From the NCBI GenBank assembly GCA_977020255.1, contig CDROCS010004540.1, positions 1 through 64,000 of the forward strand: a stretch of 64,000 nucleotides of DNA, read 5' to 3'. This DNA comes from Obrimoposthia wandeli. Its lineage: Eukaryota. The stretch's first letter is position 1; every line of letters begins with the position of its first letter. The notes beneath the pieces are model-generated. The model worked only from the letters and a program-made list of their open reading frames with translations. It was not told the origin of the DNA and did no database searches. Below are positions 1 through 64,000 of this stretch, in pieces. Made by a program: the position numbers and the translations under genes.

Positions 1-2
1 AA

Positions 3-1202
3 ATTCCAGAAGAAAGTGAGAATATTGAGGCGTATTTAACGCTGTGCGAAAAGCTCTCGCTTGAATGCTTTATGATGCTGCCAAGAGCGCAAAAAATGGC
101 CGATCAAACCGTATTAGAAACCACCTGCCCTAATTATATTAAATACGGTTTAACTCCCTCAAAAGATGTGCTTAACGAGTTCTTCAGCAACCCAGATCTC
201 AAAGCGGTCATCGCTGCTTATTGGTGTTACATCGGTTTGCCACCCAAAGATATTCCGTTCTGTGACTTGGCTGTAATGATCTACGCGTACGCGGCCTTTA
301 AGCCAAGCCATGTTCAAGGCGGTTCACAAGCGATTTCAAGCGCGTTATTAGAATCGTTTTTGAACGCGGGAGGGAAAGTCTTATTTAATACCGGCGCAGC
401 GAAAATCATTACCGATAGCGGACAAGTAAAAGCAGTGGAAACCGAACACGGTGATGTCTTCAGCTGTGATTATGTAATTTCCAATACTAGCCCTCAGCAT
501 ACTTTCAATGAGCTATTGGACATTCCAGCACCTAAGCAAGCCGCCGATGATATGAAATCTCGCCGCTTAGGCACCTCAGCATTTGTGCTTTACCTCGGCT
601 TAGATTGCACACCCGCAGAATTGGGTATTACTGCAGCATCAAACTTCATCATCGATGATAGAAGTGAAGAAGTGGCCTTTGAAACTATGCAGGGCATTAA
701 CAATCCAACCCATACCATGCTCACTTGTTATAACCACGATGACCCAAGCTTTGCCCCTGAAGGTAAATCATCATTATCACTATTGTGCCTGCAGTACAGC
801 CAAGCCTGGCAAGACTTGCCCGTGGAAGAATACGCCCAAGCCAAATATGATTTTGCCGATAAACTTATTGATCATGCGGAACGTGTTTTTCCTAATATCC
901 GTAAAAACATCGAAGAAGTTGAAGTCGCGACACCTCTCACTATGATGCGTTATTTGAATACACCCGGTGGCGCCATTTATGGTTTCCAGCAAAATACCCA
1001 AGACGCTGTTATGTTCCGCGAACGTATCGATGCGATATCCGGCTTGCACATGGCGGGCTGCTGGAATGGTATGGGCGGTTTCCAGCCAACGTACATGATT
1101 GGCGAAAGTACAGCTCGAGCCGTATTGAAAAAGATAGCGAAAAAAATAACAGAGAAAGAATCTCAATCTGACATCACAGCGCAGGAACCGACTCATGCCT
1201 AG
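3..1202 (+). CDS. Phytoene desaturase-like NAD(P)/FAD-dependent oxidoreductase, 5' partial
   Basis: Frame is open from nt 3 (IPEESENIEAYL...) into ORF 72..1202, so the true start is upstream of the window. GGSQAISSAL, EVATPLT..RY and C-terminal AG.W.G.GG motifs fit the CrtI/COG1233 family. Confidence 0.75.
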   Translation: MPEESENIEAYLTLCEKLSLECFMMLPRAQKMADQTVLETTCPNYIKYGLTPSKDVLNEFFSNPDLKAVIAAYWCYIGLPPKDIPFCDLAVMIYAYAAFKPSHVQGGSQAISSALLESFLNAGGKVLFNTGAAKIITDSGQVKAVETEHGDVFSCDYVISNTSPQHTFNELLDIPAPKQAADDMKSRRLGTSAFVLYLGLDCTPAELGITAASNFIIDDRSEEVAFETMQGINNPTHTMLTCYNHDDPSFAPEGKSSLSLLCLQYSQAWQDLPVEEYAQAKYDFADKLIDHAERVFPNIRKNIEEVEVATPLTMMRYLNTPGGAIYGFQQNTQDAVMFRERIDAISGLHMAGCWNGMGGFQPTYMIGESTARAVLKKIAKKITEKESQSDITAQEPTHA

Positions 1203-2433
1203 CACTCATTCGAATAGCAGCGACAAAAGTAATATTTTACATGCGGTTAATGGTTATCAAAATGCATTAGACCAGCAACGTGAATTAATAAAAACTGGCT
1301 CTGACTTTAGCGAACAAAAGGGTCTAGTGGCTAAAACCATTGCGAGCTTACACCCTAAACGCTTACAGCTTGTGGTAAGCGAAGTGATTGAAGACACGGC
1401 CAGCACCAAGACACTGCGTTTTAAAACTGAAGATGATTCTCTACCGCCGTTTCAAGCGGGGCAATACATTAATTTATTCGTTAATATCAACGGCACCGAA
1501 ACCGCACGCCCTTATGCGATTTCTTCTGCTCCGCAAGAAAGAGGTTATTACGACCTCACTATTAAACGAGTCGCGGAGGGTTTTGTCTCTCATTATTTAT
1601 TAAATGATGTGAAGGTTGGCGATCACTTAAACAGCACAGGGCCGATGGGAACTTTTTATTATAACCCACTGTTTCACGGCGATGATTTAGTCTTTCTAGC
1701 AGGTGGCTCTGGCATTGCGCCTGCAAGAAGTATGATTCTTAATATGATTGAGAGTAGACGTTTTATAAATAAGGAAGTCGATCATAAAAATGCGCAAAAA
1801 ATACACCTTATTTATGCCTCAAGCTATGAAGCAGATGTAATTTATGAGAACGAACTTAAACGTCTAGAGCAGGCGCACGATTTCTTAACCATCACCTGGT
1901 TAATTTCTCGTCCGACTAAAAACTATCACGGTCGTACTGGGCATGTAAGTGCCGAACTGTTAACTGAATTGCTAGGAGATGACTTAGATATACTGCAAGC
2001 TAAAATGTTTTATATCTGCGGCCCTACCAGCTTCCACGACTTTTGTGCCGAACAATTGAAGCAGTTAAAAGTGAAAGTAAAACGTGTTCGAATTGAATGT
2101 AATGGCCCACCGAAGCGCCCTGAAACATTAGCGGGCTGGCCGCAGAACGTGATTGCCACTGACAAAGTGAGCGTTACCATTCATAAAGCAGACGGCAGCC
2201 AAGGGCAATTTGAAGCTCGAGTTGATGAACCGTTATTAAACAGTATGGAGCGAAATGGCTATAGCGCAGAAAATGCCTGCCGATCAGGGGAGTGTAGCTT
2301 GTGTCGAGTTAAGGTATTGAAAGGCTCTGTATTTAATCCTGCAGAAGCACGATTACGTTCCACTGATGAAGCGTATGGCTGGTGCCACTCTTGTGTCGCC
2401 TTCCCTACCAGCGATATCGAGATATTAGTGTAA
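1195..2433 (+). CDS. FAD/NAD-binding ferredoxin reductase with C-terminal 2Fe-2S domain (PaaE/Hcr-like)
   Basis: RPYAISS (FAD), AGGSGIAP (NAD), YICGP, and CRSGECSLC...C 2Fe-2S motif. Overlaps the upstream stop by 8 nt. Confidence 0.85.
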   Translation: MPSTHSNSSDKSNILHAVNGYQNALDQQRELIKTGSDFSEQKGLVAKTIASLHPKRLQLVVSEVIEDTASTKTLRFKTEDDSLPPFQAGQYINLFVNINGTETARPYAISSAPQERGYYDLTIKRVAEGFVSHYLLNDVKVGDHLNSTGPMGTFYYNPLFHGDDLVFLAGGSGIAPARSMILNMIESRRFINKEVDHKNAQKIHLIYASSYEADVIYENELKRLEQAHDFLTITWLISRPTKNYHGRTGHVSAELLTELLGDDLDILQAKMFYICGPTSFHDFCAEQLKQLKVKVKRVRIECNGPPKRPETLAGWPQNVIATDKVSVTIHKADGSQGQFEARVDEPLLNSMERNGYSAENACRSGECSLCRVKVLKGSVFNPAEARLRSTDEAYGWCHSCVAFPTSDIEILV

Positions 2434-2450
2434 GTGACCGACTTAATACT

Positions 2451-3101
2451 TTAGATAAAATCTTTAAACTGATCGGCAAGAGGTGTGGCAGCGGCTAAGA
2501 AGTGCTTGAAACTGGTTCCTTCAGGAACTTGAATATGACCTTCAATCATCAACGCTGCCATACCATGTACCATCGACCATGCGCCCAACGCCTGAGCTTT
2601 CACTCGCTCGTCAGTATCACCACGCAAAGCAAACGCTTCACGCAATAAGATAAAAGGTTTTTTACTGCTTTCAATAAAAGGACTATTCACGGAATTTATA
2701 ATACTTGCTTCCGCGACATCTTCTTTCTTACTTTTACGTCCGGTGGTTTCAACCTGACCTAACATCAAGCGATATAACTGAGGATTAGCCGTGGCAAATT
2801 CTAAATAACTCGCACCATAAGCCAAAACCAACTCTCCTGGTGATAGCGTTTTCTTGGCTTTCAGCTCAAGAGCGACAGCTTCCATGGTATCTGCCATTTG
2901 TACAAAACCTGCCTCGGCAATACTTTTAATCAGTTCCTTTTTGTTTTTAAAGTGCGCATAAGGAGCCATGTGAGAAACACCGACCTCGGCCGCAATCGCT
3001 CGCAAAGACAAAGCATCGGCACCATCACGCAATAGAATAGTATTGGCGGCTTCAACCAGCGAGGCTTTCAAATCACCATGATGATACTGTTTAGAACTCA
3101 T
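2451..3101 (-). CDS. TetR/AcrR family transcriptional regulator with WHG-type C-terminal domain
   Basis: YHHGDL start, HTH LSLRAIAAEVGVSHMAPYAHF, and AWSMVHG motif. Confidence 0.92.
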   Translation of the reverse strand: MSSKQYHHGDLKASLVEAANTILLRDGADALSLRAIAAEVGVSHMAPYAHFKNKKELIKSIAEAGFVQMADTMEAVALELKAKKTLSPGELVLAYGASYLEFATANPQLYRLMLGQVETTGRKSKKEDVAEASIINSVNSPFIESSKKPFILLREAFALRGDTDERVKAQALGAWSMVHGMAALMIEGHIQVPEGTSFKHFLAAATPLADQFKDFI

Positions 3102-3170
3102 ATAAAAATAGATCCAAGAAGGTATAAATAGCGGTGCAGTATAACCTAAACACCTTACTCAGTTGTATCA

Positions 3171-3908
3171 TTAACTCTCTAACGCGCTACCGACATCAAG
3201 TGCTTCAAACCAATCAAAGAATTGTTCAATTTCTTTACCCCGAAAAATACGGCCGTGTTGAGGCAACATCATATCAATATCCAACTTACGAACTCGATTT
3301 AACCAATGCATTTTTGCTTGGTTACTGGGCATCCAGCGCTGATGGAAAAACTTCATTTTATCGCAATGGGTATCAAAATTTTCAATGAATAAAGAACTAT
3401 CTTGTGGCTCTATTGCAGCCCCAATATCACCAGAGAATAATATTTTAGCGACGGGATCATACACATTAAAATTAGCTGAAGAGTGTAAATAATGTGCAGG
3501 AATAAACTGTAATACCGCATCACCGATTTTTAATTCACCACCACCATCTTCGATACCGCAGAACTCAATATTTTCACAACCGAAATGACGAATAAAGCCT
3601 TCCCACAGCCCTGGAGTATAGAGCTTGGCATTAGGAATAACCTGATCCCACATACCCAATGATGAAATAATATCGGGATCTTGGTGCGAGGCAAACAAAT
3701 GGGTTACTTGCTCAATGGGGATAAATTTTAATATCGTTGATAACATCGAAGAAAAAAGTTCAATGCCACCAGGATCTAGCACGATACATTCTTTACCGCT
3801 GACGACCATGTACTGATTAGTGTCGATAATTTTATCTGGCTTACTTGGGTCTCGTGCAAAGACATACCACTGGTGTTTATCATCAAATAAGAGTTTTGCT
3901 TCCATCAC
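3171..3908 (-). CDS. Metallo-beta-lactamase-fold di-iron protein (ODP/FprA-N-like)
   Basis: DPGG, SHQDPD, AHYLH, FSGDI and PQHG metal-ligand motifs. No flavodoxin domain. Confidence 0.8.
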   Translation of the reverse strand: MMEAKLLFDDKHQWYVFARDPSKPDKIIDTNQYMVVSGKECIVLDPGGIELFSSMLSTILKFIPIEQVTHLFASHQDPDIISSLGMWDQVIPNAKLYTPGLWEGFIRHFGCENIEFCGIEDGGGELKIGDAVLQFIPAHYLHSSANFNVYDPVAKILFSGDIGAAIEPQDSSLFIENFDTHCDKMKFFHQRWMPSNQAKMHWLNRVRKLDIDMMLPQHGRIFRGKEIEQFFDWFEALDVGSALES

Positions 3909-3922
3909 CCATTTCCTTTAAT

Positions 3923-4525
3923 TTACGACTGCATTAAGCGATCAATATAAGACTTAGCACCCAGTACGTGCTGCTTAATCTTTTCTGAAAAGACATCAAT
4001 ATTATTTGCCATATCTTCTAGAATGCCTTGATACTCATTGGTCTGGGTCGCTTCTAGACGGAAAGAAACTGCGACCACACGGCTGGCCTGCATATATTGT
4101 TGAATTTCTTCTAACTGACTTTCTAGGCTTCTGATTTCGATGTTAAAACGATGATTAAGCACTAACTGTCTTTGCTTAGTATCGTGAATAATGACATCGA
4201 TATGATCGTTATAATTTTTTTCTTGGCTAGCACGCAAGTGATGTATCAAGGTATTTTGTCGCCAGCGCTCTACCGCCATATGGGATATATCTAAAGAGAT
4301 GCGATTAATTTCTTCTGCCAGCTTAATCGTCTTTATGGCTAGATCAGCAAAGTACTCAGAGATTACTTTTAATCCCGCAACCTTGCTGCCTGCTCGATGC
4401 ACAACAGCTTGAGAATTTTTTGCAGCTAAAGACAATTGACGAGCAATTCGACTTGCACGATAAAGTTCACCAGCGATCTGAGAGGATGCAACGGCAGATT
4501 TAACAGGGCTATATTCTTTAACCAT
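3923..4525 (-). CDS. Soluble MCP-signalling-domain-like coiled-coil protein
   Basis: AKNSQAVVHRAG..AGLKVIS resembles the MCP tip ALNAAIEAARAG..RGFAVVA. No TM segment. Ends 14 nt before the ODP gene. Confidence 0.6.
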   Translation of the reverse strand: MVKEYSPVKSAVASSQIAGELYRASRIARQLSLAAKNSQAVVHRAGSKVAGLKVISEYFADLAIKTIKLAEEINRISLDISHMAVERWRQNTLIHHLRASQEKNYNDHIDVIIHDTKQRQLVLNHRFNIEIRSLESQLEEIQQYMQASRVVAVSFRLEATQTNEYQGILEDMANNIDVFSEKIKQHVLGAKSYIDRLMQS

Positions 4526-4609
4526 AAGCGCTACGCTTCATAAAATAATTTATTAACTATGAAAGAAGCATAGTCGAGCTTATGAATGAACTGATGTTTA
4601 ATTAGATAT

Positions 4610-5287
4610 TTACATCATCTCTTTAACTGAACCAATTGCGCTACCCACACTGACTTTCAGCTTAAGCTTAAAGAGTTCATAAGATTCACCTGCACTCAAC
4701 TCTTCATTGTCCTTGCAGCGTGGATCGGTTCGTTGAATCAGATCAATCACTTCTTTAGTGATCGGAATCGTTTCGCAGCCATGAGTATCTTCACAAATCA
4801 TGTCCCATTGAGGTTTAGCTTGTATATGGCAGCCAAAGCAATTACCACCAAAACGGTTCACGACATCAACAAAGCCGCGCTTTCTAATTTCAGAACCCTC
4901 TTCAGAGACGTCTAGCTCAAAGAACTCCCAACCTTTTGTTGCAGGGCTATAGCCTTCTTCGTGCTTAATCATCACTTCACCGGGAACCAACTGCACGACA
5001 GATCCTGGAGGGTAGATACCACCAGTTTCTGAGTTCGCAACGGCTAGGGTTCCTTCCAGATCACCTTTTAGGTTATCCACATAAAAACCACGTACCTTGG
5101 TCATGTCTCGAATACAGCTGAAAGTGCTACTTGTGACCTCTAATTGCCCTGCTTCTATTACTGCTTGCTTACCGTCGTCAATGGCGGCTTCGTCAGCGAT
5201 GGCAGGCAGTGCCGCTGAAAAAGAGAGTATAAGCGCAGCCATCCATTTAGCTTTTAAGGGCTTGCTCATTAGGTGTTTTGTTATCAT
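4610..5287 (-). CDS. Exported mono-heme c protein, cytochrome P460-like
   Basis: Signal peptide ending ..LPAIA, a GWEFFEL strand, and a single late CxxCH (CFGCH), which is the P460-family layout. Confidence 0.5.
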   Translation of the reverse strand: MITKHLMSKPLKAKWMAALILSFSAALPAIADEAAIDDGKQAVIEAGQLEVTSSTFSCIRDMTKVRGFYVDNLKGDLEGTLAVANSETGGIYPPGSVVQLVPGEVMIKHEEGYSPATKGWEFFELDVSEEGSEIRKRGFVDVVNRFGGNCFGCHIQAKPQWDMICEDTHGCETIPITKEVIDLIQRTDPRCKDNEELSAGESYELFKLKLKVSVGSAIGSVKEMM

Positions 5288-5433
5288 CTAAGTTTTCCTT
5301 CGTATTTATATTGTTTAAAATTATATTGCACACAATACATTTAATACGATGATTAAGTCAACCTTCCTTTAGACATGCCCAAGATAGAATTTTAAAGCTT
5401 AGTTGCATTATTTTTTATCGAAAAAAATAATAC

Positions 5434-6359
5434 TCATAACGATTCATAAAAAACATAAGGAATATTCGCTTTCTTTGCTTGATACATAGCTTGATCAGCA
5501 CTGTGAATAAGCGAAATAGTATCATTTCCATGCTCAGGAAAAGTCGCGATACCAATACTGACACCGGTTTTAATTTCATATTCACCAATCAAAATAGGCT
5601 GCTCAAACAGCTCGCTGATTTTTTTTGCAATACTCTCACTAATCACTTTGGACTCATTAGAGGGCGCATCAAGGTGTACTACAAACTCATCACCCGCGTA
5701 GCGAGCAAGCATATCACTAGCTCGTAATCCTGCACGCAAAATTACTGCAATCTGGCGAAGTAGTAGATCACCTATATCGTGACCTAAGGTATCATTCACC
5801 TGCTTAAAGCCATTAACATCCATAAACATAATCGTTTCGGTACGCTGCCAACGATCAGCACGAACTAACCAAGGTTTTAAATACTCATTAAAAGCACGCC
5901 TATTATGTAAACAGGTTAGCTCATCTTGATTTGCCAACATATACAAATGACGTTCGTAAGCCTTACGCTCAATCGATGATAGTATCGCCAACCCGAGATG
6001 ACGGCTGTTATTACTGGATTTTATAATATATTCCTGTGCCCCACCCCGTATTGCCTCAAGTGCTGTGGTGGTATCGTCATGACCACCAATACTAATGATA
6101 GAGAATCAGGACTCTGTTCTTTAATGACTTGCAGGTTATCTAACTCTTTGCCATCACCTAAGTCTAAATCCAGCAGGATGACATCGAATCTTGTTTCTTT
6201 TAATTTTAATAAAGCAATATCGAGTGCATCGACACGTTCGAGTATAAAATGATGGGCACCAAATTCTTTCGTGCAATCACGTCGAACCTGCTTAGCGTCT
6301 CCATCATCATCTTCGATATGAAGAATTCTGTTTATAAGTTGCGTCATACTTAATTCCAT
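5434..6359 (-). pseudogene. REC-GGDEF diguanylate cyclase split by a 1-nt frameshift near 6102
   Basis: Read by hand: ...KEQSPDS, then in the next frame IISIGGHDDTTTALEAIRGGAQEYIIKS...LAILSSIERK, continuing into the GGDEF domain (RYAGDEF). This joins ORFs 6021..6359 and 5434..5991. Confidence 0.8.
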
Positions 6360-6427
6360 GTACTTATAATTAATTACAAGTACTCTTAGCTAGCATTTTT
6401 TTGTGCCAAAACATCTACTACCGACAC

Positions 6428-6469
6428 AATAGTTTATAAATAATAGTCCATAAATAATAGTCCATAAAT
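6428..6469. repeat. 14-bp tandem repeat x3 (AATAGTCCATAAAT; first copy degenerate)
   Basis: aatagtttataaat/aatagtccataaat/aatagtccataaat, directly 3' of the REC stop codon. Confidence 0.85.
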
Positions 6470-6471
6470 AA

Positions 6472-6918
6472 TCACGGTAATTCAACTAAGCGCCAGTAAT
6501 TATCGATCAAACCGATTAAGTTGAGAAAGTCTGCTCCTGCGGTCTCTTTTACAATATAACCAGCGACATTAAGATCATAAGCTTCTGCTTTATCTTTATC
6601 ATTTTTAGATGTGGTCAATATAAAAACAATACTTTTATTGAGATTAGGATCACCGCGCAACTCTTTTAAAAACTGGATACCATCCATCCGTGGCATATTC
6701 AAATCAAGCAATAAAATATACGGCTAATGGTTTCTCATGACCACTTTCGCCTCTAAGTGCTTCTAGCGCCTCTAAACCGTCATATGCCCTTATAATAGAT
6801 TAGCAATTTTAGCCTTGGTGAATGCACGAATAACCGCTTTGGCATCGCCATCATCATCTTCCACCAAAAAAATACTCAATGGTTTAGTATTGGTATATTC
6901 CTTAATTATTGCGACCAT
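6472..6918 (-). pseudogene. Single-domain response regulator (Rcp1/CheY-like) with two compensating frameshifts
   Basis: ATG at 6918 reads ...SIFLVEDDDGDAKAVIRAFTKAKIAN, then shifts frame to IIRAYDGLEALEALRGESGHEKPL, then returns to PYILLLDLNMPRMDG...LTTS...YIVK. The unshifted frame has TAA at about 6790. Confidence 0.8.
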
Positions 6919-8969
6919 TATGTAGTCTCCTTGAGTTGTTCTACTTTCTCTATTTGCTGCTTTGGCCAAGTAAAACTAAAAGTACTGCCCTGCCCTTCTG
7001 CCGAGGCTAGTATGATAGTACCGCCCAACAATTCGATATGTTTACGCACAATCGCTAGCCCCATACCACTACCTTCAACGCGGTCACGAGGTTTGAGTGT
7101 TTGAAACATTTTGAATATTTTTTTATGAAAGGAAGAATCAATACCTGGCCCATCATCTTTAACAGAAATCAAGTAACTATGCTCTTGCTCTTCAATATTG
7201 ACGTTAACCGTGCCTGTTTCTTTATCATGGTGCTTTATCGCATTACTAACTAAATTCAACAATACAAGTTGTAACGGCATTCTATTAAAGTGTAATACTG
7301 AAAATTCTGGGGTAGCGTAAACAGTAAAATCTTCGGGCATATTAACTAACAAAATAATATCATTTATTAAATCCTTGCCACTGATAAACTCTTTATAATC
7401 AGTATCAATTTTTCGACCAATGCGTGAATATTCTAATAAATCATCTAATAAATTATCCATTCGATTAACTCGACTTCGCAGTAGCTGCATATTCTCTTGA
7501 CTGTCTTCATTGAGATTTCCTCCAAAATCTTCTTCTAGCCAGTGCGAAACATTTTCGATGACTCTTAATGGCGCTTTCAAATCGTGCGAGGCAACATAGG
7601 CAAAATTATCCAGCTCATCATTACTTTTTTCTAGCGCAGTAATCAAATGCTCTCGCTCTATATCTGCCTGCTTGCTTAGGGTAATATCACTTAGACTACC
7701 AGCCATGCGAATAGGCTTACCCGCCATATTCCATAAGGCCTGCCCTCGTGCAACAAACCAACGCCACTCTCCCGATTTTGTTATTAGGCGATACTCTACA
7801 TCGAAAGGTATTTTATTTTTAATATGTTGATCTAAAGCGGTTAACGTTTCATGCTTATCGTCAGCATGCAAACGACTAGCCCATGCCTCGAATTGATTTG
7901 GAATCTCATCAGGTTCATAACCTAATAACTCTTTAAATCGATCTGAAAACATGACGCTATTGTTTAAAATATTCCAATCCCACATACCATCACCAGCGCC
8001 GCGCCAGCCCAATTTTAAAGCTTCTTCACTATCCAGTAATTTCTGTTGTGTTAATTTCTGGAAATAGACCACGGTGGCAGAAATCCAGACAGCTATAATA
8101 GCAAGCACACGATTGGTCACCACATATTCATTGTTGATACCGATATTTGATGAAGACAGATACCCTAGGACAATAAGCACCGTCGCCAGCCCGGCAAATA
8201 CAAAAGCTACTTTTTTGTGGCAAAAAAGTAGACTGCAAAAAACCAAGGGAATATAGGCAACGCCTACCGCTACCCCCTTTGGGTATAGTAGGTCAAAAAA
8301 TAAAACGATAAAACATAATAGACCTGGTAACCATAAAGGCACAGAAGCGATAGCATACGTTCGGTTGCTCCAAAGTGCGGCTAAGATACCTACACCCAAG
8401 ACAATAAAGCCGCTCGTAGTATGGAGTGCCATGCCCGTCAACTCTCCCCAGGCATAGCCTTTCTCTTCGCCAATAATATATCCGGCTAGGGCCATTGCTG
8501 AAAATGCTAAAATCAACAAGGAAAATATCTCAATAAAGGTGCTAATATTTTTTCTTTCTTTTTGTGACGATAATACCAGCGCCACTCCTGTTAAAATAAA
8601 ACAAAGCGTAGTATTGGGTGCCATGCGGCCAGGGTGTGAGGTCTGAACAGTAATATAAGCATCCATTAGCAGCTGATCTATGGCTAAGTTAATGGTAAAG
8701 ATATACTGCAGTATCGTCAGAAGTCCCATTAGAGCGACGAACGAACCACAGGCCAGACTTAAGTGACGCCTATCATTTATTATTGCGAAAAGGCCAATAC
8801 CACTGACGAGAAACCCAAGCGCCGTATTATATTGCATTGGGGGAAATTGCGGCAGCACTTGGATTAATGGCGCAACGTGAAGATACCAGCCAGCTAGGAC
8901 AAGTGTCCCGAGCAAGGCTGAGTATGCTGCTGCGAACGAGGCTATATTATTGATCAGTAACTTTATCAT
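6918..8969 (-). CDS. Membrane-bound PAS sensor histidine kinase
   Basis: Multi-TM N-terminus, PAS (GMWDWN..WASRLH), H-box VASHDLKAPL, NAIKH, DDGPGI and GSGMGL. Stop overlaps the REC ATG (TAATG). Confidence 0.92.
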   Translation of the reverse strand: MIKLLINNIASFAAAYSALLGTLVLAGWYLHVAPLIQVLPQFPPMQYNTALGFLVSGIGLFAIINDRRHLSLACGSFVALMGLLTILQYIFTINLAIDQLLMDAYITVQTSHPGRMAPNTTLCFILTGVALVLSSQKERKNISTFIEIFSLLILAFSAMALAGYIIGEEKGYAWGELTGMALHTTSGFIVLGVGILAALWSNRTYAIASVPLWLPGLLCFIVLFFDLLYPKGVAVGVAYIPLVFCSLLFCHKKVAFVFAGLATVLIVLGYLSSSNIGINNEYVVTNRVLAIIAVWISATVVYFQKLTQQKLLDSEEALKLGWRGAGDGMWDWNILNNSVMFSDRFKELLGYEPDEIPNQFEAWASRLHADDKHETLTALDQHIKNKIPFDVEYRLITKSGEWRWFVARGQALWNMAGKPIRMAGSLSDITLSKQADIEREHLITALEKSNDELDNFAYVASHDLKAPLRVIENVSHWLEEDFGGNLNEDSQENMQLLRSRVNRMDNLLDDLLEYSRIGRKIDTDYKEFISGKDLINDIILLVNMPEDFTVYATPEFSVLHFNRMPLQLVLLNLVSNAIKHHDKETGTVNVNIEEQEHSYLISVKDDGPGIDSSFHKKIFKMFQTLKPRDRVEGSGMGLAIVRKHIELLGGTIILASAEGQGSTFSFTWPKQQIEKVEQLKETT

Positions 8970-9059
8970 TTTAGAGCATCATCTATACCGTCTATTTATA
9001 CTTTATATTCCCGCCCTTAATTATAGCCACTCAGGCAGATATGCAAGTTATAGAGCCGA

Positions 9060-12000
9060 TTAGACATCATCTTTCAGGCTGATCAAGTTCGTCTGATAAT
9101 ACGCCACGGGTAGAACCAGCAAGGTTAATATCACCACACTGATCATACCGCCTAACATAGGCGCAGCAATTCGACTCATGACCTCTGAACCCACTCCACT
9201 GCCGTACATCACAGGAACCAAGCCAGCGATGGTCGCAATGGCGGTCATCATCACCGGACGCACACGATTGACAGCACCATCAAGAATACTGTTTTGTAGT
9301 GCTGCTCTGGTTGTCGGATTTTCATCCTCGATGGCCTGCTTTATGTATTGCAACATAATAACCCCAGTTTCGGCGGCAACCCCCGCTAGCGCGATAAAGC
9401 CGACCCCCACGGCCACCGAAAAATTAAACTGATAGTACGACATCAATAAAATCCCACCGACTAAGCCCATTGGTAGGGTTAATAAAATCAGTGCGACATC
9501 GCGTGCATTTCTGAAATTCAAATACAGCAATAAAATAATTACGCCTAGAGTTAATGGCACGACATAGCTGAGTTTTTCTTTTGCTCGCTGCATATATTCA
9601 TATTGCCCAGCCCAGCGAATGGAATAGCCTGCGGGTACTTTTAATACCCCAAGCTCAATTTTTTCTGCCACTACTTTTTGTGCATTTTTAACATAGCTGC
9701 CGATATCAATGGCATTAGCCCCTTCTGATTCGATATCAATATAGGTCCAACCATTAATGCGCGCATTTTCACTTTTTATCATCGGCGGGCCATCTTCAAT
9801 GCGAATATTGGCAACATCTCCAAGTGTAATGTTGTGACTCGTCCCATTTTTAGAAGGCGTCACAATAGGCAAGCGAGCAAGCTGTTCAGGAGAGTCTCGA
9901 TAATGCTGCGGATAACGCAGATTAATCGGGTAACGTTTATCACCCTCGACCGATTCCGCAATATTTTTACCACCAATAGCGCTGCTGATAATTTGCTGCA
10001 CATCCTTAATACTCATTCCATATTGCGCTGCTTGTCGACGCTGTATATCAATTTTGATATAGCGCCCACCCACCACTCGCTCGGAATAAACTGATGCAGT
10101 TCCTTTTACTTCGGCAAGTACTTGCTCTAGTTGTTGGCCAATCTGTTGTATCACCGTCAGATCAAGCCCAGATACTTTAATACCTACTGGAGTTTTTATT
10201 CCCGTTGCGAGCATGTCTATGCGCGTTTTAATTGGCATAACCCAAGCATTGGTTAAGCCCGGAAACTGAATTAACTGGTCTAGCTCTTTACGTAAATCTT
10301 GGCTGGTTAATCCTTCTCGCCATTGATCTTTGGGCTTTAATTTAATAAAGGTTTCGATCATGGTTAAAGGGGCAGGATCGGTGGCGCTATCGGCGCGCCC
10401 AATTTTACCAAACACATGTTCAACCTCTGGTACGGTAGCAATCAATTTGTCGGTTTGCTGTAAAATTTCACGCGCTTTCCCGACAGATAATCCAGCATAA
10501 GTAGTGGGCATATACATGAGATCGCCTTCGTCTAAATCGGGCATAAATTCACTGCCGATTTTACTCGCGGGATACAAGCTTAAAAGCACAATAGTTAAGG
10601 CAAATAGTAATGTCGTTTTAGGAAACTTTAATAACCCCGACAATAGTGGCTGGTAGATCGCAATTAACATTCTATTCAGCGGGTTTTTCTTTTCACTAAT
10701 GACCTTACCGCGAATAAAATACCCCATCAAAACCGGCACCAAGGTAATGGCTAAAATAGCCGCAGCGGCCATGGCATAGGTTTTGGTAAACGCTAACGGT
10801 GAAAAAAGTTTTCCTTCTTGTGCTTCTAAAGTGAATACGGGTAAAAAGCTCACGGTGATAATCAGCAGACTAAAAAATAATGACGGCCCGACTTCGCTGG
10901 CTGCTTTAGCAACGACTTGCCAGCGGTTTTTATTAGTAAGCGCCTCTTTGGTATGAAGCAGAGCCCGCTCCATGTGTTTGTGCATATTTTCTATCATAAC
11001 AATGGCACCATCAACCATGGCACCAATCGCAATCGCAATACCCGCAAGGGACATAATATTCGCGTTAAGCCCTTGTAAATACATGATGATAAATGCAATT
11101 AAAATCCCAATGGGTAAACTAATAATCGCAACCAACGCAGAGCGTACGTGGAATAAAAATAGGATGCAGGCCAGAGCGACCATGATGAGTTCTGCGGCCA
11201 ATTTTTCCCAAAGATTTTCGATCGCAGCGGTGATCAAATCAGAACGATCATAAACGGTTACCAGCTCAACGCCTTCGGGTAATCCTGCTTTTAATTGTTG
11301 TAATTTTTCTTTTACACCCTCAATTGTTTTTTGCGCATTTTCACCTGAGCGCATCACGACAATGCCCCCTACCACTTCACCCTCGCCATCAAGCTCGCTA
11401 ATGCCACGACGCATTTGTGGGCCTTCGACAATAGTGGCAACATCGGTTAAAAATAAGGGCTGACCATTAACAACCATGCCCAGCGGAATATTTTCTAAAT
11501 CTTCGCGGCTAGAGATATAACCCGTGGCGCGAATCATATATTCCGCTTCTGCCATCTCGATAACCGAAGCACCAACTTCTTGGTTACCTTGTTGTATCGC
11601 AGTTTCTAATAATGATAATGGAATGCCATAGGCGCGTAACTTATGCGGATCTGCTTGAACCTGATATTGCTTTACCATACCGCCAACCGCAGCAACTTCT
11701 GAAACACCCGCCACAGTTTGCAATTCGTATTTTAAAAACCAGTCTTGCAATGAACGTAATTCAGCTAAATCCAAATTGCCACTGGTATCGGTTAAGGCAT
11801 AAATAAATACCCAACCAACACCGGTCGCATCTGGGCCTAATTGCGGCTTTGCACCGTTGGGTAAGCTATCGGTTATCTGACTTAAGTATTCTAAAACGCG
11901 ACTGCGCGCCCAATATAAATCGGTATCATCATCAAAAATTATGTACACATACGAATCACCAAAAAACGAATAACCCCGTACCGTTTTGGCTCCGGGCACA

Positions 12001-12224
12001 GACAACATAGCGGTTGTCAGTGGATAAGTAACTTGGTCTTGCACAACTTGCGGAGCTTGCCCAGGATAGGAGGTTTTAATAATAACTTGCACGTCTGATA
12101 AATCAGGAATGGCATCGACGGCGGTATTTCTTATGGCAAAGCTACCCGCAAGAACAATAAGCGCCGTTATTAATAATACCCAAGCGCGATTGAGGATAGA
12201 CCAATGGATTATCTTAGTGATCAT
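9060..12224 (-). CDS. cusA: Cu(I)/Ag(I) heavy-metal RND efflux permease
   Basis: DAIPDLSDVQVII, DGAIVMIEN, RVRPVMMT, and the Met triad contexts LMYMP / PLTMIET / RIDMLAT. Likely start MITKIIHW at 12224; the ORF track gives 12248. Confidence 0.93.
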   Translation of the reverse strand: MITKIIHWSILNRAWVLLITALIVLAGSFAIRNTAVDAIPDLSDVQVIIKTSYPGQAPQVVQDQVTYPLTTAMLSVPGAKTVRGYSFFGDSYVYIIFDDDTDLYWARSRVLEYLSQITDSLPNGAKPQLGPDATGVGWVFIYALTDTSGNLDLAELRSLQDWFLKYELQTVAGVSEVAAVGGMVKQYQVQADPHKLRAYGIPLSLLETAIQQGNQEVGASVIEMAEAEYMIRATGYISSREDLENIPLGMVVNGQPLFLTDVATIVEGPQMRRGISELDGEGEVVGGIVVMRSGENAQKTIEGVKEKLQQLKAGLPEGVELVTVYDRSDLITAAIENLWEKLAAELIMVALACILFLFHVRSALVAIISLPIGILIAFIIMYLQGLNANIMSLAGIAIAIGAMVDGAIVMIENMHKHMERALLHTKEALTNKNRWQVVAKAASEVGPSLFFSLLIITVSFLPVFTLEAQEGKLFSPLAFTKTYAMAAAAILAITLVPVLMGYFIRGKVISEKKNPLNRMLIAIYQPLLSGLLKFPKTTLLFALTIVLLSLYPASKIGSEFMPDLDEGDLMYMPTTYAGLSVGKAREILQQTDKLIATVPEVEHVFGKIGRADSATDPAPLTMIETFIKLKPKDQWREGLTSQDLRKELDQLIQFPGLTNAWVMPIKTRIDMLATGIKTPVGIKVSGLDLTVIQQIGQQLEQVLAEVKGTASVYSERVVGGRYIKIDIQRRQAAQYGMSIKDVQQIISSAIGGKNIAESVEGDKRYPINLRYPQHYRDSPEQLARLPIVTPSKNGTSHNITLGDVANIRIEDGPPMIKSENARINGWTYIDIESEGANAIDIGSYVKNAQKVVAEKIELGVLKVPAGYSIRWAGQYEYMQRAKEKLSYVVPLTLGVIILLLYLNFRNARDVALILLTLPMGLVGGILLMSYYQFNFSVAVGVGFIALAGVAAETGVIMLQYIKQAIEDENPTTRAALQNSILDGAVNRVRPVMMTAIATIAGLVPVMYGSGVGSEVMSRIAAPMLGGMISVVILTLLVLPVAYYQTNLISLKDDV

Positions 12225-13485
12225 GATGACTCTCCATTTCTGCTGCATTCATCATAGGAGCATCCATTCGTTGTAAGTCAGAGTCGATGTTAGATTCAGA
12301 ATCGATTAAGAATTGCGCACTGGTAACAATACGATCTCCGGCGTGTAAGCCTTGCAGAACTTCTACTTTTTGATTAAAGAATCGACCGATTTTAACCGAC
12401 ACTGACTTGAAGCGCCCTTCGCCTAATGCCATCACAACCCGAGTATCATTTTCGGTACGGATAAGTGCTTGGCTAGGAATTAATAATGCTTTTTCTGTCG
12501 CCGTAATCGTTCCTTTCAAGTTAAGCCACATATTGGGTTTTAATAATTGATCGTTATTATCCACTAATAATCGCACACGAATGGTACGCAGTTTTTCATT
12601 CATCATAGGGTAAATGTAATCAAGCTTGCCTTGCCAAATTTTAGTTGGCACCAACTGAGAGGTAAGCGTCCATTCTATTTGCCCGGGAAATTGACTTAAC
12701 CAAGCCGCATGCTGATGGTCCAATTCAACATCGACGGTAAGCTGACTAAGGTCCGCAATGGCTAATAAGGTATTTTCAGGTTTTACGTACATACCTTCGT
12801 TGATATTGAGTTGTTCAATATAACCATCTTGCGGAGCATAGAAGGTAGTGATTTGGCTGGCTGTTTTTGTTCGCTTGAGTTTGGCGATAACTTTATTATC
12901 GACCCGTAAGGCTTGTAAGCGATTTTTTGCCGCACGCATTAAGCTTTCGTTTTTGGAATTCAGCGCACGTAAATAATCTTCTTGGGCATCAATAAATTCT
13001 AATGAATAGATGCCGTATAACGCTTGCCCTTTTTTCACTCTTTGGCCCATATCACTGATATGAAGCTTTTCTACCCAACCACTGGTGCGCGCATGTAGAT
13101 GCACGAGGCTTTCTTTAGCGTAATTAACTTGGCCGCTACTGATGAAATTTAACGTCGGTAATGTCCACTCGACCTCCGCCGACCTTACCCCAAGATTGTT
13201 TCCCACCGCGGCTGAAATTTGAACAACCCCTTTTTCGGTGGCTCCACTTTCCTTAGCATACACAGGGACTAGATCCATTCCCATCGGCGATTTGCCGGGC
13301 TGATCTCGGCGGAAATTAGCATCCATAGGAGCGACCCAATAAAGAATACTAGGTTCCTGAGAGAGCGACTCTTGCGAAAGAAGGTCCCCCGAACTCGATT
13401 GTTTATCAAATAGAAAGGTCTGACTAAAAATAAACGCCAGTACAGCAATCGCACCACCAAGGCACATAAATACAAAATTTTTCAT
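12214..13485 (-). CDS. cusB: RND periplasmic adaptor with N-terminal heavy-metal-binding motif
   Basis: YWVAPMD...PGKSPMGMDLVP motif, lipoyl/beta-barrel segments, AQFLIDSES. Overlaps cusA. Confidence 0.9.
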   Translation of the reverse strand: MKNFVFMCLGGAIAVLAFIFSQTFLFDKQSSSGDLLSQESLSQEPSILYWVAPMDANFRRDQPGKSPMGMDLVPVYAKESGATEKGVVQISAAVGNNLGVRSAEVEWTLPTLNFISSGQVNYAKESLVHLHARTSGWVEKLHISDMGQRVKKGQALYGIYSLEFIDAQEDYLRALNSKNESLMRAAKNRLQALRVDNKVIAKLKRTKTASQITTFYAPQDGYIEQLNINEGMYVKPENTLLAIADLSQLTVDVELDHQHAAWLSQFPGQIEWTLTSQLVPTKIWQGKLDYIYPMMNEKLRTIRVRLLVDNNDQLLKPNMWLNLKGTITATEKALLIPSQALIRTENDTRVVMALGEGRFKSVSVKIGRFFNQKVEVLQGLHAGDRIVTSAQFLIDSESNIDSDLQRMDAPMMNAAEMESHHDH

Positions 13486-13582
13486 GAGGTTTACTCAGCA
13501 CATTATAAAAAGATATGATAAAAAAACACGACAAATAAAAGCCAGACACTCTCATGCCAAGCGAAATCAATCTAAGGGGATT

Positions 13583-14032
13583 TTAAGCGATAGGAGGTCG
13601 AAAAAGAGCCGAATCGATTTGGTTGGGGAAACCAATCGTTGAATAATAGTCTAGCTGTTCACCAATAGTCAGTGAGCCGCACGGAAAGCTAGTAATAAAG
13701 ATTAACGAAGCAGCACAACCGCTATCAGAGCAGGAACAATCATGTGAAGTCACTGTTAGACCATCACCCACAGAATCCGCTTGATCACAGCAGCTCATCG
13801 TGCCAGCGTTAGTCGCTGTTTCAATCATAAGCTGAGCATTATCGCTCGATTCAGACATCATCTGGTGACACGGTGACGGGTCCATTTCATTCGCGGGTAT
13901 CATACAAACCATAGGGATCGCAAAAGCCTGACCCATGTAGGTCAAACAAAAAGATACCAGCAAGGTAAGCGCTAAACGCTTTTTCCTAGAACTAGGATTA
14001 CTTGTTAATGAATTGCGAATAAATGATTTCAT
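13583..14032 (-). CDS. Exported Cys/Met/His-rich putative metal-binding protein (DUF2946/CopL-like)
   Basis: N-terminal hydrophobic segment; CH.MM, SCCD, HDCSCSD.GC; C-terminal FRPPI. Lies upstream of cusB. Confidence 0.55.
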   Translation of the reverse strand: MKSFIRNSLTSNPSSRKKRLALTLLVSFCLTYMGQAFAIPMVCMIPANEMDPSPCHQMMSESSDNAQLMIETATNAGTMSCCDQADSVGDGLTVTSHDCSCSDSGCAASLIFITSFPCGSLTIGEQLDYYSTIGFPNQIDSALFRPPIA

Positions 14033-14090
14033 GACCTTTAGGATACTCTAGTAAAGCAAAAGTTCAATCCATCAAATCAGGTTTCCTACT

Positions 14091-14150
14091 CCTGACTTGA
14101 TTTCACTTAACCTGACTTAACCTCGCGTCACCTCATCCAACCCAGCTTAA
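14091..14150. repeat. Six degenerate 10-bp units (consensus CCTGACTTAA)
   Basis: cctgacttga tttcacttaa cctgacttaa cctcgcgtca cctcatccaa cccagcttaa. Confidence 0.55.
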
Positions 14151-14176
14151 TGCCAAGTACACACGGAACAAAAACG

Positions 14177-15397
14177 CTAAAAGCTTTCATGTGGACCAAA
14201 CACTTCATAATGAATACGATCGTTATTCACTCCCAGCGTGACCAATTGCTGTTTTGCAAACTGCATAAAACCCACTGGGCCACAGAGGTAAAAATCAGCC
14301 AATGCTAAAGGTAATTGCTCTTCAACCGCAGCAATATCCATATAACCATGATGAATACCCGCCTGATCAATAGTTTCAGAGTTATACCAAGTCAGTGCAT
14401 TCACCTTATTATTCTGAACGAGGCCCGCTAGACGTTTTTTAAATGAATGCTGGGCGGGGTTTTCACACGCGTGTAAAAAATGTATTGCTGGCTTACGCTC
14501 TTTTTCCTGAGAATCTTTTTCCTGAAGATCTTGAGCAGCAATTAATGTTTCTAACATCGCCTGCATCGGTGTTAAGCCAACCCCTGCTGAAATTAATACA
14601 ACGGGTGCATCGACCTTGTTCAAAAAGAAATCACCCGCCGGAGCATGCAAGGTCACTTCATCACCCAAGCGCAAACCATCGTGTAAATAATTTGAAACAA
14701 TACCGGGCTTACCGACTATTTCTCGCTTTACAGAAATACGATAGCTTTCACCATTCGCTTTATCTGATAATGAATATTGGCGAATCTCTTTAAATTCACT
14801 GTGCTTAGGCTGCACCTCAATACCGATATATTGACCTGCCTGATAATCAATAACAGGGCCGCCATCAACAGGTTCGAAGATCAAACTTTTAACCAGCTCA
14901 GATTCAATGCGTTTCTCAACTAGACTAAATTTTCGACCACCTTTCCAACCACCCGTCAGCTCTTCACGCTGTTGATAAAGCTCACCCTCACGACCAATAA
15001 AAATAGATGCTAACGTCTGATACGCGACAGTCCAAGCAGCTTCAATCTCTGCGGTAAATTGTTCCGGGGCTAATTCACGTAAGGTTTCGATTAAATGATG
15101 ACCTACAATGTCATAGTGTTCTGGCTGAATATTAAGACTGGTATGCTTTTGCGCTATACGCTCAACCATGGTTAATAACTGTTCAACGTCATCTAGATTT
15201 TTAGCATAAGCCGCGATCGCAGAAAATAATGCAAATGATTGTTTACCTGATGCTTGATTGCTCATATTAAAAATATGCTGTAGTTCAGGGTTATGGCTAA
15301 ACATGCGCTTATAAAAATGTTCGGTAATCGCAGGGCCAGCAGATTCTAATAATGGAATAGTACTTTTTACTAACTGAATGTGTTCATTGCTTAACAT
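14177..15397 (-). CDS. hmp: Flavohemoglobin (nitric oxide dioxygenase)
   Basis: Globin (FYKRMF..PEL..IFN, IAQKH..L.I.PEHY), RQYSLSD, SAGVGLTP, YLCGP and EVFGP. Likely start MLSNEHI at 15397; the ORF track extends to 15496. Confidence 0.95.
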   Translation of the reverse strand: MLSNEHIQLVKSTIPLLESAGPAITEHFYKRMFSHNPELQHIFNMSNQASGKQSFALFSAIAAYAKNLDDVEQLLTMVERIAQKHTSLNIQPEHYDIVGHHLIETLRELAPEQFTAEIEAAWTVAYQTLASIFIGREGELYQQREELTGGWKGGRKFSLVEKRIESELVKSLIFEPVDGGPVIDYQAGQYIGIEVQPKHSEFKEIRQYSLSDKANGESYRISVKREIVGKPGIVSNYLHDGLRLGDEVTLHAPAGDFFLNKVDAPVVLISAGVGLTPMQAMLETLIAAQDLQEKDSQEKERKPAIHFLHACENPAQHSFKKRLAGLVQNNKVNALTWYNSETIDQAGIHHGYMDIAAVEEQLPLALADFYLCGPVGFMQFAKQQLVTLGVNNDRIHYEVFGPHESF

Positions 15398-15545
15398 CGT
15401 TTCTTTCTCTTCCTGTGGTCTGTCTGAATATTGAGTATTCATTAAGTTTTTTATTAGCTTCTTTGAGCTATTTTTTGTGGGGATTTCTATGGGCATCCCT
15501 ATTCGGTTTTTATTGTGGTGTTATTGCATTTGTTATTAGCGATAA

Positions 15546-16727
15546 TTATTTTCGAACACGGGTTAATACCGGAATAAAAATTATTAAGAAGATGGAATAG
15601 GCCGCTATCCATAACAGAGCCGAACTATTCCATGCCCATAACGGCTGATCTAGCATCGCTAGCACGACTCGAAGAATGACAGCGATAAAAATGAATAAAA
15701 ACGCCAGCAGCATCCAACCATTCACACGCATAGGTCTACCGGTATGTCCTAAGGAGACTCGACTAATCATAGCCAAAATCATGCCACCAAATACGCCCAC
15801 CGTTATAAGGTGGAAGGCATCAGCAATACGCACTGATTCCGTAAAAAGGCTCACGGCAATTAAAATCAAACCCGCACCAAGGCATAAGTACGAGGCATGC
15901 AACGACCAAAGCAGAGGATTGTCCAGTGTATAAATGCTCCCCCACTGGCTTAACCTTGCAAGATGCAATACGCCGACAATCAATAATAGCCAAGCAGGGC
16001 TGAATGGAATTGGAAACAATCCACTCAACAAAAAATTGAAACTGCCTAAGACAGAAAATATCAAAATTATTTTATCTAACTTAATACTCGCCTTAACGGA
16101 TTCTTTAAAATCTGCCGCTAGAGCGTTACGTGTGAAAAAAGGAATTACCCTACCCGAGAGTAAACCGACGATAATTGAAAAAACCAATATTGCACTGCGA
16201 GCAAGGTGCATCAGTAATTCAAAAGAACCTTGGCTGTAATATAAAAAGCTCACTTGCAAGATCATCAAAACGATTAGCAAAGGTAGGAAAATATAATTCT
16301 TGCTACTGCCCGATTTAATAATCAAACGCGAAAAAGCAACTAAAACAATGCCCCACCAAATAACCTGTAACGCAATTACCGCATCCAGCAACCAAGGATA
16401 GATACTCTGATCCTGTAAGAGCAAAAAGCGAATGGCGATCCAAATAAGACTTAAGCCAACCAATGAATAACCCTGCAAACTTTTTAAACCCGTCCAGGTT
16501 TGCACCGCCGTTAATAAAAAACCAATGGCTATCATTAAAGTAAAGCCAAAAAACATTTCATGAATATGCCAAAGCACGGGAGGTAAAATCTGCTGCTGAT
16601 TTAATAGCTCGCCACTATTAAGAAATACCAACCAGATGATAAGGCTGATAACTGAAGATAAACTGCCTAGAATAAAAAAAGGACGAAACGCTAAACTCCA
16701 CAAAGGGGATAATTCAATCTTTTTCAT
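15546..16727 (-). CDS. nnrS: NnrS family membrane protein
   Basis: LAFRPFF, WHIHEMFFGF, GFLLTAVQTWTG, GRVIPFFT, RVSLGHTGR. Confidence 0.95.
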   Translation of the reverse strand: MKKIELSPLWSLAFRPFFILGSLSSVISLIIWLVFLNSGELLNQQQILPPVLWHIHEMFFGFTLMIAIGFLLTAVQTWTGLKSLQGYSLVGLSLIWIAIRFLLLQDQSIYPWLLDAVIALQVIWWGIVLVAFSRLIIKSGSSKNYIFLPLLIVLMILQVSFLYYSQGSFELLMHLARSAILVFSIIVGLLSGRVIPFFTRNALAADFKESVKASIKLDKIILIFSVLGSFNFLLSGLFPIPFSPAWLLLIVGVLHLARLSQWGSIYTLDNPLLWSLHASYLCLGAGLILIAVSLFTESVRIADAFHLITVGVFGGMILAMISRVSLGHTGRPMRVNGWMLLAFLFIFIAVILRVVLAMLDQPLWAWNSSALLWIAAYSIFLIIFIPVLTRVRK

Positions 16728-16993
16728 AACGTCTCACCAAAACCTTTCAAAGCGATGCAGCGCATGATGTAGCCAAACTTAATTGAAGTGGCAAATAGTA
16801 AAGTCGAGATATGCGCCGCAACCTGAGCCATCAAACTAAAGTGATCTGCAAAAACGTAACTCACCTCTATCGATAGCACCGTCCCTGTTAGGCCTAATAA
16901 CATAAGCCAGTTACCCGCCAATAAAAGCCACTGAAAACGTTCGGCATTTGGAATAGCGGGGAGGTATTCTGAAAACTGAAAGTGTGAGTACAT
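16724..16993 (-). CDS. Small 2-TM hypothetical protein
   Basis: 89 aa with two hydrophobic segments. Overlaps the nnrS start by 4 nt. First ORF after the sigma54 promoter. Confidence 0.65.
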   Translation of the reverse strand: MYSHFQFSEYLPAIPNAERFQWLLLAGNWLMLLGLTGTVLSIEVSYVFADHFSLMAQVAAHISTLLFATSIKFGYIMRCIALKGFGETL

Positions 16994-17034
16994 AACAAGC
17001 CAACCTAGATTTAATTCATTCTTAATCTAGCTAT

Positions 17035-17050
17035 TGCGAAGAGCGTGCCA
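17035..17050 (-). promoter_or_regulatory. Sigma54 (-24/-12) promoter for orf-nnrS-hmp
   Basis: Minus strand TGGCACGCTCTTCGCA = GG-N10-GC, facing away from norR. Confidence 0.8.
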
Positions 17051-17098
17051 ACTGCAATTATCATTATATTTCAGGGGTTTGGGAGAGAAGACAACAAA

Positions 17099-17147
17099 AA
17101 TCGAGTCATTATGACTCACACATAATAAGAGTCATAATGACTCGATT
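17099..17147. promoter_or_regulatory. Two NorR binding sites (GT-N7-AC)
   Basis: GTCATTATGAC at 17105-17115 and GTCATAATGAC at 17131-17141, inside a perfect 19-bp inverted repeat. Confidence 0.85.
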
Positions 17148-17201
17148 GTGCTATATTGATCACATCGAATTTATTTTTATCTAACATTTAATTGGACAGT
17201 T

Positions 17202-18842
17202 ATGGCCAACATCCCTTACTCCTCGCTTATCGAGCTGGCCATTGACTTGAGCAGCGGCTTAATCAATAAAGACCGATTCGAACGTCTATTAACCACGGTA
17301 CGTAAAACGGTAGAGTGTGATGCGGTAGTCTTACTTGCGCGACAGGGAGAGCGTCTTAAACCACTCGCACTGCAAGGCTTAAGCCCAGATACCTTGGGCC
17401 GACGTTTTGAGATTGATCAACACCCTCGCTTTCAACAGATTTGCAGCAGTCAAATTCCGGTACGTTTTGAAAGTGATAGCAAACTGCCCGACCCTTACGA
17501 TGGTTTATTATTAGCCATGGAAGGAGATTTGCCCGTTCACTCCTGCATGGGCTTCCCTTTATTATTCGAAGGCTCTTTGATTGGGCTGTTAACTCTTGAT
17601 AGCCTAACTCCTAATAGCTTCGATGATATTCCCCAGCGTACCTTAGATATTATTTCTGCGATGTCAGCTGCGACACTGAAAACAGCACTCACTTTAGATT
17701 TGTTAGAACAGCATGCTACTCATAGCCAACAACTGGTTGCTGAGCTAACGCATGAAGCCTTAATCAAAGATGGTGGTGAAATCATTGGTAATAGCTCGGC
17801 AATGAACAAATTAAAGAAGGAAGTTCAAATTGTCGCGCAATCAGATTTCACCGCATTAATTTCCGGTGAGACAGGAGTCGGTAAAGAATTGGTTGCTCGA
17901 ACACTGCACCAACAATCAAGCCGCAATGAAGGGCCACTGGTTTACGTTAACTGCGCAGCGCTGCCAGAAAATCTAATTGAAAGTGAACTGTTTGGTCATC
18001 GCAAAGGGGCATTTACTGGCGCTAATGAAAACCGCTCAGGAAAATTTACCATCGCCGATGGCGGCACTTTATTTCTAGATGAAATTGGTGAAATTCCTCT
18101 CGCCGTGCAAAGTAAATTATTACGCGCACTGCAAAGCCAAGAGATTCAGGCTGTAGGGCAAGATAAAACCCATACCGTCGATGTCCGTATTATCGCCGCC
18201 ACTAATCGTAATTTAGCCAAAGAAGTTGAAGCAGGAAATTTTCGCCCCGATTTATTTCACCGCTTAACAGCCTACCCCATTCATGTTCCCGCACTGAGAG
18301 ATAGAGATAATGATATTGCTTTATTGGCAGGTTATTTCATCGAAAAAATTCGCAGAAGACTGGGTATTCAACAAATCAAATTTGCCCCAGGTGTTACCTC
18401 ATATTTAACACAATATGATTGGCCAGGTAATGTACGAGAACTTGAGCATACGATTAATCGTGCAGCGTTAAAAGCTAATAGTAGCCAAGCCAAAAACGAT
18501 CCAGAAGGAAAAAATATTGTCACCCTAGAGCTATTGCATATTGGCGAACTGGTCAGTACTTCTGATAATTCTGCTGACAGCAATCTCGACACAGACAGGA
18601 CATTAGCTGAAACATCGATAATGCAACTCGATACTGAAAATTCAGGCTTAAGCGCTTCAGCTTTTGAGGTAGGAATAAAATCTGCAACAGAAGACTTTCA
18701 ACGCCAAATTATTACAACAGCACTCAATCAGCATCAAGGTAACTGGTCTGCGGCCGCACGCCAACTCAAAACAGACAGAGCCAACTTAAGCCGCATGGCA
18801 AAACGTTTGGGAATTAATATAATCAAAACAATACAGCAATAA
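17202..18842 (+). CDS. norR: NO-responsive sigma54-dependent activator (GAF-AAA-HTH)
   Basis: GAF iron-ligand contexts GRRF, LPDPYDG, HSCMG and LTLD; GETGVGKE; ESELFGH.KGAFTGA; C-terminal HTH. Divergent from nnrS/hmp. Confidence 0.95.
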
Positions 18843-18856
18843 TTTTTCAACCGCCG

Positions 18857-18884
18857 TAGACTCTAACCGCATGATCAGAGTCTA
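18857..18884. terminator. Hairpin between convergent norR and the zinc-ribbon gene
   Basis: TAGACTCT-N12-AGAGTCTA followed by tttt. Confidence 0.4.
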
Positions 18885-18950
18885 TTTTACTAAGCTGTGA
18901 TTATTGCAATTTTTCATGCTAACAAAGTATAGATACTGATCCGTTGAAGG

Positions 18951-19496
18951 TTACTCATAAGACAAATATTGCAAAACTTGTGCACGATTCGACTCTTTTG
19001 CTATCCATTCACGAATTTTATCCGCTTCTTTAACCGTTTCTTCGCCTAACATATCGACAAAACGCTGACGGCGAGTTTCTTCTGTCACCTGCTTACGCAC
19101 CTGTCGCTGCCACTGCTCGGTAAAGACCGCAGGCATTTTCGCCCCCAGATTAAGCGATTTTAATAATGACCATTCGCCTTTATCAAGCCAAGCTTCATCA
19201 CAATTAGCACATAAATCTAAGCGGTTATCATGCCCACTGGAGATTCGATACTTGGTCATGATGCGACTGCACTTTGGGCAACCCATTGCTGCATGAGTAT
19301 TTTCAGCATCTTCAACGTGTATTTCTTCTGCTTGCGCACTCTCAGTTGCAGAAGCAATACCAAAACGCTCAGCCCAGTCTCTGTAATACAACAGAGAGAC
19401 AAATATACCTTGGCACTCGTTACATCCCATCGCTGATAAACCCTGCTCCATCTTAGTCGGGTGTAAATCAGGACTTTTACATTTTGGGCATTTCAT
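18951..19496 (-). CDS. Double zinc-ribbon (zf-TFIIB-type) protein
   Basis: CPKC..CNEC and CPKC..CANC..WLDKGE. AAGGA SD upstream. Confidence 0.8.
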   Translation of the reverse strand: MKCPKCKSPDLHPTKMEQGLSAMGCNECQGIFVSLLYYRDWAERFGIASATESAQAEEIHVEDAENTHAAMGCPKCSRIMTKYRISSGHDNRLDLCANCDEAWLDKGEWSLLKSLNLGAKMPAVFTEQWQRQVRKQVTEETRRQRFVDMLGEETVKEADKIREWIAKESNRAQVLQYLSYE

Positions 19497-19511
19497 ATTA
19501 GCTTCCTTACT

Positions 19512-19556
19512 TTTTACTATCTATCGTTTTACTATCTATCGCTCTAAAATCTATGG
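19512..19556. repeat. 15-bp tandem repeat (2 exact copies plus 1 degenerate)
   Basis: ttttactatctatcg x2, then ctctaaaatctatgg, directly 3' of the ATPase stop. Confidence 0.75.
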
Positions 19557-19558
19557 TT

Positions 19559-22500
19559 CTAGTTTTTATCGACTTTTTTAACGCTGTATTCTGTTTCCAA
19601 AGCCCTTAACTGAGTTGAAATTTCTTTCATCTTGTCATGAGTTTTTAAATCGATATCAATTTTTCGATCCATCGAACGCACAATGGGAAAGATACTATTT
19701 TCCATGGTATCGGCTAAAGCTTTCAGTATTTTATCCAACCCCGGCACTGGTTGGTTGATGACTTCAACTTTAGGTGCAATTTGCTTTGAGGACTGTTGAG
19801 CAATGAGTTTGATCCCATTAGAGACTACTGATGCAAATTGGCTCAACGATTGATTCAATCCTTCTAGCTGCTTGATACTCGCAGTTTCATAAGGCTGTTC
19901 TTCGCTTCTGCGCAATGCCTCTGCATTTCTAAAAAGTATCTCTTCGTTTCTGTAGTGTGCTTCTGTTTCTATACGAGATTGCTTATCCCGCTCACGCATT
20001 TGATGTGTTTGCTCGGCATTTTCGCCAAGAGATTTCACGCCATTCACAAGATCAACAAGTTGCGCAATGACCTTCCCACCCACATCCGCATCATCACCAC
20101 CCATGGCTTTGTTACGAATAAAGTCGGCTTTTATCTTCGCCCAGCGAGTAGCTTCTTCATCGGTCATTTCACCGCGCAGCTCTGCCAGCTTCAATAAATT
20201 TTCTTCAGAGCCATTAGTTAATAACTGTGATTCACCAACATAATGATCGGCAATCATCTGCATCAACTCGCCATGATTCATAACCGAAGATACTTTTTCG
20301 GCCATTTTATTCATATTACGATAACTACCTTGCAACCTAAATGAAGGCTCAATACGGTATTCATCCGACTGTGCAGCCGAAGCGATATATTGCTGATTAA
20401 TTTTCAATACCACATCTTGAATGACAAACAGCTTTTTCAATACAGCCGTTATTTCATTAATCTCAGCACCACTGTATTGATGACTTAAATCAGTGGTCGC
20501 AATACTTTCGCCTTTCGTCATGCGCACAATTTTATAGAGATCGTTTAAATCTCGTGTTGCTAAAGGTGCTAGAACAGAATTCGAAGTCATACAGTTTTCG
20601 ACATAACTCAATGCAAATTGCTCATCCATACCTCCTAGAATGTCACCTAGGTTGTAAATATCCGCACGGTTTGCCAACATATCAGGCACTTGGAAAGCTT
20701 CGCCTGTTTCGGTATAGGGGTTACCCGCCATAACGACGCAGAACTTTTTACCGCGCATGTCATAGGTTTTAGTTTTCCCTTTCCAAATACCTTCGATGCG
20801 ACGAGTACCATCACATAAAGAAATAAACTTCTGTAAAAACTCAGGATGCGTATGCTGAATATCATCGAGATACAGCATCACGTTTGTTCCCATTTCTAAA
20901 CCGAGATTTAATTTCTCTAATTCTTGACGGGCAGTCGCATTCGGAGCTTGCTCTGGATCCAGCGATAAAACATCATGCCCTAATGAAGGACAATTAATTT
21001 TCATGAAGATCAAACCTAAGCGGCTTGCGACATATTCCATCAGAGTCGTTTTACCGTAACCTGGTGGAGAAATCATCATCAACAAACCCATTAAATCAGA
21101 ACGTTTATTCTCACCTAATGTCCCCATTTGCTTGGCTAAGTTATCACCAATTAATGGCAAGTAAGATTCATTAATTAAACGGTTACGTACAAAAGAGCTT
21201 AGTGGCTTAGGCTTAAACGATTCAAGACCTAACAAGTCTCTTTCTTGCTCAATAATTCCCTGACGCATTTTATGATAATGATGAAAACCCGTAACAACAC
21301 GCTGTTGATGGTCATCTAAGCGCTGTAAGAATTCATCAATCGCCAATGTCATCGTTTGCTTATCGATTCGAGGGTGATCACCCAATAAACCAGTAATCGT
21401 TAATTCAGTATCGACTTCCGTGGGCCGACGTTCTATTCGACCTTCGGCATTGATCATCGCCACGGCTTCCGGAATATAGCGCGATAAGTGTGTTAGCCCC
21501 TTACCTTCTACTAATGCGGTCAACCAAGATTGAGTCAAATTCCAGCGCTGAGCAACTTTTCCTTTGAGCGTATCCAGCGTGCCATTCAACTTACGCCACG
21601 AAGAAGAGTCTAAAGAATTCTTCAATTCGTTAACAAGTTGCTGTGCATATTTACTGGCAATAAATTCAATACGATCACGGCCTAATTCATGCACAAAATA
21701 ATCAGAACTTCTGCTTAATTCATGCTGCGTTGAAGGCAAACCATAATGATCATTAAAATCCGTTAATGCTTGCAGTATTTCAGCACGTAATAATTGAATC
21801 GCTTTGTTATTATTAAAAATTTCTTTCATTTGAAAAGCTGATTGCGCGCGCTCGTGCCAGCTTTGTGTTTGTATTTTCAATGCTAACAAATTGTCTGCCG
21901 CATCACTTTCTAGATGTTGAATATTGGCCCAGAAAATTTGCGCAAGTCCACGACATAATGGATCAAATCTTAATTGATCAGCACTGTCCAGCGCCGGTAA
22001 TAATTTCTGTAATAGCAATACTGCATCGTGGTCATGAATACCTTTTTCATAACCTTCTTTATAACGTGGATTAGCAAAATCACGCACTAAGCTGCTGAGC
22101 TTAGCTTCGTCTAATAATGCATGTTTAAGCAATTCGTTATTCAGACCATCAGTATTGTTGTCTGCCGCTTGTATGATTAAGGCAACTAGGTATTCACTGC
22201 GATAAACCTCTGGGCTTTCAGATTCAATCGCCATTTCCCAGAAAGGTCTTAACTCTATTAAATCAGTACGGGTTAACTCTTCAAAATAATCGGTACCGGT
22301 TAAGTGAATGTTTAGCTCACCATTTCTCGGCACTATGGTTAAATCGAGTTCTTGGGTATTAACACTGAATTTATGACGCGGGCCCAGCTTAATAACATTG
22401 CCGCCATCTTCATAAATATCTGTTTTATCTCTTAGCGAGCGTAACGCTTGTTCTTTTATTGACTTAAAACGAGATTCGACATCATCCGCTTTAACTGAAT

Positions 22501-25018
22501 TTTCTAATTCACGTAGGCGCTCGACCATGTCTCGGGTTTTAAGTACCAATGAATCGGAAGCAAAATAGGTATTAAGTTGCTCGGCATCGGTAAACTTTAA
22601 CGAACGGCGTTCGATACTGCTTAATATTCTATTCGCCGCATCCGTCACTGATTGCGCTTTGCGTAATCGTTCATCAAGCAATAACTGCTTATGACTTTCG
22701 AAAGATTGATAAACTTCATCTCTCTTCGCCATAATATCGCTAAGAAACTCTTCGAAGTCGCTGAACTGGCTTTCCAGTTCTTCTAGCTGTACTAGTAAGC
22801 GAGATAGCTGTTCATCGCAACGCTCTGGAGTCGTCGACATCCCCAAAGCATTTGTAATACTTTGTGAGAATAATTTAAATTGGGCGCTAAACTGAGCGAC
22901 TGCCTCTTCTGAACCTACCGATTTCTGCTTATGCTTAGCGGCCGCCTTGCTTTGATTCAGCTTTGAGTAAACTTCAGAAATAGCATCAATAATACGAGTA
23001 CGTACCGTCGCATCATTTACTTTAAGTGAGGACATCAACTCTGATAATAAATCTAGGCCTGAAGCAGTTTCTTCAATTTGTTCGATAATAGGTGCCAATA
23101 TGGCAATGGTTTCAGCATCCTTTACGTCCTTATCAAACGTTTTAATCTTGTCGAAATACGGTGATAGCGCCGCATCTTGAGATAAGAATTCAACCGTGCT
23201 TTCGCTGAGTTTCTCTTGCGCCTGAATTAATTGCTGATCCAACTCTTCTAAACGATCAGTATTGATATAACGGTATTCTTTGATCGTTGCGAGATGGCCA
23301 CGCTGCTGGCGTAATGAATTTAACGCTGCAACAAACTCTTCTGCTACTTGCCAATTTTCAGGACGAATAGAGATAATGAGTTTTTGCTGTTCTTCTTCTG
23401 CATTTGCCATCGCAAGTTGAGACTGCTGGCGAATACTCTGAACTTTTTCAAATTCATCAATAACGAGTTCAGAGGTTGTTGATATTTGTTTTATTAAAGC
23501 CGCTATCGAATTATTTTTATCGACGAGAGCTTCCTGACTGCTTGAATACTCTTCAATCCAATAATGTGAATCAAAAAAACGATTGGCTGTTTTACTGAGT
23601 TCTTCATAAATTCTTGCTGATACCGTTTGATCAGAAATCATGCGATGCAAACTGTATAAGTCAGAGACACCACGAACTAATGAGGCATTCCCTATCTTGC
23701 CAAAGAAGCTCTGGCTAACATCTGCGCGACTGGCATAGTCCACACTGACATACGCCGTTTGCCAAATTTGCATTGGGTGTATACGTGTTGGTTCATTCTC
23801 AGCCGAGAAAATCACCAGTATGCCATCTTCTGCCAGCGCATAACCGTGACCGTAAATAGGGTTTTGCATCGACTTGCTGATTAGATTGTAAGAAAACAAA
23901 CCAAACAAACCTTGCTCAGGCTCATAAAAAACAAATAATACATCTTCCCCATTCGGGGATTTAATCATGCGCTTAAATTTAAGCGACTGGCCATTTTCAA
24001 GTGAGGCTAAAGCATCCCCTGCAAATGTTTTCATTTCGCCAGTTTGCAGGTAATAGCCGCCAGGAAATATAATGCCATGATCTTCTGGCAACTGGACACA
24101 AGACTGACCAATATCGTCAATTTTAACCACTTCATCGGTTAAGGAATTGAAAACAAAATAACGCCACTGCTCTTCACGATAAGGCAGTATTTTTAACAGT
24201 ATAAGCGCCCCGACACTGGCATAGAAAAACTGGCCATCATCTAAGGATTGAGTCCCGTCTTCAACAGGCTCACTATAAATGCCTTTACCATTTTCGGTAT
24301 TGTTTTCGATCTTAATGGTTAGATCACCATTAATCGTTTCTACAAATACTTTATCTAGAATATTAATATGAGGATGACGACCATGTTCAGTATTTTCACG
24401 ATCTGTGGCTGTCCATTCAAAATCGTATGCACTCGGCAACTGAATATCACGTTCGCCGCGATTATCAATATACGTTATATCTTTACCATCAGCAGAAATA
24501 GACCAACGGAAAACACGAATATCTTCTAGACGCTCACCAATTTGAAAGCCTGCTAATAACTTGCCATCTTTGACTGTTAGCTGCACAAGTCGAGTTTGCT
24601 TGTAATAACGATACAGTTCTAAGAAATCACTTTGAAAAGATGCTGACGTTAAAAAACTGTCTTTATGACTAACGGCTTCAAGGCTGTAACTTTCACCCTC
24701 AACATTTAATTTGAATAACGAGAATACATCTTCAATATGGGTTTCTTTTTTTAAACCAATAAATACGTTGTAACCAAAAAGAAGATAATCACCAATTTGA
24801 ACCATATCGCGTGCGACACAGTTATTTTCTGTGCGTACCCGTACTCGAGAAATAACACTCAGATCTGAACTTCCGAATTCAGATAAGCGCGCATCATTTA
24901 AAGCCCGAGCCTGCTGGTTTAATAATCGCCCTTGCTCGACTAAGCGCTTACGAATAACTTCATAGGCACCACCTTCTGCAACGGCATTTTCTACTTGATT
25001 GGGGTTTTGCTCAGCCAT
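19559..25018 (-). CDS. Giant AAA+ ATPase (DUF3686 / 'DNA repair ATPase' family), 1819 aa
   Basis: Walker A SPPGYGKTT, Walker B LYLDD, sensor-1 VMAGNPY, Arg-finger LANRAD. Beta-rich N-terminus and long coiled-coil middle. Gene context matches the Pseudomonas PA3728-like locus (from memory). Confidence 0.8.
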   Translation of the reverse strand: MAEQNPNQVENAVAEGGAYEVIRKRLVEQGRLLNQQARALNDARLSEFGSSDLSVISRVRVRTENNCVARDMVQIGDYLLFGYNVFIGLKKETHIEDVFSLFKLNVEGESYSLEAVSHKDSFLTSASFQSDFLELYRYYKQTRLVQLTVKDGKLLAGFQIGERLEDIRVFRWSISADGKDITYIDNRGERDIQLPSAYDFEWTATDRENTEHGRHPHINILDKVFVETINGDLTIKIENNTENGKGIYSEPVEDGTQSLDDGQFFYASVGALILLKILPYREEQWRYFVFNSLTDEVVKIDDIGQSCVQLPEDHGIIFPGGYYLQTGEMKTFAGDALASLENGQSLKFKRMIKSPNGEDVLFVFYEPEQGLFGLFSYNLISKSMQNPIYGHGYALAEDGILVIFSAENEPTRIHPMQIWQTAYVSVDYASRADVSQSFFGKIGNASLVRGVSDLYSLHRMISDQTVSARIYEELSKTANRFFDSHYWIEEYSSSQEALVDKNNSIAALIKQISTTSELVIDEFEKVQSIRQQSQLAMANAEEEQQKLIISIRPENWQVAEEFVAALNSLRQQRGHLATIKEYRYINTDRLEELDQQLIQAQEKLSESTVEFLSQDAALSPYFDKIKTFDKDVKDAETIAILAPIIEQIEETASGLDLLSELMSSLKVNDATVRTRIIDAISEVYSKLNQSKAAAKHKQKSVGSEEAVAQFSAQFKLFSQSITNALGMSTTPERCDEQLSRLLVQLEELESQFSDFEEFLSDIMAKRDEVYQSFESHKQLLLDERLRKAQSVTDAANRILSSIERRSLKFTDAEQLNTYFASDSLVLKTRDMVERLRELENSVKADDVESRFKSIKEQALRSLRDKTDIYEDGGNVIKLGPRHKFSVNTQELDLTIVPRNGELNIHLTGTDYFEELTRTDLIELRPFWEMAIESESPEVYRSEYLVALIIQAADNNTDGLNNELLKHALLDEAKLSSLVRDFANPRYKEGYEKGIHDHDAVLLLQKLLPALDSADQLRFDPLCRGLAQIFWANIQHLESDAADNLLALKIQTQSWHERAQSAFQMKEIFNNNKAIQLLRAEILQALTDFNDHYGLPSTQHELSRSSDYFVHELGRDRIEFIASKYAQQLVNELKNSLDSSSWRKLNGTLDTLKGKVAQRWNLTQSWLTALVEGKGLTHLSRYIPEAVAMINAEGRIERRPTEVDTELTITGLLGDHPRIDKQTMTLAIDEFLQRLDDHQQRVVTGFHHYHKMRQGIIEQERDLLGLESFKPKPLSSFVRNRLINESYLPLIGDNLAKQMGTLGENKRSDLMGLLMMISPPGYGKTTLMEYVASRLGLIFMKINCPSLGHDVLSLDPEQAPNATARQELEKLNLGLEMGTNVMLYLDDIQHTHPEFLQKFISLCDGTRRIEGIWKGKTKTYDMRGKKFCVVMAGNPYTETGEAFQVPDMLANRADIYNLGDILGGMDEQFALSYVENCMTSNSVLAPLATRDLNDLYKIVRMTKGESIATTDLSHQYSGAEINEITAVLKKLFVIQDVVLKINQQYIASAAQSDEYRIEPSFRLQGSYRNMNKMAEKVSSVMNHGELMQMIADHYVGESQLLTNGSEENLLKLAELRGEMTDEEATRWAKIKADFIRNKAMGGDDADVGGKVIAQLVDLVNGVKSLGENAEQTHQMRERDKQSRIETEAHYRNEEILFRNAEALRRSEEQPYETASIKQLEGLNQSLSQFASVVSNGIKLIAQQSSKQIAPKVEVINQPVPGLDKILKALADTMENSIFPIVRSMDRKIDIDLKTHDKMKEISTQLRALETEYSVKKVDKN

Positions 25019-25067
25019 GCGAGATCCTTGTGTTCTTACGATTGTCGTTCCGGACGATTAATGCAAA

Positions 25068-25086
25068 GGGCATAATAACTATGCCC
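25068..25086. other. Intergenic hairpin between the flotillin and ATPase genes
   Basis: GGGCATA-ATAAC-TATGCCC, with no clear U-tract on the coding strand. Confidence 0.45.
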
Positions 25087-25091
25087 TCGCA

Positions 25092-25142
25092 TTGTCTTAA
25101 ATACTAACTTGTCTTAAATACTAAGTTGGCTTAAATACTCAA
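25092..25142. repeat. 17-bp tandem repeat x3
   Basis: ttgtcttaaatactaac/ttgtcttaaatactaag/ttggcttaaatactcaa, directly 3' of the flotillin stop. Confidence 0.85.
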
Positions 25143-25147
25143 TCGTA

Positions 25148-27109
25148 TTAGCTATTAGTCGTGATTTCGCTATCACTACTTGCTTTCTTCTTGCTTTGAT
25201 TTTCCATCACGGTTGCTAATAACGCGCCGACTGTGCTGCTCTTCTGAGCAACACCATCAATCGCTTTACCTAATGATAGAGACTTAGAGAAGGTATCGAA
25301 GAAGTGGCCTTCACCACCCACAATATCGATTTTCGCTTTTTGCAGTGCTGTTGAAAGAACAGCCGCATTATCACGAGCAATCTCTTTACCTGCATCAAGG
25401 GTCGCTATTGCTTCTTTGAATGCTGTTTCTAAGCTCATACGGAATTCTTCGTGATCACGTGCTTGCTCACTCATGCCGCCCATAGCATCGAATTTCTCAA
25501 CCAGACCTTCGGCTTCTGCTTTAAAGTGCTCGCGAGTAACATCTGCTTCAGCAAGACCAACGTCCTTCGTTGCTTTCGCTTGTGCGCTGCCTTTTGCACT
25601 GATAACTTCTGCACCGGCCAAACCTGTTTCACGTAATGCTGTCGCTTCAGATGTGCCTTTAGCTGCAATAACGGATGCTTCTGCTAAACCTTCTTTTTCT
25701 AATGCTTCTGCTTTAGCTTCTTGTACTTTCGCTTCTGCTAAGCCAGTCGCTGCTTGCTCTGCTTGCACACCTTCGGCAAGTTTCTTCTTAGATTCAGCTT
25801 CTTTGGCAGATGCTTCTAAATTGGCTTGTGCCAACGTTGTAATTTCTACCGCTTTGAATTTAGCCGCTTGTTCTTGCGCTTCAGCCGCTTTCACTTGCTT
25901 AACTTTCAATTCATCAGCGTCACCTTCTGCAGCCAATACTTGTATTTGCTTCAAGCGATCGGCTTCAGAGACTTCACGTACTTCTTTAATACGCTCTTCT
26001 TCAATCGCCACGGTCTTATCAACAACAACACGTTCACGAATCACATTAGCAATTTCTTTTTTCTCGATTTCAATCGCTTTTTCAGCTTCGATAGTTTGCA
26101 AGTCAACTTCGCGATTACGCGCAACGATTTCTAGATCTCTAGCGCGGGTTACTTTTTCAACTTCAATAACGACAGCACGCTGACGATTCTGTTCGGCTAC
26201 TTCGACTTCACGCTTTTGATTTTCAGTTTGTACCGCTAAGTCTTGCTCAACTTGTATACGAGTCGACTCTGACTTGCCACGCTCTTCTTCTTGAACCTTA
26301 AGTGTTTCTGCTTCTTCACGGGCACGAATAGTTAAAACTTCACGCTCTTGCTTCGCTTCTGCATCCGCTTCTTGACGCTCTAGCTCCAACATGGCTTCAC
26401 GAGTTTCAACATTCTTCTTTTTAATCGCTAAATTTTCGTTTTGCTCAAGCTCATTAGTGATTACATTTTGATTCGCAGTTAATTCAGTAATTTTCTTAAT
26501 ACCTTCGGCATCAAGAATGTTATTAGGGTCTAGCGCATGCTTTGGCGTTTGCTCAAGATAATCAATCGCCACATCTTCTAATACATAACCATTTAAATCG
26601 TCACCAATAACTTCGACAATTTTTTCACGGAATTGTAAGCGGTTTTCAAACAGTTGAACGAATTCAATTTGCTTACCCACTGTTTTCAAAGCTTCTGAGA
26701 ACTTAGCGGCAAATAATTCATAAACCGCGTCTTTATCAGAGGCACGATCAGCACCAATCGATTTGGCAACTCGTAATACATCTTCTGAAGTTTCATTGAC
26801 TCGTAGATAAAAAGCAACGGTGATATCCGCACGCATATTATCTAAGCAGATCAAGCCGTCTTTTCCGCGACGATCTACTTCTAAAGTAATTAACGAGACC
26901 TTCATTAATTCTTTCTTATAGATAACTGGGATTACTAAGGCACCAGTAAAATGCACCTTAGGAGTCGAACTCATGTCATTGACGATTAAGGCAGTACCCT
27001 GCGCCACCTTTATATAAAAGGATTGAAAGACAAATAAAACCCCAATAATAATAAGAACAAAAATACCGATACCCGTTAGTATCGGCATTAATACTGATAA
27101 ATCAGCCAT
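25148..27109 (-). CDS. Flotillin-like SPFH/band-7 protein (YqiK-like)
   Basis: N-terminal TM, SPFH core (RADITVAFYLRV, FSEALKTVG), long E/A/K coiled coil and G.AEA repeats. Confidence 0.88.
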   Translation of the reverse strand: MADLSVLMPILTGIGIFVLIIIGVLFVFQSFYIKVAQGTALIVNDMSSTPKVHFTGALVIPVIYKKELMKVSLITLEVDRRGKDGLICLDNMRADITVAFYLRVNETSEDVLRVAKSIGADRASDKDAVYELFAAKFSEALKTVGKQIEFVQLFENRLQFREKIVEVIGDDLNGYVLEDVAIDYLEQTPKHALDPNNILDAEGIKKITELTANQNVITNELEQNENLAIKKKNVETREAMLELERQEADAEAKQEREVLTIRAREEAETLKVQEEERGKSESTRIQVEQDLAVQTENQKREVEVAEQNRQRAVVIEVEKVTRARDLEIVARNREVDLQTIEAEKAIEIEKKEIANVIRERVVVDKTVAIEEERIKEVREVSEADRLKQIQVLAAEGDADELKVKQVKAAEAQEQAAKFKAVEITTLAQANLEASAKEAESKKKLAEGVQAEQAATGLAEAKVQEAKAEALEKEGLAEASVIAAKGTSEATALRETGLAGAEVISAKGSAQAKATKDVGLAEADVTREHFKAEAEGLVEKFDAMGGMSEQARDHEEFRMSLETAFKEAIATLDAGKEIARDNAAVLSTALQKAKIDIVGGEGHFFDTFSKSLSLGKAIDGVAQKSSTVGALLATVMENQSKKKASSDSEITTNS

Positions 27110-27159
27110 AACAATTACTCCATTTGTTTTTAAGTTTTAAATTTATTAATTAAATTAGT

Positions 27160-27828
27160 TTATTTCAGAAATTCAGTTTCAGAGATAACTCGATAAGCAT
27201 GCTGGTCATTAAGGTATTCCAGCAATACAACACGATCACCTTTTTTATAGGTTTCGTTATTGATTGTTCGGGCCTTCAAAATCAACCCTGCTCCACCATC
27301 CGCTAAGAGTACTTCTCCAAAGCCAGAATCAAGTCGTAGTGAGCGCACGATTGCCGTTTGCCCAAGCAGATTTTTGACTGTATTTTTATTCATATTAGCA
27401 AACAAAGGTTTCAACGGCTTAATGACCTGTGCCGTGATCAATACCGCGACGTATAAGGAGCCGACAAGTATGGGCAAACCGACAATGTATTCTAAGAAGC
27501 CATCAGGTATAAACGGAAAGATAAAATACACGGCAAAGTAACAGATCAACCAGCCAAATAGGGCTAAGAGGGATATAACAATCGTTAACGGCACGCCATT
27601 TAAACCAAGTTTTAACAACAGTCCCGCCAACTGGTGCACACCACCGTCTGCATCAGTATCGCCTTCAGGCATATCAACATCTAATACATCTAAATCAATA
27701 ATACCCAATACTGCGATCAACCAATAAACAGCGGTCAATGCTAATAAGAGAGTGAAAAACAGCGTCGGAAATGAAGCTATATTCTGATAGAAAGGATCCA
27801 TTTTATCGCTTAAAAATATCGCAAACAT
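27160..27828 (-). CDS. YqiJ/NfeD-like membrane protein with C-terminal OB fold
   Basis: TM, acidic DLDVLDVD loop, further TMs, then GQTAIV..GEV..GDRVVLLEY. This is the typical flotillin partner. Confidence 0.75.
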   Translation of the reverse strand: MFAIFLSDKMDPFYQNIASFPTLFFTLLLALTAVYWLIAVLGIIDLDVLDVDMPEGDTDADGGVHQLAGLLLKLGLNGVPLTIVISLLALFGWLICYFAVYFIFPFIPDGFLEYIVGLPILVGSLYVAVLITAQVIKPLKPLFANMNKNTVKNLLGQTAIVRSLRLDSGFGEVLLADGGAGLILKARTINNETYKKGDRVVLLEYLNDQHAYRVISETEFLK

Positions 27829-27931
27829 TTTAACCTCCTTGTGTTAATTCACTATAAGCAAGGCGCACTATATTACCGATATTTCGATCCGTTAACAGCC
27901 GCTATTTTATTTTTCTAACCTTATTAAAAGG

Positions 27932-28618
27932 CTACTGTTTATTTTTTAATCGTTCCAATACATCTTTGGCTTGCTGACCTTGATTAGCAATTCCGGCTTT
28001 TTGCAATTTATCGTGCAAAGACTGTTCAGAAGTATTAGCGTGAAGCTCTTCTGTAGCCTGCAACTTCGCAGCATTCAGAGTTTGCTTCTGCTTAATTCGC
28101 TCTAACGAATCCATGGCTGTTTGCAATTTAGTATTAGACCCGGCATAACGTTGCGATACAGACTCTTGCGCGCGCTGCACACTCTCGGTCGCTTTCACGG
28201 TATCAATCTGTTGCTTCAAGCGCTTAATATTATTGTCCGCAGAGGCAATGGCCGCTTTTAAACTATTTGCACTGGCAGAAAAACCGTCAACAACCTCTGA
28301 CTCAGAGGATTGTAGATTTTCTAACTCAGCAATTTTTTCAGCAATTTCTAGCGCCAATACATCATCATTTTTTTCTAATGCTTTAATCGCATAACCTTCG
28401 TACTCTGTGATACTGCCTTTTAGCGTATTGACCTTCTGCTCGGCCACTTTTTGCTGTGCAATAATAGAGACAAGACCTTCTTTGGACAGCTTTAATTCAC
28501 TGGAGGCATCACGCACCTCTTGATCCAGAATTCGGAGCGCTTGAGTATCAACGACAGCCTCTCCTGCTTCATTCATTCCACCCCGTAATGCCGTTAACAT
28601 TTTTGACCATAAGTTCAT
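27932..28618 (-). CDS. PspA/IM30 (bacterial ESCRT-III) family protein, YjfJ-like
   Basis: Amphipathic start MNLWSKMLTALRG, LDQEVRDA, AIKALE, coiled coil, C-terminal VLERLK. GAGGAG SD. Confidence 0.9.
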   Translation of the reverse strand: MNLWSKMLTALRGGMNEAGEAVVDTQALRILDQEVRDASSELKLSKEGLVSIIAQQKVAEQKVNTLKGSITEYEGYAIKALEKNDDVLALEIAEKIAELENLQSSESEVVDGFSASANSLKAAIASADNNIKRLKQQIDTVKATESVQRAQESVSQRYAGSNTKLQTAMDSLERIKQKQTLNAAKLQATEELHANTSEQSLHDKLQKAGIANQGQQAKDVLERLKNKQ

Positions 28619-28644
28619 GATTGATCTCCTCGATCTAAGTTAAA

Positions 28645-29298
28645 TTAAACTAAGCCAATTTCAGGCATCGGTTGAAAAGTTAAAAACTCAGCGTAGGCTT
28701 GAGTCGCTTGTATTACGTTATTCGCCAGCATGTCGATTTCTAACAAGACATTCGACAATAATGAAGAGGCGCTTAAAGCCCCAAACATATGATAAACCGA
28801 GTCACCATTCGTCATCGTATCTAAACTGATGGTTGAAAGTGGAAAGTACTTATGGGTACGTAGCACAGCATCATTAAATCCTGCCACATCCGATACCGCA
28901 TCGACTGGCCACAATACCGATTCAACAATTATTTGCTCGCCGACAACCGTTAGAAATACAGGTAAGTCGCCAAAAGCTTTCATCTCGATGAAAAGTGAAG
29001 CATCGATACCATCAATTAATTCTATCGTTGCCTGATTCGTCGAAAATAGTGGTTCTTGTTCTAGTGCTGCCTTTAAGCTCTGGCTTGTCCATAGCTCTGA
29101 CATTGCATGTGAGTTTGTCATGACAAAATCTCCGTCTCTTATCGTTTCAACCAAGTTGGGTTCACGTAGTGTTTTTTCCGCCTGAGTCAGCAACCGTGCG
29201 TTCTCTGGACGAATCCAAACTTCCTTCTTCACCAGCCCCTGCTCTCTCAAGCGGCGGCGGAATTCTCTTTGATAGTGTGCTGATGTTTTTTGTGTCAT
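28645..29298 (-). CDS. YjfI/DUF2170 family protein with a basic N-terminal extension
   Basis: C-terminal core (FGDLPVFLTV..QIIVESVLW..KYFPLSTI..MFGALS) is YjfI-like. The first ~59 aa are Arg-rich (YQREFRRRLREQGLVKKEVWIRPE). Confidence 0.75.
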   Translation of the reverse strand: MTQKTSAHYQREFRRRLREQGLVKKEVWIRPENARLLTQAEKTLREPNLVETIRDGDFVMTNSHAMSELWTSQSLKAALEQEPLFSTNQATIELIDGIDASLFIEMKAFGDLPVFLTVVGEQIIVESVLWPVDAVSDVAGFNDAVLRTHKYFPLSTISLDTMTNGDSVYHMFGALSASSLLSNVLLEIDMLANNVIQATQAYAEFLTFQPMPEIGLV

Positions 29299-29303
29299 GA
29301 CTA

Positions 29304-29332
29304 AACATACCTATTACATGTAATGCCGTCAA
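29304..29332 (-). promoter_or_regulatory. Sigma70-like promoter TTGACG-N17-TATGTT
   Basis: -35 at 29332-29327 and -10 at 29309-29304. The ATG begins 6 nt after the -10. Confidence 0.6.
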
Positions 29333-29368
29333 GCATTACATGTAATATAATTCCGTATTACATGTAAC
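29313..29368. promoter_or_regulatory. Three palindromic operator-like sites ATTACATGTAA(T/C) at 22-bp period
   Basis: Copies start at 29313, 29335 and 29357. An extra half-site ATGTAAC lies at 29375-29381. Confidence 0.75.
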
Positions 29369-29533
29369 AAATAAATGTAACTTAACCCTTGCTGCTCCAC
29401 GCCTCAACATCCTAGAGTGAAGTGCTAAAAGGAACAACTTGGAATGTTTAAAAAAGAGAACTGGGGAACGTATAAATAAGAGGGCAACAGCGTAGCGAAA
29501 AAACACCAAGGAAAAAGACGAGAAGAACTCGCC

Positions 29534-31351
29534 TTATGAGTTACTGATCCAGAGTGTTTGATAAGGCAGCAGCGGCACTAGCATATCTTGGCGGGTCATT
29601 TCCTTACCAGAAATAAGATCATGCCAGTCATCCGTGCTGACCAAGTTAATATCCGATAACATAAACTGCTGCGCTAAATCACTGATATTACTAATACAGA
29701 AAATACTCTGCTTTCTATCGTGAGACTGACGCCAATAAGCGAAAATAGAATCCCCTAGATGCAGCGTAAATTGCGGCGCATTCGGGTGAAACGCTTTTTG
29801 CTGCTGTCGAATGGCTAATAATCGCTTTAACTCTGTGAATACTTTTTTGTGATGGCCTTTCTCTTCAGCCAGCTCATCATCAACCTGTTCGCTATTAAAC
29901 GGTTCACTGTCGGCTAAAAGCACTTCCAATTCATCGTATTGCCACTGGTGTCGATTTATCGAGCGATTGTGACCCGTATTTTCCATCCGCTGATAATCAT
30001 TGCGCGTCGCTAACAAGCTATGAACATAGATACCAGGAATACCTTCTAGACCCAGCATAATGGCATGGGCGCAGACAAAGCGGTCGATGCCCAGTTCGTC
30101 CTTGCCTTTTAACGTGCCTTGCAGCGCATCAAATAACGAGATATTCACTTCATAAGGCTTTTGAACCGCTTCGCCTTTCTCGTTTTCTAACGCGCGCCAA
30201 GAAATTCGGCCGCCAAAGTTTTGCAAGGTATCGACCAGAACTTGGGTTTCATCGTCTGCCAATATCCCCTCGACCGGTCTTAGCCCCATCCCATCATGGG
30301 AGGCAATAAAATTAAAATACGTGGTGCCTAATTGAGCTGGGGGCATGCTCATTAACCAAAGCTTTAAATGATGGCTATTGCCTGTGATCAAGGTATTGAT
30401 TAATAACGGGGGTAAAGCAAAGTTATACACGCAGTGTGCTTCGTTGGCATTGCCAAAATACGATAGATTTTCGCGATTGGGAATATTGGTTTCGGTGATA
30501 ATGACAGCATCGCGCTGTGCATGCTCAATTAATAACCTTAATAAGCGTACTACGTTATGTGTTTCTTCAAGATTAATACTGGGCGAGTCGATTTTCTTCC
30601 ATAAAAAAGCAATCGCATCGAGGCGAAAAATGCGTACGCCCATATCCAAGTATTGGCGGATAATTTTCACAAATTGTAATAAAACTTCAGGATTTCTAAA
30701 ATCTAAATCAACCTGATCATGGCTAAAAGTACACCAGACATATTGCAGCCCTTTATTCGTTTGAGTCTCTCTTAATAGCGGACTGGTTCTTGGCCTGACC
30801 ACCTGGGTTAAGTCAGCCTCTAATGACTCGGTATAAAAGTAGTCATGACCTGGCCCTTCGCCTTTGATAAAGTTTTGAAACCATAAACTGCGACTTGAAC
30901 AATGGTTAATAACTAGATCAGCCATCAAACGATAGTCTTGGCTTATGCTTTCAATATCTCCCCAATCTCCCAGTGATTCATTCACACTGGAAAAATCCAT
31001 GACTGAAAAACCATCGTCAGAACTGAAAGGGAAAAAAGGCAGAATATGCACGCTGTTAATTAAGCCCTCGCAATACTCATCTAAAAAATGCTTTAAGGTA
31101 ATGAGTGGTTTTTCTTTATCAGATAAAAAACTATCGCCATAAGTGATCATCACGGTAGTCGATTGATCCCACAAATCACTCGGGCGCACCTGGTCGTGAG
31201 AGGCGGCTTGATGGCTCGCACTCTCTAATCTCATTTCTTTTAAAAGTGTTTCGGTAAGCACTTCAAACGGTACGTTAATCTCCGTTTCATGATAGATCAT
31301 TTCTAATAAGTGCTGGCTGCGCTGTAATAATGCGGAATCAAATAAACTCAT
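29534..31351 (-). CDS. GH13_18 sugar phosphorylase, probably glucosylglycerate phosphorylase
   Basis: [18 protein letters not shown] nucleophile, ITETN, ASHDG, and a KPYEVN loop. In operon with GpgS/GpgP. Confidence 0.8.
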
Positions 31352-32574
31352 CGCGACATAAACTCCTTATTATCTTCTTCTACGGCCTCATATAAACGTT
31401 CTAGAATATCGGGTTTAGCACTGATAACTCGGTTCCAGCTTGGGATAAAAGGTGTTTCCATTGGCTTATCTAAAAAGGCTTCCCCTGCTTTCATTATGTT
31501 TTGTGCAAACAGTTCAACTGCTTTTTCTTCTGCATGAATATCTAGGGTTAAACCATTCATAACGGCATCGTTGTGATAGGTTTCAATAAAATCTAAGGCT
31601 ATGCGAAAGTAGGTGGCTTTAATCGAGCGGAATGTCTCGGTATTAAAGGTTTTGCCATGAGTGGCGAGCTTTCTAAATAAGGCTTTGGAAATATCAATCG
31701 ACATTTTCGATAAGCCGCCTTCATCATTATCTGGTGATAAGTCTTGATGCTTGTGATCGTAGACATCGGCAATATCGACCTGACATAGGCGATTATTGGC
31801 ATAGTTTCTATGCATCTCCGATAAGACGCCAATCTCTAATCCCCAATCACTGGGAATGCGAATATCATTTAATACATCTTTACGGAACGAAAACTCACCC
31901 GCTAGCGGGTAACGAAAACTGTCCATAAACTGCAAGTATTCCATTTCGCCAAATACTTTTTTTAAGGCTCTTAATAACGGCGTCACCAATAAGCGACTAA
32001 CACGACCATTAATTTTACCATCGGCTACGCGGGCATAAAACCCTTTACAGAATTCATAATTGAAGCGTGGATTAGCGACGGGGTAAATTAAGCGCGCCAA
32101 TAGTTCCCTATCATAAGTAACAATGTCGCAGTCATGCAAAGCAACGGATTCAGAGCGATTAGACGCTAGGGTATAACCCATGCAATACCAAACGTTACGT
32201 CCTTTTCCTAATTCTTTAGGGGCTAGATTTAACGCTTGTAATTCAGCATCTAGCGCTTGTAATCTTGGGCCTTCGTTCCACAAAACTCGATGATGCTGTG
32301 GCAACTTACCAAAGAATTTTAAGGCATGACGATACTGCTCTTCATCAGCACGATCTAAACCAATTACAATTTCACTCAGATAATCTGCACCTTCCAAATG
32401 CTTAACAATATTAGGCAGCGCATCACCTTCTAGCTCTGAAAACAATGAGGGTAAAATCAACGACATTGGACGTTTTTTACTAAACTCCCGAAGTTCAGCT
32501 TCTATATCTTCAACAGGTCGATGCGCTAAGTTGTGTAACGTGGTCACTATGCCATTTTGATAAAAGTCAGCCAT
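31348..32574 (-). CDS. gpgS: Glucosyl-3-phosphoglycerate synthase (GT-A glycosyltransferase)
   Basis: [45 protein letters not shown]. Confidence 0.82.
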
Positions 32575-32610
32575 GATATTTCCTTCTTTTTTATATTCAA
32601 TAAATGTGAT

Positions 32611-33432
32611 TTATAAAATACTGCGTAAACCTGAGTTCCAGCCTCTAGGTCCAAATTCTTCTGATATGAAAAAGCCACTCGATCTTTTTAACGTTGGGGG
32701 TTCATGTGCAGGAGAGCGAATAATCAGCGCAAGGTCAGCCTGTTCTAACATCGCGATGTCATTGCCACTGTCACCAATAGCAATGGTTTTAACGCTTGGC
32801 AGGTCTCGTTGTTTTTTATACTCAGCCGCTAACCAGACAAGAGCCTGACCTTTATTACACGCGCCGCTTAAATGTAGAAAACGCCCACCTTGTAATACAT
32901 GACCACCTTGAGCCTCTAACCACTGAACAAACTCTTGCTTGGTTTTATCTACACCTAACCATGAAATGGGTTCACCAAATTCTCTTTGATTAGCGTATTG
33001 AGCTTGCTGAAGAGATAATCCTGTTAGCTGCGCAATAGCTTCTTCTTTCATTGCTGAGAAATGGCTAAAGCTGTGCGGGAAAACGGTCTTAGCGTTATCG
33101 AGTATCGATAACCAATGATCTCTTGGCTGGCAAAAGCTGAATACCCAAAATCCACCAGCCTCAACACAACCTTCAGGCTTAATAGGGAAATATCCTTGAG
33201 GAATAAAAACAGCGGCACCATTTTCAATAATAAAAGGATGCCGATTATTTATTTCGATCCGAATGGATAAAACTTCCGCACGGGTTTTACTCGTCGTCAA
33301 AATAACTGGAATTTGATCCTGTTCTAACTCCTGCAGTAAGGCATCAGCGGCTTTATGATTGTAATCATCGTGATCTAATAACGAACCATCTAGGTCAGTA
33401 AAAATAATCCATTCCTTCATTATTTCAGTCAT
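32611..33432 (-). CDS. HAD-IIB glucosyl/mannosyl-3-phosphoglycerate phosphatase (GpgP/MpgP-like)
   Basis: TDLDGSLLD, TSKTRAE, ENGAAVF, REFGEP, GGRFLH, GDSGND. Confidence 0.88.
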   Translation of the reverse strand: MTEIMKEWIIFTDLDGSLLDHDDYNHKAADALLQELEQDQIPVILTTSKTRAEVLSIRIEINNRHPFIIENGAAVFIPQGYFPIKPEGCVEAGGFWVFSFCQPRDHWLSILDNAKTVFPHSFSHFSAMKEEAIAQLTGLSLQQAQYANQREFGEPISWLGVDKTKQEFVQWLEAQGGHVLQGGRFLHLSGACNKGQALVWLAAEYKKQRDLPSVKTIAIGDSGNDIAMLEQADLALIIRSPAHEPPTLKRSSGFFISEEFGPRGWNSGLRSIL

Positions 33433-33434
33433 TA

Positions 33435-34397
33435 CTACAGTCCTTTTAATGTCACATCATGCTGACCAAAACGAGGATCATCCGGCAAAGGATTTGGGGC
33501 TTGGTAAGCGACAACCTGACGCTTATTATTGAGTTGAAATAAGTGCTGACAATTTTGTGGAAGGTATTTCAAACTATGACGAGTAAGCCGCTCATAATGT
33601 TGAATAAACTGTTTAATTTCTTCTGCGGGCATAATGTGATTATTGTTAGACCCTGCGATTAAGCTTTGTTCTTTTAGAGCTTCCCCTTGCGCTAACGTCT
33701 GTTCTTGCTCTAGACGCCATTGATAGACGCAACTGAAGCTCGGCGCTTGCAGCATAATTAAACGATCAAGCAGCTGCCATAACTCAGGATAATTAGTGAC
33801 TAGTTGCTGATTAATATAACTGCGCCACTCCCCCTTGGGGTCTTGCAAAGATTCCAACGCATTAATCGGTTCCAGTAAGGCTTCTTCTACTTCCGCCGTT
33901 ATGCCCACACACCAGCCTTCCAGAATGATGATATCAAGCGGAGTTTCAACTTGGGGCCACTCTTCTATGGGTAAGCGATCGTCCTGAGCCTTATTGAATT
34001 TAGGCACCTTAACTTCACCACTGTCTTGGGATAGCTGCTGCAAGGTTTCCAGTGCCAGCTCTAAATCATGCGTACCAGGCACTCCGCGTGTAGAAAATAG
34101 TGGGTGTACATCGGTTGCGAGTTGCTGTCTTTGTTTGCGGGTCAAATAGAAATCATCAATAGAGATGGCAATAGACCTCAACCCCCTCGCTTGCAAGCAG
34201 GTGCATAAATAATCGGCAAGGGTTGTTTTGCCTGATCCTTGGCAGCCATTAATACCAACCACCAATGTTCGCCCTGCACCATTATGGTGCTCAATTAAGG
34301 TTTCAACGATAGGGTCAAACCAAATTGATGCTTGCTGTAAATAATGTTCGGGTAAGCTGTTCCTTGTGATAAATCCACGTATTGCGCCCATAAGCAC
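33435..34397 (-). CDS. Plant-type D-glycerate 3-kinase-like P-loop kinase
   Basis: GCQGSGKTT, SIDDFYLT, RGVPGTHD, PKFNKA.DDR, LEGWC, WRLEQE, HYERLT. Confidence 0.78.
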   Translation of the reverse strand: MLMGAIRGFITRNSLPEHYLQQASIWFDPIVETLIEHHNGAGRTLVVGINGCQGSGKTTLADYLCTCLQARGLRSIAISIDDFYLTRKQRQQLATDVHPLFSTRGVPGTHDLELALETLQQLSQDSGEVKVPKFNKAQDDRLPIEEWPQVETPLDIIILEGWCVGITAEVEEALLEPINALESLQDPKGEWRSYINQQLVTNYPELWQLLDRLIMLQAPSFSCVYQWRLEQEQTLAQGEALKEQSLIAGSNNNHIMPAEEIKQFIQHYERLTRHSLKYLPQNCQHLFQLNNKRQVVAYQAPNPLPDDPRFGQHDVTLKGL

Positions 34398-34533
34398 CTC
34401 AAAACCATAATTTATTATTGCGTTATGAGGTGTTAGAGCAGGATCCGTACCCTTTTTATGATTTTGGCTAAATAACGTTAAAGTTAACTAAAACAGCAGC
34501 AATTATCGCTAGCATCTAGGCCGGAAGACTTCG

Positions 34534-34606
34534 CTGTCATAAATATGCAATCATTTTGCAATATTTCCAGCACTGTAATATTTCTGTAACATTGATTCTC
34601 CATAAT
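34534..34606 (+). promoter_or_regulatory. PHO boxes and -10 of the pstS promoter
   Basis: CTGTCATAAATATGCAAT (34534-51) and CTGTAATATTTCTGTAAC (34573-90), then 10 nt, then CATAAT (34601-06). Confidence 0.8.
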
Positions 34607-34696
34607 TCTCATCACTGAATAAGCATTCGAAAAAATACGTTTCACCTAGCGCTCTAACCAAGAATGTCTAGGTAAAGATGACCATTAAAATAGGAA

Positions 34697-35746
34697 ATGA
34701 TGATGAAAAAATTATTAGCTCTAAGTGCTGCTCTTACCGCATCTGCAATCAGCATGTCAGCCCATGCTGAACGTGACTACATCAGCATTGTAGGTTCTTC
34801 TACGGTTTATCCATTCTCAACAGTGGTTGCAGAACGTTTCGGTAAGTCGACTAAATTCTCAACGCCTAAGGTTGAATCTACCGGTTCTGGCGGTGGTTTA
34901 AAGTTGTTCTGTTCAGGCGTAGGTAGCGCTACTCCAGACATCACCAATGCTTCTCGTGCAATTAAAAGCTCAGAAGTTGAGCTTTGCGCTCAAAACGGCA
35001 TTAAAGACATCATCGAAATCACCGTAGGCTATGACGGTATCGTTCTAGCAAATACTACGGCTTCTAAGCAAATCTCTTTAAGCCGTCGTGAAATTTTCCT
35101 AGCCTTAGCCAAGAATATCCCTAACCCAGATGGCAGCGAAACACTGGTTGATAACCCATACACCACATGGAATGAGATCAACTCAACACTTCCAACCACT
35201 AAAATTGAAGTATTAGGTCCACCACCAACGTCAGGTACTCGTGATGCATTCGCTGAATTAGCACTTGAAGGTGGTTGCAAAACATTCCCTTTCATCAAAG
35301 CAATGAAGAAGCAGGATAAGAACAAATATAAAGCAGTCTGCCACGCAGTACGTGAAGATGGCGCTTATGTAGAAGCCGGTGAAAACGATAACCTTATCGT
35401 ACAAAAGCTAGTGGCTAACCCAACTGCACTGGGCGTATTTGGCTACAGCTTCTTAGAGCAAAACTCCGATAAGGTTCAAGGTTCAGTTATTAATGGTAAA
35501 CTGCCTACCTTCGATGCTATCGCTGAAGGTGATTACCCGGTAAGCCGCTCTTTATTCTTTTATGTTAAGAAAGCTCACATTGGTGTTATCCCAGGTATCG
35601 AAGAATACTTAGCGGAATTCACTTCAGAGAAAGCCATGGGCGAATACGGCTACCTAGCGGAGAAAGGTATGATCCCAATGACTGACGAAGAGCGTGCTAA
35701 AGTACTGAGCACAGTAAAGAATTTAACGACTTTAGCTAAGAAATAA
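34697..35746 (+). CDS. pstS: Phosphate ABC transporter substrate-binding protein
   Basis: Signal peptide, GSSTVYPF, STGSGGG, SGTRDAF, YPVSRSLFFYVK. Confidence 0.95.
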   Translation: MMMKKLLALSAALTASAISMSAHAERDYISIVGSSTVYPFSTVVAERFGKSTKFSTPKVESTGSGGGLKLFCSGVGSATPDITNASRAIKSSEVELCAQNGIKDIIEITVGYDGIVLANTTASKQISLSRREIFLALAKNIPNPDGSETLVDNPYTTWNEINSTLPTTKIEVLGPPPTSGTRDAFAELALEGGCKTFPFIKAMKKQDKNKYKAVCHAVREDGAYVEAGENDNLIVQKLVANPTALGVFGYSFLEQNSDKVQGSVINGKLPTFDAIAEGDYPVSRSLFFYVKKAHIGVIPGIEEYLAEFTSEKAMGEYGYLAEKGMIPMTDEERAKVLSTVKNLTTLAKK

Positions 35747-35771
35747 GCCGAGTCAGAAGTAATACCGATCG

Positions 35772-35812
35772 CCGGGGCCTATTCTCACTATCAGAATAAG
35801 TCTCGGCTTTTT
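35772..35812 (+). terminator. Stem-loop plus U-tract between pstS and pstC
   Basis: CCGGGGCCTATTCT-N7-AGAATAAGTCTCGG (with G-U pairs) followed by CTTTTT. Confidence 0.55.
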
Positions 35813-35867
35813 CGTATTAAAAAACTTAAACCTACTGAAACTAAAACTACGGGTAAACAATCAAGAT

Positions 35868-37241
35868 ATGAACTTTAGTAGCCTGCTCATCATCGTCATT
35901 ATTGTTCTCGGAGGTGCCTACTTTTTAGGCCGAAACCGTGCTCGAACAATATCCAATGAAGGCGTGCGAATGCACTCCTTACCTGACCACTACGGCACAT
36001 TAATGGCCTTATGGACCGGTGTCCCTGCACTTATTTTATTATTGTCTTGGCATGTATTAGAAGGCCCAGTCATTAATCACCTATTAATAGCTCAATTACC
36101 GATAGAGATTCAAACAGCTGATCATGCCACCATTCAACTCACGATCAGTAAAGTTCAAAATCTAGCATCAGGCTCTGGCCTTGCCCCAGACCCTAGTTTA
36201 ATGCCCGCCGTTAATCATCTAGCCGCGTTAAACGAACGTACTTCTATATTAAATTCTGGCATTGCGTTAAGCCTATGCCTAATCTGTTTTGTCATTACTT
36301 ACCGCCGCATTAAGCCTGCATTACGCGCTCGTACTGAAATGGAAAACATTGTTAACCTATTATTATTATCCAGTTCTGGTATCGCCGTTCTCACAACAGT
36401 CGGCATTTTGGCCAGTGTGGCATTTGAAGCGTGGATGTTCTTTCAGCAAGTTAACCCATTAGACTTTTTATTCGGCACTACTTGGTCTCCGCAGGTTGCC
36501 TTGCGCGCAGACCAAGCGGGTTCTTCTGGTAGCTTTGGCGCGATACCGTTATTTGCGGGTACGTTATTAATTTCATCCATCGCGATGATTATTGCGATCC
36601 CCATCGGATTGATGGCCGCCATTTACTTGTCTGAATACGCGACGGAAAATGTACGCCAATACGCAAAACCTGCCTTAGAAGTCTTGGCCGGTATTCCAAC
36701 CGTTGTGTACGGCTTCTTTGCAGCTTTAACTGTTGCACCTTTTATCCGCATGCTGGGTACTGACTTGGGCTTAGAAGTTTCCTCCGAAAGCGCACTCGCC
36801 GCTGGCTTGGTGATGGGCGTAATGATTATTCCCTTCGTATCCTCTTTATCCGATGACGTTATCAACGCCGTGCCACAGTCTCTGCGCGATGGCAGCTATG
36901 GTCTTGGTGCAACTAAAAATGAAACAATTCGTCAGGTCGTTATTCCAGCCGCATTGCCCGGTATTGTTGGTGCAGTGATGCTAGCGGTTTCCCGTGCGAT
37001 TGGTGAGACTATGATTGTAGCGATGGCCGCGGGTCTAGCCGCCAACTTAACGGCAAACCCATTAGATAGTGTAACGACAGTAACAGTGCAAATCGTAACC
37101 CTACTGGTAGGCGACCAAGAGTTTGATTCTCCTAAGACTTTGGCGGCATTTGCATTAGGTTTAGTGCTCTTCTTATCCACATTAATATTGAACTTCGTCG
37201 CATTGAAGATCGTACAGAAATATCGAGAGCAATATGATTGA
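35868..37241 (+). CDS. pstC: Phosphate ABC transporter permease
   Basis: GAIPLFAGT, AIYLSEYA, LAGIPTVVYG, RAIGETMIV. Confidence 0.95.
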   Translation: MNFSSLLIIVIIVLGGAYFLGRNRARTISNEGVRMHSLPDHYGTLMALWTGVPALILLLSWHVLEGPVINHLLIAQLPIEIQTADHATIQLTISKVQNLASGSGLAPDPSLMPAVNHLAALNERTSILNSGIALSLCLICFVITYRRIKPALRARTEMENIVNLLLLSSSGIAVLTTVGILASVAFEAWMFFQQVNPLDFLFGTTWSPQVALRADQAGSSGSFGAIPLFAGTLLISSIAMIIAIPIGLMAAIYLSEYATENVRQYAKPALEVLAGIPTVVYGFFAALTVAPFIRMLGTDLGLEVSSESALAAGLVMGVMIIPFVSSLSDDVINAVPQSLRDGSYGLGATKNETIRQVVIPAALPGIVGAVMLAVSRAIGETMIVAMAAGLAANLTANPLDSVTTVTVQIVTLLVGDQEFDSPKTLAAFALGLVLFLSTLILNFVALKIVQKYREQYD

Positions 37242-38544
37242 TTCTTCGAATACAACTATGACTACAAAAGCCTTAACAACCCGCGAAAAGGTTGAAAAAA
37301 GTTTAGCGCGTCGCCGTGCTGCAGAAACTCGCTTTCGTTTATACGGCATGGCGTCTGTTTTCTTCGGTATGTTATGTCTAGTGGTTTTATTTACCGACAT
37401 TGCCAGCAAAGGTACTTCGGCATTTACACAAACTAGCTTAACCACAGAAATTTTATTAGACAGTAGCTACCTAAATCTAACAAAAGACAGCACGGTCGAA
37501 GATATCCGTTTTGCTAACTTCTCAGGTTTAATCAAGCGTCACTTTGCAAAAACACTAAAGCCCAAAGGTCGCAGTGAAAAACGCGAGTTGTTTAAGTTGA
37601 TTAGTGCAGGGGCGGCTTGGCAATTACAAGACTTACTCTTAGCCAATCCCACGGCGATTGATACGACAATTAGTATCGAACTATTAATGGACGATGATGT
37701 AGACCAATGGTTTAAGCACGACCGTAATCTAACAAAAGATGAAATTAATAACCGCCTTTCAGAACAGCAGTTAGTCTGGCTAAACAGCTGGATTGAGGCG
37801 GATCGTTTAGACACTCATTTTAATACCTTGTTCTTCACCAACGGTGATTCTCGTGAGCCAGAACTCGCGGGTATTCACGGGGCTATTAAGGGTACCTTAT
37901 TAACCCTAATGGTAACGCTTATACTGTCTTTCCCAATTGGTGTTTCGGCGGCGATTTATTTAGAAGAATTTGCCCCGCGTAATCGCATGACGGAAATTGT
38001 CGAGATCAATATTAATAACTTGGCAGCAGTACCTTCTATTATCTTTGGTTTATTAGGTATGGCGATTTTCATTAATATTTTTGGTGTCTCACGCTCAACG
38101 CCTTTATTAGGGGGCTTGGTTTTAACCCTAATGACATTACCGACTATTATCATTTCAGCTCGTGCCGCTATTAAAGCCGTGCCACCTTCGATTCGCGAAG
38201 CAGCTTATGGTTTAGGCGCATCAAAAAATCAGGTGGTTTTCCATCACGTATTACCACTTGCCATGCCAGGTATGCTTACCGGTACTATTTTGGGCATGGC
38301 ACAAGCATTAGGTGAAACCGCACCACTATTAATGATTGGTATGGTGGCCTTCGTGGTGGATGTTCCGGGGTTTATTAATGACCCTTCAACGGTTTTACCC
38401 GTACAAATTTTCTTATGGTCTGATAGCCCAGAACGCGCCTTTTTAGAGCGTACGTCCGGCGCTATCTTAGTTTTATTATCATTTTTAGTGCTGATGAATA
38501 CCACAGCCGTCATTCTGCGTCGTCGCTTAGAGCGTCGCTGGTAG
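37234..38544 (+). CDS. pstA: Phosphate ABC transporter permease
   Basis: AIYLEEFA, NLAAVPSIIFG, VPPSIREAA, ALGETAPL. Confidence 0.95.
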   Translation: MIDSSNTTMTTKALTTREKVEKSLARRRAAETRFRLYGMASVFFGMLCLVVLFTDIASKGTSAFTQTSLTTEILLDSSYLNLTKDSTVEDIRFANFSGLIKRHFAKTLKPKGRSEKRELFKLISAGAAWQLQDLLLANPTAIDTTISIELLMDDDVDQWFKHDRNLTKDEINNRLSEQQLVWLNSWIEADRLDTHFNTLFFTNGDSREPELAGIHGAIKGTLLTLMVTLILSFPIGVSAAIYLEEFAPRNRMTEIVEININNLAAVPSIIFGLLGMAIFINIFGVSRSTPLLGGLVLTLMTLPTIIISARAAIKAVPPSIREAAYGLGASKNQVVFHHVLPLAMPGMLTGTILGMAQALGETAPLLMIGMVAFVVDVPGFINDPSTVLPVQIFLWSDSPERAFLERTSGAILVLLSFLVLMNTTAVILRRRLERRW

Positions 38545-38595
38545 CCTAAGCGAAATGATGTACTGAAAAGAAAGAATTGAAAGCGAGAATTGAAC

Positions 38596-39411
38596 ATGAG
38601 TACAAATATGCAACTTATTGAAAATCACAAGACGACTGGCATTCCTTTTAGCAAGAATGCAAAACTTTCAGCGCGTAATGTGGATGTTTTTTATGGCGAC
38701 AAGCAAGCGATCTATGATGTCAATCTAGACATTGGCGCCAACGAAGTAATCGCCTTAATTGGTCCTTCCGGTTGTGGTAAGTCGACCTTTTTACGTACGC
38801 TAAATCGAATGAACGATACCATTGATATTTGCAAAATCACGGGCGAAATTTTGCTCGATAATGAAAATATCTATGATCCAAAGGTTGATACTGTTCCATT
38901 ACGTGCACGAGTAGGCATGGTATTTCAAAAACCGAATCCATTCCCTAAATCAATCTACGACAACGTGGCTTATGGCCCTCGTATTCACGGCTTAGCACAA
39001 AGCCGAGTAGAGCTTGATGAAATAGTAGAAAAGAGCTTAAAGCGAGCAGGTTTGTGGAACGAAGTTAAAGATCGTTTACATGCACCCGGCACAGGTCTTT
39101 CTGGTGGCCAGCAACAGCGTCTTTGTATTGCCCGTACCATTGCAGTTGATCCTGAAGTAATATTAATGGATGAGCCTTGTTCCGCACTGGATCCTATTGC
39201 AACCGCTAAAATCGAAGAGCTAATCGATGAGTTGCGTGAAAAATACACCATTGCCATCGTAACCCACTCGATGCAGCAAGCTGCTCGTGTATCACAACGC
39301 ACCGCTTACTTTCACCTAGGTCAATTGATCGAAGTGAACCCAACCAATCAAGTTTTCACAACCCCGCAACACGAGTTGACAGAAGCTTATATTACTGGCC
39401 GTTTTGGATAG
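38596..39411 (+). CDS. pstB: Phosphate ABC transporter ATP-binding protein
   Basis: [49 protein letters not shown] at 38596; the ORF track uses TTG at 38590. Confidence 0.97.
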
Positions 39412-39436
39412 CCCATCTTAATTAAGGAGTATAATA

Positions 39437-40159
39437 ATGGATATGAATTTTAATCAGCACATTTCGCAGCAGTTTAATGCTGACCTAGAGGCTATTCGCA
39501 ATCAAATGTTGGCGATGGGCGGCCTAGTACAGCGTCAAGTTGCTGATGCTATTGACGCGATTTGTACCGGTGATACCAGCTCGGCCGATAAAATCATTCA
39601 GCGTGAAGATGACGTCGATGAAATGGAAGTAAGCATCGATCAAGAGTGCACCCACATTCTTGTTCGTCGCCAGCCTGCGGCTTCTGATTTACGCATGGTC
39701 TTAGCGGTTTCCCGTGTTGTGCGTGATTTAGAACGTATGGGCGACGAAGCGGCCAAGGTTGCTATTCACGCGCTTGAGGTTGCCAATGGTAATCAAGCGG
39801 GTTCAAAAATGTGTAACCAGTCCATTCGACACATGGGCTCAGCGGTAGTAAAAATGACGTCTGATGCTTTAGACGCTTTTGCTCGCCACGACATAGAAGG
39901 CGCGATTGAGGTAGTACGCAGCGATAAAATGGTGGACGAGCAATATGCTTCTGCTATTCGTGAACTGAGCACCTATATGATGGAAGACCCTCGCTCTATT
40001 GGCCAGGCGATTAACATTTTATGGATTTTACGGGCGATTGAGAGAATCGGTGATCATGCCCGTAATATCAGCGAGCAGGTTATCTATCTAGTCAGTGGTA
40101 CAGATGTTCGCCATAGCACGCTATCGGAAATGGAAGAGCAGGCACAAGGAGACATTTAG
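39437..40159 (+). CDS. phoU: Phosphate signalling complex protein
   Basis: HISQQFN.DLE, RRQPAASDLR, DLERMGD, ERIGDHA.NI. AAGGAG SD. Confidence 0.96.
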   Translation: MDMNFNQHISQQFNADLEAIRNQMLAMGGLVQRQVADAIDAICTGDTSSADKIIQREDDVDEMEVSIDQECTHILVRRQPAASDLRMVLAVSRVVRDLERMGDEAAKVAIHALEVANGNQAGSKMCNQSIRHMGSAVVKMTSDALDAFARHDIEGAIEVVRSDKMVDEQYASAIRELSTYMMEDPRSIGQAINILWILRAIERIGDHARNISEQVIYLVSGTDVRHSTLSEMEEQAQGDI

Positions 40160-40218
40160 ACTTCTAATACTCAACTATTGCTTGATCATTCTTTATAATC
40201 ATCTTTTTTGATTACTTT

Positions 40219-40245
40219 AAAACCCACCTTCTGGTGGGTTTTTTT
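40219..40245 (+). terminator. Intrinsic terminator after phoU
   Basis: AAAACCCACC-TTCT-GGTGGGTTTTTTT. Confidence 0.9.
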
Positions 40246-40368
40246 ATTTCTACCGCCATCATAAATTTGACACAACCCCCCTTCATGATTGGTTATACGT
40301 TAATCAGCCACCTTAAGTATTGCGGCATCATAACTTCCCTGATAGCTTTGACTTGGGTTTAATATAGA

Positions 40369-40462
40369 TTTCACATAAGTTTCATATAGGTTTCATCTAA
40401 GATTCACAAATATGAAATATTACTACCCTTGTAATATTTCTGTAACATAGTTGAAACATAAT
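40369..40462 (+). promoter_or_regulatory. PHO box promoter of the porin, with upstream 11-bp phased units
   Basis: TTGTAATATTTCTGTAAC (40429-46), 10 nt, then CATAAT (40457-62). Four (T/A)TTCA units start at 40369, 40380, 40391 and 40402. Confidence 0.75.
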
Positions 40463-40487
40463 TATCACGAATTTAAAAACATCATAA

Positions 40488-40514
40488 ATAAGCGGCTTCA
40501 CTCATAAGCGGCTT
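40488..40514. repeat. Direct repeat ATAAGCGGCTT x2 (16-bp period) in the porin leader
   Basis: Copies at 40488-40498 and 40504-40514. Confidence 0.6.
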
Positions 40515-40533
40515 AACTATTTTAAAACGTAGA

Positions 40534-41472
40534 ATGGAAATAATCATGAAAAAAACAATTTTATCACTGGCTATCGCAGCTACATTACCCGCTTTCGCTA
40601 ACGCTGAAAAAGTAGAAGTAGAATTGCCTGAGTTTTACGGAAAAATTAATGTTTCTGTACAGAATACTCAAGAAGGTGATACCAGCGTCTCTGAAGTTGT
40701 ATCGAACGCTTCACGCTTAGGTGTTAAAGGTAAAATCGACCTTAAGCATGGCTTACAAGGTGTTTATCAAGCTGAATATGAAATGCAGGTTGATGAAGGC
40801 GAAAAAGGCGGAAAAACTTTCAGCCAGCGTAATACGTTTGCCGGTATTAAAGGCAACTTTGGTCAAGTTATCGTTGGTCAGTTTGATACGCCATTAAAGA
40901 AAGCGCAAAAGAAAGTTGATCTTTTCAACGATCTTGAAGGCGACATAAAAAGCGCGATTTCAAAAAGTGATAATCGTGAAAAGAACTCTGTTCAATATAA
41001 TACACCGACTATCGCAGGCTTAGTCGCTACCGTTGCTCATATTGCTTCTGAAAGTGAGACAATAAACGACGGTACGTCTAGCTCATTAACCTATTCTAAC
41101 AAAAAGTATTATGCAGCCATTGCTTATGATACTGATGTGAATGTAGATTCTGATGTATTACGTATTGTTGCTCAATATACTATCGCAGACTTAACGTTGG
41201 GTGGTTTATGGGAACAAGACAACCGTCAAGGTGAAAACAACGATAACGAAGGTTGGGTTTACTCAGCGGCTTATAAGCTAACGTCAGACATTAAATTAAA
41301 AGCTCAGTATGGCGAGTCTGATATCGTTAAAGACGATGCTAAAACATACAGCCTTGGTGCAGATTATAAACTAGCCGAAGATGCTAAAGCTTATGCCTTT
41401 ATAACTGACGAAGAGTTTGGCGACAATAGTAGCAACGAATACTACGGTATTGGCTTAGAATATAAATTCTAA
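40534..41472 (+). CDS. Gram-negative outer-membrane porin, probably phosphate-starvation induced
   Basis: Signal peptide MKKTILSLAIA (likely start 40546), SRLGVKG, RNTFAG, GQFDTP, C-terminal YKF. PHO box upstream. Confidence 0.88.
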   Translation: MEIIMKKTILSLAIAATLPAFANAEKVEVELPEFYGKINVSVQNTQEGDTSVSEVVSNASRLGVKGKIDLKHGLQGVYQAEYEMQVDEGEKGGKTFSQRNTFAGIKGNFGQVIVGQFDTPLKKAQKKVDLFNDLEGDIKSAISKSDNREKNSVQYNTPTIAGLVATVAHIASESETINDGTSSSLTYSNKKYYAAIAYDTDVNVDSDVLRIVAQYTIADLTLGGLWEQDNRQGENNDNEGWVYSAAYKLTSDIKLKAQYGESDIVKDDAKTYSLGADYKLAEDAKAYAFITDEEFGDNSSNEYYGIGLEYKF

Positions 41473-41520
41473 TTTTTCCCGATTATAAATCGGCAAAACT
41501 TAGACCTAAAATCTAATGCA

Positions 41521-41561
41521 ATAAAAAGGGGCTTCTATCAAAAATAGAAACCCCTTTTTAT
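41521..41561. terminator. Bidirectional terminator between the porin and phoR
   Basis: ATAAAAAGGGG.TTCTAT-N5-ATAGAA.CCCCTTTTTAT. Confidence 0.85.
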
Positions 41562-41599
41562 TACCCGCTATTCAGACAATGAAACATATACTCAACAGG

Positions 41600-42922
41600 T
41601 CAATCTTGATGCTGACGCGTGCGCTCTGTGGGGATAACAAAACTAAAACGACTGCCCTGACCAAGGGTTGATTCAATTTTTAAGGTAGCATCATGATGCT
41701 CTAAAGCATGACGAACAATTGCTAAGCCTAATCCAGAACCACCGACTGTAGACTCTCTAGATTCATCAACACGATAAAAGCGTTCGGTCAGATGCGCTAA
41801 ATGATTTGCCGCAATACCTTCACCCTGATCGGCAATGGTAATTTCAACACCATTATGGGTATTTTTAATACTGATACTAACCTGCGCTGCTTGTCCTTCT
41901 TTACGTCCGTACTTAATCGCATTGGTAATTAAGTTGCTAATAACGGAACTCATTTCGTCGGCAAAACCAAAAATCTCTATCTCTGAACGGCAATCACAAC
42001 TAATTTCAGCAGCGGGTAATTTTTCACCACTTAAAGACGTTGGAATATAAGATCTTAACTGATCGATGCTAATCGCGCACAAAGGTTGTAATTCAAACCA
42101 TATACCGCCGGCACCGGCATTATTGCTTTCTAATTTGGATAGATGTAATAGATCATTCACTAGGCTTTTCATACGATCGCCTTGCTCAGTCATTCGCGCA
42201 ATAGCGCGGGTAATCCCTGGATTCGTATCGGCATCACCGAGCATCTCTAAATAACCACTAATAACGGTTAAAGGCGTGCGTAACTCGTGCGATACATCGG
42301 CAATGAAGTTCTGCCTCATATTCTCAACACGTTGACGTTCAGTTACATCTCGTACCATAATAACTTTTTGATCACTGCCAAATTGTGCCACTTGAACCTG
42401 AACAATTAAATTTAAATTGTGAGGACTTTCCAGCTCAATCACTTCGCGATAATCACTCTCGTTAAAGTACTTAACAAAACGCGGTGCACGTATCAGATTG
42501 GTAATATGCTGACCTTTATCGGTATCCACCCTTAAACCCAATAGGTGGCAAGATGCACGATTAAAAGCGGTCATATAACCGGCTTTATTGACGATTAAAA
42601 CACCATCTTGTAACGATTCAATGCCTTCAGTAATACGCTTAATTTGTTTATTTTTTTTATCGATTTTTTTCTTTAATAATCGCTCTCGTCGCTGCAGAAC
42701 ATCGGCACTGTAACCAACCAGTCCGCTGTCTTGAGGCGCTGGACCTTGATTATTACTCCAACGAAAAAGCTCATTTAAACGCCTCAACATCAAGAGTTGG
42801 GAAACGACTAAACCGACAAAGGCTCCCCAAAAAATTTGACCAAACGACATACCTGCGACTGCTGCAATCGCAACAATAAATACAATACGTAAAAACTCAC
42901 GCTGCCAAGCTATTTGTTGCAA
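41600..42922 (-). CDS. phoR: Phosphate regulon sensor kinase
   Basis: PAS (ITNLIRAPRF), ADVSHELRTPLTVISGY, NAIKY, TERFYRVD.SR, GSGLGLAIV.H. Confidence 0.95.
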   Translation of the reverse strand: MQQIAWQREFLRIVFIVAIAAVAGMSFGQIFWGAFVGLVVSQLLMLRRLNELFRWSNNQGPAPQDSGLVGYSADVLQRRERLLKKKIDKKNKQIKRITEGIESLQDGVLIVNKAGYMTAFNRASCHLLGLRVDTDKGQHITNLIRAPRFVKYFNESDYREVIELESPHNLNLIVQVQVAQFGSDQKVIMVRDVTERQRVENMRQNFIADVSHELRTPLTVISGYLEMLGDADTNPGITRAIARMTEQGDRMKSLVNDLLHLSKLESNNAGAGGIWFELQPLCAISIDQLRSYIPTSLSGEKLPAAEISCDCRSEIEIFGFADEMSSVISNLITNAIKYGRKEGQAAQVSISIKNTHNGVEITIADQGEGIAANHLAHLTERFYRVDESRESTVGGSGLGLAIVRHALEHHDATLKIESTLGQGSRFSFVIPTERTRQHQD

Positions 42923-42961
42923 AATACGGCATCCTTACAACGTTTAGTAGTCGCCAGAATA

Positions 42962-43672
42962 TTACTCTGGCGTAAAGTTTTCAGTCGAAAAGCGATACCC
43001 TGCGCCTCGCACTGTTTGAATCATAGTCTCATGATTCAAGATCGAAATACTTTTGCGTAAACGACGAATATGCACATCCACCGTTCTATCTTCTACATAG
43101 ACATTGCCTCCCCAAACTCGGTCGAGCAATTGTTCGCGGGAGTATACGCGATCGGGGTGCAACATGAAAAACTCTAACAAACGAAACTCTATCGGACCTA
43201 GACTTATGTCATTATCAGCAATATTAGCTTTCTTTGCTGAACGATCTAAAACCAGCTGTCCAGCCGTTAATCCCTTGCCTTCAATATCAGCATGACCACG
43301 ACGTAAAACGGCTTTAATCCGCGCTAATAACTCTCTTGGCGAAAAAGGTTTTACCACATAGTCGTCAATGCCAGCATCAAAGCCTTTAATTTTATCGTCT
43401 TCATCTGATTTTGCTGTTAATAAAATAATCGGAATTTCAGCGGTATTCTCTTCTCGCTTAAGGCGTTTCGCTAACTCGATTCCCGTCATCATTGGCATCA
43501 TCCAATCCGCTAGAATTAAGTCAGGCGCATCATCCAGCACCATCTGATAAGCAATCTGACCATTCGCCGCACGCTTAACCTGATAATCCGCCATTTCTAG
43601 GCTGGTGATAATCATCTCTGCAATTGCTTGCTCGTCTTCTACCACTAATATGCTGGCCAATGCCATAATCAA
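42962..43672 (-). CDS. phoB: Phosphate regulon response regulator
   Basis: ILADWMMP, DDYVVKPFSP.EL, REQLLDRVWG.NVYVEDRTVDVHIRRLRK. Confidence 0.97.
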   Translation of the reverse strand: MIMALASILVVEDEQAIAEMIITSLEMADYQVKRAANGQIAYQMVLDDAPDLILADWMMPMMTGIELAKRLKREENTAEIPIILLTAKSDEDDKIKGFDAGIDDYVVKPFSPRELLARIKAVLRRGHADIEGKGLTAGQLVLDRSAKKANIADNDISLGPIEFRLLEFFMLHPDRVYSREQLLDRVWGGNVYVEDRTVDVHIRRLRKSISILNHETMIQTVRGAGYRFSTENFTPE

Positions 43673-43737
43673 CCTCTGAACTTAAATTCGCACGTTGGGC
43701 TATTTTTAATCAATAAGATCCAAGCTGTCTTATGCTG

Positions 43738-44739
43738 CTATGTTAACAGACAAGCCAACAAGTTTTTTTCTATTTGAGGTTTATTTAACGTTTGATTATG
43801 AATAATCTCAATGCGACTTTGCTGCAATTTTCTCGTCGGCATTTCCGTGAAGACCTGATCTTTTAAATTCATGACCCGCGTACCTTGGTCAGTGATAAAT
43901 AAACCTTTTACACGTTCAACGTCTAATAGCATTAACCATTGAGTTAAAGCTGAGTGATCAAAAACTTGATCTTCTGCTAATAACCAGCCTAACGAGTAAT
44001 AACCCATACCTTGGTTTTCAAAGGCTTGATAAGCTTGCCCTTCATCTAAGCTTACCAGCGCTAAAGCTTCCTCTTTATGATCAGAAGAATGATGATGGTT
44101 ATGCCCATGCTGATGAGACTTACTGACACGACTTTCATCACGTTTTAAATTTAACCACCCAAGATCTAGCTTACCCTGTTCAACCCAACCTAAAGCACTT
44201 TTAATAGGCTGAATTGACTGAGCAAACTGATAAAAGTTTTCTTTATCTTGCTCGTTACAGGTATCTGTTTTATTCGCCACCAGCACATCCGCTAAATAAC
44301 ATTGATCATTAAAGGTTTCATGCTGCTGATAACGAGGGTCTTTTAATTGTCTTGGGTCGAGCAAACAGATAGCGGCCTTAAGCTCGACATGCTGTTGATA
44401 GTCTTTCGAGGTCAAGGTACGAATTAAATTTCTCGGATGGCCCAAACCTGTTGGCTCGATTAAAATTCGATCAGGTTTCTGTTGAGCAATAAGATTCGCC
44501 AGTGCGGCTTGAAAAGGTATGCCCGATACGCAGCACAAACAACCGCCTGGTACTTCACTAATCACCATGCCCGATTCAGCCGAAAGAATAGCGCCATCAA
44601 TGCCAACTTCACCAAACTCATTAACTAAAACAGCCCATTTTTCATCAGCAGGCTTTTGCTGCAAAACATTCAGTATCGACGTGGTTTTACCCACGCCTAA
44701 AAAACCCATGATAATATTAATGGTGATTTTCTTTGTCAT
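43738..44739 (-). CDS. COG0523/CobW family metal-chaperone GTPase
   Basis: GFLGVGKTT, NEFGE, GGCLCC, EPTGLG, NKTD, His-rich HQHGHNHHH. Confidence 0.9.
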   Translation of the reverse strand: MTKKITINIIMGFLGVGKTTSILNVLQQKPADEKWAVLVNEFGEVGIDGAILSAESGMVISEVPGGCLCCVSGIPFQAALANLIAQQKPDRILIEPTGLGHPRNLIRTLTSKDYQQHVELKAAICLLDPRQLKDPRYQQHETFNDQCYLADVLVANKTDTCNEQDKENFYQFAQSIQPIKSALGWVEQGKLDLGWLNLKRDESRVSKSHQHGHNHHHSSDHKEEALALVSLDEGQAYQAFENQGMGYYSLGWLLAEDQVFDHSALTQWLMLLDVERVKGLFITDQGTRVMNLKDQVFTEMPTRKLQQSRIEIIHNQTLNKPQIEKNLLACLLT

Positions 44740-44759
44740 ACATATCTCAAATTTATTCT

Positions 44760-47258
44760 TTAGAGCTTTCTTAAAATCACTAGCGGTGGTTGCTTAATCA
44801 CCTGAATCAAACTGCGATTAGCCAATGCAGAAATCATAATAGCCGAACACACTGGCAACCAAAACCAATAACTCAGATGCCAAGGGTATTCTAATTCGAA
44901 TAATCGTTGGTATAAAATCCAGCAAATAACCTCAGCTCCCGCCACGGCAATAAGACCCGCTAAAGCGCCAAGCAATAAAAACTCAAACCATTGCATTAAT
45001 TGCAGCTGTTGACGCTTTGCTCCTAAGGTTCTTAATACCGCACCTTGCTGTAAGCGGTCATCAAGACTTGAATGCAATGCCGCGATCAAAACCAACATCC
45101 CTGCTAGCAATACCAAGATTAATAAATATTCAACGGCCAGCGTGACTTGACCTAATAAGGTCTGAACTTGAATCAGCACCTGACTCATATCTAATAAAGT
45201 AATGCCGGGGTATTGGCGAATTATTTGTGTGAGTTGACCATTATATTCTTCAGGCACATAAAAGCTGGTCAGATAATTAAGTGGCAGCTGTTCAACTAAA
45301 TCGGTTGAAAATAAAATATAAAAATTGGGTTTCATGCTTCCCCAATCGACCTTCCGTAGGCTGCCAATACGAGCATTTATTTCTTGCCCAGCAATATCAA
45401 AAGTAAGCTGATCACCGACTTTAAGCCGCAAACGTTTAGCCAAACTTTGGGCAACCGATACTTCGGAAATAGACTTATCAGTAAACCAAGCGCCAGCGGT
45501 AATAATATTTCCAAGCGGTAACTCACCGCCACCACTAAGCACTAAATCACGCTGTAACGCGGGGTCTTTCGAATATTCAGCATCGTCTTTAACCACTAGG
45601 TCATTTATGGCGGTCAAACGACCAGGCACCATTGGAAAGGCGGTTGAAGTAGTGAAGCCCGCACTTTCTAGGTCCTTTTGATAACTCTCTATTTGATAGC
45701 CTTGAATATTCATGGCAAAGAAATTGGCGCTATCTTGCGGTAAGTTTTTTTGCCAGTCCTGTAATAAATCATTACGCACAATTCCAATAATGAGCATCAC
45801 CATTAAGGTTAATGAAAACGCTAAAATTTGAATTGATGTCCGATAACGATCACGATTAATCTGCTGCCAAGCAAAGCGCAGACTCATTGATAGCTTGGCT
45901 TTAGGTATTATTTTATCTGCTGTAAAAAGTAATAGCTGCAATACAAACAACAGGACTAATAGAATAAAGAAACCACCCACAATGATTATCAAAGTCATTG
46001 TAAGATTCTGGCTAAACCAAAAATTAAGTAATGCCATCATGGCTAAACCCAAGCCATAAATAGCCCAACTGTTCCACGCCATCGGTTCTAGCTCACGGCG
46101 TAAAACACGTAACGGCGATACTCGGCCCAAACGTAATAGCGGCGGTAAAGCAAAACCGATTAAGGTAATCGGTGCCGTTAAGCTGGCAATAAACCATGCC
46201 GAATAACCTGCACGGGGTAAGCTAGCATCAGCCGCGCCTTGATTAAACGCCGTGGCTAATAGCTGCGTTAAAACCTCCTGACCGACATAGCCCAACATCA
46301 AACCGATTAAGCTAGTAAAAAGGGCCAGAAACATCAACTGATAAAGATACAGTCGCGTCACATAACGTCGGCTCGCACCTAAGGTTCTTAATAAAGCGCT
46401 GCTATCAAAATGCTGGCGAGCATAATCTTGCGCCGCCATTGCAATCGCAATACCGGCAAGAATAATCGCTAACATAGCCGCCAACGATAAATAACTGCGC
46501 GCTTTAGACAATGATGCCGCCAATGCTTGATTATTATCGGTTAACGATTCAAAACTTTGATGACTGGCTAATAAGGGTTTTAGATTCTGTTTTAACGTGT
46601 CTAATGCTAAGTCTTCACCTGCCACAAGCATGCGCCAACTGACTCGGCTGCCAGGTTGAACGAGCTTAGCGGCTTCTACATCCTGTAAATTCATCATTAA
46701 GCGGGGGGATAGACTGTAAAAGTTGCCGGCGCGATCACTTTCATTAATAAGTACCGCCGCCACCTCTAAAGTAATGGCACCAACTTCAATCACGTCACCA
46801 AGCTGTGCATTTAACAAGGCTAATAAGCGTGGCTCTAGCCAAACCTGCCCGCTACTCGGCCCTTGCTGTAATGCAGGATTTTTCTGGCTCGCCAGTTGTC
46901 CTTTTAAGGGATAGCCCTGATCCACAGCTTTAACTGCCGCCAATGCCATTTCATCGCCTAACAATACGACACTGGGAAATTCTAGAGTGGTCGTGGTTGC
47001 AAGACCTAAAGCTTGCGCCTGCTGATACCAATCTTGAGAAATTTTCTCCCGCGACAAAAGGCGCAGATCAGCTCCTAATAACTCACTGCTTTTATTTAAC
47101 ATGGCGCTATCGAGGCGCTGACTAAATACACTGATTATGGTTGCCGAACTGACTGCTAGAATCAATGCCAGCATGATAACGGTCATTTTCCCTGCACGTA
47201 TCTCTGCAACCAATAGCCGTAAACTCAATAGATAAAGCTGAAGTGAGTTAACCCTCAT
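44760..47258 (-). CDS. ybbP: FtsX-like ABC permease (YbbP family)
   Basis: 832 aa with two MacB/FtsX halves; LLGADL, R.VDWGSM.PNF, LRTLGA. Confidence 0.8.
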   Translation of the reverse strand: MRVNSLQLYLLSLRLLVAEIRAGKMTVIMLALILAVSSATIISVFSQRLDSAMLNKSSELLGADLRLLSREKISQDWYQQAQALGLATTTTLEFPSVVLLGDEMALAAVKAVDQGYPLKGQLASQKNPALQQGPSSGQVWLEPRLLALLNAQLGDVIEVGAITLEVAAVLINESDRAGNFYSLSPRLMMNLQDVEAAKLVQPGSRVSWRMLVAGEDLALDTLKQNLKPLLASHQSFESLTDNNQALAASLSKARSYLSLAAMLAIILAGIAIAMAAQDYARQHFDSSALLRTLGASRRYVTRLYLYQLMFLALFTSLIGLMLGYVGQEVLTQLLATAFNQGAADASLPRAGYSAWFIASLTAPITLIGFALPPLLRLGRVSPLRVLRRELEPMAWNSWAIYGLGLAMMALLNFWFSQNLTMTLIIIVGGFFILLVLLFVLQLLLFTADKIIPKAKLSMSLRFAWQQINRDRYRTSIQILAFSLTLMVMLIIGIVRNDLLQDWQKNLPQDSANFFAMNIQGYQIESYQKDLESAGFTTSTAFPMVPGRLTAINDLVVKDDAEYSKDPALQRDLVLSGGGELPLGNIITAGAWFTDKSISEVSVAQSLAKRLRLKVGDQLTFDIAGQEINARIGSLRKVDWGSMKPNFYILFSTDLVEQLPLNYLTSFYVPEEYNGQLTQIIRQYPGITLLDMSQVLIQVQTLLGQVTLAVEYLLILVLLAGMLVLIAALHSSLDDRLQQGAVLRTLGAKRQQLQLMQWFEFLLLGALAGLIAVAGAEVICWILYQRLFELEYPWHLSYWFWLPVCSAIMISALANRSLIQVIKQPPLVILRKL

Positions 47259-48043
47259 GCATTAACCCCTTGCAGTGAGTCGGTTAGGCCATCCGTAGCA
47301 CCCTCATTAATATCAGCATTAACATCACCGTTAACTCTGTCACTAACAATCATACCGTCATCAATATGAAGACTGCGCTGGCATCGCTGGGCGAGGTGCT
47401 CATCGTGAGTCACTAGCACTAAGCTGGTTTGATTTAGCTGATTAAGTTCAAACAGCAAATCGATAATGGTTTTCCCCGTCTTACGATCGAGATTGCCCGT
47501 TGGTTCATCGGCGAATAATACCGAAGGCTGACAAGCAAATGCACGAGCGATGGCCACTCGCTGCTGCTCGCCACCGGATAGTTGAGCTGGGTAGTGTTGC
47601 AAGCGATGTCCCAAGCCAACTTTATCTAACCATTGCTGTGCGATTGCTTGGCATTCTTTGAGGGAATACTTCTGTGTCATTTCTAACGGTAAGCGCACAT
47701 TCTCTAACGCCGTCAACGCCGGTAATAACTGAAAGTTTTGGAATACGAAGCCAACACCATCAGCACGGACCGCCGCGCGCTGATCTTCGTCTAAATTGTG
47801 CAATGCCTGACCATTGAGCCAAACCTCACCCGAGGTAGCCTGATCTAAACCGGCCATAATACCTAATAGTGTTGACTTACCACTGCCTGAAGCACCCACA
47901 ATCGCTAAACTTTCGCCGTGCTTGATCTGAAGATCTAACCCTTGCAGAATGGTCAGCTGTTCTGAGCCTGTTTTTACCTGCTTCACGACATTTTTAAGAT
48001 CTAATAAAGGAACCTGTTGCTCATGTTCGATTTTCGTATTCAT
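47255..48043 (-). CDS. ybbA: ABC transporter ATP-binding protein (YbbA family)
   Basis: GASGSGKST, LSGGEQQRVAIARAF, FADEPTGNLD. Overlaps tesA head-to-head, as in E. coli. Confidence 0.85.
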   Translation of the reverse strand: MNTKIEHEQQVPLLDLKNVVKQVKTGSEQLTILQGLDLQIKHGESLAIVGASGSGKSTLLGIMAGLDQATSGEVWLNGQALHNLDEDQRAAVRADGVGFVFQNFQLLPALTALENVRLPLEMTQKYSLKECQAIAQQWLDKVGLGHRLQHYPAQLSGGEQQRVAIARAFACQPSVLFADEPTGNLDRKTGKTIIDLLFELNQLNQTSLVLVTHDEHLAQRCQRSLHIDDGMIVSDRVNGDVNADINEGATDGLTDSLQGVNA

Positions 48044-48691
48044 CAATCGTTTCGCCTTTTCGCTATCATTCTGTGCTTATTGCTTAAACTGAGCTTACCT
48101 CAAGCCCATGCGGGGGAAAACAGTCCTTTACAACAACAGACAATTCTTGTTTTAGGCGATAGCATCAGTGCTGGCTTCGGTATTGATAAACAACAAGGCT
48201 GGGTTGCTTTATTAGAAGGGAAGCTAATACAAGAATTCCCTCAATATACCGTCATTAATGCCAGCATTAGTGGTGAGACCACCAGTGGTGGCGCAAATCG
48301 TCTTAACTCATTATTAGTAAAACATCAGCCAAGCTTAGTCATTCTAGAATTAGGGGGTAACGATGGTTTAAGAGGCACTCCCATCAAGCTAATGGTCCAA
48401 AACCTAACAACTATGATTAAGCTAAGCCAAGATGCTGGTGCCAAGGTTTTATTGCTTGGCATGCGCATTCCGCCTAACTACGGACAAAGATATAGCGAGC
48501 TATTTGCAAATCAGTACTCACAACTAGCGACCGATCTAAATGTAAAATTAGTTAAATTTTTATTAAGCGATATTGTGGGGCAAGCAGGGATGATGCAAGC
48601 TGATGGTATTCATCCAACACAGAATGCCCAGCCTATAATGATGCAAAGCGTATGGCAGGCATTAAAGCCGTTAATGTCATCCATTAAATAA
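48017..48691 (+). CDS. tesA: SGNH arylesterase / acyl-CoA thioesterase I
   Basis: GDSISAG, NASISGETT, ELGGNDG, DGIHP. Exact start uncertain. Confidence 0.9.
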   Translation: MLMFDFRIHQSFRLFAIILCLLLKLSLPQAHAGENSPLQQQTILVLGDSISAGFGIDKQQGWVALLEGKLIQEFPQYTVINASISGETTSGGANRLNSLLVKHQPSLVILELGGNDGLRGTPIKLMVQNLTTMIKLSQDAGAKVLLLGMRIPPNYGQRYSELFANQYSQLATDLNVKLVKFLLSDIVGQAGMMQADGIHPTQNAQPIMMQSVWQALKPLMSSIK

Positions 48692-48772
48692 TAACAATAG
48701 GCAATAATGCAGGTGATATAGCGGCTACACTTAATTTATCCATCGACTTTACTAAGGTTAAGATGCTTACCC

Positions 48773-51469
48773 GTGCAGCTAAAATCTACGATCAAAACAT
48801 TATTTGACCAAGATCGATTGAAGCTTTCTCTCTTCTCTGCTTGGCTTGTGTTCGCGCTATTGTTTGTTATATACATTGCCAACGCTTGGTTTACTAATAC
48901 ACAGCAGATATTTACTCAATTAGATGCCATAAATCAATTAGTCAGTAACAATACACAACAGCAAAGCAAGTCTCTATTTTCACAAATAAAACAATTAAAT
49001 CAACAGCTTCTATCCGCCGAAAAATCAAACACCACTCTATTAAGTTATTTAGCTAGCCCAAAGAATAGTAGTTTTGATCATAGCTTTTTAGTGGACAAAA
49101 ACGGCAAGATTTCACTTTCCTCATTTCGTAATAATATCAATCTGCGCTTAGACCTAGCCAAAACACTTGTTACAGCAGAGGTCATAAGCGAGCTGAAAAA
49201 GTCCCCTGAACCCAACTTTATCCCCACTTTTAGTTTAGGAGACGGCAGTAGCAGCCAGTATGTTGCTATTTGTATGCCCACTCAGATAATCGATACGAGC
49301 TTATTATGCTTAGCAATTTCCACTGAGAATGAAAAACTTAACTGGAGTAGTATTAACGGCATCAATGATACTGCCATTCGTATTATCGGCGCTGATAATC
49401 ATCTTTTATATGCAAACCCTCTTCCTCTGCATCAACGTTCATTATTGGGAGTAAAAATTCCCTCAAGCACTCTTAATCAATATATACCCGAACAACAAGC
49501 AGGAATCGCTAGGCTGGGGCGATACCAGCATAAGCTAGGCCTTGATGGCATTAAACGCTTGGGCAGCGTACGTTATTTAGAAGCATTCGACCTATTTATC
49601 GTCATCTCTACACCAACCACTCAGGTGATCGCGGCATGGTTAAAAGAAATAACACCGCCCTTCTTATTATTGATGCTTTTTTATATTATTAGTTTTTTTT
49701 ATTATCGCTTGGCCAAGCGTAACGTCGATGAAGAGAACTCTCATCATCTCGCTGCTGAAAGCACTTTACGTGAAAAAGAAAGTACCTTAAATCTACTGGT
49801 TTCGAATCTTCCCGGCATGATCTACCGCGTCAGAATTCCTGATTATAAAGTATTATTTATCACAAATGGCTGCCAAGAATTACTCGGCTACTCGGCCAAT
49901 AGTTACCTATCAGGTCAGCGTACACCTTTTGATAACATCCATGAAGATGACCAAGATATATTAATTAAACATGCTAATAGCGTTACCAGTGCAAAGAAAC
50001 AATATGAACACGTCTTTCGGATTCAAACCCCGAGTGGAGAATTAAAATGGCTTATGGATCGAGGTTGTGCAATTCGCGAAGCTAAAAACCTAGTGTACTT
50101 AGAAGGGATTTTACTCGATATTACCGAGCATATGATTTCGCAACAGCAAGTCGAATACTTAGCAACCCGAGATCCTCTGACTGAGCTTGCTAATCGATAT
50201 TTCTTTAATGACGAACTAGTCAACCACATTGATCGCTATCGTGATAAAACCAGTTTAGCCCTGCTGTTTATCGACCTTGACCGCTTTAAAACAATTAATG
50301 ATTCTCTCGGCCATCAGGTCGGCGACCGTTTACTTAAAATCGTCGCAGATCGTTTAAAGGAATGCATCAACGATACAACATTACTCGCACGCTTAGGCGG
50401 TGATGAGTTTATGATAATGATGAAAGATCCTGAAAATATAGAAGCTGTTGAAGTGCTTGCTCATAGCATTAACTTGGCGATCAGCAAAACCTATGAACTT
50501 GATTATTATAAGCTCAATACCAGCTGCAGCATCGGTATTAGCATGTATCCTCAAGATTCGATTGAATCCCATATATTATTACGCAATGCTGATACTGCCA
50601 TGTACAGTGCAAAAGCCAAAGGCGGCAACCGTTATCAGTTTTATACCGACGAGATGAATCAAAAAGTAAATTCTCGCTTAACCATAGAAACAGAATTACG
50701 CCGCGCAATAAAAGAAGCTGAATTTGAAGTCTATTACCAGCCTCAAATAAATGCCTATACCGGAGAATTAGAAGGCGCTGAAGCCCTAGTTCGTTGGATT
50801 CACCCTACCGCTGGAATGATATCTCCTGTTGAATTTATTCCAATAGCAGAAGAAACAGGCCTCATTAGAGATATTGGTGATTGGGTATTAGAACAAGCCT
50901 GCATAACGTTTAAAAACTGGAACCAAGAAGCAGAGTTAAATTTATCGGTTGCCGTCAACGTCTCAGTAAAACAATTAGATGATAGTTTTGTTTTACGCGT
51001 GCAAGAAATTTTAAATCAAACTGGGTTGGGCTCAGATCATCTTGAACTGGAAATTACCGAAAGTTTATTAATGGATAACGTACAAGAAAATGTGCGTATT
51101 CTAGAAAACATTAACCGCTTTGGCGTTCGCTTTGCGATGGATGATTTTGGCACAGGCTATTCATCCCTCAGCTATTTGCGCCAATTCCCTATCGGCAAGT
51201 TGAAAATAGACCGATCTTTCGTTAATGACATTACCAATGATCCTGATGATGAAGCAATTATTCGTGCGATTATTGCGATGGGCCAGACACTAAAATTAAA
51301 AGTCATCGCTGAAGGTGTGGAAAACCACCAACAACTGATTTTATTACAAGCGATGGGATGTGATAGCTATCAGGGATTTTTCTTTAGCAAACCACTACCA
51401 GCCGCTGAGTTTTATACTAAATACATTCAACCTGCGAGCCAGCAGGTTAAACAAGATAGTGAATCATAA
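48773..51469 (+). CDS. Periplasmic sensor-PAS-GGDEF-EAL protein
   Basis: Two TMs, PAS, RLGGDEF, YQP..EAL, DDFGTGYSSL, AEGVE. Confidence 0.92.
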   Translation: MQLKSTIKTLFDQDRLKLSLFSAWLVFALLFVIYIANAWFTNTQQIFTQLDAINQLVSNNTQQQSKSLFSQIKQLNQQLLSAEKSNTTLLSYLASPKNSSFDHSFLVDKNGKISLSSFRNNINLRLDLAKTLVTAEVISELKKSPEPNFIPTFSLGDGSSSQYVAICMPTQIIDTSLLCLAISTENEKLNWSSINGINDTAIRIIGADNHLLYANPLPLHQRSLLGVKIPSSTLNQYIPEQQAGIARLGRYQHKLGLDGIKRLGSVRYLEAFDLFIVISTPTTQVIAAWLKEITPPFLLLMLFYIISFFYYRLAKRNVDEENSHHLAAESTLREKESTLNLLVSNLPGMIYRVRIPDYKVLFITNGCQELLGYSANSYLSGQRTPFDNIHEDDQDILIKHANSVTSAKKQYEHVFRIQTPSGELKWLMDRGCAIREAKNLVYLEGILLDITEHMISQQQVEYLATRDPLTELANRYFFNDELVNHIDRYRDKTSLALLFIDLDRFKTINDSLGHQVGDRLLKIVADRLKECINDTTLLARLGGDEFMIMMKDPENIEAVEVLAHSINLAISKTYELDYYKLNTSCSIGISMYPQDSIESHILLRNADTAMYSAKAKGGNRYQFYTDEMNQKVNSRLTIETELRRAIKEAEFEVYYQPQINAYTGELEGAEALVRWIHPTAGMISPVEFIPIAEETGLIRDIGDWVLEQACITFKNWNQEAELNLSVAVNVSVKQLDDSFVLRVQEILNQTGLGSDHLELEITESLLMDNVQENVRILENINRFGVRFAMDDFGTGYSSLSYLRQFPIGKLKIDRSFVNDITNDPDDEAIIRAIIAMGQTLKLKVIAEGVENHQQLILLQAMGCDSYQGFFFSKPLPAAEFYTKYIQPASQQVKQDSES

Positions 51470-51470
51470 T

Positions 51471-52541
51471 TCATTTATCGACGAGCAAACTTAACGCGGT
51501 ATCAAGGCGTAATTGTTCTTTAATATCAAAGTTATTCTGTTGATACAGCGTCATTCTTTCCTTCTTATCTTGCTCAGTTAAACCTTCGATAGCTGCGATT
51601 ACTTTCACTTCGTTGGCATAATCTATAATGCGCTGCTGCCATAAACTTTGCTTTGTTTCTAAAGCCTCCAGACGATCAGCAGCCTCTAAACCTACTTGCT
51701 CAATACGTAGTTGACGAACAGTCTCATCACTTTCACCCTGTTGACGTGATATGGCGACCTGTTCTTGCAAATTACTAGCAATGTATAAATCACGTCTAAA
51801 ATTCTTAAGCTCTTCGGGCAAGGCATCCTCTAGCTTGCTCAACTGGCTAAGTTTCTCTTCGTCACTGACATCACTGCCGTTAATGACTAACTGCTCTAAA
51901 GCATAATCGTCAACCAATTCATCCAATTGCCAAAATGCTTCAACCGCTTCGGCTGAAAGAATTTGCCGACGTAGTCTTTTTTGCCAATCATGACGCTGTT
52001 GTAAGTTTTCAATATGATCGGTGGCATCTAGCGGGTTGAATTGCTCTTCATAACTAGCCAATGCTTCTTTATAAGCTAAATAATCGGCTAATAACTTTTC
52101 CGCCTGTTGGCGTGCTGGCATGGGCAATAAGGCTATTTTCTGATCCATGAGCTGCTGTATTTCAGCTAACGACAACTCGCCAATCGCAGATAAATAAAAA
52201 TCAATCCAATGCCTAACATCTCGATCTACAACTAACTGTCCATTTTTATCCGCTGTTATTGCACCATCAACCGATGCCAGCTTGAACATTTTTAACGTTA
52301 AGATTTTGTCAGATGAATCAAAACCGTCTCCATTTTCATTTATATCAGGCACGAAGAGAGCTTGCTTATCATTAGTATGAATATTGGATTGGATATTATT
52401 TATAGACGTATTTTGATTCTCCGCAACTTGATTACTGCTGAACAGTTGAGCAAAAAAAATAGACAAGATAAAAACAACAGAAAAAATAAGGAGATACTTT
52501 TTTTCAAACAATACGGTTAAATTCATCATATTCACATACAA
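51471..52541 (-). CDS. Lipase-specific foldase (Lif/LipH)
   Basis: N-terminal membrane anchor, DGAI..D..G.L, Lif motif-1 variant RHWIDFYLSA, helical body. Downstream of the lipase. Confidence 0.85.
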   Translation of the reverse strand: MYVNMMNLTVLFEKKYLLIFSVVFILSIFFAQLFSSNQVAENQNTSINNIQSNIHTNDKQALFVPDINENGDGFDSSDKILTLKMFKLASVDGAITADKNGQLVVDRDVRHWIDFYLSAIGELSLAEIQQLMDQKIALLPMPARQQAEKLLADYLAYKEALASYEEQFNPLDATDHIENLQQRHDWQKRLRRQILSAEAVEAFWQLDELVDDYALEQLVINGSDVSDEEKLSQLSKLEDALPEELKNFRRDLYIASNLQEQVAISRQQGESDETVRQLRIEQVGLEAADRLEALETKQSLWQQRIIDYANEVKVIAAIEGLTEQDKKERMTLYQQNNFDIKEQLRLDTALSLLVDK

Positions 52542-52593
52542 AAATTCTAGACAACTTACTCATCTAAGAAATAAGTCATCTAGATTTAGCCTC

Positions 52594-53532
52594 TTATAAC
52601 CCTGCATTCTTTAAACGGTTTGCATGGCTGCGAAAAACCGTAAGAGGATCAGTAGACCATAGATCATGTATACCTAATAGCATATTAACTTCATCCAGAT
52701 GATTCATCTTGAAATCATCGCGAATAACCATGCCTAAATGGCTACTACAGCTCGATACTAAACCGTCATTTTTAACGCCAGCAGGAAAGAATAAAGATGT
52801 TGTTGTTGTAATTAAATCTAGCGGATCAAATATGTTTGTTGATGGTTTTGCACCACTCCAAGAATAGTAGCGAATTCCATTGTCAACATAAGCACCTTCA
52901 CCACAATCACTCGAAGGAATTCCTCCTGGGTGTTTCTGATTAAAAACAACTGTATTTTCAGTTGTCATAGAAGCCAACGAAGCCATAATGTCTTGGTCGT
53001 GCTGTCCTCCAGAAAGAACATCAATAGCAACCGCTAATGCATTACCCAAGGTTGCAACTAAACCAGAAAAGAAGCTTGAATCTTCACTCCATTTTGAAAG
53101 GGTATCGGCCACAGGTGTCCCTTTATTGACACCCGCAATCGTAGTAACAGAGGCGACTAAATCAGGTCTAACAGATGCCACATAACGAATTGTTGGCCCA
53201 CCATGACTATGACCAATTAAGTTCACTTTTTCAGCACCACTAATGGCTAAAATTCTTTCAATCTGCGGAATTAACTGCTCGCCACGAATCTCTGGTGAGT
53301 TTGAATTGGATACCGTTGTTAAATAAACTTCAGCACCATCTTTGCGTAAAGTTTCAGGAACCTTATGCCAATATTTAATGCCCAATAGACTATCGAATCC
53401 ATACAAGCCATGGGTCAAGACGATGGGGTATTTTGTTTGGGTATAAGTTGAAGGTTTACTCCACCACCACGCTTGGCTGGATGCTGAGAACAGCATAATT
53501 AGAGTAAAGAAAGCTAAGTTAAATCGCTTCAT
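52594..53532 (-). CDS. lipA: Secreted triacylglycerol lipase, family I.1-like
   Basis: Signal peptide, YTQTKYPIVLTHG, GHSHGG, NDGLV..CSSHLG, NHLDEVN, ANRLKNAGL. Likely start at 53532. Confidence 0.92.
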   Translation of the reverse strand: MKRFNLAFFTLIMLFSASSQAWWWSKPSTYTQTKYPIVLTHGLYGFDSLLGIKYWHKVPETLRKDGAEVYLTTVSNSNSPEIRGEQLIPQIERILAISGAEKVNLIGHSHGGPTIRYVASVRPDLVASVTTIAGVNKGTPVADTLSKWSEDSSFFSGLVATLGNALAVAIDVLSGGQHDQDIMASLASMTTENTVVFNQKHPGGIPSSDCGEGAYVDNGIRYYSWSGAKPSTNIFDPLDLITTTTSLFFPAGVKNDGLVSSCSSHLGMVIRDDFKMNHLDEVNMLLGIHDLWSTDPLTVFRSHANRLKNAGL

Positions 53533-53741
53533 TGTAATTCCTCTTAAATATTTATATTTATTATTAGGTATCACAAAGTTAGTTGAACTTATTCCTTTCG
53601 GCCAGCCGCTGCCAGCCTAATGTTACATTATCATGGTTAAATTAAAGACTGCGTAGGTTAAAAGCGCCACAAGATAAAATGAGTGCTCATTAATTCCAAC
53701 GAATATTGAATAAAATTTATTATTATTAGTAGTAGCCGTTA

Positions 53742-55193
53742 TCACGCAGTCTTGTAATGCTCTTGTTTTTCCCCATACATGGAGTTGTCGGCAATGCTCA
53801 ACAGTTCTAGGAGATTGTAGTCATGATATTCTGTGTAAGAGAAGCCAATACTGCCTGATATTTTATATTCTTTAGTTTCAACAATATTCATACTTTCAAT
53901 CGCTTCTCGAATATTATTCAACATGCTCATCAAGTTATCCAGACTAGGCATTTGATCAGCAAGAATCGCAAATTCGTCACCACCAATGCGAGCAACAATA
54001 TCCCCTTTTCGCACATTATTTAATAATGTTTCAGCAACTCGTTTCAATACGATATCGCCAATAGCATGACCTAAATTATCGTTAATTAACTTAAAACCAT
54101 TCAGGTCGATGAAAAATACACCTACGTTGGTTTTATTACGCTTTGCAGTTGATAATATTCGATTACCAAAATCCTCAAAGTGAAAACGATTAGCCAATCC
54201 TGTTAACAGATCAAAATTTGCTAACTGATAAAGCTTCTGTCTCTTTAAATAATTTTGCTGCTGAATCCCCTGATGAACTCGGTACATGATTAATACCAAT
54301 ATAGGAAAAAAGATCATCAGCATTGTAATACCGAGAATATGCAACCAATCAAAGTCCTCCATTGTCAGTTGCTGCTTTATTTCTAACGTTAACTCAAAAT
54401 CTGTTAAGCGGATACGGTCTATTGTTTTTAACTCAGGGAACCAACTATTTTTATCTTTTGCCACTTCAGTGCGCAGTAAATCGAATTGGTAGTCACTGCC
54501 GTCTTTACTGCTTAATGAAAAATCCCAGCCTTTATCTTTCAGCATAACAGGAATCAATTGTTCCGCTTTAATGACCAATAAAGAGACATAACGTGGTACG
54601 TCTGAACCTGAAACATTAATCCCTTGCATCATCACAATGGCCGTCCCACCATCAAACAATTCAAATGGCTCGGTCATTAAAAGCTGATCACTCTGACCAA
54701 AACGCTGGACGACACTGTGCACAAACTCTATCGAGTTAATATCTAGGCCTAACTGAGAGTTTTCACTTTCTGGTTCGATGAAAATAACGGGAAATGCTTC
54801 TCCATCTTTTTCTAATCGATGCTCAATAATGCCTTTTTCATAATCAAAGGACCAAATTTTAGCAGGACTAATATCTTGTGCGTCCAAATACGATGTAAAA
54901 GGCTCTAAATGATTTTCATCAACTCGTTGAGCAACTTCGAACATAAGAATGTGGGGGTAGCGATCAAGCATTCGCTGGGCATAAGCTCGAGTCGCATTAA
55001 TGTCGGCGACTTGGCTCCCCAGCAAAAAGGCCGAGAATCCAGATAAAATGGATTCATTCTGGGCCATCAATTCTCTTACGTGCTGACGCATAAAGGTAAC
55101 CTCGCTATAAAAGCGATTTTCTACCTTGTCATAATGCCAAAATGCATTAAAAGCCAAGCTACCCAATAATCCGAATACGGCTAATACCATCAA
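53742..55193 (-). CDS. CHASE-domain diguanylate cyclase
   Basis: Two TMs flank a CHASE-like region (FPVIFIEP, LGLDI); DLLTGLANR, RIGGDEF. Start uncertain. Confidence 0.85.
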   Translation of the reverse strand: MMVLAVFGLLGSLAFNAFWHYDKVENRFYSEVTFMRQHVRELMAQNESILSGFSAFLLGSQVADINATRAYAQRMLDRYPHILMFEVAQRVDENHLEPFTSYLDAQDISPAKIWSFDYEKGIIEHRLEKDGEAFPVIFIEPESENSQLGLDINSIEFVHSVVQRFGQSDQLLMTEPFELFDGGTAIVMMQGINVSGSDVPRYVSLLVIKAEQLIPVMLKDKGWDFSLSSKDGSDYQFDLLRTEVAKDKNSWFPELKTIDRIRLTDFELTLEIKQQLTMEDFDWLHILGITMLMIFFPILVLIMYRVHQGIQQQNYLKRQKLYQLANFDLLTGLANRFHFEDFGNRILSTAKRNKTNVGVFFIDLNGFKLINDNLGHAIGDIVLKRVAETLLNNVRKGDIVARIGGDEFAILADQMPSLDNLMSMLNNIREAIESMNIVETKEYKISGSIGFSYTEYHDYNLLELLSIADNSMYGEKQEHYKTA

Positions 55194-55423
55194 CAGACCA
55201 TAAAGCAGCTTGAGCCAATGACTATCTTCTTTATACTGGATAACACTTCCTCTATGAAGCAGACGTTAAATAATGATTCCTCGTTATAGACTAGAACATA
55301 CTGGTTAAATCTTCTTCTTTTCCTACTTAAATTGTAATAACCAATATTCCTAAGCATAGAATGCTTATAATATTTAATTAAAAATCTTATTTACCCTGCA
55401 TGAGTTATGCAGAGCAGAATAGG

Positions 55424-56461
55424 CTAGCGCTCTAAGCGCTGTGCATTACTCTCATGCACGGAGTGAGCATCTTCACGAATGCTATCGAATATTTGTTGGA
55501 CACTCGGCTGATCGTTGATCAAACCTTGAGTTTGGCCAATAAATTGTACACCCTTTTTATAATCGCCATCGACGGTGGCCGCCTTCAAGCGCGGGACCGC
55601 AGCACCAAAATAAGCCAGTAATTTAACCTTATCCATTTTTGCGAGCATTCCCAGCATGATCTTCCAGATAGGTTGCTTAACTATTGCTGCCGCTTTCATT
55701 GCTTCAATGCTGGCAATAAAAAAATTCATCGGTTTTTTAGTGGCTTTTATTGCTTCCGGTGTCCGCATAATACGCGCATGAATACCGTCAAAGTTTTTCG
55801 AATAGATCGTATCTTGAACGCTCTTATTAACGACGGCATCCTTCATATTTTGGTGTAATGGACTATCAGAGCTGGTCGCTAATCGCGAACCCATGGCAAT
55901 GCCATCGGCACCGAGAGAGAAAGCTGCCATCAATCCCCTTGCATCGGCAAAACCACCGGTTGCAATCACAGGAATATTCACAGCTTGGACGATTGCAGGC
56001 ACCAATACCAGTGACGTAACATCGCCACCATGAGCTGCGGCCTCATGGCCTGTAACCAATAAAGCATCAGCGCCACTGGCTTGTGCAGACAGCGCATGTT
56101 TTTCCGTCACAACGGTAGCAATCACTTTCGCACCATAGGCGTGAGCACGCTCAATGAGCTTATCACCCTTGCCTAAAGAGAAATTAATCACGGGGACTTT
56201 TTCTTCAATCGCGATGAAGGCGTTCTCTTCTGCACCAGGCATTAAAAGAGTTACACCTATCCCAAAAGGCTTATCAGTAAGCTGGCGAATTTTAACTATT
56301 GCTTCGCGGGTTTCATCAGGGGTTAAAGGCCCACTCGCTAAAATACCTAAACCACCAGCATTAGAAACGGCCGCGACTAGCTCAGGCGTCGAAATCCAGC
56401 TCATGCCGGGTAAGATGATGGGCATCTCAATGCCTAATAGTTCGGTGATTGCTGTTTTCAC
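55424..56461 (-). CDS. Nitronate monooxygenase / FabK-like FMN enzyme
   Basis: PELVAAVSNAGGLG, PFGIGV, GHEAAAHG, PVIATGGFAD, GIAMGSR. Confidence 0.85.
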   Translation of the reverse strand: MKTAITELLGIEMPIILPGMSWISTPELVAAVSNAGGLGILASGPLTPDETREAIVKIRQLTDKPFGIGVTLLMPGAEENAFIAIEEKVPVINFSLGKGDKLIERAHAYGAKVIATVVTEKHALSAQASGADALLVTGHEAAAHGGDVTSLVLVPAIVQAVNIPVIATGGFADARGLMAAFSLGADGIAMGSRLATSSDSPLHQNMKDAVVNKSVQDTIYSKNFDGIHARIMRTPEAIKATKKPMNFFIASIEAMKAAAIVKQPIWKIMLGMLAKMDKVKLLAYFGAAVPRLKAATVDGDYKKGVQFIGQTQGLINDQPSVQQIFDSIREDAHSVHESNAQRLER

Positions 56462-56576
56462 AATAGCCTCGAAATTTGAAAATGGTCACTTTACCGACTA
56501 TTCAACTTTTAGGCTAGAAACAAGAAAGAAATGGAGGAGCTGGATGCTATTAATTTATGGGGGAGTTGCGGAAATA

Positions 56577-56879
56577 CTATCGATTTTGTTGAATGTAATT
56601 TAGAAATAACTGCTGACGCTGCTTCGGATTCATACTGCGTAACTCTTGCGCATGCTGCTGACGCTCAAGAGAAGGTCGAGAAGAGGCTGATGGGTCCATA
56701 GAGCGGTAAAATTGAGTCAATGCTCGCTGCTGTTCTGGACGCTGATTATTCCAAGTAATTTTATTAGCGCTGTTAGCACCTGAAAACTCAGATAGATCGG
56801 TAATAGGTTTTAAGACATTATCTGCAAAGGATGATGAAATGGCAAAAAATCCAATTATTAATCCTATTAAAATTCGCAT
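56577..56879 (-). CDS. Small exported helical protein (DUF3106-like repeats)
   Basis: Signal peptide ..SSSFA; WNNQRPEQQRAL and LRSMNPKQRQQL repeats. Confidence 0.55.
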   Translation of the reverse strand: MRILIGLIIGFFAISSSFADNVLKPITDLSEFSGANSANKITWNNQRPEQQRALTQFYRSMDPSASSRPSLERQQHAQELRSMNPKQRQQLFLNYIQQNR

Positions 56880-57058
56880 GTATCGTACTTACTCAAATGT
56901 TAATCTCTAATTCCAGTGCTAATTAGGCTATCGATTAAGACGATTATTTAACCAGCCTATTTATACTGTGAATATACAAAAGGGAATCACTACACAGATT
57001 CTACTAACTTTGACTTAAATGTCACGCAACTAAACCGTAAATACTCGGTAAGTATTCA

Positions 57059-58435
57059 TTAAAAATAACGATTTAAATAACAACTAATTTCCAGACCACC
57101 TTGAGGATGGTTTCGAATTGCCATGTGACCATCAAAACTGCGGATGACGCGATGGGCAATCGCCATGCCCAAACCATAGCCTCTACCGCCAGACTGTTGC
57201 TGCTTCAAATTCTGCCCGACTCGCGCTCTAGAATGCTCTGCGCGATAAAATGGCTGAGTCAGATGCTGAATATGCTCTTCGGCAACACCTGGGCCGTGAT
57301 CGCGAACAACAATGGCAAAATCACTATCAATTTCTTTAATCGTAATTTCTATCTTTGTATGTTCAAAGGTATGCAATAAGGCATTACGAATCAAATTTTC
57401 AAAAGCAGAGCTTAATAGCTTCGCCTCTGCCATGACTAAACAAGGGCCTTTAGGATGTATTAACTGAATAACTTGAGCCTGTTGCTCAAAATGCGCATCA
57501 TGAACAATCTTCTCGACAACATCAACCAAGTCAATCGCTTGCCATTGCTCTGGGTGTCGTTCAACTTCAAGTTTTGCTAATAATAATATATCGGCAATTA
57601 AATCATTAACGCGACCGGTTTCAAGCTCGATACGATCCAAGTATTCCACAACATCATCATTAGCGTCTAAGCGTGCCAATTCTGTCGCGATCTGTAAGCG
57701 CGCTAAAGGCGATCTAAGCTCATGAGAGATGTCGCGTAACAACCCCTTTTGATCGGCCAGTAAGGCTTGCACCCTATCAGCCATAATATCAAATTCACGA
57801 CTAAGATCGCCTATTTCATCACGCCTGCGACGCAAGCGATAACCCGAGCGCGCGCTCAAATCACCCGCAGCAATGGCTGTCACAGTTTTTTGCAAGCGCC
57901 GCATTGGACGGGATAAATAGCCTGACAAAATAAAACCGACTCCGGCAAAAAAGACAATGGCTACCGTTAGCCCCAAGCCAATGTAGCTCTTAACATCCAG
58001 TACCGCGAAAGGGTGCAGAAACTCAACGACTAATAAATAAAAGACACCCTGTTGCGACGTTAATGGGGCTTTGACTAAAATCTCACTGCGATTTAACGGT
58101 TGCACTTTAACGTGAAATTCACTTGCAGAAAAAGCGTAATCAGAAACGGAGGTCGGGACTTCCCCGCCAGAAAGGCTGCTGCCTTGCTGATCAAAAACAT
58201 AAGCATTAACGTTAGGATGCTGCTCGAACGTGATAAGCCATTCTATGAGCAATGGCTCACCACCACGCTGCAACATGAGCTGTGCAGATGAAATGTAACC
58301 CTCTGTTGGGGCAATTAAGTTATTTGTTTCATTCGATAGTTGTCGATAAAATACGGCATAAGCCAAGGTGACCAGCGTAGCAAGCACACTGGTTAAGACA
58401 AACGCTAAATAAATTTTCCAATATAAACCGCGCAC
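57059..58435 (-). CDS. cpxA: HAMP sensor histidine kinase, CpxA-like
   Basis: Two TMs, HAMP, LLRDISHELRSPLARL, ENLIRNAL, RDHGPGV, PFYR, GYGLGMAI. Confidence 0.7.
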   Translation of the reverse strand: MRGLYWKIYLAFVLTSVLATLVTLAYAVFYRQLSNETNNLIAPTEGYISSAQLMLQRGGEPLLIEWLITFEQHPNVNAYVFDQQGSSLSGGEVPTSVSDYAFSASEFHVKVQPLNRSEILVKAPLTSQQGVFYLLVVEFLHPFAVLDVKSYIGLGLTVAIVFFAGVGFILSGYLSRPMRRLQKTVTAIAAGDLSARSGYRLRRRRDEIGDLSREFDIMADRVQALLADQKGLLRDISHELRSPLARLQIATELARLDANDDVVEYLDRIELETGRVNDLIADILLLAKLEVERHPEQWQAIDLVDVVEKIVHDAHFEQQAQVIQLIHPKGPCLVMAEAKLLSSAFENLIRNALLHTFEHTKIEITIKEIDSDFAIVVRDHGPGVAEEHIQHLTQPFYRAEHSRARVGQNLKQQQSGGRGYGLGMAIAHRVIRSFDGHMAIRNHPQGGLEISCYLNRYF

Positions 58436-58457
58436 TAAACTCTCAACTTAAACGTCA

Positions 58458-59147
58458 TTAGACCTGAGCCGCTACGTACATATAACCAACACCACGAATG
58501 GTTTTAATGCGAGTTTGGCCATCTTCATGACTGCCCAATTTTTTTCGTAAGTTACTTAAGTGCATATCTAAGCTACGATCGAATAACGTTAGAGAACGAG
58601 ACATAGCTTCTTCTGCTAATTGATTTTTTTCGACCACTTTACCCAGATGAGATATCAGGGTATTAAGAATATTATATTCTGTTACCGTCAGCTCCAGAGG
58701 CTCATCATTCTTCAATACATGATGCTGGCTATGATCGATTTCTAGCTCATCAATATGAATGACATCTTGGGTTTTAGCTTGGGTATCTACTTTTGTACGG
58801 CGTAATACTGCACGTAAACGTGCAATAAGTTCGCGCGGGTTACAAGGCTTAGGTAGGTAGTCATCGGCACCAATTTCCAGACCGACAATGCGGTCCATCT
58901 CATCGCCTTTAGCGGTTAACATAACCACGGGCAGCTGACTGGTTTTACGCAATTCAGTCAATACTTCTAGACCGTTCATGCCCGGCATCATGATATCCAA
59001 AACCATGGCATCATACGGTTGAGCCAAACCTTGCTGAAGCCCTTTTGGTCCAGTATGAACTTGATCAACGTCAATACCTTCACGCTGTAAGTAGCGCGCC
59101 AGTAGTTCACATAACTCTTGATCATCGTCGACTAAAAGAATCTTCAT
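58458..59147 (-). CDS. cpxR: OmpR-family response regulator, CpxR-like
   Basis: KILLVDDD.EL, GADDYLPKP.NPREL, DRSLDMHLSNLRKKL. Confidence 0.75.
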   Translation of the reverse strand: MKILLVDDDQELCELLARYLQREGIDVDQVHTGPKGLQQGLAQPYDAMVLDIMMPGMNGLEVLTELRKTSQLPVVMLTAKGDEMDRIVGLEIGADDYLPKPCNPRELIARLRAVLRRTKVDTQAKTQDVIHIDELEIDHSQHHVLKNDEPLELTVTEYNILNTLISHLGKVVEKNQLAEEAMSRSLTLFDRSLDMHLSNLRKKLGSHEDGQTRIKTIRGVGYMYVAAQV

Positions 59148-59248
59148 TTAATGCTTCCTTTTATTTATTAACAGCATTAAATAAGGATTCTCAACTTTTG
59201 CAAGGGCTCTTTACGCTTTCTACACACTCGCTCTCACTTCTGGCCGAT

Positions 59249-59524
59249 CTAATCGGACCGAGAGTGATGCTCAACAAACGCTATAGCTTCCGTCACAACC
59301 TTATTAACCCGCTCTTTAACCTCAAATAATTCGTTAGGAGACATATAAAATGCCATATCAACTTCATAGCGATAATATTTAGGCGGTAAGCGATTAAGTG
59401 CAACGCAAGCAACATCGGCCATAAAATCCATGCCCGGTTCTTTAGCTCTATTAGCTAACTGACGCCGAATTTCTTCCGATACGACTTGCTCATAATAATT
59501 ACTCGTGTGATTGATAATAGCCAT
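59249..59524 (-). CDS. ComFB family protein
   Basis: NYYEQVV, DVACVALNRLPPKY, and a FYMS..E pattern. 91 aa, stand-alone. Confidence 0.85.
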   Translation of the reverse strand: MAIINHTSNYYEQVVSEEIRRQLANRAKEPGMDFMADVACVALNRLPPKYYRYEVDMAFYMSPNELFEVKERVNKVVTEAIAFVEHHSRSD

Positions 59525-59605
59525 AGTTCACTCCTTATGATTATTACTACTTTAGTTCATCTACTCACATCTGTATTAGCTAGAGATTAGAAATCATGCC
59601 TTTTT

Positions 59606-60391
59606 CTATTTTTTATCCAGCAAACAATCAATTTTTTCTTCTAAGCTGTCAATTTTCTTCTGCAATCTCAATAGTTGTAACTTATTATCCAGCTCCTGCC
59701 GAGATATTTTCTCTTCTTGCTGAGATAAAAAGAATGCAGAAAAACTCGCGGTTAACATAGAGAATAAGGCGACACCCAATAAAATAAGCGCAGAGCCAAA
59801 TAATCGCCCTACCGTGCTGCCAGGAACAATATCTCCATAACCTACGGTTGTGATCGTCACCCAAGCCCACCAAATTCCATCTAAAGGCGTTTCGATATTT
59901 GGATCGATCAACGCCATAAACGTGCCAGACAGAATGACAATAATAAAGCTGACCATTAAGGTCGTGCCGAGGTGATTTCGACTTAATATTTTTCTCGCCG
60001 CTACCGACATGCTAAATAGCAAAGAAAATAAAACCAGTAAACGCAATGCCCTTAACCCACCGGCATAAGGGAAGATATCCCACAACAAAGGCATGCCGGC
60101 AACAATAATAACCAAGCTTCCCCAGTTATTGAGTAAGTAACGTTTTTTATTATTAACGAGGAAGCACAACAGGGTTGTTTCAAAAACAAAAAATCCCCAA
60201 ATAAACCAATCGCTGTACAGAGACAACGCGATAGGCGCTAATCCCTGAGCTTCAATGTACCACTCTAAAATTATCCCAAAGGCTAATAAAATCATTGGCC
60301 AATCAAGCAAGCGCCCTACTTTAACCGCAGCAGGGGATTCATCACTATCAACGCCAGACAGGCCAAAGAAGCCAGGTAGTTGCTCATTCAT
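59606..60391 (-). CDS. 6-TM potassium channel
   Basis: Selectivity filter TTVGYGD, S4-like LRALRL, C-terminal coiled coil. Confidence 0.9.
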   Translation of the reverse strand: MNEQLPGFFGLSGVDSDESPAAVKVGRLLDWPMILLAFGIILEWYIEAQGLAPIALSLYSDWFIWGFFVFETTLLCFLVNNKKRYLLNNWGSLVIIVAGMPLLWDIFPYAGGLRALRLLVLFSLLFSMSVAARKILSRNHLGTTLMVSFIIVILSGTFMALIDPNIETPLDGIWWAWVTITTVGYGDIVPGSTVGRLFGSALILLGVALFSMLTASFSAFFLSQQEEKISRQELDNKLQLLRLQKKIDSLEEKIDCLLDKK

Positions 60392-60436
60392 TTGTCGTTA
60401 CTTTCTTTTTCAAGAACAGAATTTGTCTGATTATAA

Positions 60437-60823
60437 TTAATAAATACTAGGATCTACTTCCACAGAATGCACACTACCCGTCCAGTTATCAAAACCTCCA
60501 ATAAGCATTTCAACCTGAGAGAATCCCATTTGCTTTAGGGTATAAGCGGCAAGTGTACTGCGCCCACCATTTTTGCAATAGATTAAGATATTACGCTGGT
60601 TATCATTCAAGTCAGGATGGTCACCAACTTTAAATTCCAATACACCACGAGGAATATTCACCGCATTGGGCAAATGCCCCAGCTGAAATTCAGCGGGTTC
60701 GCGGACGTCTAGAATCAGTGCTTGCAGTTCAATTAAGGCCTCCGCTCGATCCGCCGTTACTAAATTAATTTCAGCGCGTGCGGCGGTTAAAAAATCATCT
60801 CGTGTTTTTATTAAATACGTCAT
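60437..60823 (-). CDS. Rhodanese-like sulfurtransferase
   Basis: LDVREP.EF..GHLP.A.NIPRG.LE, active-site YCKNGGRS, GGF..W. Confidence 0.9.
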   Translation of the reverse strand: MTYLIKTRDDFLTAARAEINLVTADRAEALIELQALILDVREPAEFQLGHLPNAVNIPRGVLEFKVGDHPDLNDNQRNILIYCKNGGRSTLAAYTLKQMGFSQVEMLIGGFDNWTGSVHSVEVDPSIY

Positions 60824-61074
60824 AGACTACCTATATAACTATTGGGTTATTTAGCAGCATAGCAAGCTTCTACTTTAAGTTATAGCGTCAAGCTAGGTGC
60901 AATAACATTTTACAGTTGATTCTATTGATCCGTGCCACAATAACACGTTCGTTATACCTAAATAGAATAAGTTAAATAAACACCAATAACTAAGCTCACT
61001 TTCCAGCAGCTTATAGAATAGTGTTTATACTCAGTTAATGAAAACCATCAATTGATTAGATTGGATCAGGCAGA

Positions 61075-64000
61075 ATGGATAAGCGCGAAAAACCCAGGTT
61101 TGAAAGTCATGTAGAAGCAAAATTGATTGCCACTGATGGTTCAAGTCATGCTTGTCATATTTCTGATTTTTCACAAGAAGGCCTACGAGTTTACTGGCCT
61201 GACGAAGAAAATTTCATATTAAAAAGCCAAGACATGCTGCAACTCTACTTAACCTTAGAGGATGCTCCACTCAACATTACTGTCGAATGCCTCTACCAAG
61301 AAGGTAGTAGTGCGGGCTTGAAACTTCATCAGCCTACTAGTGAAATATTCTTACAATTACAAAGTATTAATCAAGCAAATAGAAACAACGGCGCCTTATC
61401 AAGTGAAAAGCGCAGTCACTATAAAAAACTGTTTCAGCAACGGGTCAAAGAAAGCAGCCAAAGCATTATTAAACAATGGCACGCTGAATTTTTAGATGAA
61501 CTCTTCAATCAAGCCAATAACGCGCATAATAATAGCGAACAACAAGTTTTATTCAGCGCTGAAAAACATGTTAAAGACAAAAGCTCTCAAATCCAAAATA
61601 GCTTTTTAAGTGCAATTGCAGAACAACTAAATTGCTGGCTTGATGGCTTACCACCAATCACCAATGAAAAAGATTCGCAAAAAAATAGCCAAGGGCAAAG
61701 CTTATCTCTTGTGCAGCAGGCTGACTTTGAAGACTGGCTGTTATCTAAAGTAGCGAGCACTCACTTACAATCTCGTTTAAGCCATGCTTCCTTTGAAGTA
61801 CGTCAACTATTAGACATCATTTCCGAAGCCCCCTCAGAAAACTGCTTTAACCCACTGAGCGCCAATGTTATTACCGAAGCGTTCAGGGCTGCGATTGAAC
61901 CTTTAGAGATTGAAAAAAATATTCGTCAAATCGCTTTTGATATTTTCTCACAAGTCGCAGGACAGCAACTGCAAGCGGTCTATCAATGGCTTATTAAACA
62001 AATTGATATTCCTCTGGCCTTTCGTAATCGCCGCAGCCCCATAAAGGCCAGTAGCCCAAATACCACGACGAGTTCGGCCGTCGAAAATGAAGTACAGCAG
62101 GAACAAGAACCACAAATTCTACCGGCCTCCCCTGATGATCCACAACACCAAGGGCAGCAAGAACAAAGCTCTGCGAGTGCTTCTCCAAAACCGGGTTATA
62201 CCTATTCTGCACCAGCACATTCAGGCTCAATGCAAGCCTTTCGCCAGCATCAATCAGAAGCGCAGCAGGCGTATAGTAATATCCAAAGCCTACTCGCATT
62301 GCGCTATCAACGCATTGAAAGTGGTGCTAGTAGCGCCGGTGTTGCCGCCGAACTCTCGCAACCGAGTATGCCAGTCGCCAACCATAGCCAAGTACAATCA
62401 GCACTGCAGCAACTTTGGCAGAAATCAAATACTCAACCAGGGCACGTCCGCCAAGATTTAGAACGAGCCTTGGCCGCAGAAGATATTGGCCTGCCAGCGG
62501 AAAACCGTGAAGCGATCGATACCCTTGAGCATGTCACACAAAACCTAGTCGCCAGCGAACAAATTTCTGACTTTGTTAAGCCTTTTATTGCTCAGTTAGA
62601 ACAGCCATTATCGATGATGATGCTGAGCGACCCAAGCATGATGTTCAATCCACAGCATCCAGGTCGAGTCGCCTTAAACTCTATCTCCAAACTCGGCCGC
62701 ATGACCACAACAGGCCAAGATAGGATCAGTGAAAAATTAAATGCGATGCTGCAAGATATTGATCCTAATAGCAGCGCAGATCAGCTCGAAGCCCAGTTGC
62801 AGTCTTTGCAACTAGGTGTTGATACCATGCTTGTCGAAGCAGAACGACGAGTGAAAATGAATGCCGACCGTGTCGCACAGGCTGCCGAAGGTGAGCATAG
62901 AGTTGATCAAGCACGTGCGAAAATTGCCCGTTTAATCACCAAAGATACCTCTGGTAGAACACTGCCGACGATTGTTATGGAATGGTTAGAGCAAGGCTGG
63001 AAACCACTATTAACGCTCATTTATTTACGTGAAACCATTGAAAGCAAACGCTTCCGAGGCGCAGTAAAGCTTTACCGCCAAGTATTATCGTTATTTAGTC
63101 CTAAGAATGCCGCCCATAAGGAGCTATTAGAACGCTTTTATCCCTTAATAAAACTCATGCACCGTGAGCTGGACCAACTCAACGGCCAACGACCAGAGCA
63201 TAGCCGCTGGCATAACGAAATCAATTTAGCCGCTGAGCAACACTTAGAAAGTGGCCAGATTGAAGAAGTCGTTGAAGTTCCTGCGGAAGTCGTTGAAGAA
63301 AAACCCGCTCTGGAAGGCAAAGGGGTGCGTCGAGCACTCAACTTACAGGTTGGCGATTGGCTATTAATGGTCGAGTCTGACAAAAATGTGTCCGTCGTTT
63401 GGATCGCTGAAGATGGCTCTAAGTTTGCCTGTGTTAATCATAGCGGCATGAAGGTAGTCGATTTCTCATTAGAGCAATTGGCCGAGGCTCTTGATGATGG
63501 TTCAGTGAAGCGCCTATACGAGCAAGAAGAGTCTGCGGTAGATCAAAGTTTGGATGCTTTAGTACAGCAAATTTATAATGATTTATCCGCCCAAGCGAAT
63601 ACAGATGCGTTAACCCAAATCAATACTCGCCAACACTTCATGCGTCATCTGAAAGAAGAAGCGGCAAGATCTCATCGTTCAAACCTAACGCATACGTTAT
63701 GCATGATTGATATTGATCAGTTTAAGCTAATCAATAGTGAGTACGGCGTAGAAGGAGGTGATGAGTGTTTAAAAGCGATTGCCAACGTATTACTGGAAAC
63801 CAGCACGAATAAAAGTGACTGTGCTCGCATGGGCAGCAATGAATTTGCCATTTTATTTCAACATGCAGACCTTAGCCACGGCGAAGAACAAGCACGTGCA
63901 TTGAAAAAAGCACTAGAGCAACTGGATATTATCAGCGGTCAGCATACATTCAGAATTCACCTCAGCATGGGGGTCTCAGAGTTAAATTATCAAGTCAGCG
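61075..64000 (+). CDS. PilZ-DUF1631-degenerate GGDEF protein, 3' partial (not in the ORF track)
   Basis: Frame read by hand from ATG 61075 to the window end; I saw no stop. RxxxR (REKPR) and DxSxxG (DFSQEG); LSLVQQ.DFEDWL; GGDEF fold from about 63600 (TDALTQIN, MIDIDQFK.IN, RMGSNEF). Confidence 0.85.
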   Translation, partial: MDKREKPRFESHVEAKLIATDGSSHACHISDFSQEGLRVYWPDEENFILKSQDMLQLYLTLEDAPLNITVECLYQEGSSAGLKLHQPTSEIFLQLQSINQANRNNGALSSEKRSHYKKLFQQRVKESSQSIIKQWHAEFLDELFNQANNAHNNSEQQVLFSAEKHVKDKSSQIQNSFLSAIAEQLNCWLDGLPPITNEKDSQKNSQGQSLSLVQQADFEDWLLSKVASTHLQSRLSHASFEVRQLLDIISEAPSENCFNPLSANVITEAFRAAIEPLEIEKNIRQIAFDIFSQVAGQQLQAVYQWLIKQIDIPLAFRNRRSPIKASSPNTTTSSAVENEVQQEQEPQILPASPDDPQHQGQQEQSSASASPKPGYTYSAPAHSGSMQAFRQHQSEAQQAYSNIQSLLALRYQRIESGASSAGVAAELSQPSMPVANHSQVQSALQQLWQKSNTQPGHVRQDLERALAAEDIGLPAENREAIDTLEHVTQNLVASEQISDFVKPFIAQLEQPLSMMMLSDPSMMFNPQHPGRVALNSISKLGRMTTTGQDRISEKLNAMLQDIDPNSSADQLEAQLQSLQLGVDTMLVEAERRVKMNADRVAQAAEGEHRVDQARAKIARLITKDTSGRTLPTIVMEWLEQGWKPLLTLIYLRETIESKRFRGAVKLYRQVLSLFSPKNAAHKELLERFYPLIKLMHRELDQLNGQRPEHSRWHNEINLAAEQHLESGQIEEVVEVPAEVVEEKPALEGKGVRRALNLQVGDWLLMVESDKNVSVVWIAEDGSKFACVNHSGMKVVDFSLEQLAEALDDGSVKRLYEQEESAVDQSLDALVQQIYNDLSAQANTDALTQINTRQHFMRHLKEEAARSHRSNLTHTLCMIDIDQFKLINSEYGVEGGDECLKAIANVLLETSTNKSDCARMGSNEFAILFQHADLSHGEEQARALKKALEQLDIISGQHTFRIHLSMGVSELNYQVS

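What the first reader, a model, noticed from the sequence alone, without database searches (positions are those of the whole stretch)
18951..29298. Six-gene membrane-remodelling operon: YjfI, PspA (ESCRT-III), YqiJ/NfeD, flotillin, giant AAA+ ATPase, zinc ribbon
Seen: six co-oriented genes, the five downstream ones each with an SD, gaps of 26-130 nt, and no strong internal terminator. Established: PspA/IM30 proteins are bacterial ESCRT-III homologues; flotillin-NfeD pairs organise membrane microdomains; a similar cluster exists in Pseudomonas aeruginosa (PA3728-PA3732 region, from memory) with no defined mechanism. Inference: a complete membrane repair or stress machine in which the ATPase plays the Vps4-like recycling role that most bacterial ESCRT-III systems lack. 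It could also act in antimicrobial or phage defence. The E. coli yjfKLMC partners are absent here.
Basis: partly seen in the sequence, partly recalled or inferred. Interest (0 to 1): 0.72.

Follow-up and report, generated by a model that had tools for sequence, protein, structure and literature searches.

The report
PspA–flotillin–giant ATPase stress operon
An Oleispira-like marine bacterium carries a real but already described envelope-stress operon (PspA, flotillin, an NfeD-like protein and a giant ATPase), whose ATPase looks like a MoxR/dynein-type motor tied to flotillin, not a Vps4 for PspA.

Summary
The six minus-strand genes exist exactly as described. They are the orthologue of the Pseudomonas aeruginosa bac cluster (PA3732-PA3728). 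That cluster was shown to be an operon by RT-PCR (Wallart 2024), and the operon type is catalogued in Ravi 2024. So this is a new member of a known kind.

Gene calls:
- DUF2170/BacA and PspA: confirmed by Pfam and NCBIfam.
- Flotillin and YqiJ/NfeD: confirmed only by profile comparison with E. coli YqiK and YqiJ.

What I add:
- **ATPase class.** The AAA+ module of the 1,819-residue ATPase folds like MoxR-type ATPases (CbbQ, NorQ; Z 17-18). It has a pre-sensor-1 hairpin, so it is not in the Vps4 class.
- **Conserved core.** YqiJ-like, flotillin and ATPase genes were adjacent in 10 of 10 sampled Pseudomonadota that carry the ATPase. Only 3-4 of them also had BacA and PspA. The ATPase's partner is therefore more likely flotillin.
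- **Regulation.** BacA has an invariant 45-residue N-terminal domain that is missing from the crystal structure. Conserved TTACATGTAA palindromes flank a sigma-70 promoter with a leaderless start. This points to direct autorepression, not sigma-54 control.
- **Sixth gene.** The zinc-ribbon gene here is not the Pseudomonas sixth gene, which is a rhomboid.

The Vps4-like role is unproven and weakened. I found no support for a known anti-phage defence system.

The parts
29304..29367 (-). Promoter and operator region. The -35 TTGACG is at 29327-29332 and the -10 TATGTT at 29304-29309, ending 5 nt before the bacA ATG, which makes a leaderless start likely. Three perfect TTACATGTAA palindromes lie at 29314-29323, 29336-29345 and 29358-29367, spaced 22 bp apart.
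   Evidence: The palindrome occurs exactly 3 times in 64 kb, all here (0.41 expected). Two copies at about -48 and -26, flanking a TTGAC-like -35, recur in nearly all 80 related loci. No sigma-54 site is present.
28645..29298 (-). bacA. A CesT/YjfI-like DUF2170 domain (aa 68-207) is fused to an invariant N-terminal 45-residue basic helix-strand-helix domain (DNA 29164-29298) by a variable linker.
   Evidence: Pfam DUF2170; NCBIfam NF050185 BacA 300.7 bits. PDB 8q8o covers only aa 68-207. E. coli YjfI equals aa 70-205 only. Alignment A4 shows the N-terminus is the most conserved part. AF2 model.
27932..28618 (-). bacB, a PspA/IM30 (ESCRT-III superfamily) protein of the YjfJ type.
   Evidence: PF04012 149 bits; 33% identity over the full length to E. 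coli YjfJ, E 7e-38.
27160..27828 (-). bacC, a YqiJ/NfeD-like inner-membrane protein with 3-4 TM segments and a C-terminal soluble domain.
   Evidence: hhalign vs E. coli YqiJ prob 86.9, E 4e-6; Atlas features 0.96 to YqiJ_N/YqiJ_OB clusters; hydropathy. No Pfam hit passes threshold.
25148..27109 (-). bacD, a flotillin-family SPFH protein with an N-terminal TM segment, an SPFH domain, a long EA-rich coiled coil and a flotillin-type C-terminus.
   Evidence: hhalign vs E. coli YqiK prob 99.9, E 2.3e-31, 404 columns; Atlas 0.99 'flotillin family'; 65-96% identical across the order.
25067..25087 (-). Stem-loop in the bacD-bacE gap (8 bp stem, weak T tail). It is a candidate leaky terminator or transcript-stabilising hairpin that would set ATPase dosage. 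It is preceded by three 16-17 nt direct repeats (25092-25139).
   Evidence: z -2.85; hairpin of -10 kcal/mol or better in 62 of 66 loci; compensatory stem changes among Oleispira loci.
19559..25018 (-). bacE, a soluble 1,819-aa ATPase. DUF3686 covers aa 33-486 (DNA 23561-24922), followed by helical/coiled-coil regions that include DUF7902 (aa 617-700, DNA 22919-23170). A single AAA+ module spans aa ~1270-1645 (DNA 20084-21211). Then come a variable linker and a conserved C-terminal peptide (aa ~1750-1800).
   Evidence: Motifs conserved in 45 homologues: Walker A K1323/T1324, Walker B D1385-D1386, sensor-1 N1433, R1451, R1567. AF2 model; Foldseek and VIA-align. The family is small: 915 hits in 1.84e9 representatives.
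18951..19496 (-). Sixth gene, a soluble protein with two TFIIB-type zinc ribbons and a helical tail. It is a lineage-variable accessory gene.
   Evidence: PF13453 x2. It follows bacE directly only in 8 of 60 loci, and follows a rhomboid gene in L023 and L050. It lies next to a bacCDE trio that has no bacA/bacB in the flank fetched, in L103.
18857..18884 (.). 12-bp hairpin between the convergent zinc-ribbon gene and the NorR-like gene, the likely end of both transcripts. The T run is on the + strand.
   Evidence: (z -2.91).
29515..29535 (-). Terminator-like hairpin plus T run directly after the upstream alpha-amylase gene. It would isolate the bac promoter.
   Evidence: upstream gene identity.

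Best explanation
This is the Oleispira-lineage copy of the Pseudomonadales 'bac' envelope-stress operon. It is built from two modules. Module 1 is an old, widely distributed trio: BacC (YqiJ/NfeD-like membrane protein), BacD (flotillin) and BacE (giant cytosolic AAA+ protein). Module 2 is an add-on dyad: BacA (CesT/YjfI-type chaperone) and BacB (PspA, ESCRT-III superfamily). Proposed working: BacC and BacD build a flotillin assembly on the cytoplasmic face of the inner membrane, and this assembly recruits or organises PspA polymers at damaged membrane. The precedent is B. subtilis, where the SPFH protein YdjI recruits PspA. BacE, an active MoxR/dynein-class (not Vps4-class) ATPase, probably oligomerises and uses ATP to assemble, open or dismantle the flotillin/NfeD assembly, and possibly PspA secondarily. 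Regulation: BacA dimers bind, through their conserved N-terminal domain, to TTACATGTAA palindromes that overlap a sigma-70 promoter with a leaderless start, and so repress the operon. Binding of BacA's chaperone domain to BacB under stress would relieve repression. A hairpin after bacD probably lowers ATPase dosage. The zinc-ribbon protein is a lineage-specific accessory. Shown: gene identities, orthology, synteny, motif and operator conservation, and the fold class of the ATPase. Inferred: every protein-protein, protein-DNA and remodelling step.
For: Orthology and operon: BacA equivalog; bacA-E collinear in about 75 of 80 loci. RT-PCR operon in P. aeruginosa (PMC10948618). PA3728-PA3732 rise together on phage infection and in a proteome study (PMC12041424, PMC13637947). 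Metatranscriptome contigs of an Oleispira relative bridge all four junctions that were laid. Core trio: 10 of 10 sampled Pseudomonadota with DUF3686 have bacC-bacD-bacE adjacent, and only 3-4 have bacA/bacB. Distant loci L093, L108 and L111 have a BacD-type flotillin directly upstream of the ATPase. ATPase class and activity. Autorepression: an invariant N-terminal 45 aa that is absent from E. coli YjfI and from PDB 8q8o. Palindromes are unique to the promoter, conserved across the order and absent at E. coli yjfI. A bacA deletion over-accumulates the Bac proteins (PMC10948618). A BacA-BacB complex is predicted by AlphaFold2 at 0.98 (PMC13092808). SPFH-PspA link: PMC8581546.
Against: No experiment on any BacE homologue was found. 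A flotillin client is inferred from gene linkage only. One distant BacE homologue stands alone without flotillin (L094). A MoxR-type partner (VWA protein) is absent, and no helix-2 hairpin is seen in the model, so the clade assignment rests on structural ranking with modest TM-scores (0.42/0.62). The BacA N-terminal domain has only moderate model confidence (pLDDT 55-77) and no significant family match: PF11455 MazE-like reaches E 0.014 in one homologue only. The published model for P. aeruginosa is sigma-54 control. Deleting the P. aeruginosa flotillin (PaFlo3) gave almost no phenotype (PMC13086221).
Confidence: 0.6

Rival explanations
1. One reading: BacE is the functional equivalent of Vps4. 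It binds PspA (ESCRT-III) polymers and disassembles or recycles them by ATP-driven subunit extraction.
For: BacE shares the operon with PspA throughout Pseudomonadales and is co-induced with it (PMC12041424, PMC13637947). An HMM profile of the AAA module hits classical-clade NVL/Rix7/VCP best by sequence, but only over 35-70 residues around Walker A. Ravi 2024 suggests ATP-dependent remodelling for PspA-linked AAA+ proteins.
Against: Structural neighbours are MoxR, dynein and Rea1, with the classical clade 4-5 Z units lower. A pre-sensor-1 hairpin is present. The stretch where I place pore loop 1 (after the second core strand) has no aromatic-hydrophobic-Gly motif in the sequence. No MIT domain was detected by Pfam. 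In most sampled genomes the ATPase occurs with flotillin and the YqiJ-like gene but with no PspA or BacA gene in the flank searched.
Confidence: 0.17
2. The cluster is an anti-phage or anti-competitor defence system, for example a membrane-based abortive-infection or damage-response system.
For: PA3728-PA3732 are up-regulated in all phage-infected P. aeruginosa samples (PMC12041424). BacE is among the most RsmA-repressed proteins (PMC8855297), and the Gac/Rsm pathway controls defence against antagonism in P. aeruginosa (PMC8926400). PspA is historically the 'phage shock' protein.
Against: No PADLOC model matches apart from coiled-coil noise with E around 3e-4. Its neighbours are housekeeping genes (alpha-amylase, NorR/NnrS), not a defence island. 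Order and sequence are conserved across a whole order, which fits vertical inheritance. Induction by phage is expected of any envelope-stress response.
Confidence: 0.08
3. The cluster is primarily a biofilm and rhamnolipid regulatory system, as the NCBIfam name 'biofilm formation regulator BacA' implies.
For: P. aeruginosa bacA and bacB mutants show reduced biofilm, swarming, rhamnolipids and virulence (PMC2587700, PMC10948618).
Against: The proteins are membrane-structural (PspA, flotillin, NfeD-like) plus a motor. Deleting the flotillin gene lowered biofilm by only about 20% (PMC13086221). The cluster is conserved in many marine Pseudomonadales that are unrelated to P. aeruginosa. The operator occurs only at its own promoter within these 64 kb. 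The phenotypes fit a pleiotropic effect of envelope stress.
Confidence: 0.1
4. BacE is a DNA-repair or chromosome-partition ATPase, as in the Pfam description of DUF3686, and its neighbourhood is coincidental.
For: Only the Pfam label and weak RuvB_N similarity over the P-loop.
Against: Linkage to flotillin and the YqiJ-like gene is strict across phyla. No DNA-binding or nuclease domain was detected. The RuvB matches cover about 40 residues.
Confidence: 0.02

Closest known systems
Pseudomonas aeruginosa bacABCDEF (PA3732-PA3727 / PA14_16140-16200), 'biofilm-associated cluster'
   Same: The first five genes are orthologous, in the same order and with similar spacing. BacA has the same N-terminal extension, and the same promoter palindromes occur in Pseudomonas species.
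   Different: In the Pseudomonas loci examined the gene after bacE is a rhomboid-family membrane protein, often overlapping bacE by 4 nt. I infer this is P. aeruginosa BacF; no P. aeruginosa locus was among those fetched. Here the sixth gene is a double zinc-ribbon protein, and no rhomboid homologue was found in the window. Published work proposes a sigma-54 promoter and used a 146-residue BacA; neither fits what is conserved here.
CesT/Tir-PspA + band-7/flotillin + novel AAA+ + YqiJ/YuaF operon class of Ravi et al. 2024 (PMC11237479)
   Same: The same domain set and the same idea of abbreviated flotillin-YqiJ-ATPase operons. My sampling reproduces it.
   Different: [quoted passage not shown] Here the AAA+ module is placed structurally next to MoxR/dynein-type ATPases, and the BacA DNA-binding extension and operator are described.
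Bacillus subtilis pspA-ydjGHI (samGHI) operon (PMC8581546)
   Same: PspA is encoded with an SPFH protein, membrane proteins and a protein that starts with a Cys-X2-Cys motif (YdjG). The SPFH protein is needed to bring PspA to the membrane. An internal terminator sets stoichiometry.
   Different: It has no giant ATPase and no CesT-type chaperone. It is controlled by sigma-W. YdjI is a soluble SPFH protein, whereas BacD has its own TM segment.
E. coli yjfIJ(KLMC) and yqiJK
   Same: BacA aa 70-205 resembles YjfI (31% identity), BacB resembles YjfJ (33%), BacD resembles YqiK and BacC resembles YqiJ.
   Different: In E. coli the two pairs are unlinked, no DUF3686 ATPase exists (control genomes), YjfI lacks the N-terminal domain, no palindromes are present, and the polyamine-related yjfKLMC genes accompany yjfIJ.
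ESCRT-III / Vps4 (CdvB/CdvC)
   Same: An ESCRT-III-superfamily polymer is encoded next to an AAA+ ATPase.
   Different: The ATPase belongs to a different AAA+ class, no MIT domain was found, it is about four times larger, and it is evolutionarily linked to flotillin rather than to PspA.
MoxR-type AAA+ remodellers (CbbQ-CbbO, NorQ-NorD, RavA-ViaA) and the SPFH-AAA+ pairing HflK/C-FtsH
   Same: These are the best structural matches of the AAA+ module (Z 16-18), and the Pfam AAA_5 hit is above threshold. HflK/C-FtsH is a precedent for an SPFH cage working with an AAA+ machine (established knowledge).
   Different: There is no VWA/MIDAS partner gene. BacE has about 1,400 extra residues (DUF3686, coiled coils). 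Walker B is DD rather than DE. There is no protease domain as in FtsH.

Membership tests
bac operon (P. aeruginosa bacA-bacF) | BacA equivalog (NCBIfam NF050185) at or above the curated cut-off | tested here: met
   300.7 bits against a cut-off of 300, covering residues 1-207 of 217. It is only just above the cut-off.
bac operon (P. aeruginosa bacA-bacF) | Gene order DUF2170 - PspA - YqiJ-like - flotillin - DUF3686 ATPase on one strand | tested here: met
   Collinear with Pseudomonas and other Pseudomonadales loci.
bac operon (P. aeruginosa bacA-bacF) | Sixth gene of the same family as the Pseudomonas one | tested here: not met
   Pseudomonas loci carry a Rhomboid (PF01694) gene after bacE. 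The window has a zinc-ribbon gene and no rhomboid homologue. That the rhomboid is P. aeruginosa BacF is my inference from other Pseudomonas species.
bac operon (P. aeruginosa bacA-bacF) | Co-transcription of the genes | tested here: inconclusive
   RNA-library contigs of a relative that is about 85-90% identical bridge the A-B, B-C, C-D and D-E junctions (records 9, 12, 13, 14). Contigs cannot prove a single transcript, and DNA carry-over is possible.
PspA/IM30 (ESCRT-III superfamily) | Full-length match to PF04012 | tested here: met
   149.3 bits, positions 1-218 of 220; 33% identity to YjfJ.
Flotillin / SPFH | Sequence-profile match to Band_7/Flot or to a solved SPFH protein | tested here: not met
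   No Pfam hit even at E 10. No PDB hit with the single sequence or with a 27-sequence profile.
Flotillin / SPFH | Profile-profile homology to a recognised flotillin over the SPFH and coiled-coil regions | tested here: met
   hhalign vs E. coli YqiK: prob 99.9, E 2.3e-31, 404 columns. Atlas features 0.99.
YqiJ / NfeD-like | Homology to YqiJ across the TM region and the C-terminal domain | tested here: inconclusive
   Pfam YqiJ_N reaches only E 1.4. hhalign vs E. coli YqiJ gives prob 86.9, E 4e-6, 145 columns. Atlas 0.96 to YqiJ_N/YqiJ_OB clusters. The evidence is consistent but not strong, and the fold was not modelled.
Vps4 / classical AAA clade | Classical-clade AAA fold (no pre-sensor-1 hairpin), with structural neighbours in that clade | tested here: not met
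   The model has a hairpin at residues 168-181 between Walker B and sensor 1. MoxR proteins score Z 16-18, against NVL 13.2 and Rpt 12.9.
Vps4 / classical AAA clade | N-terminal MIT domain that binds ESCRT-III tails | tested here: not met
   Pfam finds only DUF3686, DUF7902 and AAA-type families. Residues 1-1239 were not folded, so a cryptic helical bundle is not excluded.
Vps4 / classical AAA clade | Aromatic pore-loop-1 motif for substrate threading | tested here: not met
   The stretch after the second core strand reads ...PSLGHDVLSLDP... and has no aromatic-hydrophobic-Gly motif. Where pore loop 1 lies is my placement from the model's strand order.
MoxR-type AAA+ (AAA_5 / clade with dynein, midasin) | AAA_5 profile match and closest structural neighbours in the family | tested here: met
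   PF07728 25.0 bits against a cut-off of 22, positions 2-125 of 139. CbbQ Z 18.4, NorQ Z about 17, then dynein/Rea1 about 14.
MoxR-type AAA+ (AAA_5 / clade with dynein, midasin) | Partner protein with a VWA/MIDAS domain in the operon | tested here: not met
   None of the six products, nor the flanking genes, has a VWA hit.
Known anti-phage defence systems (PADLOC-DB 2.0) | Match of any component to a defence-system model | tested here: not met
   Only coiled-coil-type matches to PspA with E above 3e-4; nothing for the other five proteins.
Sigma-54 (PspF-type) controlled psp regulon | A -24/-12 element upstream of the first gene and a cognate activator | tested here: not met
   No TGGCAC-N5-TTGC-like site with up to 2 mismatches lies between 29299 and 29533 on the coding strand. 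The adjacent sigma-54 activator has a GAF domain and is NorR-like. It is convergent to the operon and divergent from an nnrS operon that does carry such a site.

The most novel reading that the evidence does not exclude
BacE and its roughly 400-900 cluster representatives are a dedicated ATP-driven remodeller of bacterial flotillin (SPFH/NfeD) assemblies. It would be a giant MoxR/dynein-class motor that opens, builds or dismantles flotillin cages, with PspA plugged in as a later add-on in Pseudomonadales. In addition, BacA would be a direct autorepressor whose DNA-binding N-terminal domain was cut off in the annotated and crystallised P. aeruginosa protein. That would replace the published sigma-54 model.
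Probability: 0.3. Interest if true: 0.68.

Novelty: new member of a known kind. Interest (0 to 1): 0.33.

Why it matters
How closed SPFH/flotillin cages are assembled, opened and turned over is an open question, and so is how bacterial ESCRT-III (PspA) polymers are disassembled without a Vps4. This operon class is one of the few places where a dedicated ATPase is genetically tied to both. The analysis here points to flotillin rather than PspA as the first client to test. It gives a concrete domain map and catalytic residues for mutants. It also offers a simple, testable regulatory circuit: BacA N-terminal domain, TTACATGTAA operators and a leaderless sigma-70 promoter. That circuit would revise the current P. 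aeruginosa model, and P. aeruginosa is an organism in which these genes affect biofilm and virulence phenotypes. The window's own copy is, however, just one more member of a described operon family.

Tried and rejected
- **Sequence searches for BacC and BacD.** Pfam, NCBIfam and PDB searches gave nothing, even with 27-sequence profiles. Only profile-profile comparison with E. coli YqiK and YqiJ worked.
- **Sigma-54 promoter.** Searched and not found upstream of bacA. The neighbouring sigma-54 activator was rejected as a PspF analogue: it has a GAF domain, is NorR-like, is convergent to the operon, and is paired with nnrS.
- **PADLOC defence models.** No real hits.
- **The genome search 'relatives'.** It failed because the window's assembly (1.35 Gb, 6,912 contigs) has no relatives in the collection. 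I re-centred on an Oleispira genome through its locus.
- **RNA evidence.** Only assembled contigs were available, from one marine metatranscriptome of a relative. They show junction-bridging pieces but cannot give transcript ends, strand or level. One contig also runs upstream of the proposed promoter, so the leaderless start is not confirmed.
- **BacA N-terminal domain.** No significant family was found; PF11455 MazE-like reaches E 0.014 in one homologue only. The AF2 monomer model is of moderate confidence there, so I ran no fold search on it.
- **CsrA/RsmA-like CA-N-GGA motif.** It sits at the bacC and bacE ribosome sites but is conserved only within the Oleispira clade, so I dropped it as a general feature.
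- **Not done.** The beta-propeller assignment of DUF3686 is taken from Ravi 2024 and was not tested here. A literature search for 'DUF3686' found no paper.

Full report
**Observation.**
Six ORFs lie on the minus strand at exactly the reported limits. I call them bacA (28645-29298), bacB (27932-28618), bacC (27160-27828), bacD (25148-27109), bacE (19559-25018, 1,819 aa) and a sixth gene (18951-19496).
- The gaps are 26, 103, 50, 129 and 62 nt. The five downstream genes have GGAG/AGGA-type ribosome sites; the first has none.
- The consensus scan reports no intrinsic terminator inside the cluster. It does report one directly after the upstream alpha-amylase gene, at 29515-29535.
- A 12-bp hairpin (18857-18884) lies between the last gene and a convergent NorR-like gene.
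- Base composition is even across the region.

**Gene identities.**
- **BacA, BacB, BacE and the sixth gene.** Pfam gives DUF2170 for BacA and PspA_IM30 for BacB. For BacE it gives DUF3686, DUF7902 and one AAA domain. The sixth gene has two TFIIB-type zinc ribbons.
- **BacA orthology.** NCBIfam calls BacA an equivalog of the Pseudomonas 'biofilm formation regulator BacA', at 300.7 bits against a cut-off of 300.
- **E. coli counterparts.** BacA residues 70-205 align with the whole of E. coli YjfI (31% identity). BacB aligns with YjfJ end to end (33%).
- **BacC and BacD.** They get no Pfam, NCBIfam or PDB sequence hit, even as 27-sequence profiles. The BacD profile matches E. coli flotillin YqiK at 99.9% probability (E 2e-31, 404 columns). 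The BacC profile matches YqiJ at 86.9% (E 4e-6). ESM-Atlas features agree: 0.99 flotillin and 0.96 YqiJ/NfeD.
- **Topology.** Hydropathy predicts 3-4 TM segments in BacC and one N-terminal TM segment in BacD. The other four proteins look soluble.
- **Absent partners.** yjfK, yjfL, yjfM and yjfC have no homologue anywhere in the window.

Two of them could not have been verified by ordinary domain searches.

**Source and conservation.**
- The window is one contig of a 1.35-Gb, 6,912-contig assembly that holds several bacteria. That assembly has three different DUF3686 loci and 18 PspA loci.
- BacA is 94% identical to an Oleispira MAG.
- Among 80 loci recovered with BacA (Oleispira, Pseudomonas, Cellvibrionaceae, Reinekea and others), bacA to bacE are collinear wherever the contig allows.

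**What is already published.**
- Macé 2008 (PMC2587700) named PA3729-PA3732 the bac cluster.
- Wallart 2024 (PMC10948618) showed by RT-PCR that six genes, bacA-bacF, are co-transcribed. They found that a bacA mutant over-accumulates the other Bac proteins, and they solved a BacA structure.
[quoted passage not shown] They also described its abbreviated forms and proposed ATP-dependent membrane remodelling.
- PA3728-PA3732 rise together on phage infection (PMC12041424) and in a proteome study (PMC13637947).
- BacE is strongly RsmA-repressed (PMC8855297).
- A BacA-BacB complex is predicted by AlphaFold2 at 0.98 (PMC13092808).
- Deleting the flotillin PaFlo3 (PA14_16180) had little effect (PMC13086221).

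The finding is therefore a new member of a known kind. The remembered P. aeruginosa cluster was correct.

**Transcription in this lineage.**
Only contigs were available. In one marine metatranscriptome, contigs from a relative that is about 85-90% identical cover almost all of 23.9-29.5 kb. They bridge the bacE/bacD, bacD/bacC, bacC/bacB and bacB/bacA junctions (records 9, 12, 13, 14). This fits a polycistronic RNA but does not prove one. One contig continues upstream of the promoter, so transcript ends remain unknown.

**The ATPase.**
- **Conservation along the protein.** It is highest in DUF3686 (aa 33-486), in a central block (aa 650-900) and above all in aa 1270-1645.
- **Family size.** A search with that module through 1.84 billion cluster representatives found only 915 proteins at E<=1e-3 (377 at 1e-30). 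Almost all of the best 150 are proteins of 1,600-2,000 aa with the module at about 1200-1650, or fragments of such proteins. The module is therefore a small, distinct family.
- **Catalytic motifs.** In 45 homologues, Walker A (K1323, T1324), Walker B (D1385-D1386, DD not DE), sensor-1 N1433, R1451 and R1567 are invariant or nearly so. I predict an active enzyme.
- **Sequence matches to PDB.** A sequence profile hits classical-clade NVL/Rix7/VCP, but only over the 35-70 residues around the P-loop.
- **Fold.** The AF2 model (pLDDT 86) has a beta-hairpin between the Walker-B strand and the sensor-1 strand.
  - Foldseek ranks MoxR-type CbbQ and NorQ, and also MCM, first; spastin is at rank 27.
  - VIA-align gives CbbQ Z 18.4, NorQ about 17, dynein/Rea1 about 14, ClpA/B/C about 13, NVL 13.2 and Rpt 12.9.
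  - Pfam AAA_5 passes its threshold.
- **Conclusion.** The module belongs with the pre-sensor-1-hairpin AAA+ proteins and is nearest to MoxR/dynein, not to Vps4.
- **Missing features.** No MIT domain, no aromatic pore-loop motif and no VWA partner gene were found.

**Which partner?**
- DUF3686 was found in 10 of 400 evenly drawn genomes of the phylum, besides the centre genome, and in none of 14 model genomes.
- In all 10, bacC-bacD-bacE are adjacent. Three have bacA and bacB, one has a weak bacA-like match, and six have neither in the flank fetched.
- Three distant homologues (L093, L108, L111) have a BacD-type flotillin directly upstream of the ATPase (hmmsearch E 4e-77 to 5e-208). L093 and L111 also have a BacC-type gene, and neither shows a PspA gene in its flank. 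L108 is a 6.5-kb contig cut inside its flotillin gene, so its upstream genes are unknown.
- One Bacteroidota-like homologue is solitary.
- A second cluster in the same assembly uses a CesT_Tir_1 protein in place of DUF2170 and has an extra 456-aa gene.

The ancient unit is therefore YqiJ-like plus flotillin plus ATPase. The chaperone-PspA dyad was added later. This makes flotillin/NfeD the more likely client of the motor. In B. subtilis the SPFH protein YdjI is what brings PspA to the membrane (PMC8581546), which offers a way to join the two modules.

**Regulation.**
- **Promoter.** Upstream of bacA there is a TTGACG-17-TATGTT promoter whose -10 ends 5 nt before the ATG. bacA has no SD.
- **Palindromes.** Three perfect TTACATGTAA palindromes at 22-bp spacing overlap the promoter. 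They are the only three copies in 64 kb (0.41 expected).
- **Conservation of the site.** In nearly all 80 related loci, including Pseudomonas, two or three T[TC]ACATGT[AG]A palindromes sit at about -48 and -26 from the ATG, around a TTGAC-like -35. A TAnnnT element lies 5-7 nt before the ATG.
- **BacA N-terminus.** The first 45 residues are the most conserved part of BacA, with synonymous DNA changes, and are followed by a variable linker.
- **What lacks this domain.** E. coli YjfI lacks it, and its locus lacks the palindrome. PDB 8q8o (146 aa) also lacks it and aligns only to residues 68-207. PA3732 was described as a 16-kDa protein (PMC2587700).
- **Model of the domain.** AF2 gives helix (6-19), extended segment (20-30), helix (31-44) at moderate confidence. 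One homologue weakly matches the MazE-like antitoxin family (E 0.014).
- **Sigma-54.** No sigma-54 element is present.

Together with the published derepression in a bacA mutant, the simplest reading is direct autorepression by BacA. Relief could come from BacB binding to its chaperone domain. The published sigma-54 site then probably lies inside the true coding region. That last point is an inference, because I could not map their site.

An earlier first-stage note of this scan (s1-247192) proposed the same operator and autorepressor idea for this window. My cross-genome comparison supports its sequence basis but not yet the binding.

**Dosage.**
- The bacD-bacE gap contains a stem-loop (25067-25087) with a weak T tail. 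The gap folds better than shuffles (z -2.85), while the B-C and E-F gaps do not.
- Related Oleispira loci keep the stem through paired changes, for example GGGCATA/TATGCCC, GAGCATA/TATGCTC and GGGCGTA/TACGCTC. 62 of 66 loci have a hairpin of -10 kcal/mol or better in this gap. I ran no control for GC-rich genomes.
- A leaky terminator or a stabilising 3' hairpin that keeps the ATPase scarce is plausible. B. subtilis has a terminator after pspA.

**The sixth gene.**
- In 35 of 60 loci the gene after bacE, often overlapping it by 4 nt, is a Rhomboid-family protein of about 185 aa.
- The zinc-ribbon gene follows bacE directly in only 8 of 60 loci (Oleispira, Bacterioplanoides, Maricurvus and others). 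It follows the rhomboid in two loci. In L103 it lies next to a bacCDE trio that has no bacA/bacB in the flank fetched.
- I found no rhomboid homologue in the window.
- P. aeruginosa 'BacF' is therefore most likely the rhomboid, so the two 'six-gene operons' differ in their last gene.

**Rivals.**
- Vps4-like recycling of PspA is not excluded, but the fold class and the gene linkage weaken it.
- Phage defence has no PADLOC support and no island context.
- The biofilm-regulator name describes a phenotype, not a mechanism.
- The 'DNA repair' label of DUF3686 has no support.

**Verdict.**
The theme of membrane stress and remodelling holds. The Vps4 analogy is unproven and less likely than a flotillin-directed MoxR-class motor.
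- Novelty is low for the operon itself.
- There are moderate, testable additions on the ATPase class, the conserved core, BacA autoregulation and the variable sixth gene.

Noticed in passing
window 15546-18842: A GAF + sigma-54-activator + HTH_8 protein (17202-18842, +), NorR-like, is divergent from an 89-aa ORF and an nnrS gene (15546-16993, -). A near-consensus sigma-54 site, TGGCACGCTCTTCGCA, lies at 17035-17050 (-) in front of them. This looks like a nitric-oxide response unit, and it explains the sigma-54 activator next to the bac operon without linking the two.
   Followed up: partly
G000 contigs C3391 (L097) and C1802 (L096): The 1.35-Gb assembly holds three distinct DUF3686 ATPase loci and 18 PspA loci on different contigs, so several bacteria are mixed into it. 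The C3391 cluster is a variant: CesT_Tir_1 (136 aa, no N-terminal extension) - PspA - 245 aa - 702-aa flotillin-like - unknown 456 aa - ATPase.
   Followed up: partly
L067:19482-20042, L023:19341-19904, L088:19763-20314 and about 32 further loci: A Rhomboid-family intramembrane protease gene is translationally coupled (4-nt overlap) to the 3' end of bacE in most Pseudomonadales, but is missing from this window. SPFH proteins pairing with proteases is a known theme (HflK/C-FtsH, stomatin-NfeD protease), so it may cleave BacC or BacD.
   Followed up: partly
window 29164-29298; PDB 8q8o; PA3732 annotation: The annotated and crystallised P. aeruginosa BacA (146 aa, 16 kDa) appears to start about 60 codons too late. 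The upstream 45 codons are the most conserved part of the protein across the order. The published 'sigma-54 site upstream of pa3732' would then probably lie inside the coding region.
   Followed up: partly
window 25092-25139 and 19497-19558: There are short tandem direct repeats in two intergenic gaps: three copies of AGTATTTAAG(C/A)CAA(C/G)TT before the bacD-bacE hairpin, and two copies of ACGATAGATAGTAAAA before the zinc-ribbon gene. Their function is unknown.
   Followed up: no
window 27829-27850 and 25019-25040 (ribosome sites of bacC and bacE): Both ribosome sites share AACACAAGGA, which fits the CsrA/RsmA CA-N-GGA motif. P. aeruginosa BacE is RsmA-repressed (PMC8855297). However, the motif is conserved only within the Oleispira clade.
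   Followed up: partly
BacE aa ~1650-1800 (window ~19616-20069): After the AAA+ lid comes a linker of about 100 residues with almost no conservation. It is followed by a well conserved C-terminal peptide of about 50 residues. The peptide is a candidate docking motif or membrane-binding helix.
   Followed up: no
L049, L054: Stand-alone bacA-bacB dyads, with no bacC-E detected in the contig stretch downstream, keep both the BacA N-terminal extension and the two promoter palindromes. The regulator-operator pair therefore belongs to the dyad, not to the flotillin-ATPase trio.
   Followed up: partly

Follow-up and report, generated by a model that had tools for sequence, protein, structure and literature searches.

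A nearly invariant N-terminal domain of BacA-type proteins very probably recognises palindromes laid over its own, predicted leaderless, promoter

Introduction

How is a PspA/flotillin membrane-stress operon controlled when its first gene encodes neither a PspF-type activator nor a two-component system? The question was raised by a locus in a 64,000-nt stretch of DNA (hereafter the window; positions 1 to 64,000 of contig CDROCS010004540.1, assembly GCA_977020255.1). The contig is a bacterial guest in a 1.35-Gb eukaryotic assembly deposited for Obrimoposthia wandeli, and a pattern search of that assembly was of no use. An earlier note, made from the sequence alone, had proposed that three evenly spaced palindromes form the operator of a leaderless promoter, and that the product of the first gene, a YjfI-like protein with an N-terminal extension, represses its own operon. 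Here we examine the locus and its relatives in other bacterial genomes, and find this arrangement to recur in more than 80 of them, including Pseudomonas aeruginosa.

Results

Three palindromes overlap the only sigma-70-like promoter upstream of the first gene

The palindrome TTACATGTAA occurs exactly at 29314-29323, 29336-29345 and 29358-29367, and nowhere else in the 64-kb window even with one mismatch allowed. As 12-mers the boxes read ATTACATGTAAT at 29313-29324 (O1) and 29335-29346 (O2), while the third (O3, 29357-29368) matches at 11 of 12 positions and retains the exact 10-bp core, GTTACATGTAAT on the minus strand. The spacing is exactly 22 bp, and the centres lie at about -20.5, -42.5 and -64.5 from the ATG and predicted start site. 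A degenerate fourth box (8 of 10) at 29371-29380 is out of phase, 13 bp from O3, and is not conserved in relatives. The window-wide count alone is not significant (3 seen, 3.65 expected with up to 1 mismatch); it is the clustering and the conservation across genomes that are.

Read on the minus strand, the promoter consists of TTGACG (29332-29327), 17 nt, TATGTT (29309-29304), TAGTC, and then the ATG (29298-29296), which begins 6 nt after the -10 and leaves no room for a Shine-Dalgarno sequence. It is the only promoter-like match on that strand in the intergenic region. O1 fills the spacer between the hexamers and O2 ends 3 nt upstream of the -35. A terminator-like hairpin (29515-29535, minus strand) directly after the stop of the upstream GH13 gene argues against read-through as the source of operon transcripts. 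A second terminator-like call, at 29347-29312, is only two operator boxes pairing with each other, and we rejected it as a terminator because the boxes are positioned relative to the promoter in all genomes.

The first gene is a BacA orthologue at the head of a conserved operon

The gene downstream of this promoter (28645-29298, minus strand; 217 aa) is an orthologue of P. aeruginosa BacA, matching NCBIfam NF050185 over aa 1-207 (profile positions 1-203 of 206) with 300.7 bits against a cut-off of 300, a narrow margin. It is followed on the same strand by a PspA/IM30-family gene equivalent to bacB (27932-28618; PF04012, E 1.6e-43), a 222-aa membrane protein that is YqiJ-like by position only (27160-27828), a 653-aa coiled-coil membrane protein that is flotillin-like by position and equivalent to PA3729/PaFlo3 (25148-27109), a giant ATPase with DUF3686 and AAA+ domains equivalent to bacE (19559-25018; PF12458, E 9e-199, plus AAA), and a zinc-ribbon protein that is the probable sixth gene (18951-19496; PF13453, E 5.8e-11). 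Pfam, NCBIfam and PDB sequence searches did not confirm the names YqiJ and flotillin, which rest on synteny and, for the flotillin-like protein, also on Ravi et al. The PspA-like gene is conserved downstream in 74 of 74 loci and the YqiJ-like gene in 73 of 74; overall three downstream genes are present in 73-74 of 74. In contrast, no upstream neighbour is conserved (at most 6 of 74 loci), leaving BacA as the only conserved candidate binder in the locus.

The protein has three parts. The DUF2170 (CesT-like) domain covers aa 70-206 (28681-29091; PF09938, 161.5 bits against a gathering score of 27, E 1.3e-47), matches PDB 8q8o with E 2.7e-38 and is modelled by AF2 with a pLDDT of about 85. A variable linker (aa 46-69; 29092-29163) shows no conservation at the protein level and is predicted to be disordered, with pLDDT below 50 for aa 49-66. 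The N-terminal 45 residues (29164-29298) form a separate, basic and nearly invariant domain, in which 22 residues are invariant among 18 diverse homologues and 59% of nucleotide differences fall at third codon positions.

The N-terminal domain is predicted to form a ribbon-paired dimer

AF2 models the N-terminal domain as a basic helix (6-19), a strand (21-30) and a second helix (31-45), with a pLDDT of about 95 for aa 11-40. A homodimer model scored 0.35, whereas the best of 3 controls scored 0.00; that mark was reached by 21 of 30 proteins solved as pairs of one chain and by 0 of 23 solved as single chains. The three runs share at least 94% of contacts and the pLDDT of the partner is 70. The predicted interface comprises strand 21-31, paired antiparallel (contacts 27:25, 23:28, 26:26), plus helix 2.

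The window's own N-terminus gives no hit to PF11455 (MazE-like/DUF3018) at E 10 or below, and three homologues score 13-14 bits against a cut-off of 22. A profile of the domain finds it fused to DUF2170 or standing alone, and 17 of 40 such relatives hit PF11455 (best E 1.5e-5), suggesting that the resemblance to DUF3018 recorded in the earlier note is real but indirect. No ribbon-helix-helix Pfam family matches, Foldseek searches of PDB and AFDB clusters gave nothing, and a profile search of PDB sequences gave only a weak match to the KorA C-terminus (E 0.075) that we do not use. The contexts of three stand-alone homologues were arrays of tiny unannotated ORFs without a recognisable toxin gene, and were uninformative.

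The operator and the domain go together across genomes

In 81 long-form loci we counted 188 boxes (up to 1 mismatch) in the 110 bp upstream, or 21 per kb, against 8 in 504 kb of flanking DNA, or 0.016 per kb, an enrichment of about 1300-fold. All loci have at least 1 box, 78 have at least 2 and a third box is present in 28. A box at -25 to -29 from the ATG is present in most loci and one at -47 to -53 in nearly all; one box usually sits in the -35/-10 spacer and one abuts the -35. A TTGACA-like hexamer lies at the same place in most loci, and the gap between the -10 and the ATG is 5-7 nt in 70 of 81. In the Oleispira/Bacterioplanoides alignment O1 and the TTGAC of the -35 are invariant. Box spacing is mostly 21-24 bp but varies from 20 to 25 bp across genomes, so the strict same-face cooperativity envisaged in the earlier note is not a conserved feature. 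In three complete genomes the exact 10-mer occurs 3, 3 and 4 times, of which 2, 3 and 3 lie at this promoter.

Thirty-five short-form DUF2170 loci have neither the domain nor the box. We also looked for a separately encoded homologue of the domain near short-form yjfI genes and in five whole short-form genomes, and none was found, although this search had no positive control. Where the N-terminal domain diverges, the fusions carry other palindromes: TCACCGGTGA twice at 22 bp, TGACATGTCA, CAGGTAA-N4-TTACCTG, AGCTTA-N5-TAAGCT, CGTAAC-N8-GTTACG, and TTACAAGTAA/TTACTTGTAA.

A published start site in P. aeruginosa coincides with the long-form ATG

P. aeruginosa has the same layout: ATTACATGTGAG, TTGAAA, 17 nt containing TTACATGTGA, TAGTGT, 6 nt, ATG. 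In the dRNA-seq data for strain PA14 (Wurtzel 2012, Table S3), TU 841 has its start site at 1374599 and its annotated ORF start at 1374776. This 177-nt 5' UTR equals exactly 59 codons, the distance from M1 to M60, which places the start site on the A of the long-form ATG and suggests that this mRNA is leaderless. The coincidence rests on arithmetic with the published coordinates and on a contig of another P. aeruginosa strain, and for the window the leaderless start is transferred from this orthologue.

A conserved internal start may yield a short isoform

Within the linker, the in-frame ATG of M60 (29119-29121) is preceded at 8 nt by the Shine-Dalgarno sequence GGAG (29130-29133). An ATG with an SD-like motif is present here in 73 of 81 long-form genes and in 5 divergent fusions, and the codon at M-4 is GGA in 68 of 73 loci, against 14% of the other Gly codons in the same genes. 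The equivalent ATG is taken to be the annotated PA14_16140 start, with which the 177-nt offset fits, and it matches the first residues of crystal 8q8o.

Discussion

Our analyses support the view that BacA is a one-component autorepressor, a reading to which we assign a probability of roughly 0.85. In this model the N-terminal domain, possibly a distant relative of MazE-like/DUF3018 antitoxin N-termini, pairs through its strands into a dimeric DNA-binding module that recognises the palindrome formed by TTACA and TGTAA. Boxes in the promoter spacer, just upstream of the -35 and further upstream would, when occupied, exclude RNA polymerase and shut off the whole operon. The boxes, their co-occurrence with the domain and the promoter geometry are clear from sequence comparison, whereas direct DNA contact and cooperativity between the boxes are inferred. 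The flexible linker would tie this module to the dimeric DUF2170 domain as the input domain, which probably binds the PspA-like product, so that the availability of that product sets repression; the nature and sign of the signal are likewise inferred, although an AF2 BacA-BacB interaction has been published (PMC13092808). Autorepression fits the published P. aeruginosa bacA mutant, which accumulates the Bac proteins (PMC10948618), but as this is a transposon insertion, its effect on downstream proteins could partly reflect the transposon's own promoter.

The testable parts of the earlier note thus held up, with qualifications. Its ribbon-helix-helix analogy is only partly right, since the order of elements is helix-strand-helix even though the predicted dimer pairs the strands into an antiparallel ribbon. 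Its suggestion that such control was undescribed is partly wrong, since negative control of the operon by BacA was published in 2024. That work used the short form and proposed protein-protein control and a sigma-54 site; the DNA-binding domain, the operator and the leaderless design were not found in the literature we could search.

It is possible that the boxes are instead the operator of an unlinked transcription factor, and that the N-terminal domain binds RNA or another protein. The domain has no solved relative, and short-form yjfI operons also carry palindromes (GACATAATATGTC) although they lack the domain, so an external regulator of such operons exists somewhere. We consider this unlikely, however, because the box tracks the domain in 81 of 81 long forms against 0 of 35 short forms, changes where the domain diverges, and is almost confined to this promoter in the complete genomes, while no neighbouring regulator gene is conserved and the bacA mutant over-accumulates the Bac proteins.

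Two further alternatives appear very unlikely. Classical psp operons are sigma-54 dependent, and Wallart et al. (2024, Fig. 4B) proposed -24/-12 elements for P. aeruginosa bacA from sequence inspection, in which case the palindromes would be incidental or enhancer sites for an enhancer-binding protein. Yet the window has no GG-N10-GC element between -200 and +185, the best P. aeruginosa match is 5 of 10, and the score distribution over 82 loci (the 81 long-form loci plus a P. aeruginosa contig) equals that of a control coding region. Moreover, the mapped PA14 start site lies 6 nt after a sigma-70-type -10, and the -35/-10 hexamers are conserved. The N-terminal extension might also be an annotation artefact, with the upstream 177 nt a 5' UTR, given the good Shine-Dalgarno sequence at M60 and the fact that the older PA14 annotation and the crystal construct start there. 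Against this, the reading frame is open in all loci, NF050185 models the long form, and codons 6-45 show a clear coding signature: differences by codon position are 31795, 19269 and 72098, and 55081 differing codon pairs are synonymous against 31137 non-synonymous, while the upstream control is flat.

It is tempting to speculate that one leaderless mRNA yields two BacA isoforms, which we regard as about as likely as not. The long form would start at the 5'-terminal AUG and carry the DNA-binding domain, whereas the short form, starting at M60, would consist only of the dimerising CesT-like domain. The short form might pair with the long form or compete for the PspA-like partner, acting as a built-in anti-repressor or buffer, and repression would then depend on the ratio of leaderless to SD-led translation as well as on PspA availability. 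Such a design would be an unusual way to tune a repressor.

Our model offers a testable mechanism for a protein so far called only a 'possible regulator' of a P. aeruginosa biofilm and virulence cluster, and suggests that the annotated gene start and the crystallised construct lack the DNA-binding domain. It defines a control logic for PspA/ESCRT-III-flotillin operons that needs neither PspF nor a two-component system and is widespread in marine and soil Gammaproteobacteria. Leaderless mRNAs, of which this would be a deeply conserved case, are rare in Gammaproteobacteria. It also supplies a functional context, an operator with a co-varying domain, for the uncharacterised DUF3018-like fold.

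The closest known system is P. aeruginosa BacA itself (PA3732/PA14_16140), first gene of the bac (biofilm-associated cluster) operon, which shares the operon order, two boxes around a sigma-70-like promoter and the leaderless geometry, although the published annotation begins at M60 and crystal 8q8o covers only DUF2170. MazE-like/DUF3018 antitoxins (PF11455) offer a short basic N-terminal helix-strand-helix with the G-[LF]-V...W-[IV]-x-P signature and, if their members bind DNA as we assume here, an N-terminal DNA binder joined to a C-terminal partner-binding part that represses its own operon at palindromes over the promoter, as in type II antitoxin autoregulation in general. In BacA, however, there is no toxin partner, the next gene being PspA-like, and the C-terminal part is a folded CesT-like domain, not an unfolded toxin-wrapping tail. 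Ribbon-helix-helix repressors (Arc, Mnt, MetJ, CopG, omega) likewise are small dimers whose strands pair into an antiparallel ribbon, as predicted here, and use arrays of short palindromic or repeated boxes about two helical turns apart over a promoter, but in BacA a helix precedes the strand and the topology is not beta-alpha-alpha. In the E. coli PspA-PspF circuit, too, a PspA-family effector feeds back on the regulator of its own operon by direct binding, as is likely here; the BacA-BacB interaction is predicted in PMC13092808 and reported there as unpublished in PMC10948618. PspF, though, is a sigma-54 activator that PspA inhibits, whereas here a sigma-70 promoter would be blocked by a repressor encoded as the first operon gene. 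Finally, CesT/ExsC-type chaperones that double as regulators (ExsC-ExsD-ExsE, CesT-CsrA) share the CesT fold, and the DUF2170 domain forms dimers (8q8o, PMC10948618) and probably signals by partner switching; those chaperones have no DNA-binding domain of their own, while here the chaperone fold is fused to a predicted one.

Sequence context of the promoter region

On the minus strand, the intergenic region upstream of the first gene reads ...GTTACATGTAAT-N10-ATTACATGTAAT-GC-TTGACG-GC-ATTACATGTAAT-AGG-TATGTT-TAGTC-ATG. The 10-mer TTACATGTAA occurs exactly three times in 64 kb, at 29314, 29336 and 29358, with no further matches when one mismatch is allowed. A consensus scan found a single promoter-like site on this strand, TTGACG-17-TATGTT, from 29332 to 29304, and a terminator-like hairpin sits directly behind the stop codon of the upstream GH13 gene, at 29535-29515. 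The ATG at 29298 opens a 217-aa frame in which Pfam recognizes DUF2170 at aa 70-206, while NCBIfam NF050185, 'biofilm formation regulator BacA', matches aa 1-207 at 300.7 bits against a cut-off of 300.

Five more genes lie downstream in the same orientation, encoding a PspA/IM30 protein, a membrane protein, a 653-aa coiled-coil membrane protein, a DUF3686/AAA+ giant and a zinc-ribbon protein. The presumed flotillin (653 aa, 25148-27109, minus strand) and the presumed YqiJ/NfeD-like membrane protein (222 aa, 27160-27828, minus strand) match no Pfam, NCBIfam or PDB sequence at usual thresholds, and their names rest on synteny with the P. aeruginosa bac operon. The contig is Oleispira-like, its proteins being 92-97% identical to Oleispira MAG proteins, but it lies inside a 1.35-Gb, 6912-contig eukaryotic assembly and is presumably a contaminant or an associated bacterium.

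A conserved N-terminal domain predicted to dimerize

In 18 diverse long-form homologues, aa 1-45 are more conserved than the DUF2170 domain. Twenty-two residues are invariant, among them H8, Y9, Q10, R11, R14, R16, R18, G21, K24, K25, E26, W28 and P31, while the following 25 or so residues are variable. Across 80 loci, differences in codons 6-45 fall 31795 : 19269 : 72098 on codon positions 1, 2 and 3, whereas an upstream control is flat; the region is therefore translated. AF2 models a helix (6-19), an extended stretch (20-30) and a second helix (31-45) with high confidence, and the full-length model shows a disordered linker (pLDDT below 50 for aa 49-66) followed by a well-folded DUF2170 domain. 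A homodimer test of aa 1-54 gave a score of 0.35, with 0.00 for the best of 3 controls, a mark that was reached by 21 of 30 proteins solved as pairs of one chain and by 0 of 23 solved as single chains. The runs share at least 94% of contacts, the pLDDT of the partner is 70, and the predicted interface is the antiparallel pairing of strands 21-31 plus helix 2. This supports dimerization but does not show it.

A profile of the domain, searched against 1.84 billion representatives, recovered 132 proteins, in which the domain is either fused to DUF2170 or stands alone as proteins of 44-90 aa. Of 40 such sequences, 17 hit PF11455 (MazE-like, formerly DUF3018), with a best E of 1.5e-5, although the sequence from the window does not and its homologues score 13-14 bits. 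No solved structure or fold-cluster match was found. Three stand-alone homologues, 46-54 aa long, lie in dense same-strand arrays of tiny ORFs without Pfam matches, which look like phage or mobile-element accessory regions.

The boxes recur at the promoters of long-form genes

A search for related loci returned 80 long-form loci from Oleispira, Hahella, Cellvibrionaceae, Methylococcales, Arenicella, Reinekea and others. Counting the window as well, all 81 loci have at least one box (up to 1 mismatch) in the 110 bp upstream, and 78 have two to four. Box density is 21 per kb upstream, against 0.016 per kb in 504 kb of flanks. One box usually sits in the promoter spacer, at about -27 from the ATG, and one just upstream of the -35, at about -50, with successive boxes mostly 21-24 bp apart. 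Among close relatives, the invariant columns are the boxes, TTGAC, the -10 and the ATG, and the alignment collapses further upstream. In three complete genomes the exact 10-mer occurs 3, 3 and 4 times, and of these 2, 3 and 3 are at this promoter; the protein would thus be a local regulator without an obvious regulon. No upstream neighbor gene is conserved (at most 6 of 74 loci), but three downstream genes are present in 73-74 of 74.

Loci that differ in the N-terminal domain provide a contrast. Seven short-form DUF2170 loci from a class-wide sample lack both the domain and the box, as do 28 of 30 loci from an order-wide sample. The two long forms in the order-wide sample carry TTACATGTGA/TTACATGTAA and TTACAAGTAA/TTACTTGTAA. 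Five fusions with divergent N-terminal domains each have a different palindrome at the promoter, one of them having TCACCGGTGA twice, 22 bp apart, next to a TTGACG hexamer. Operator sequence therefore changes with the domain, which is the pattern expected if the domain reads the operator. The short-form genes nevertheless carry their own upstream palindrome, GACATAATATGTC-like and usually in two copies about 36 bp apart, in 5 of 7 loci and in 19 of 28 loci. No homologue of the BacA N-terminal domain was found in five of these genomes. In E. coli, a 1-bp deletion 80 bp upstream of yjfI derepresses yjfIJKL (PMC12492005).

Evidence for a leaderless start

The gap between the -10 and the ATG is 5-7 nt in 70 of 81 loci. 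A P. aeruginosa contig (L095, 3001-3180) shows the arrangement ATTACATGTGAG-CTG-TTGAAA-(17 nt containing TTACATGTGA)-TAGTGT-GAGTCC-ATG, with an in-frame ATG 177 nt downstream, behind a GGAGG. For PA14_16140-16150, Table S3 of Wurtzel et al. 2012 lists a TSS at 1374599, an ORF start at 1374776 and a 5' UTR of 177 nt, which is exactly 59 codons. By this arithmetic, which combines published PA14 coordinates with a contig of another P. aeruginosa strain rather than a reading of the PA14 sequence itself, the mapped start site is the A of the long-form ATG. The older PA14 annotation is then the short form. Consistent with this, the PDB chain 8q8o starts at about residue 61 of the long form, and the 478-bp PCR product spanning the gene in Wallart et al. 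also fits a short annotation. In the absence of RNA data from the organism of the window, a leaderless start at 29298 is suggested by these comparisons. The leaderless design is not universal in the wider family, however, as one divergent long-form locus from the order-wide sample (L098) keeps the boxes around a TTGACT-17-TAAATT promoter but has a leader of about 50 nt, with a GC-rich hairpin, before the start codon.

A conserved internal ribosome-binding site

We also identified a probable second translation start within the gene. In 73 of 81 long-form genes, the variable linker contains an in-frame ATG preceded by GGAG at 8 nt (29119-29133, minus strand, in the window). The codon four positions before the Met is GGA in 68 of 73 genes, whereas GGA makes up only 103 of 745 (14%) of the other glycine codons in the same genes. 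The next codon starts with G in 71 of 73 genes, although it encodes E, V, G or D, and only 12 of 322 other in-frame ATGs have an SD-like motif. Five deeply divergent fusions show the same feature. This is selection at the nucleotide level for a ribosome-binding site, and a short isoform without the proposed DNA-binding domain is therefore probably made from the same mRNA. It might serve as an anti-repressor, as a partner buffer or as the actual PspA chaperone.

Repression, signal and relation to published BacA

Boxes inside and next to the core promoter imply repression, and in P. aeruginosa a bacA transposon mutant accumulates the other Bac proteins (PMC10948618). The authors of that work proposed protein-protein control and, from sequence inspection, a sigma-54 site. 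We find no GG-N10-GC element in the window, and across 82 loci (the 81 long-form loci plus L095) there is no enrichment over a control region.

The nature of the signal is inferred. The DUF2170 domain has the CesT-chaperone fold and is dimeric (PMC10948618), a BacA-BacB (PspA-like) complex was predicted with an AF2 probability of 0.981 (PMC13092808), and an unpublished strong interaction is also mentioned. It is possible that the PspA-like protein acts as a co-repressor, as toxins do for antitoxins, or alternatively as an inducer.

The earlier note, which described the three palindromes over a promoter predicted to give a leaderless transcript and read the gene as an autorepressor, was correct in its observation, and its interpretation is supported on every point that could be tested, with three corrections. 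The predicted fold is helix-strand-helix and not a classical ribbon-helix-helix, and the 22-bp phasing, from which cooperative binding on one DNA face had been inferred, is not strictly conserved. The note also knew of no description of the control logic. While the proposed DNA-binding domain, operator, leaderless start and internal start were not described in the papers we could search, the negative role of the protein was already published as BacA.
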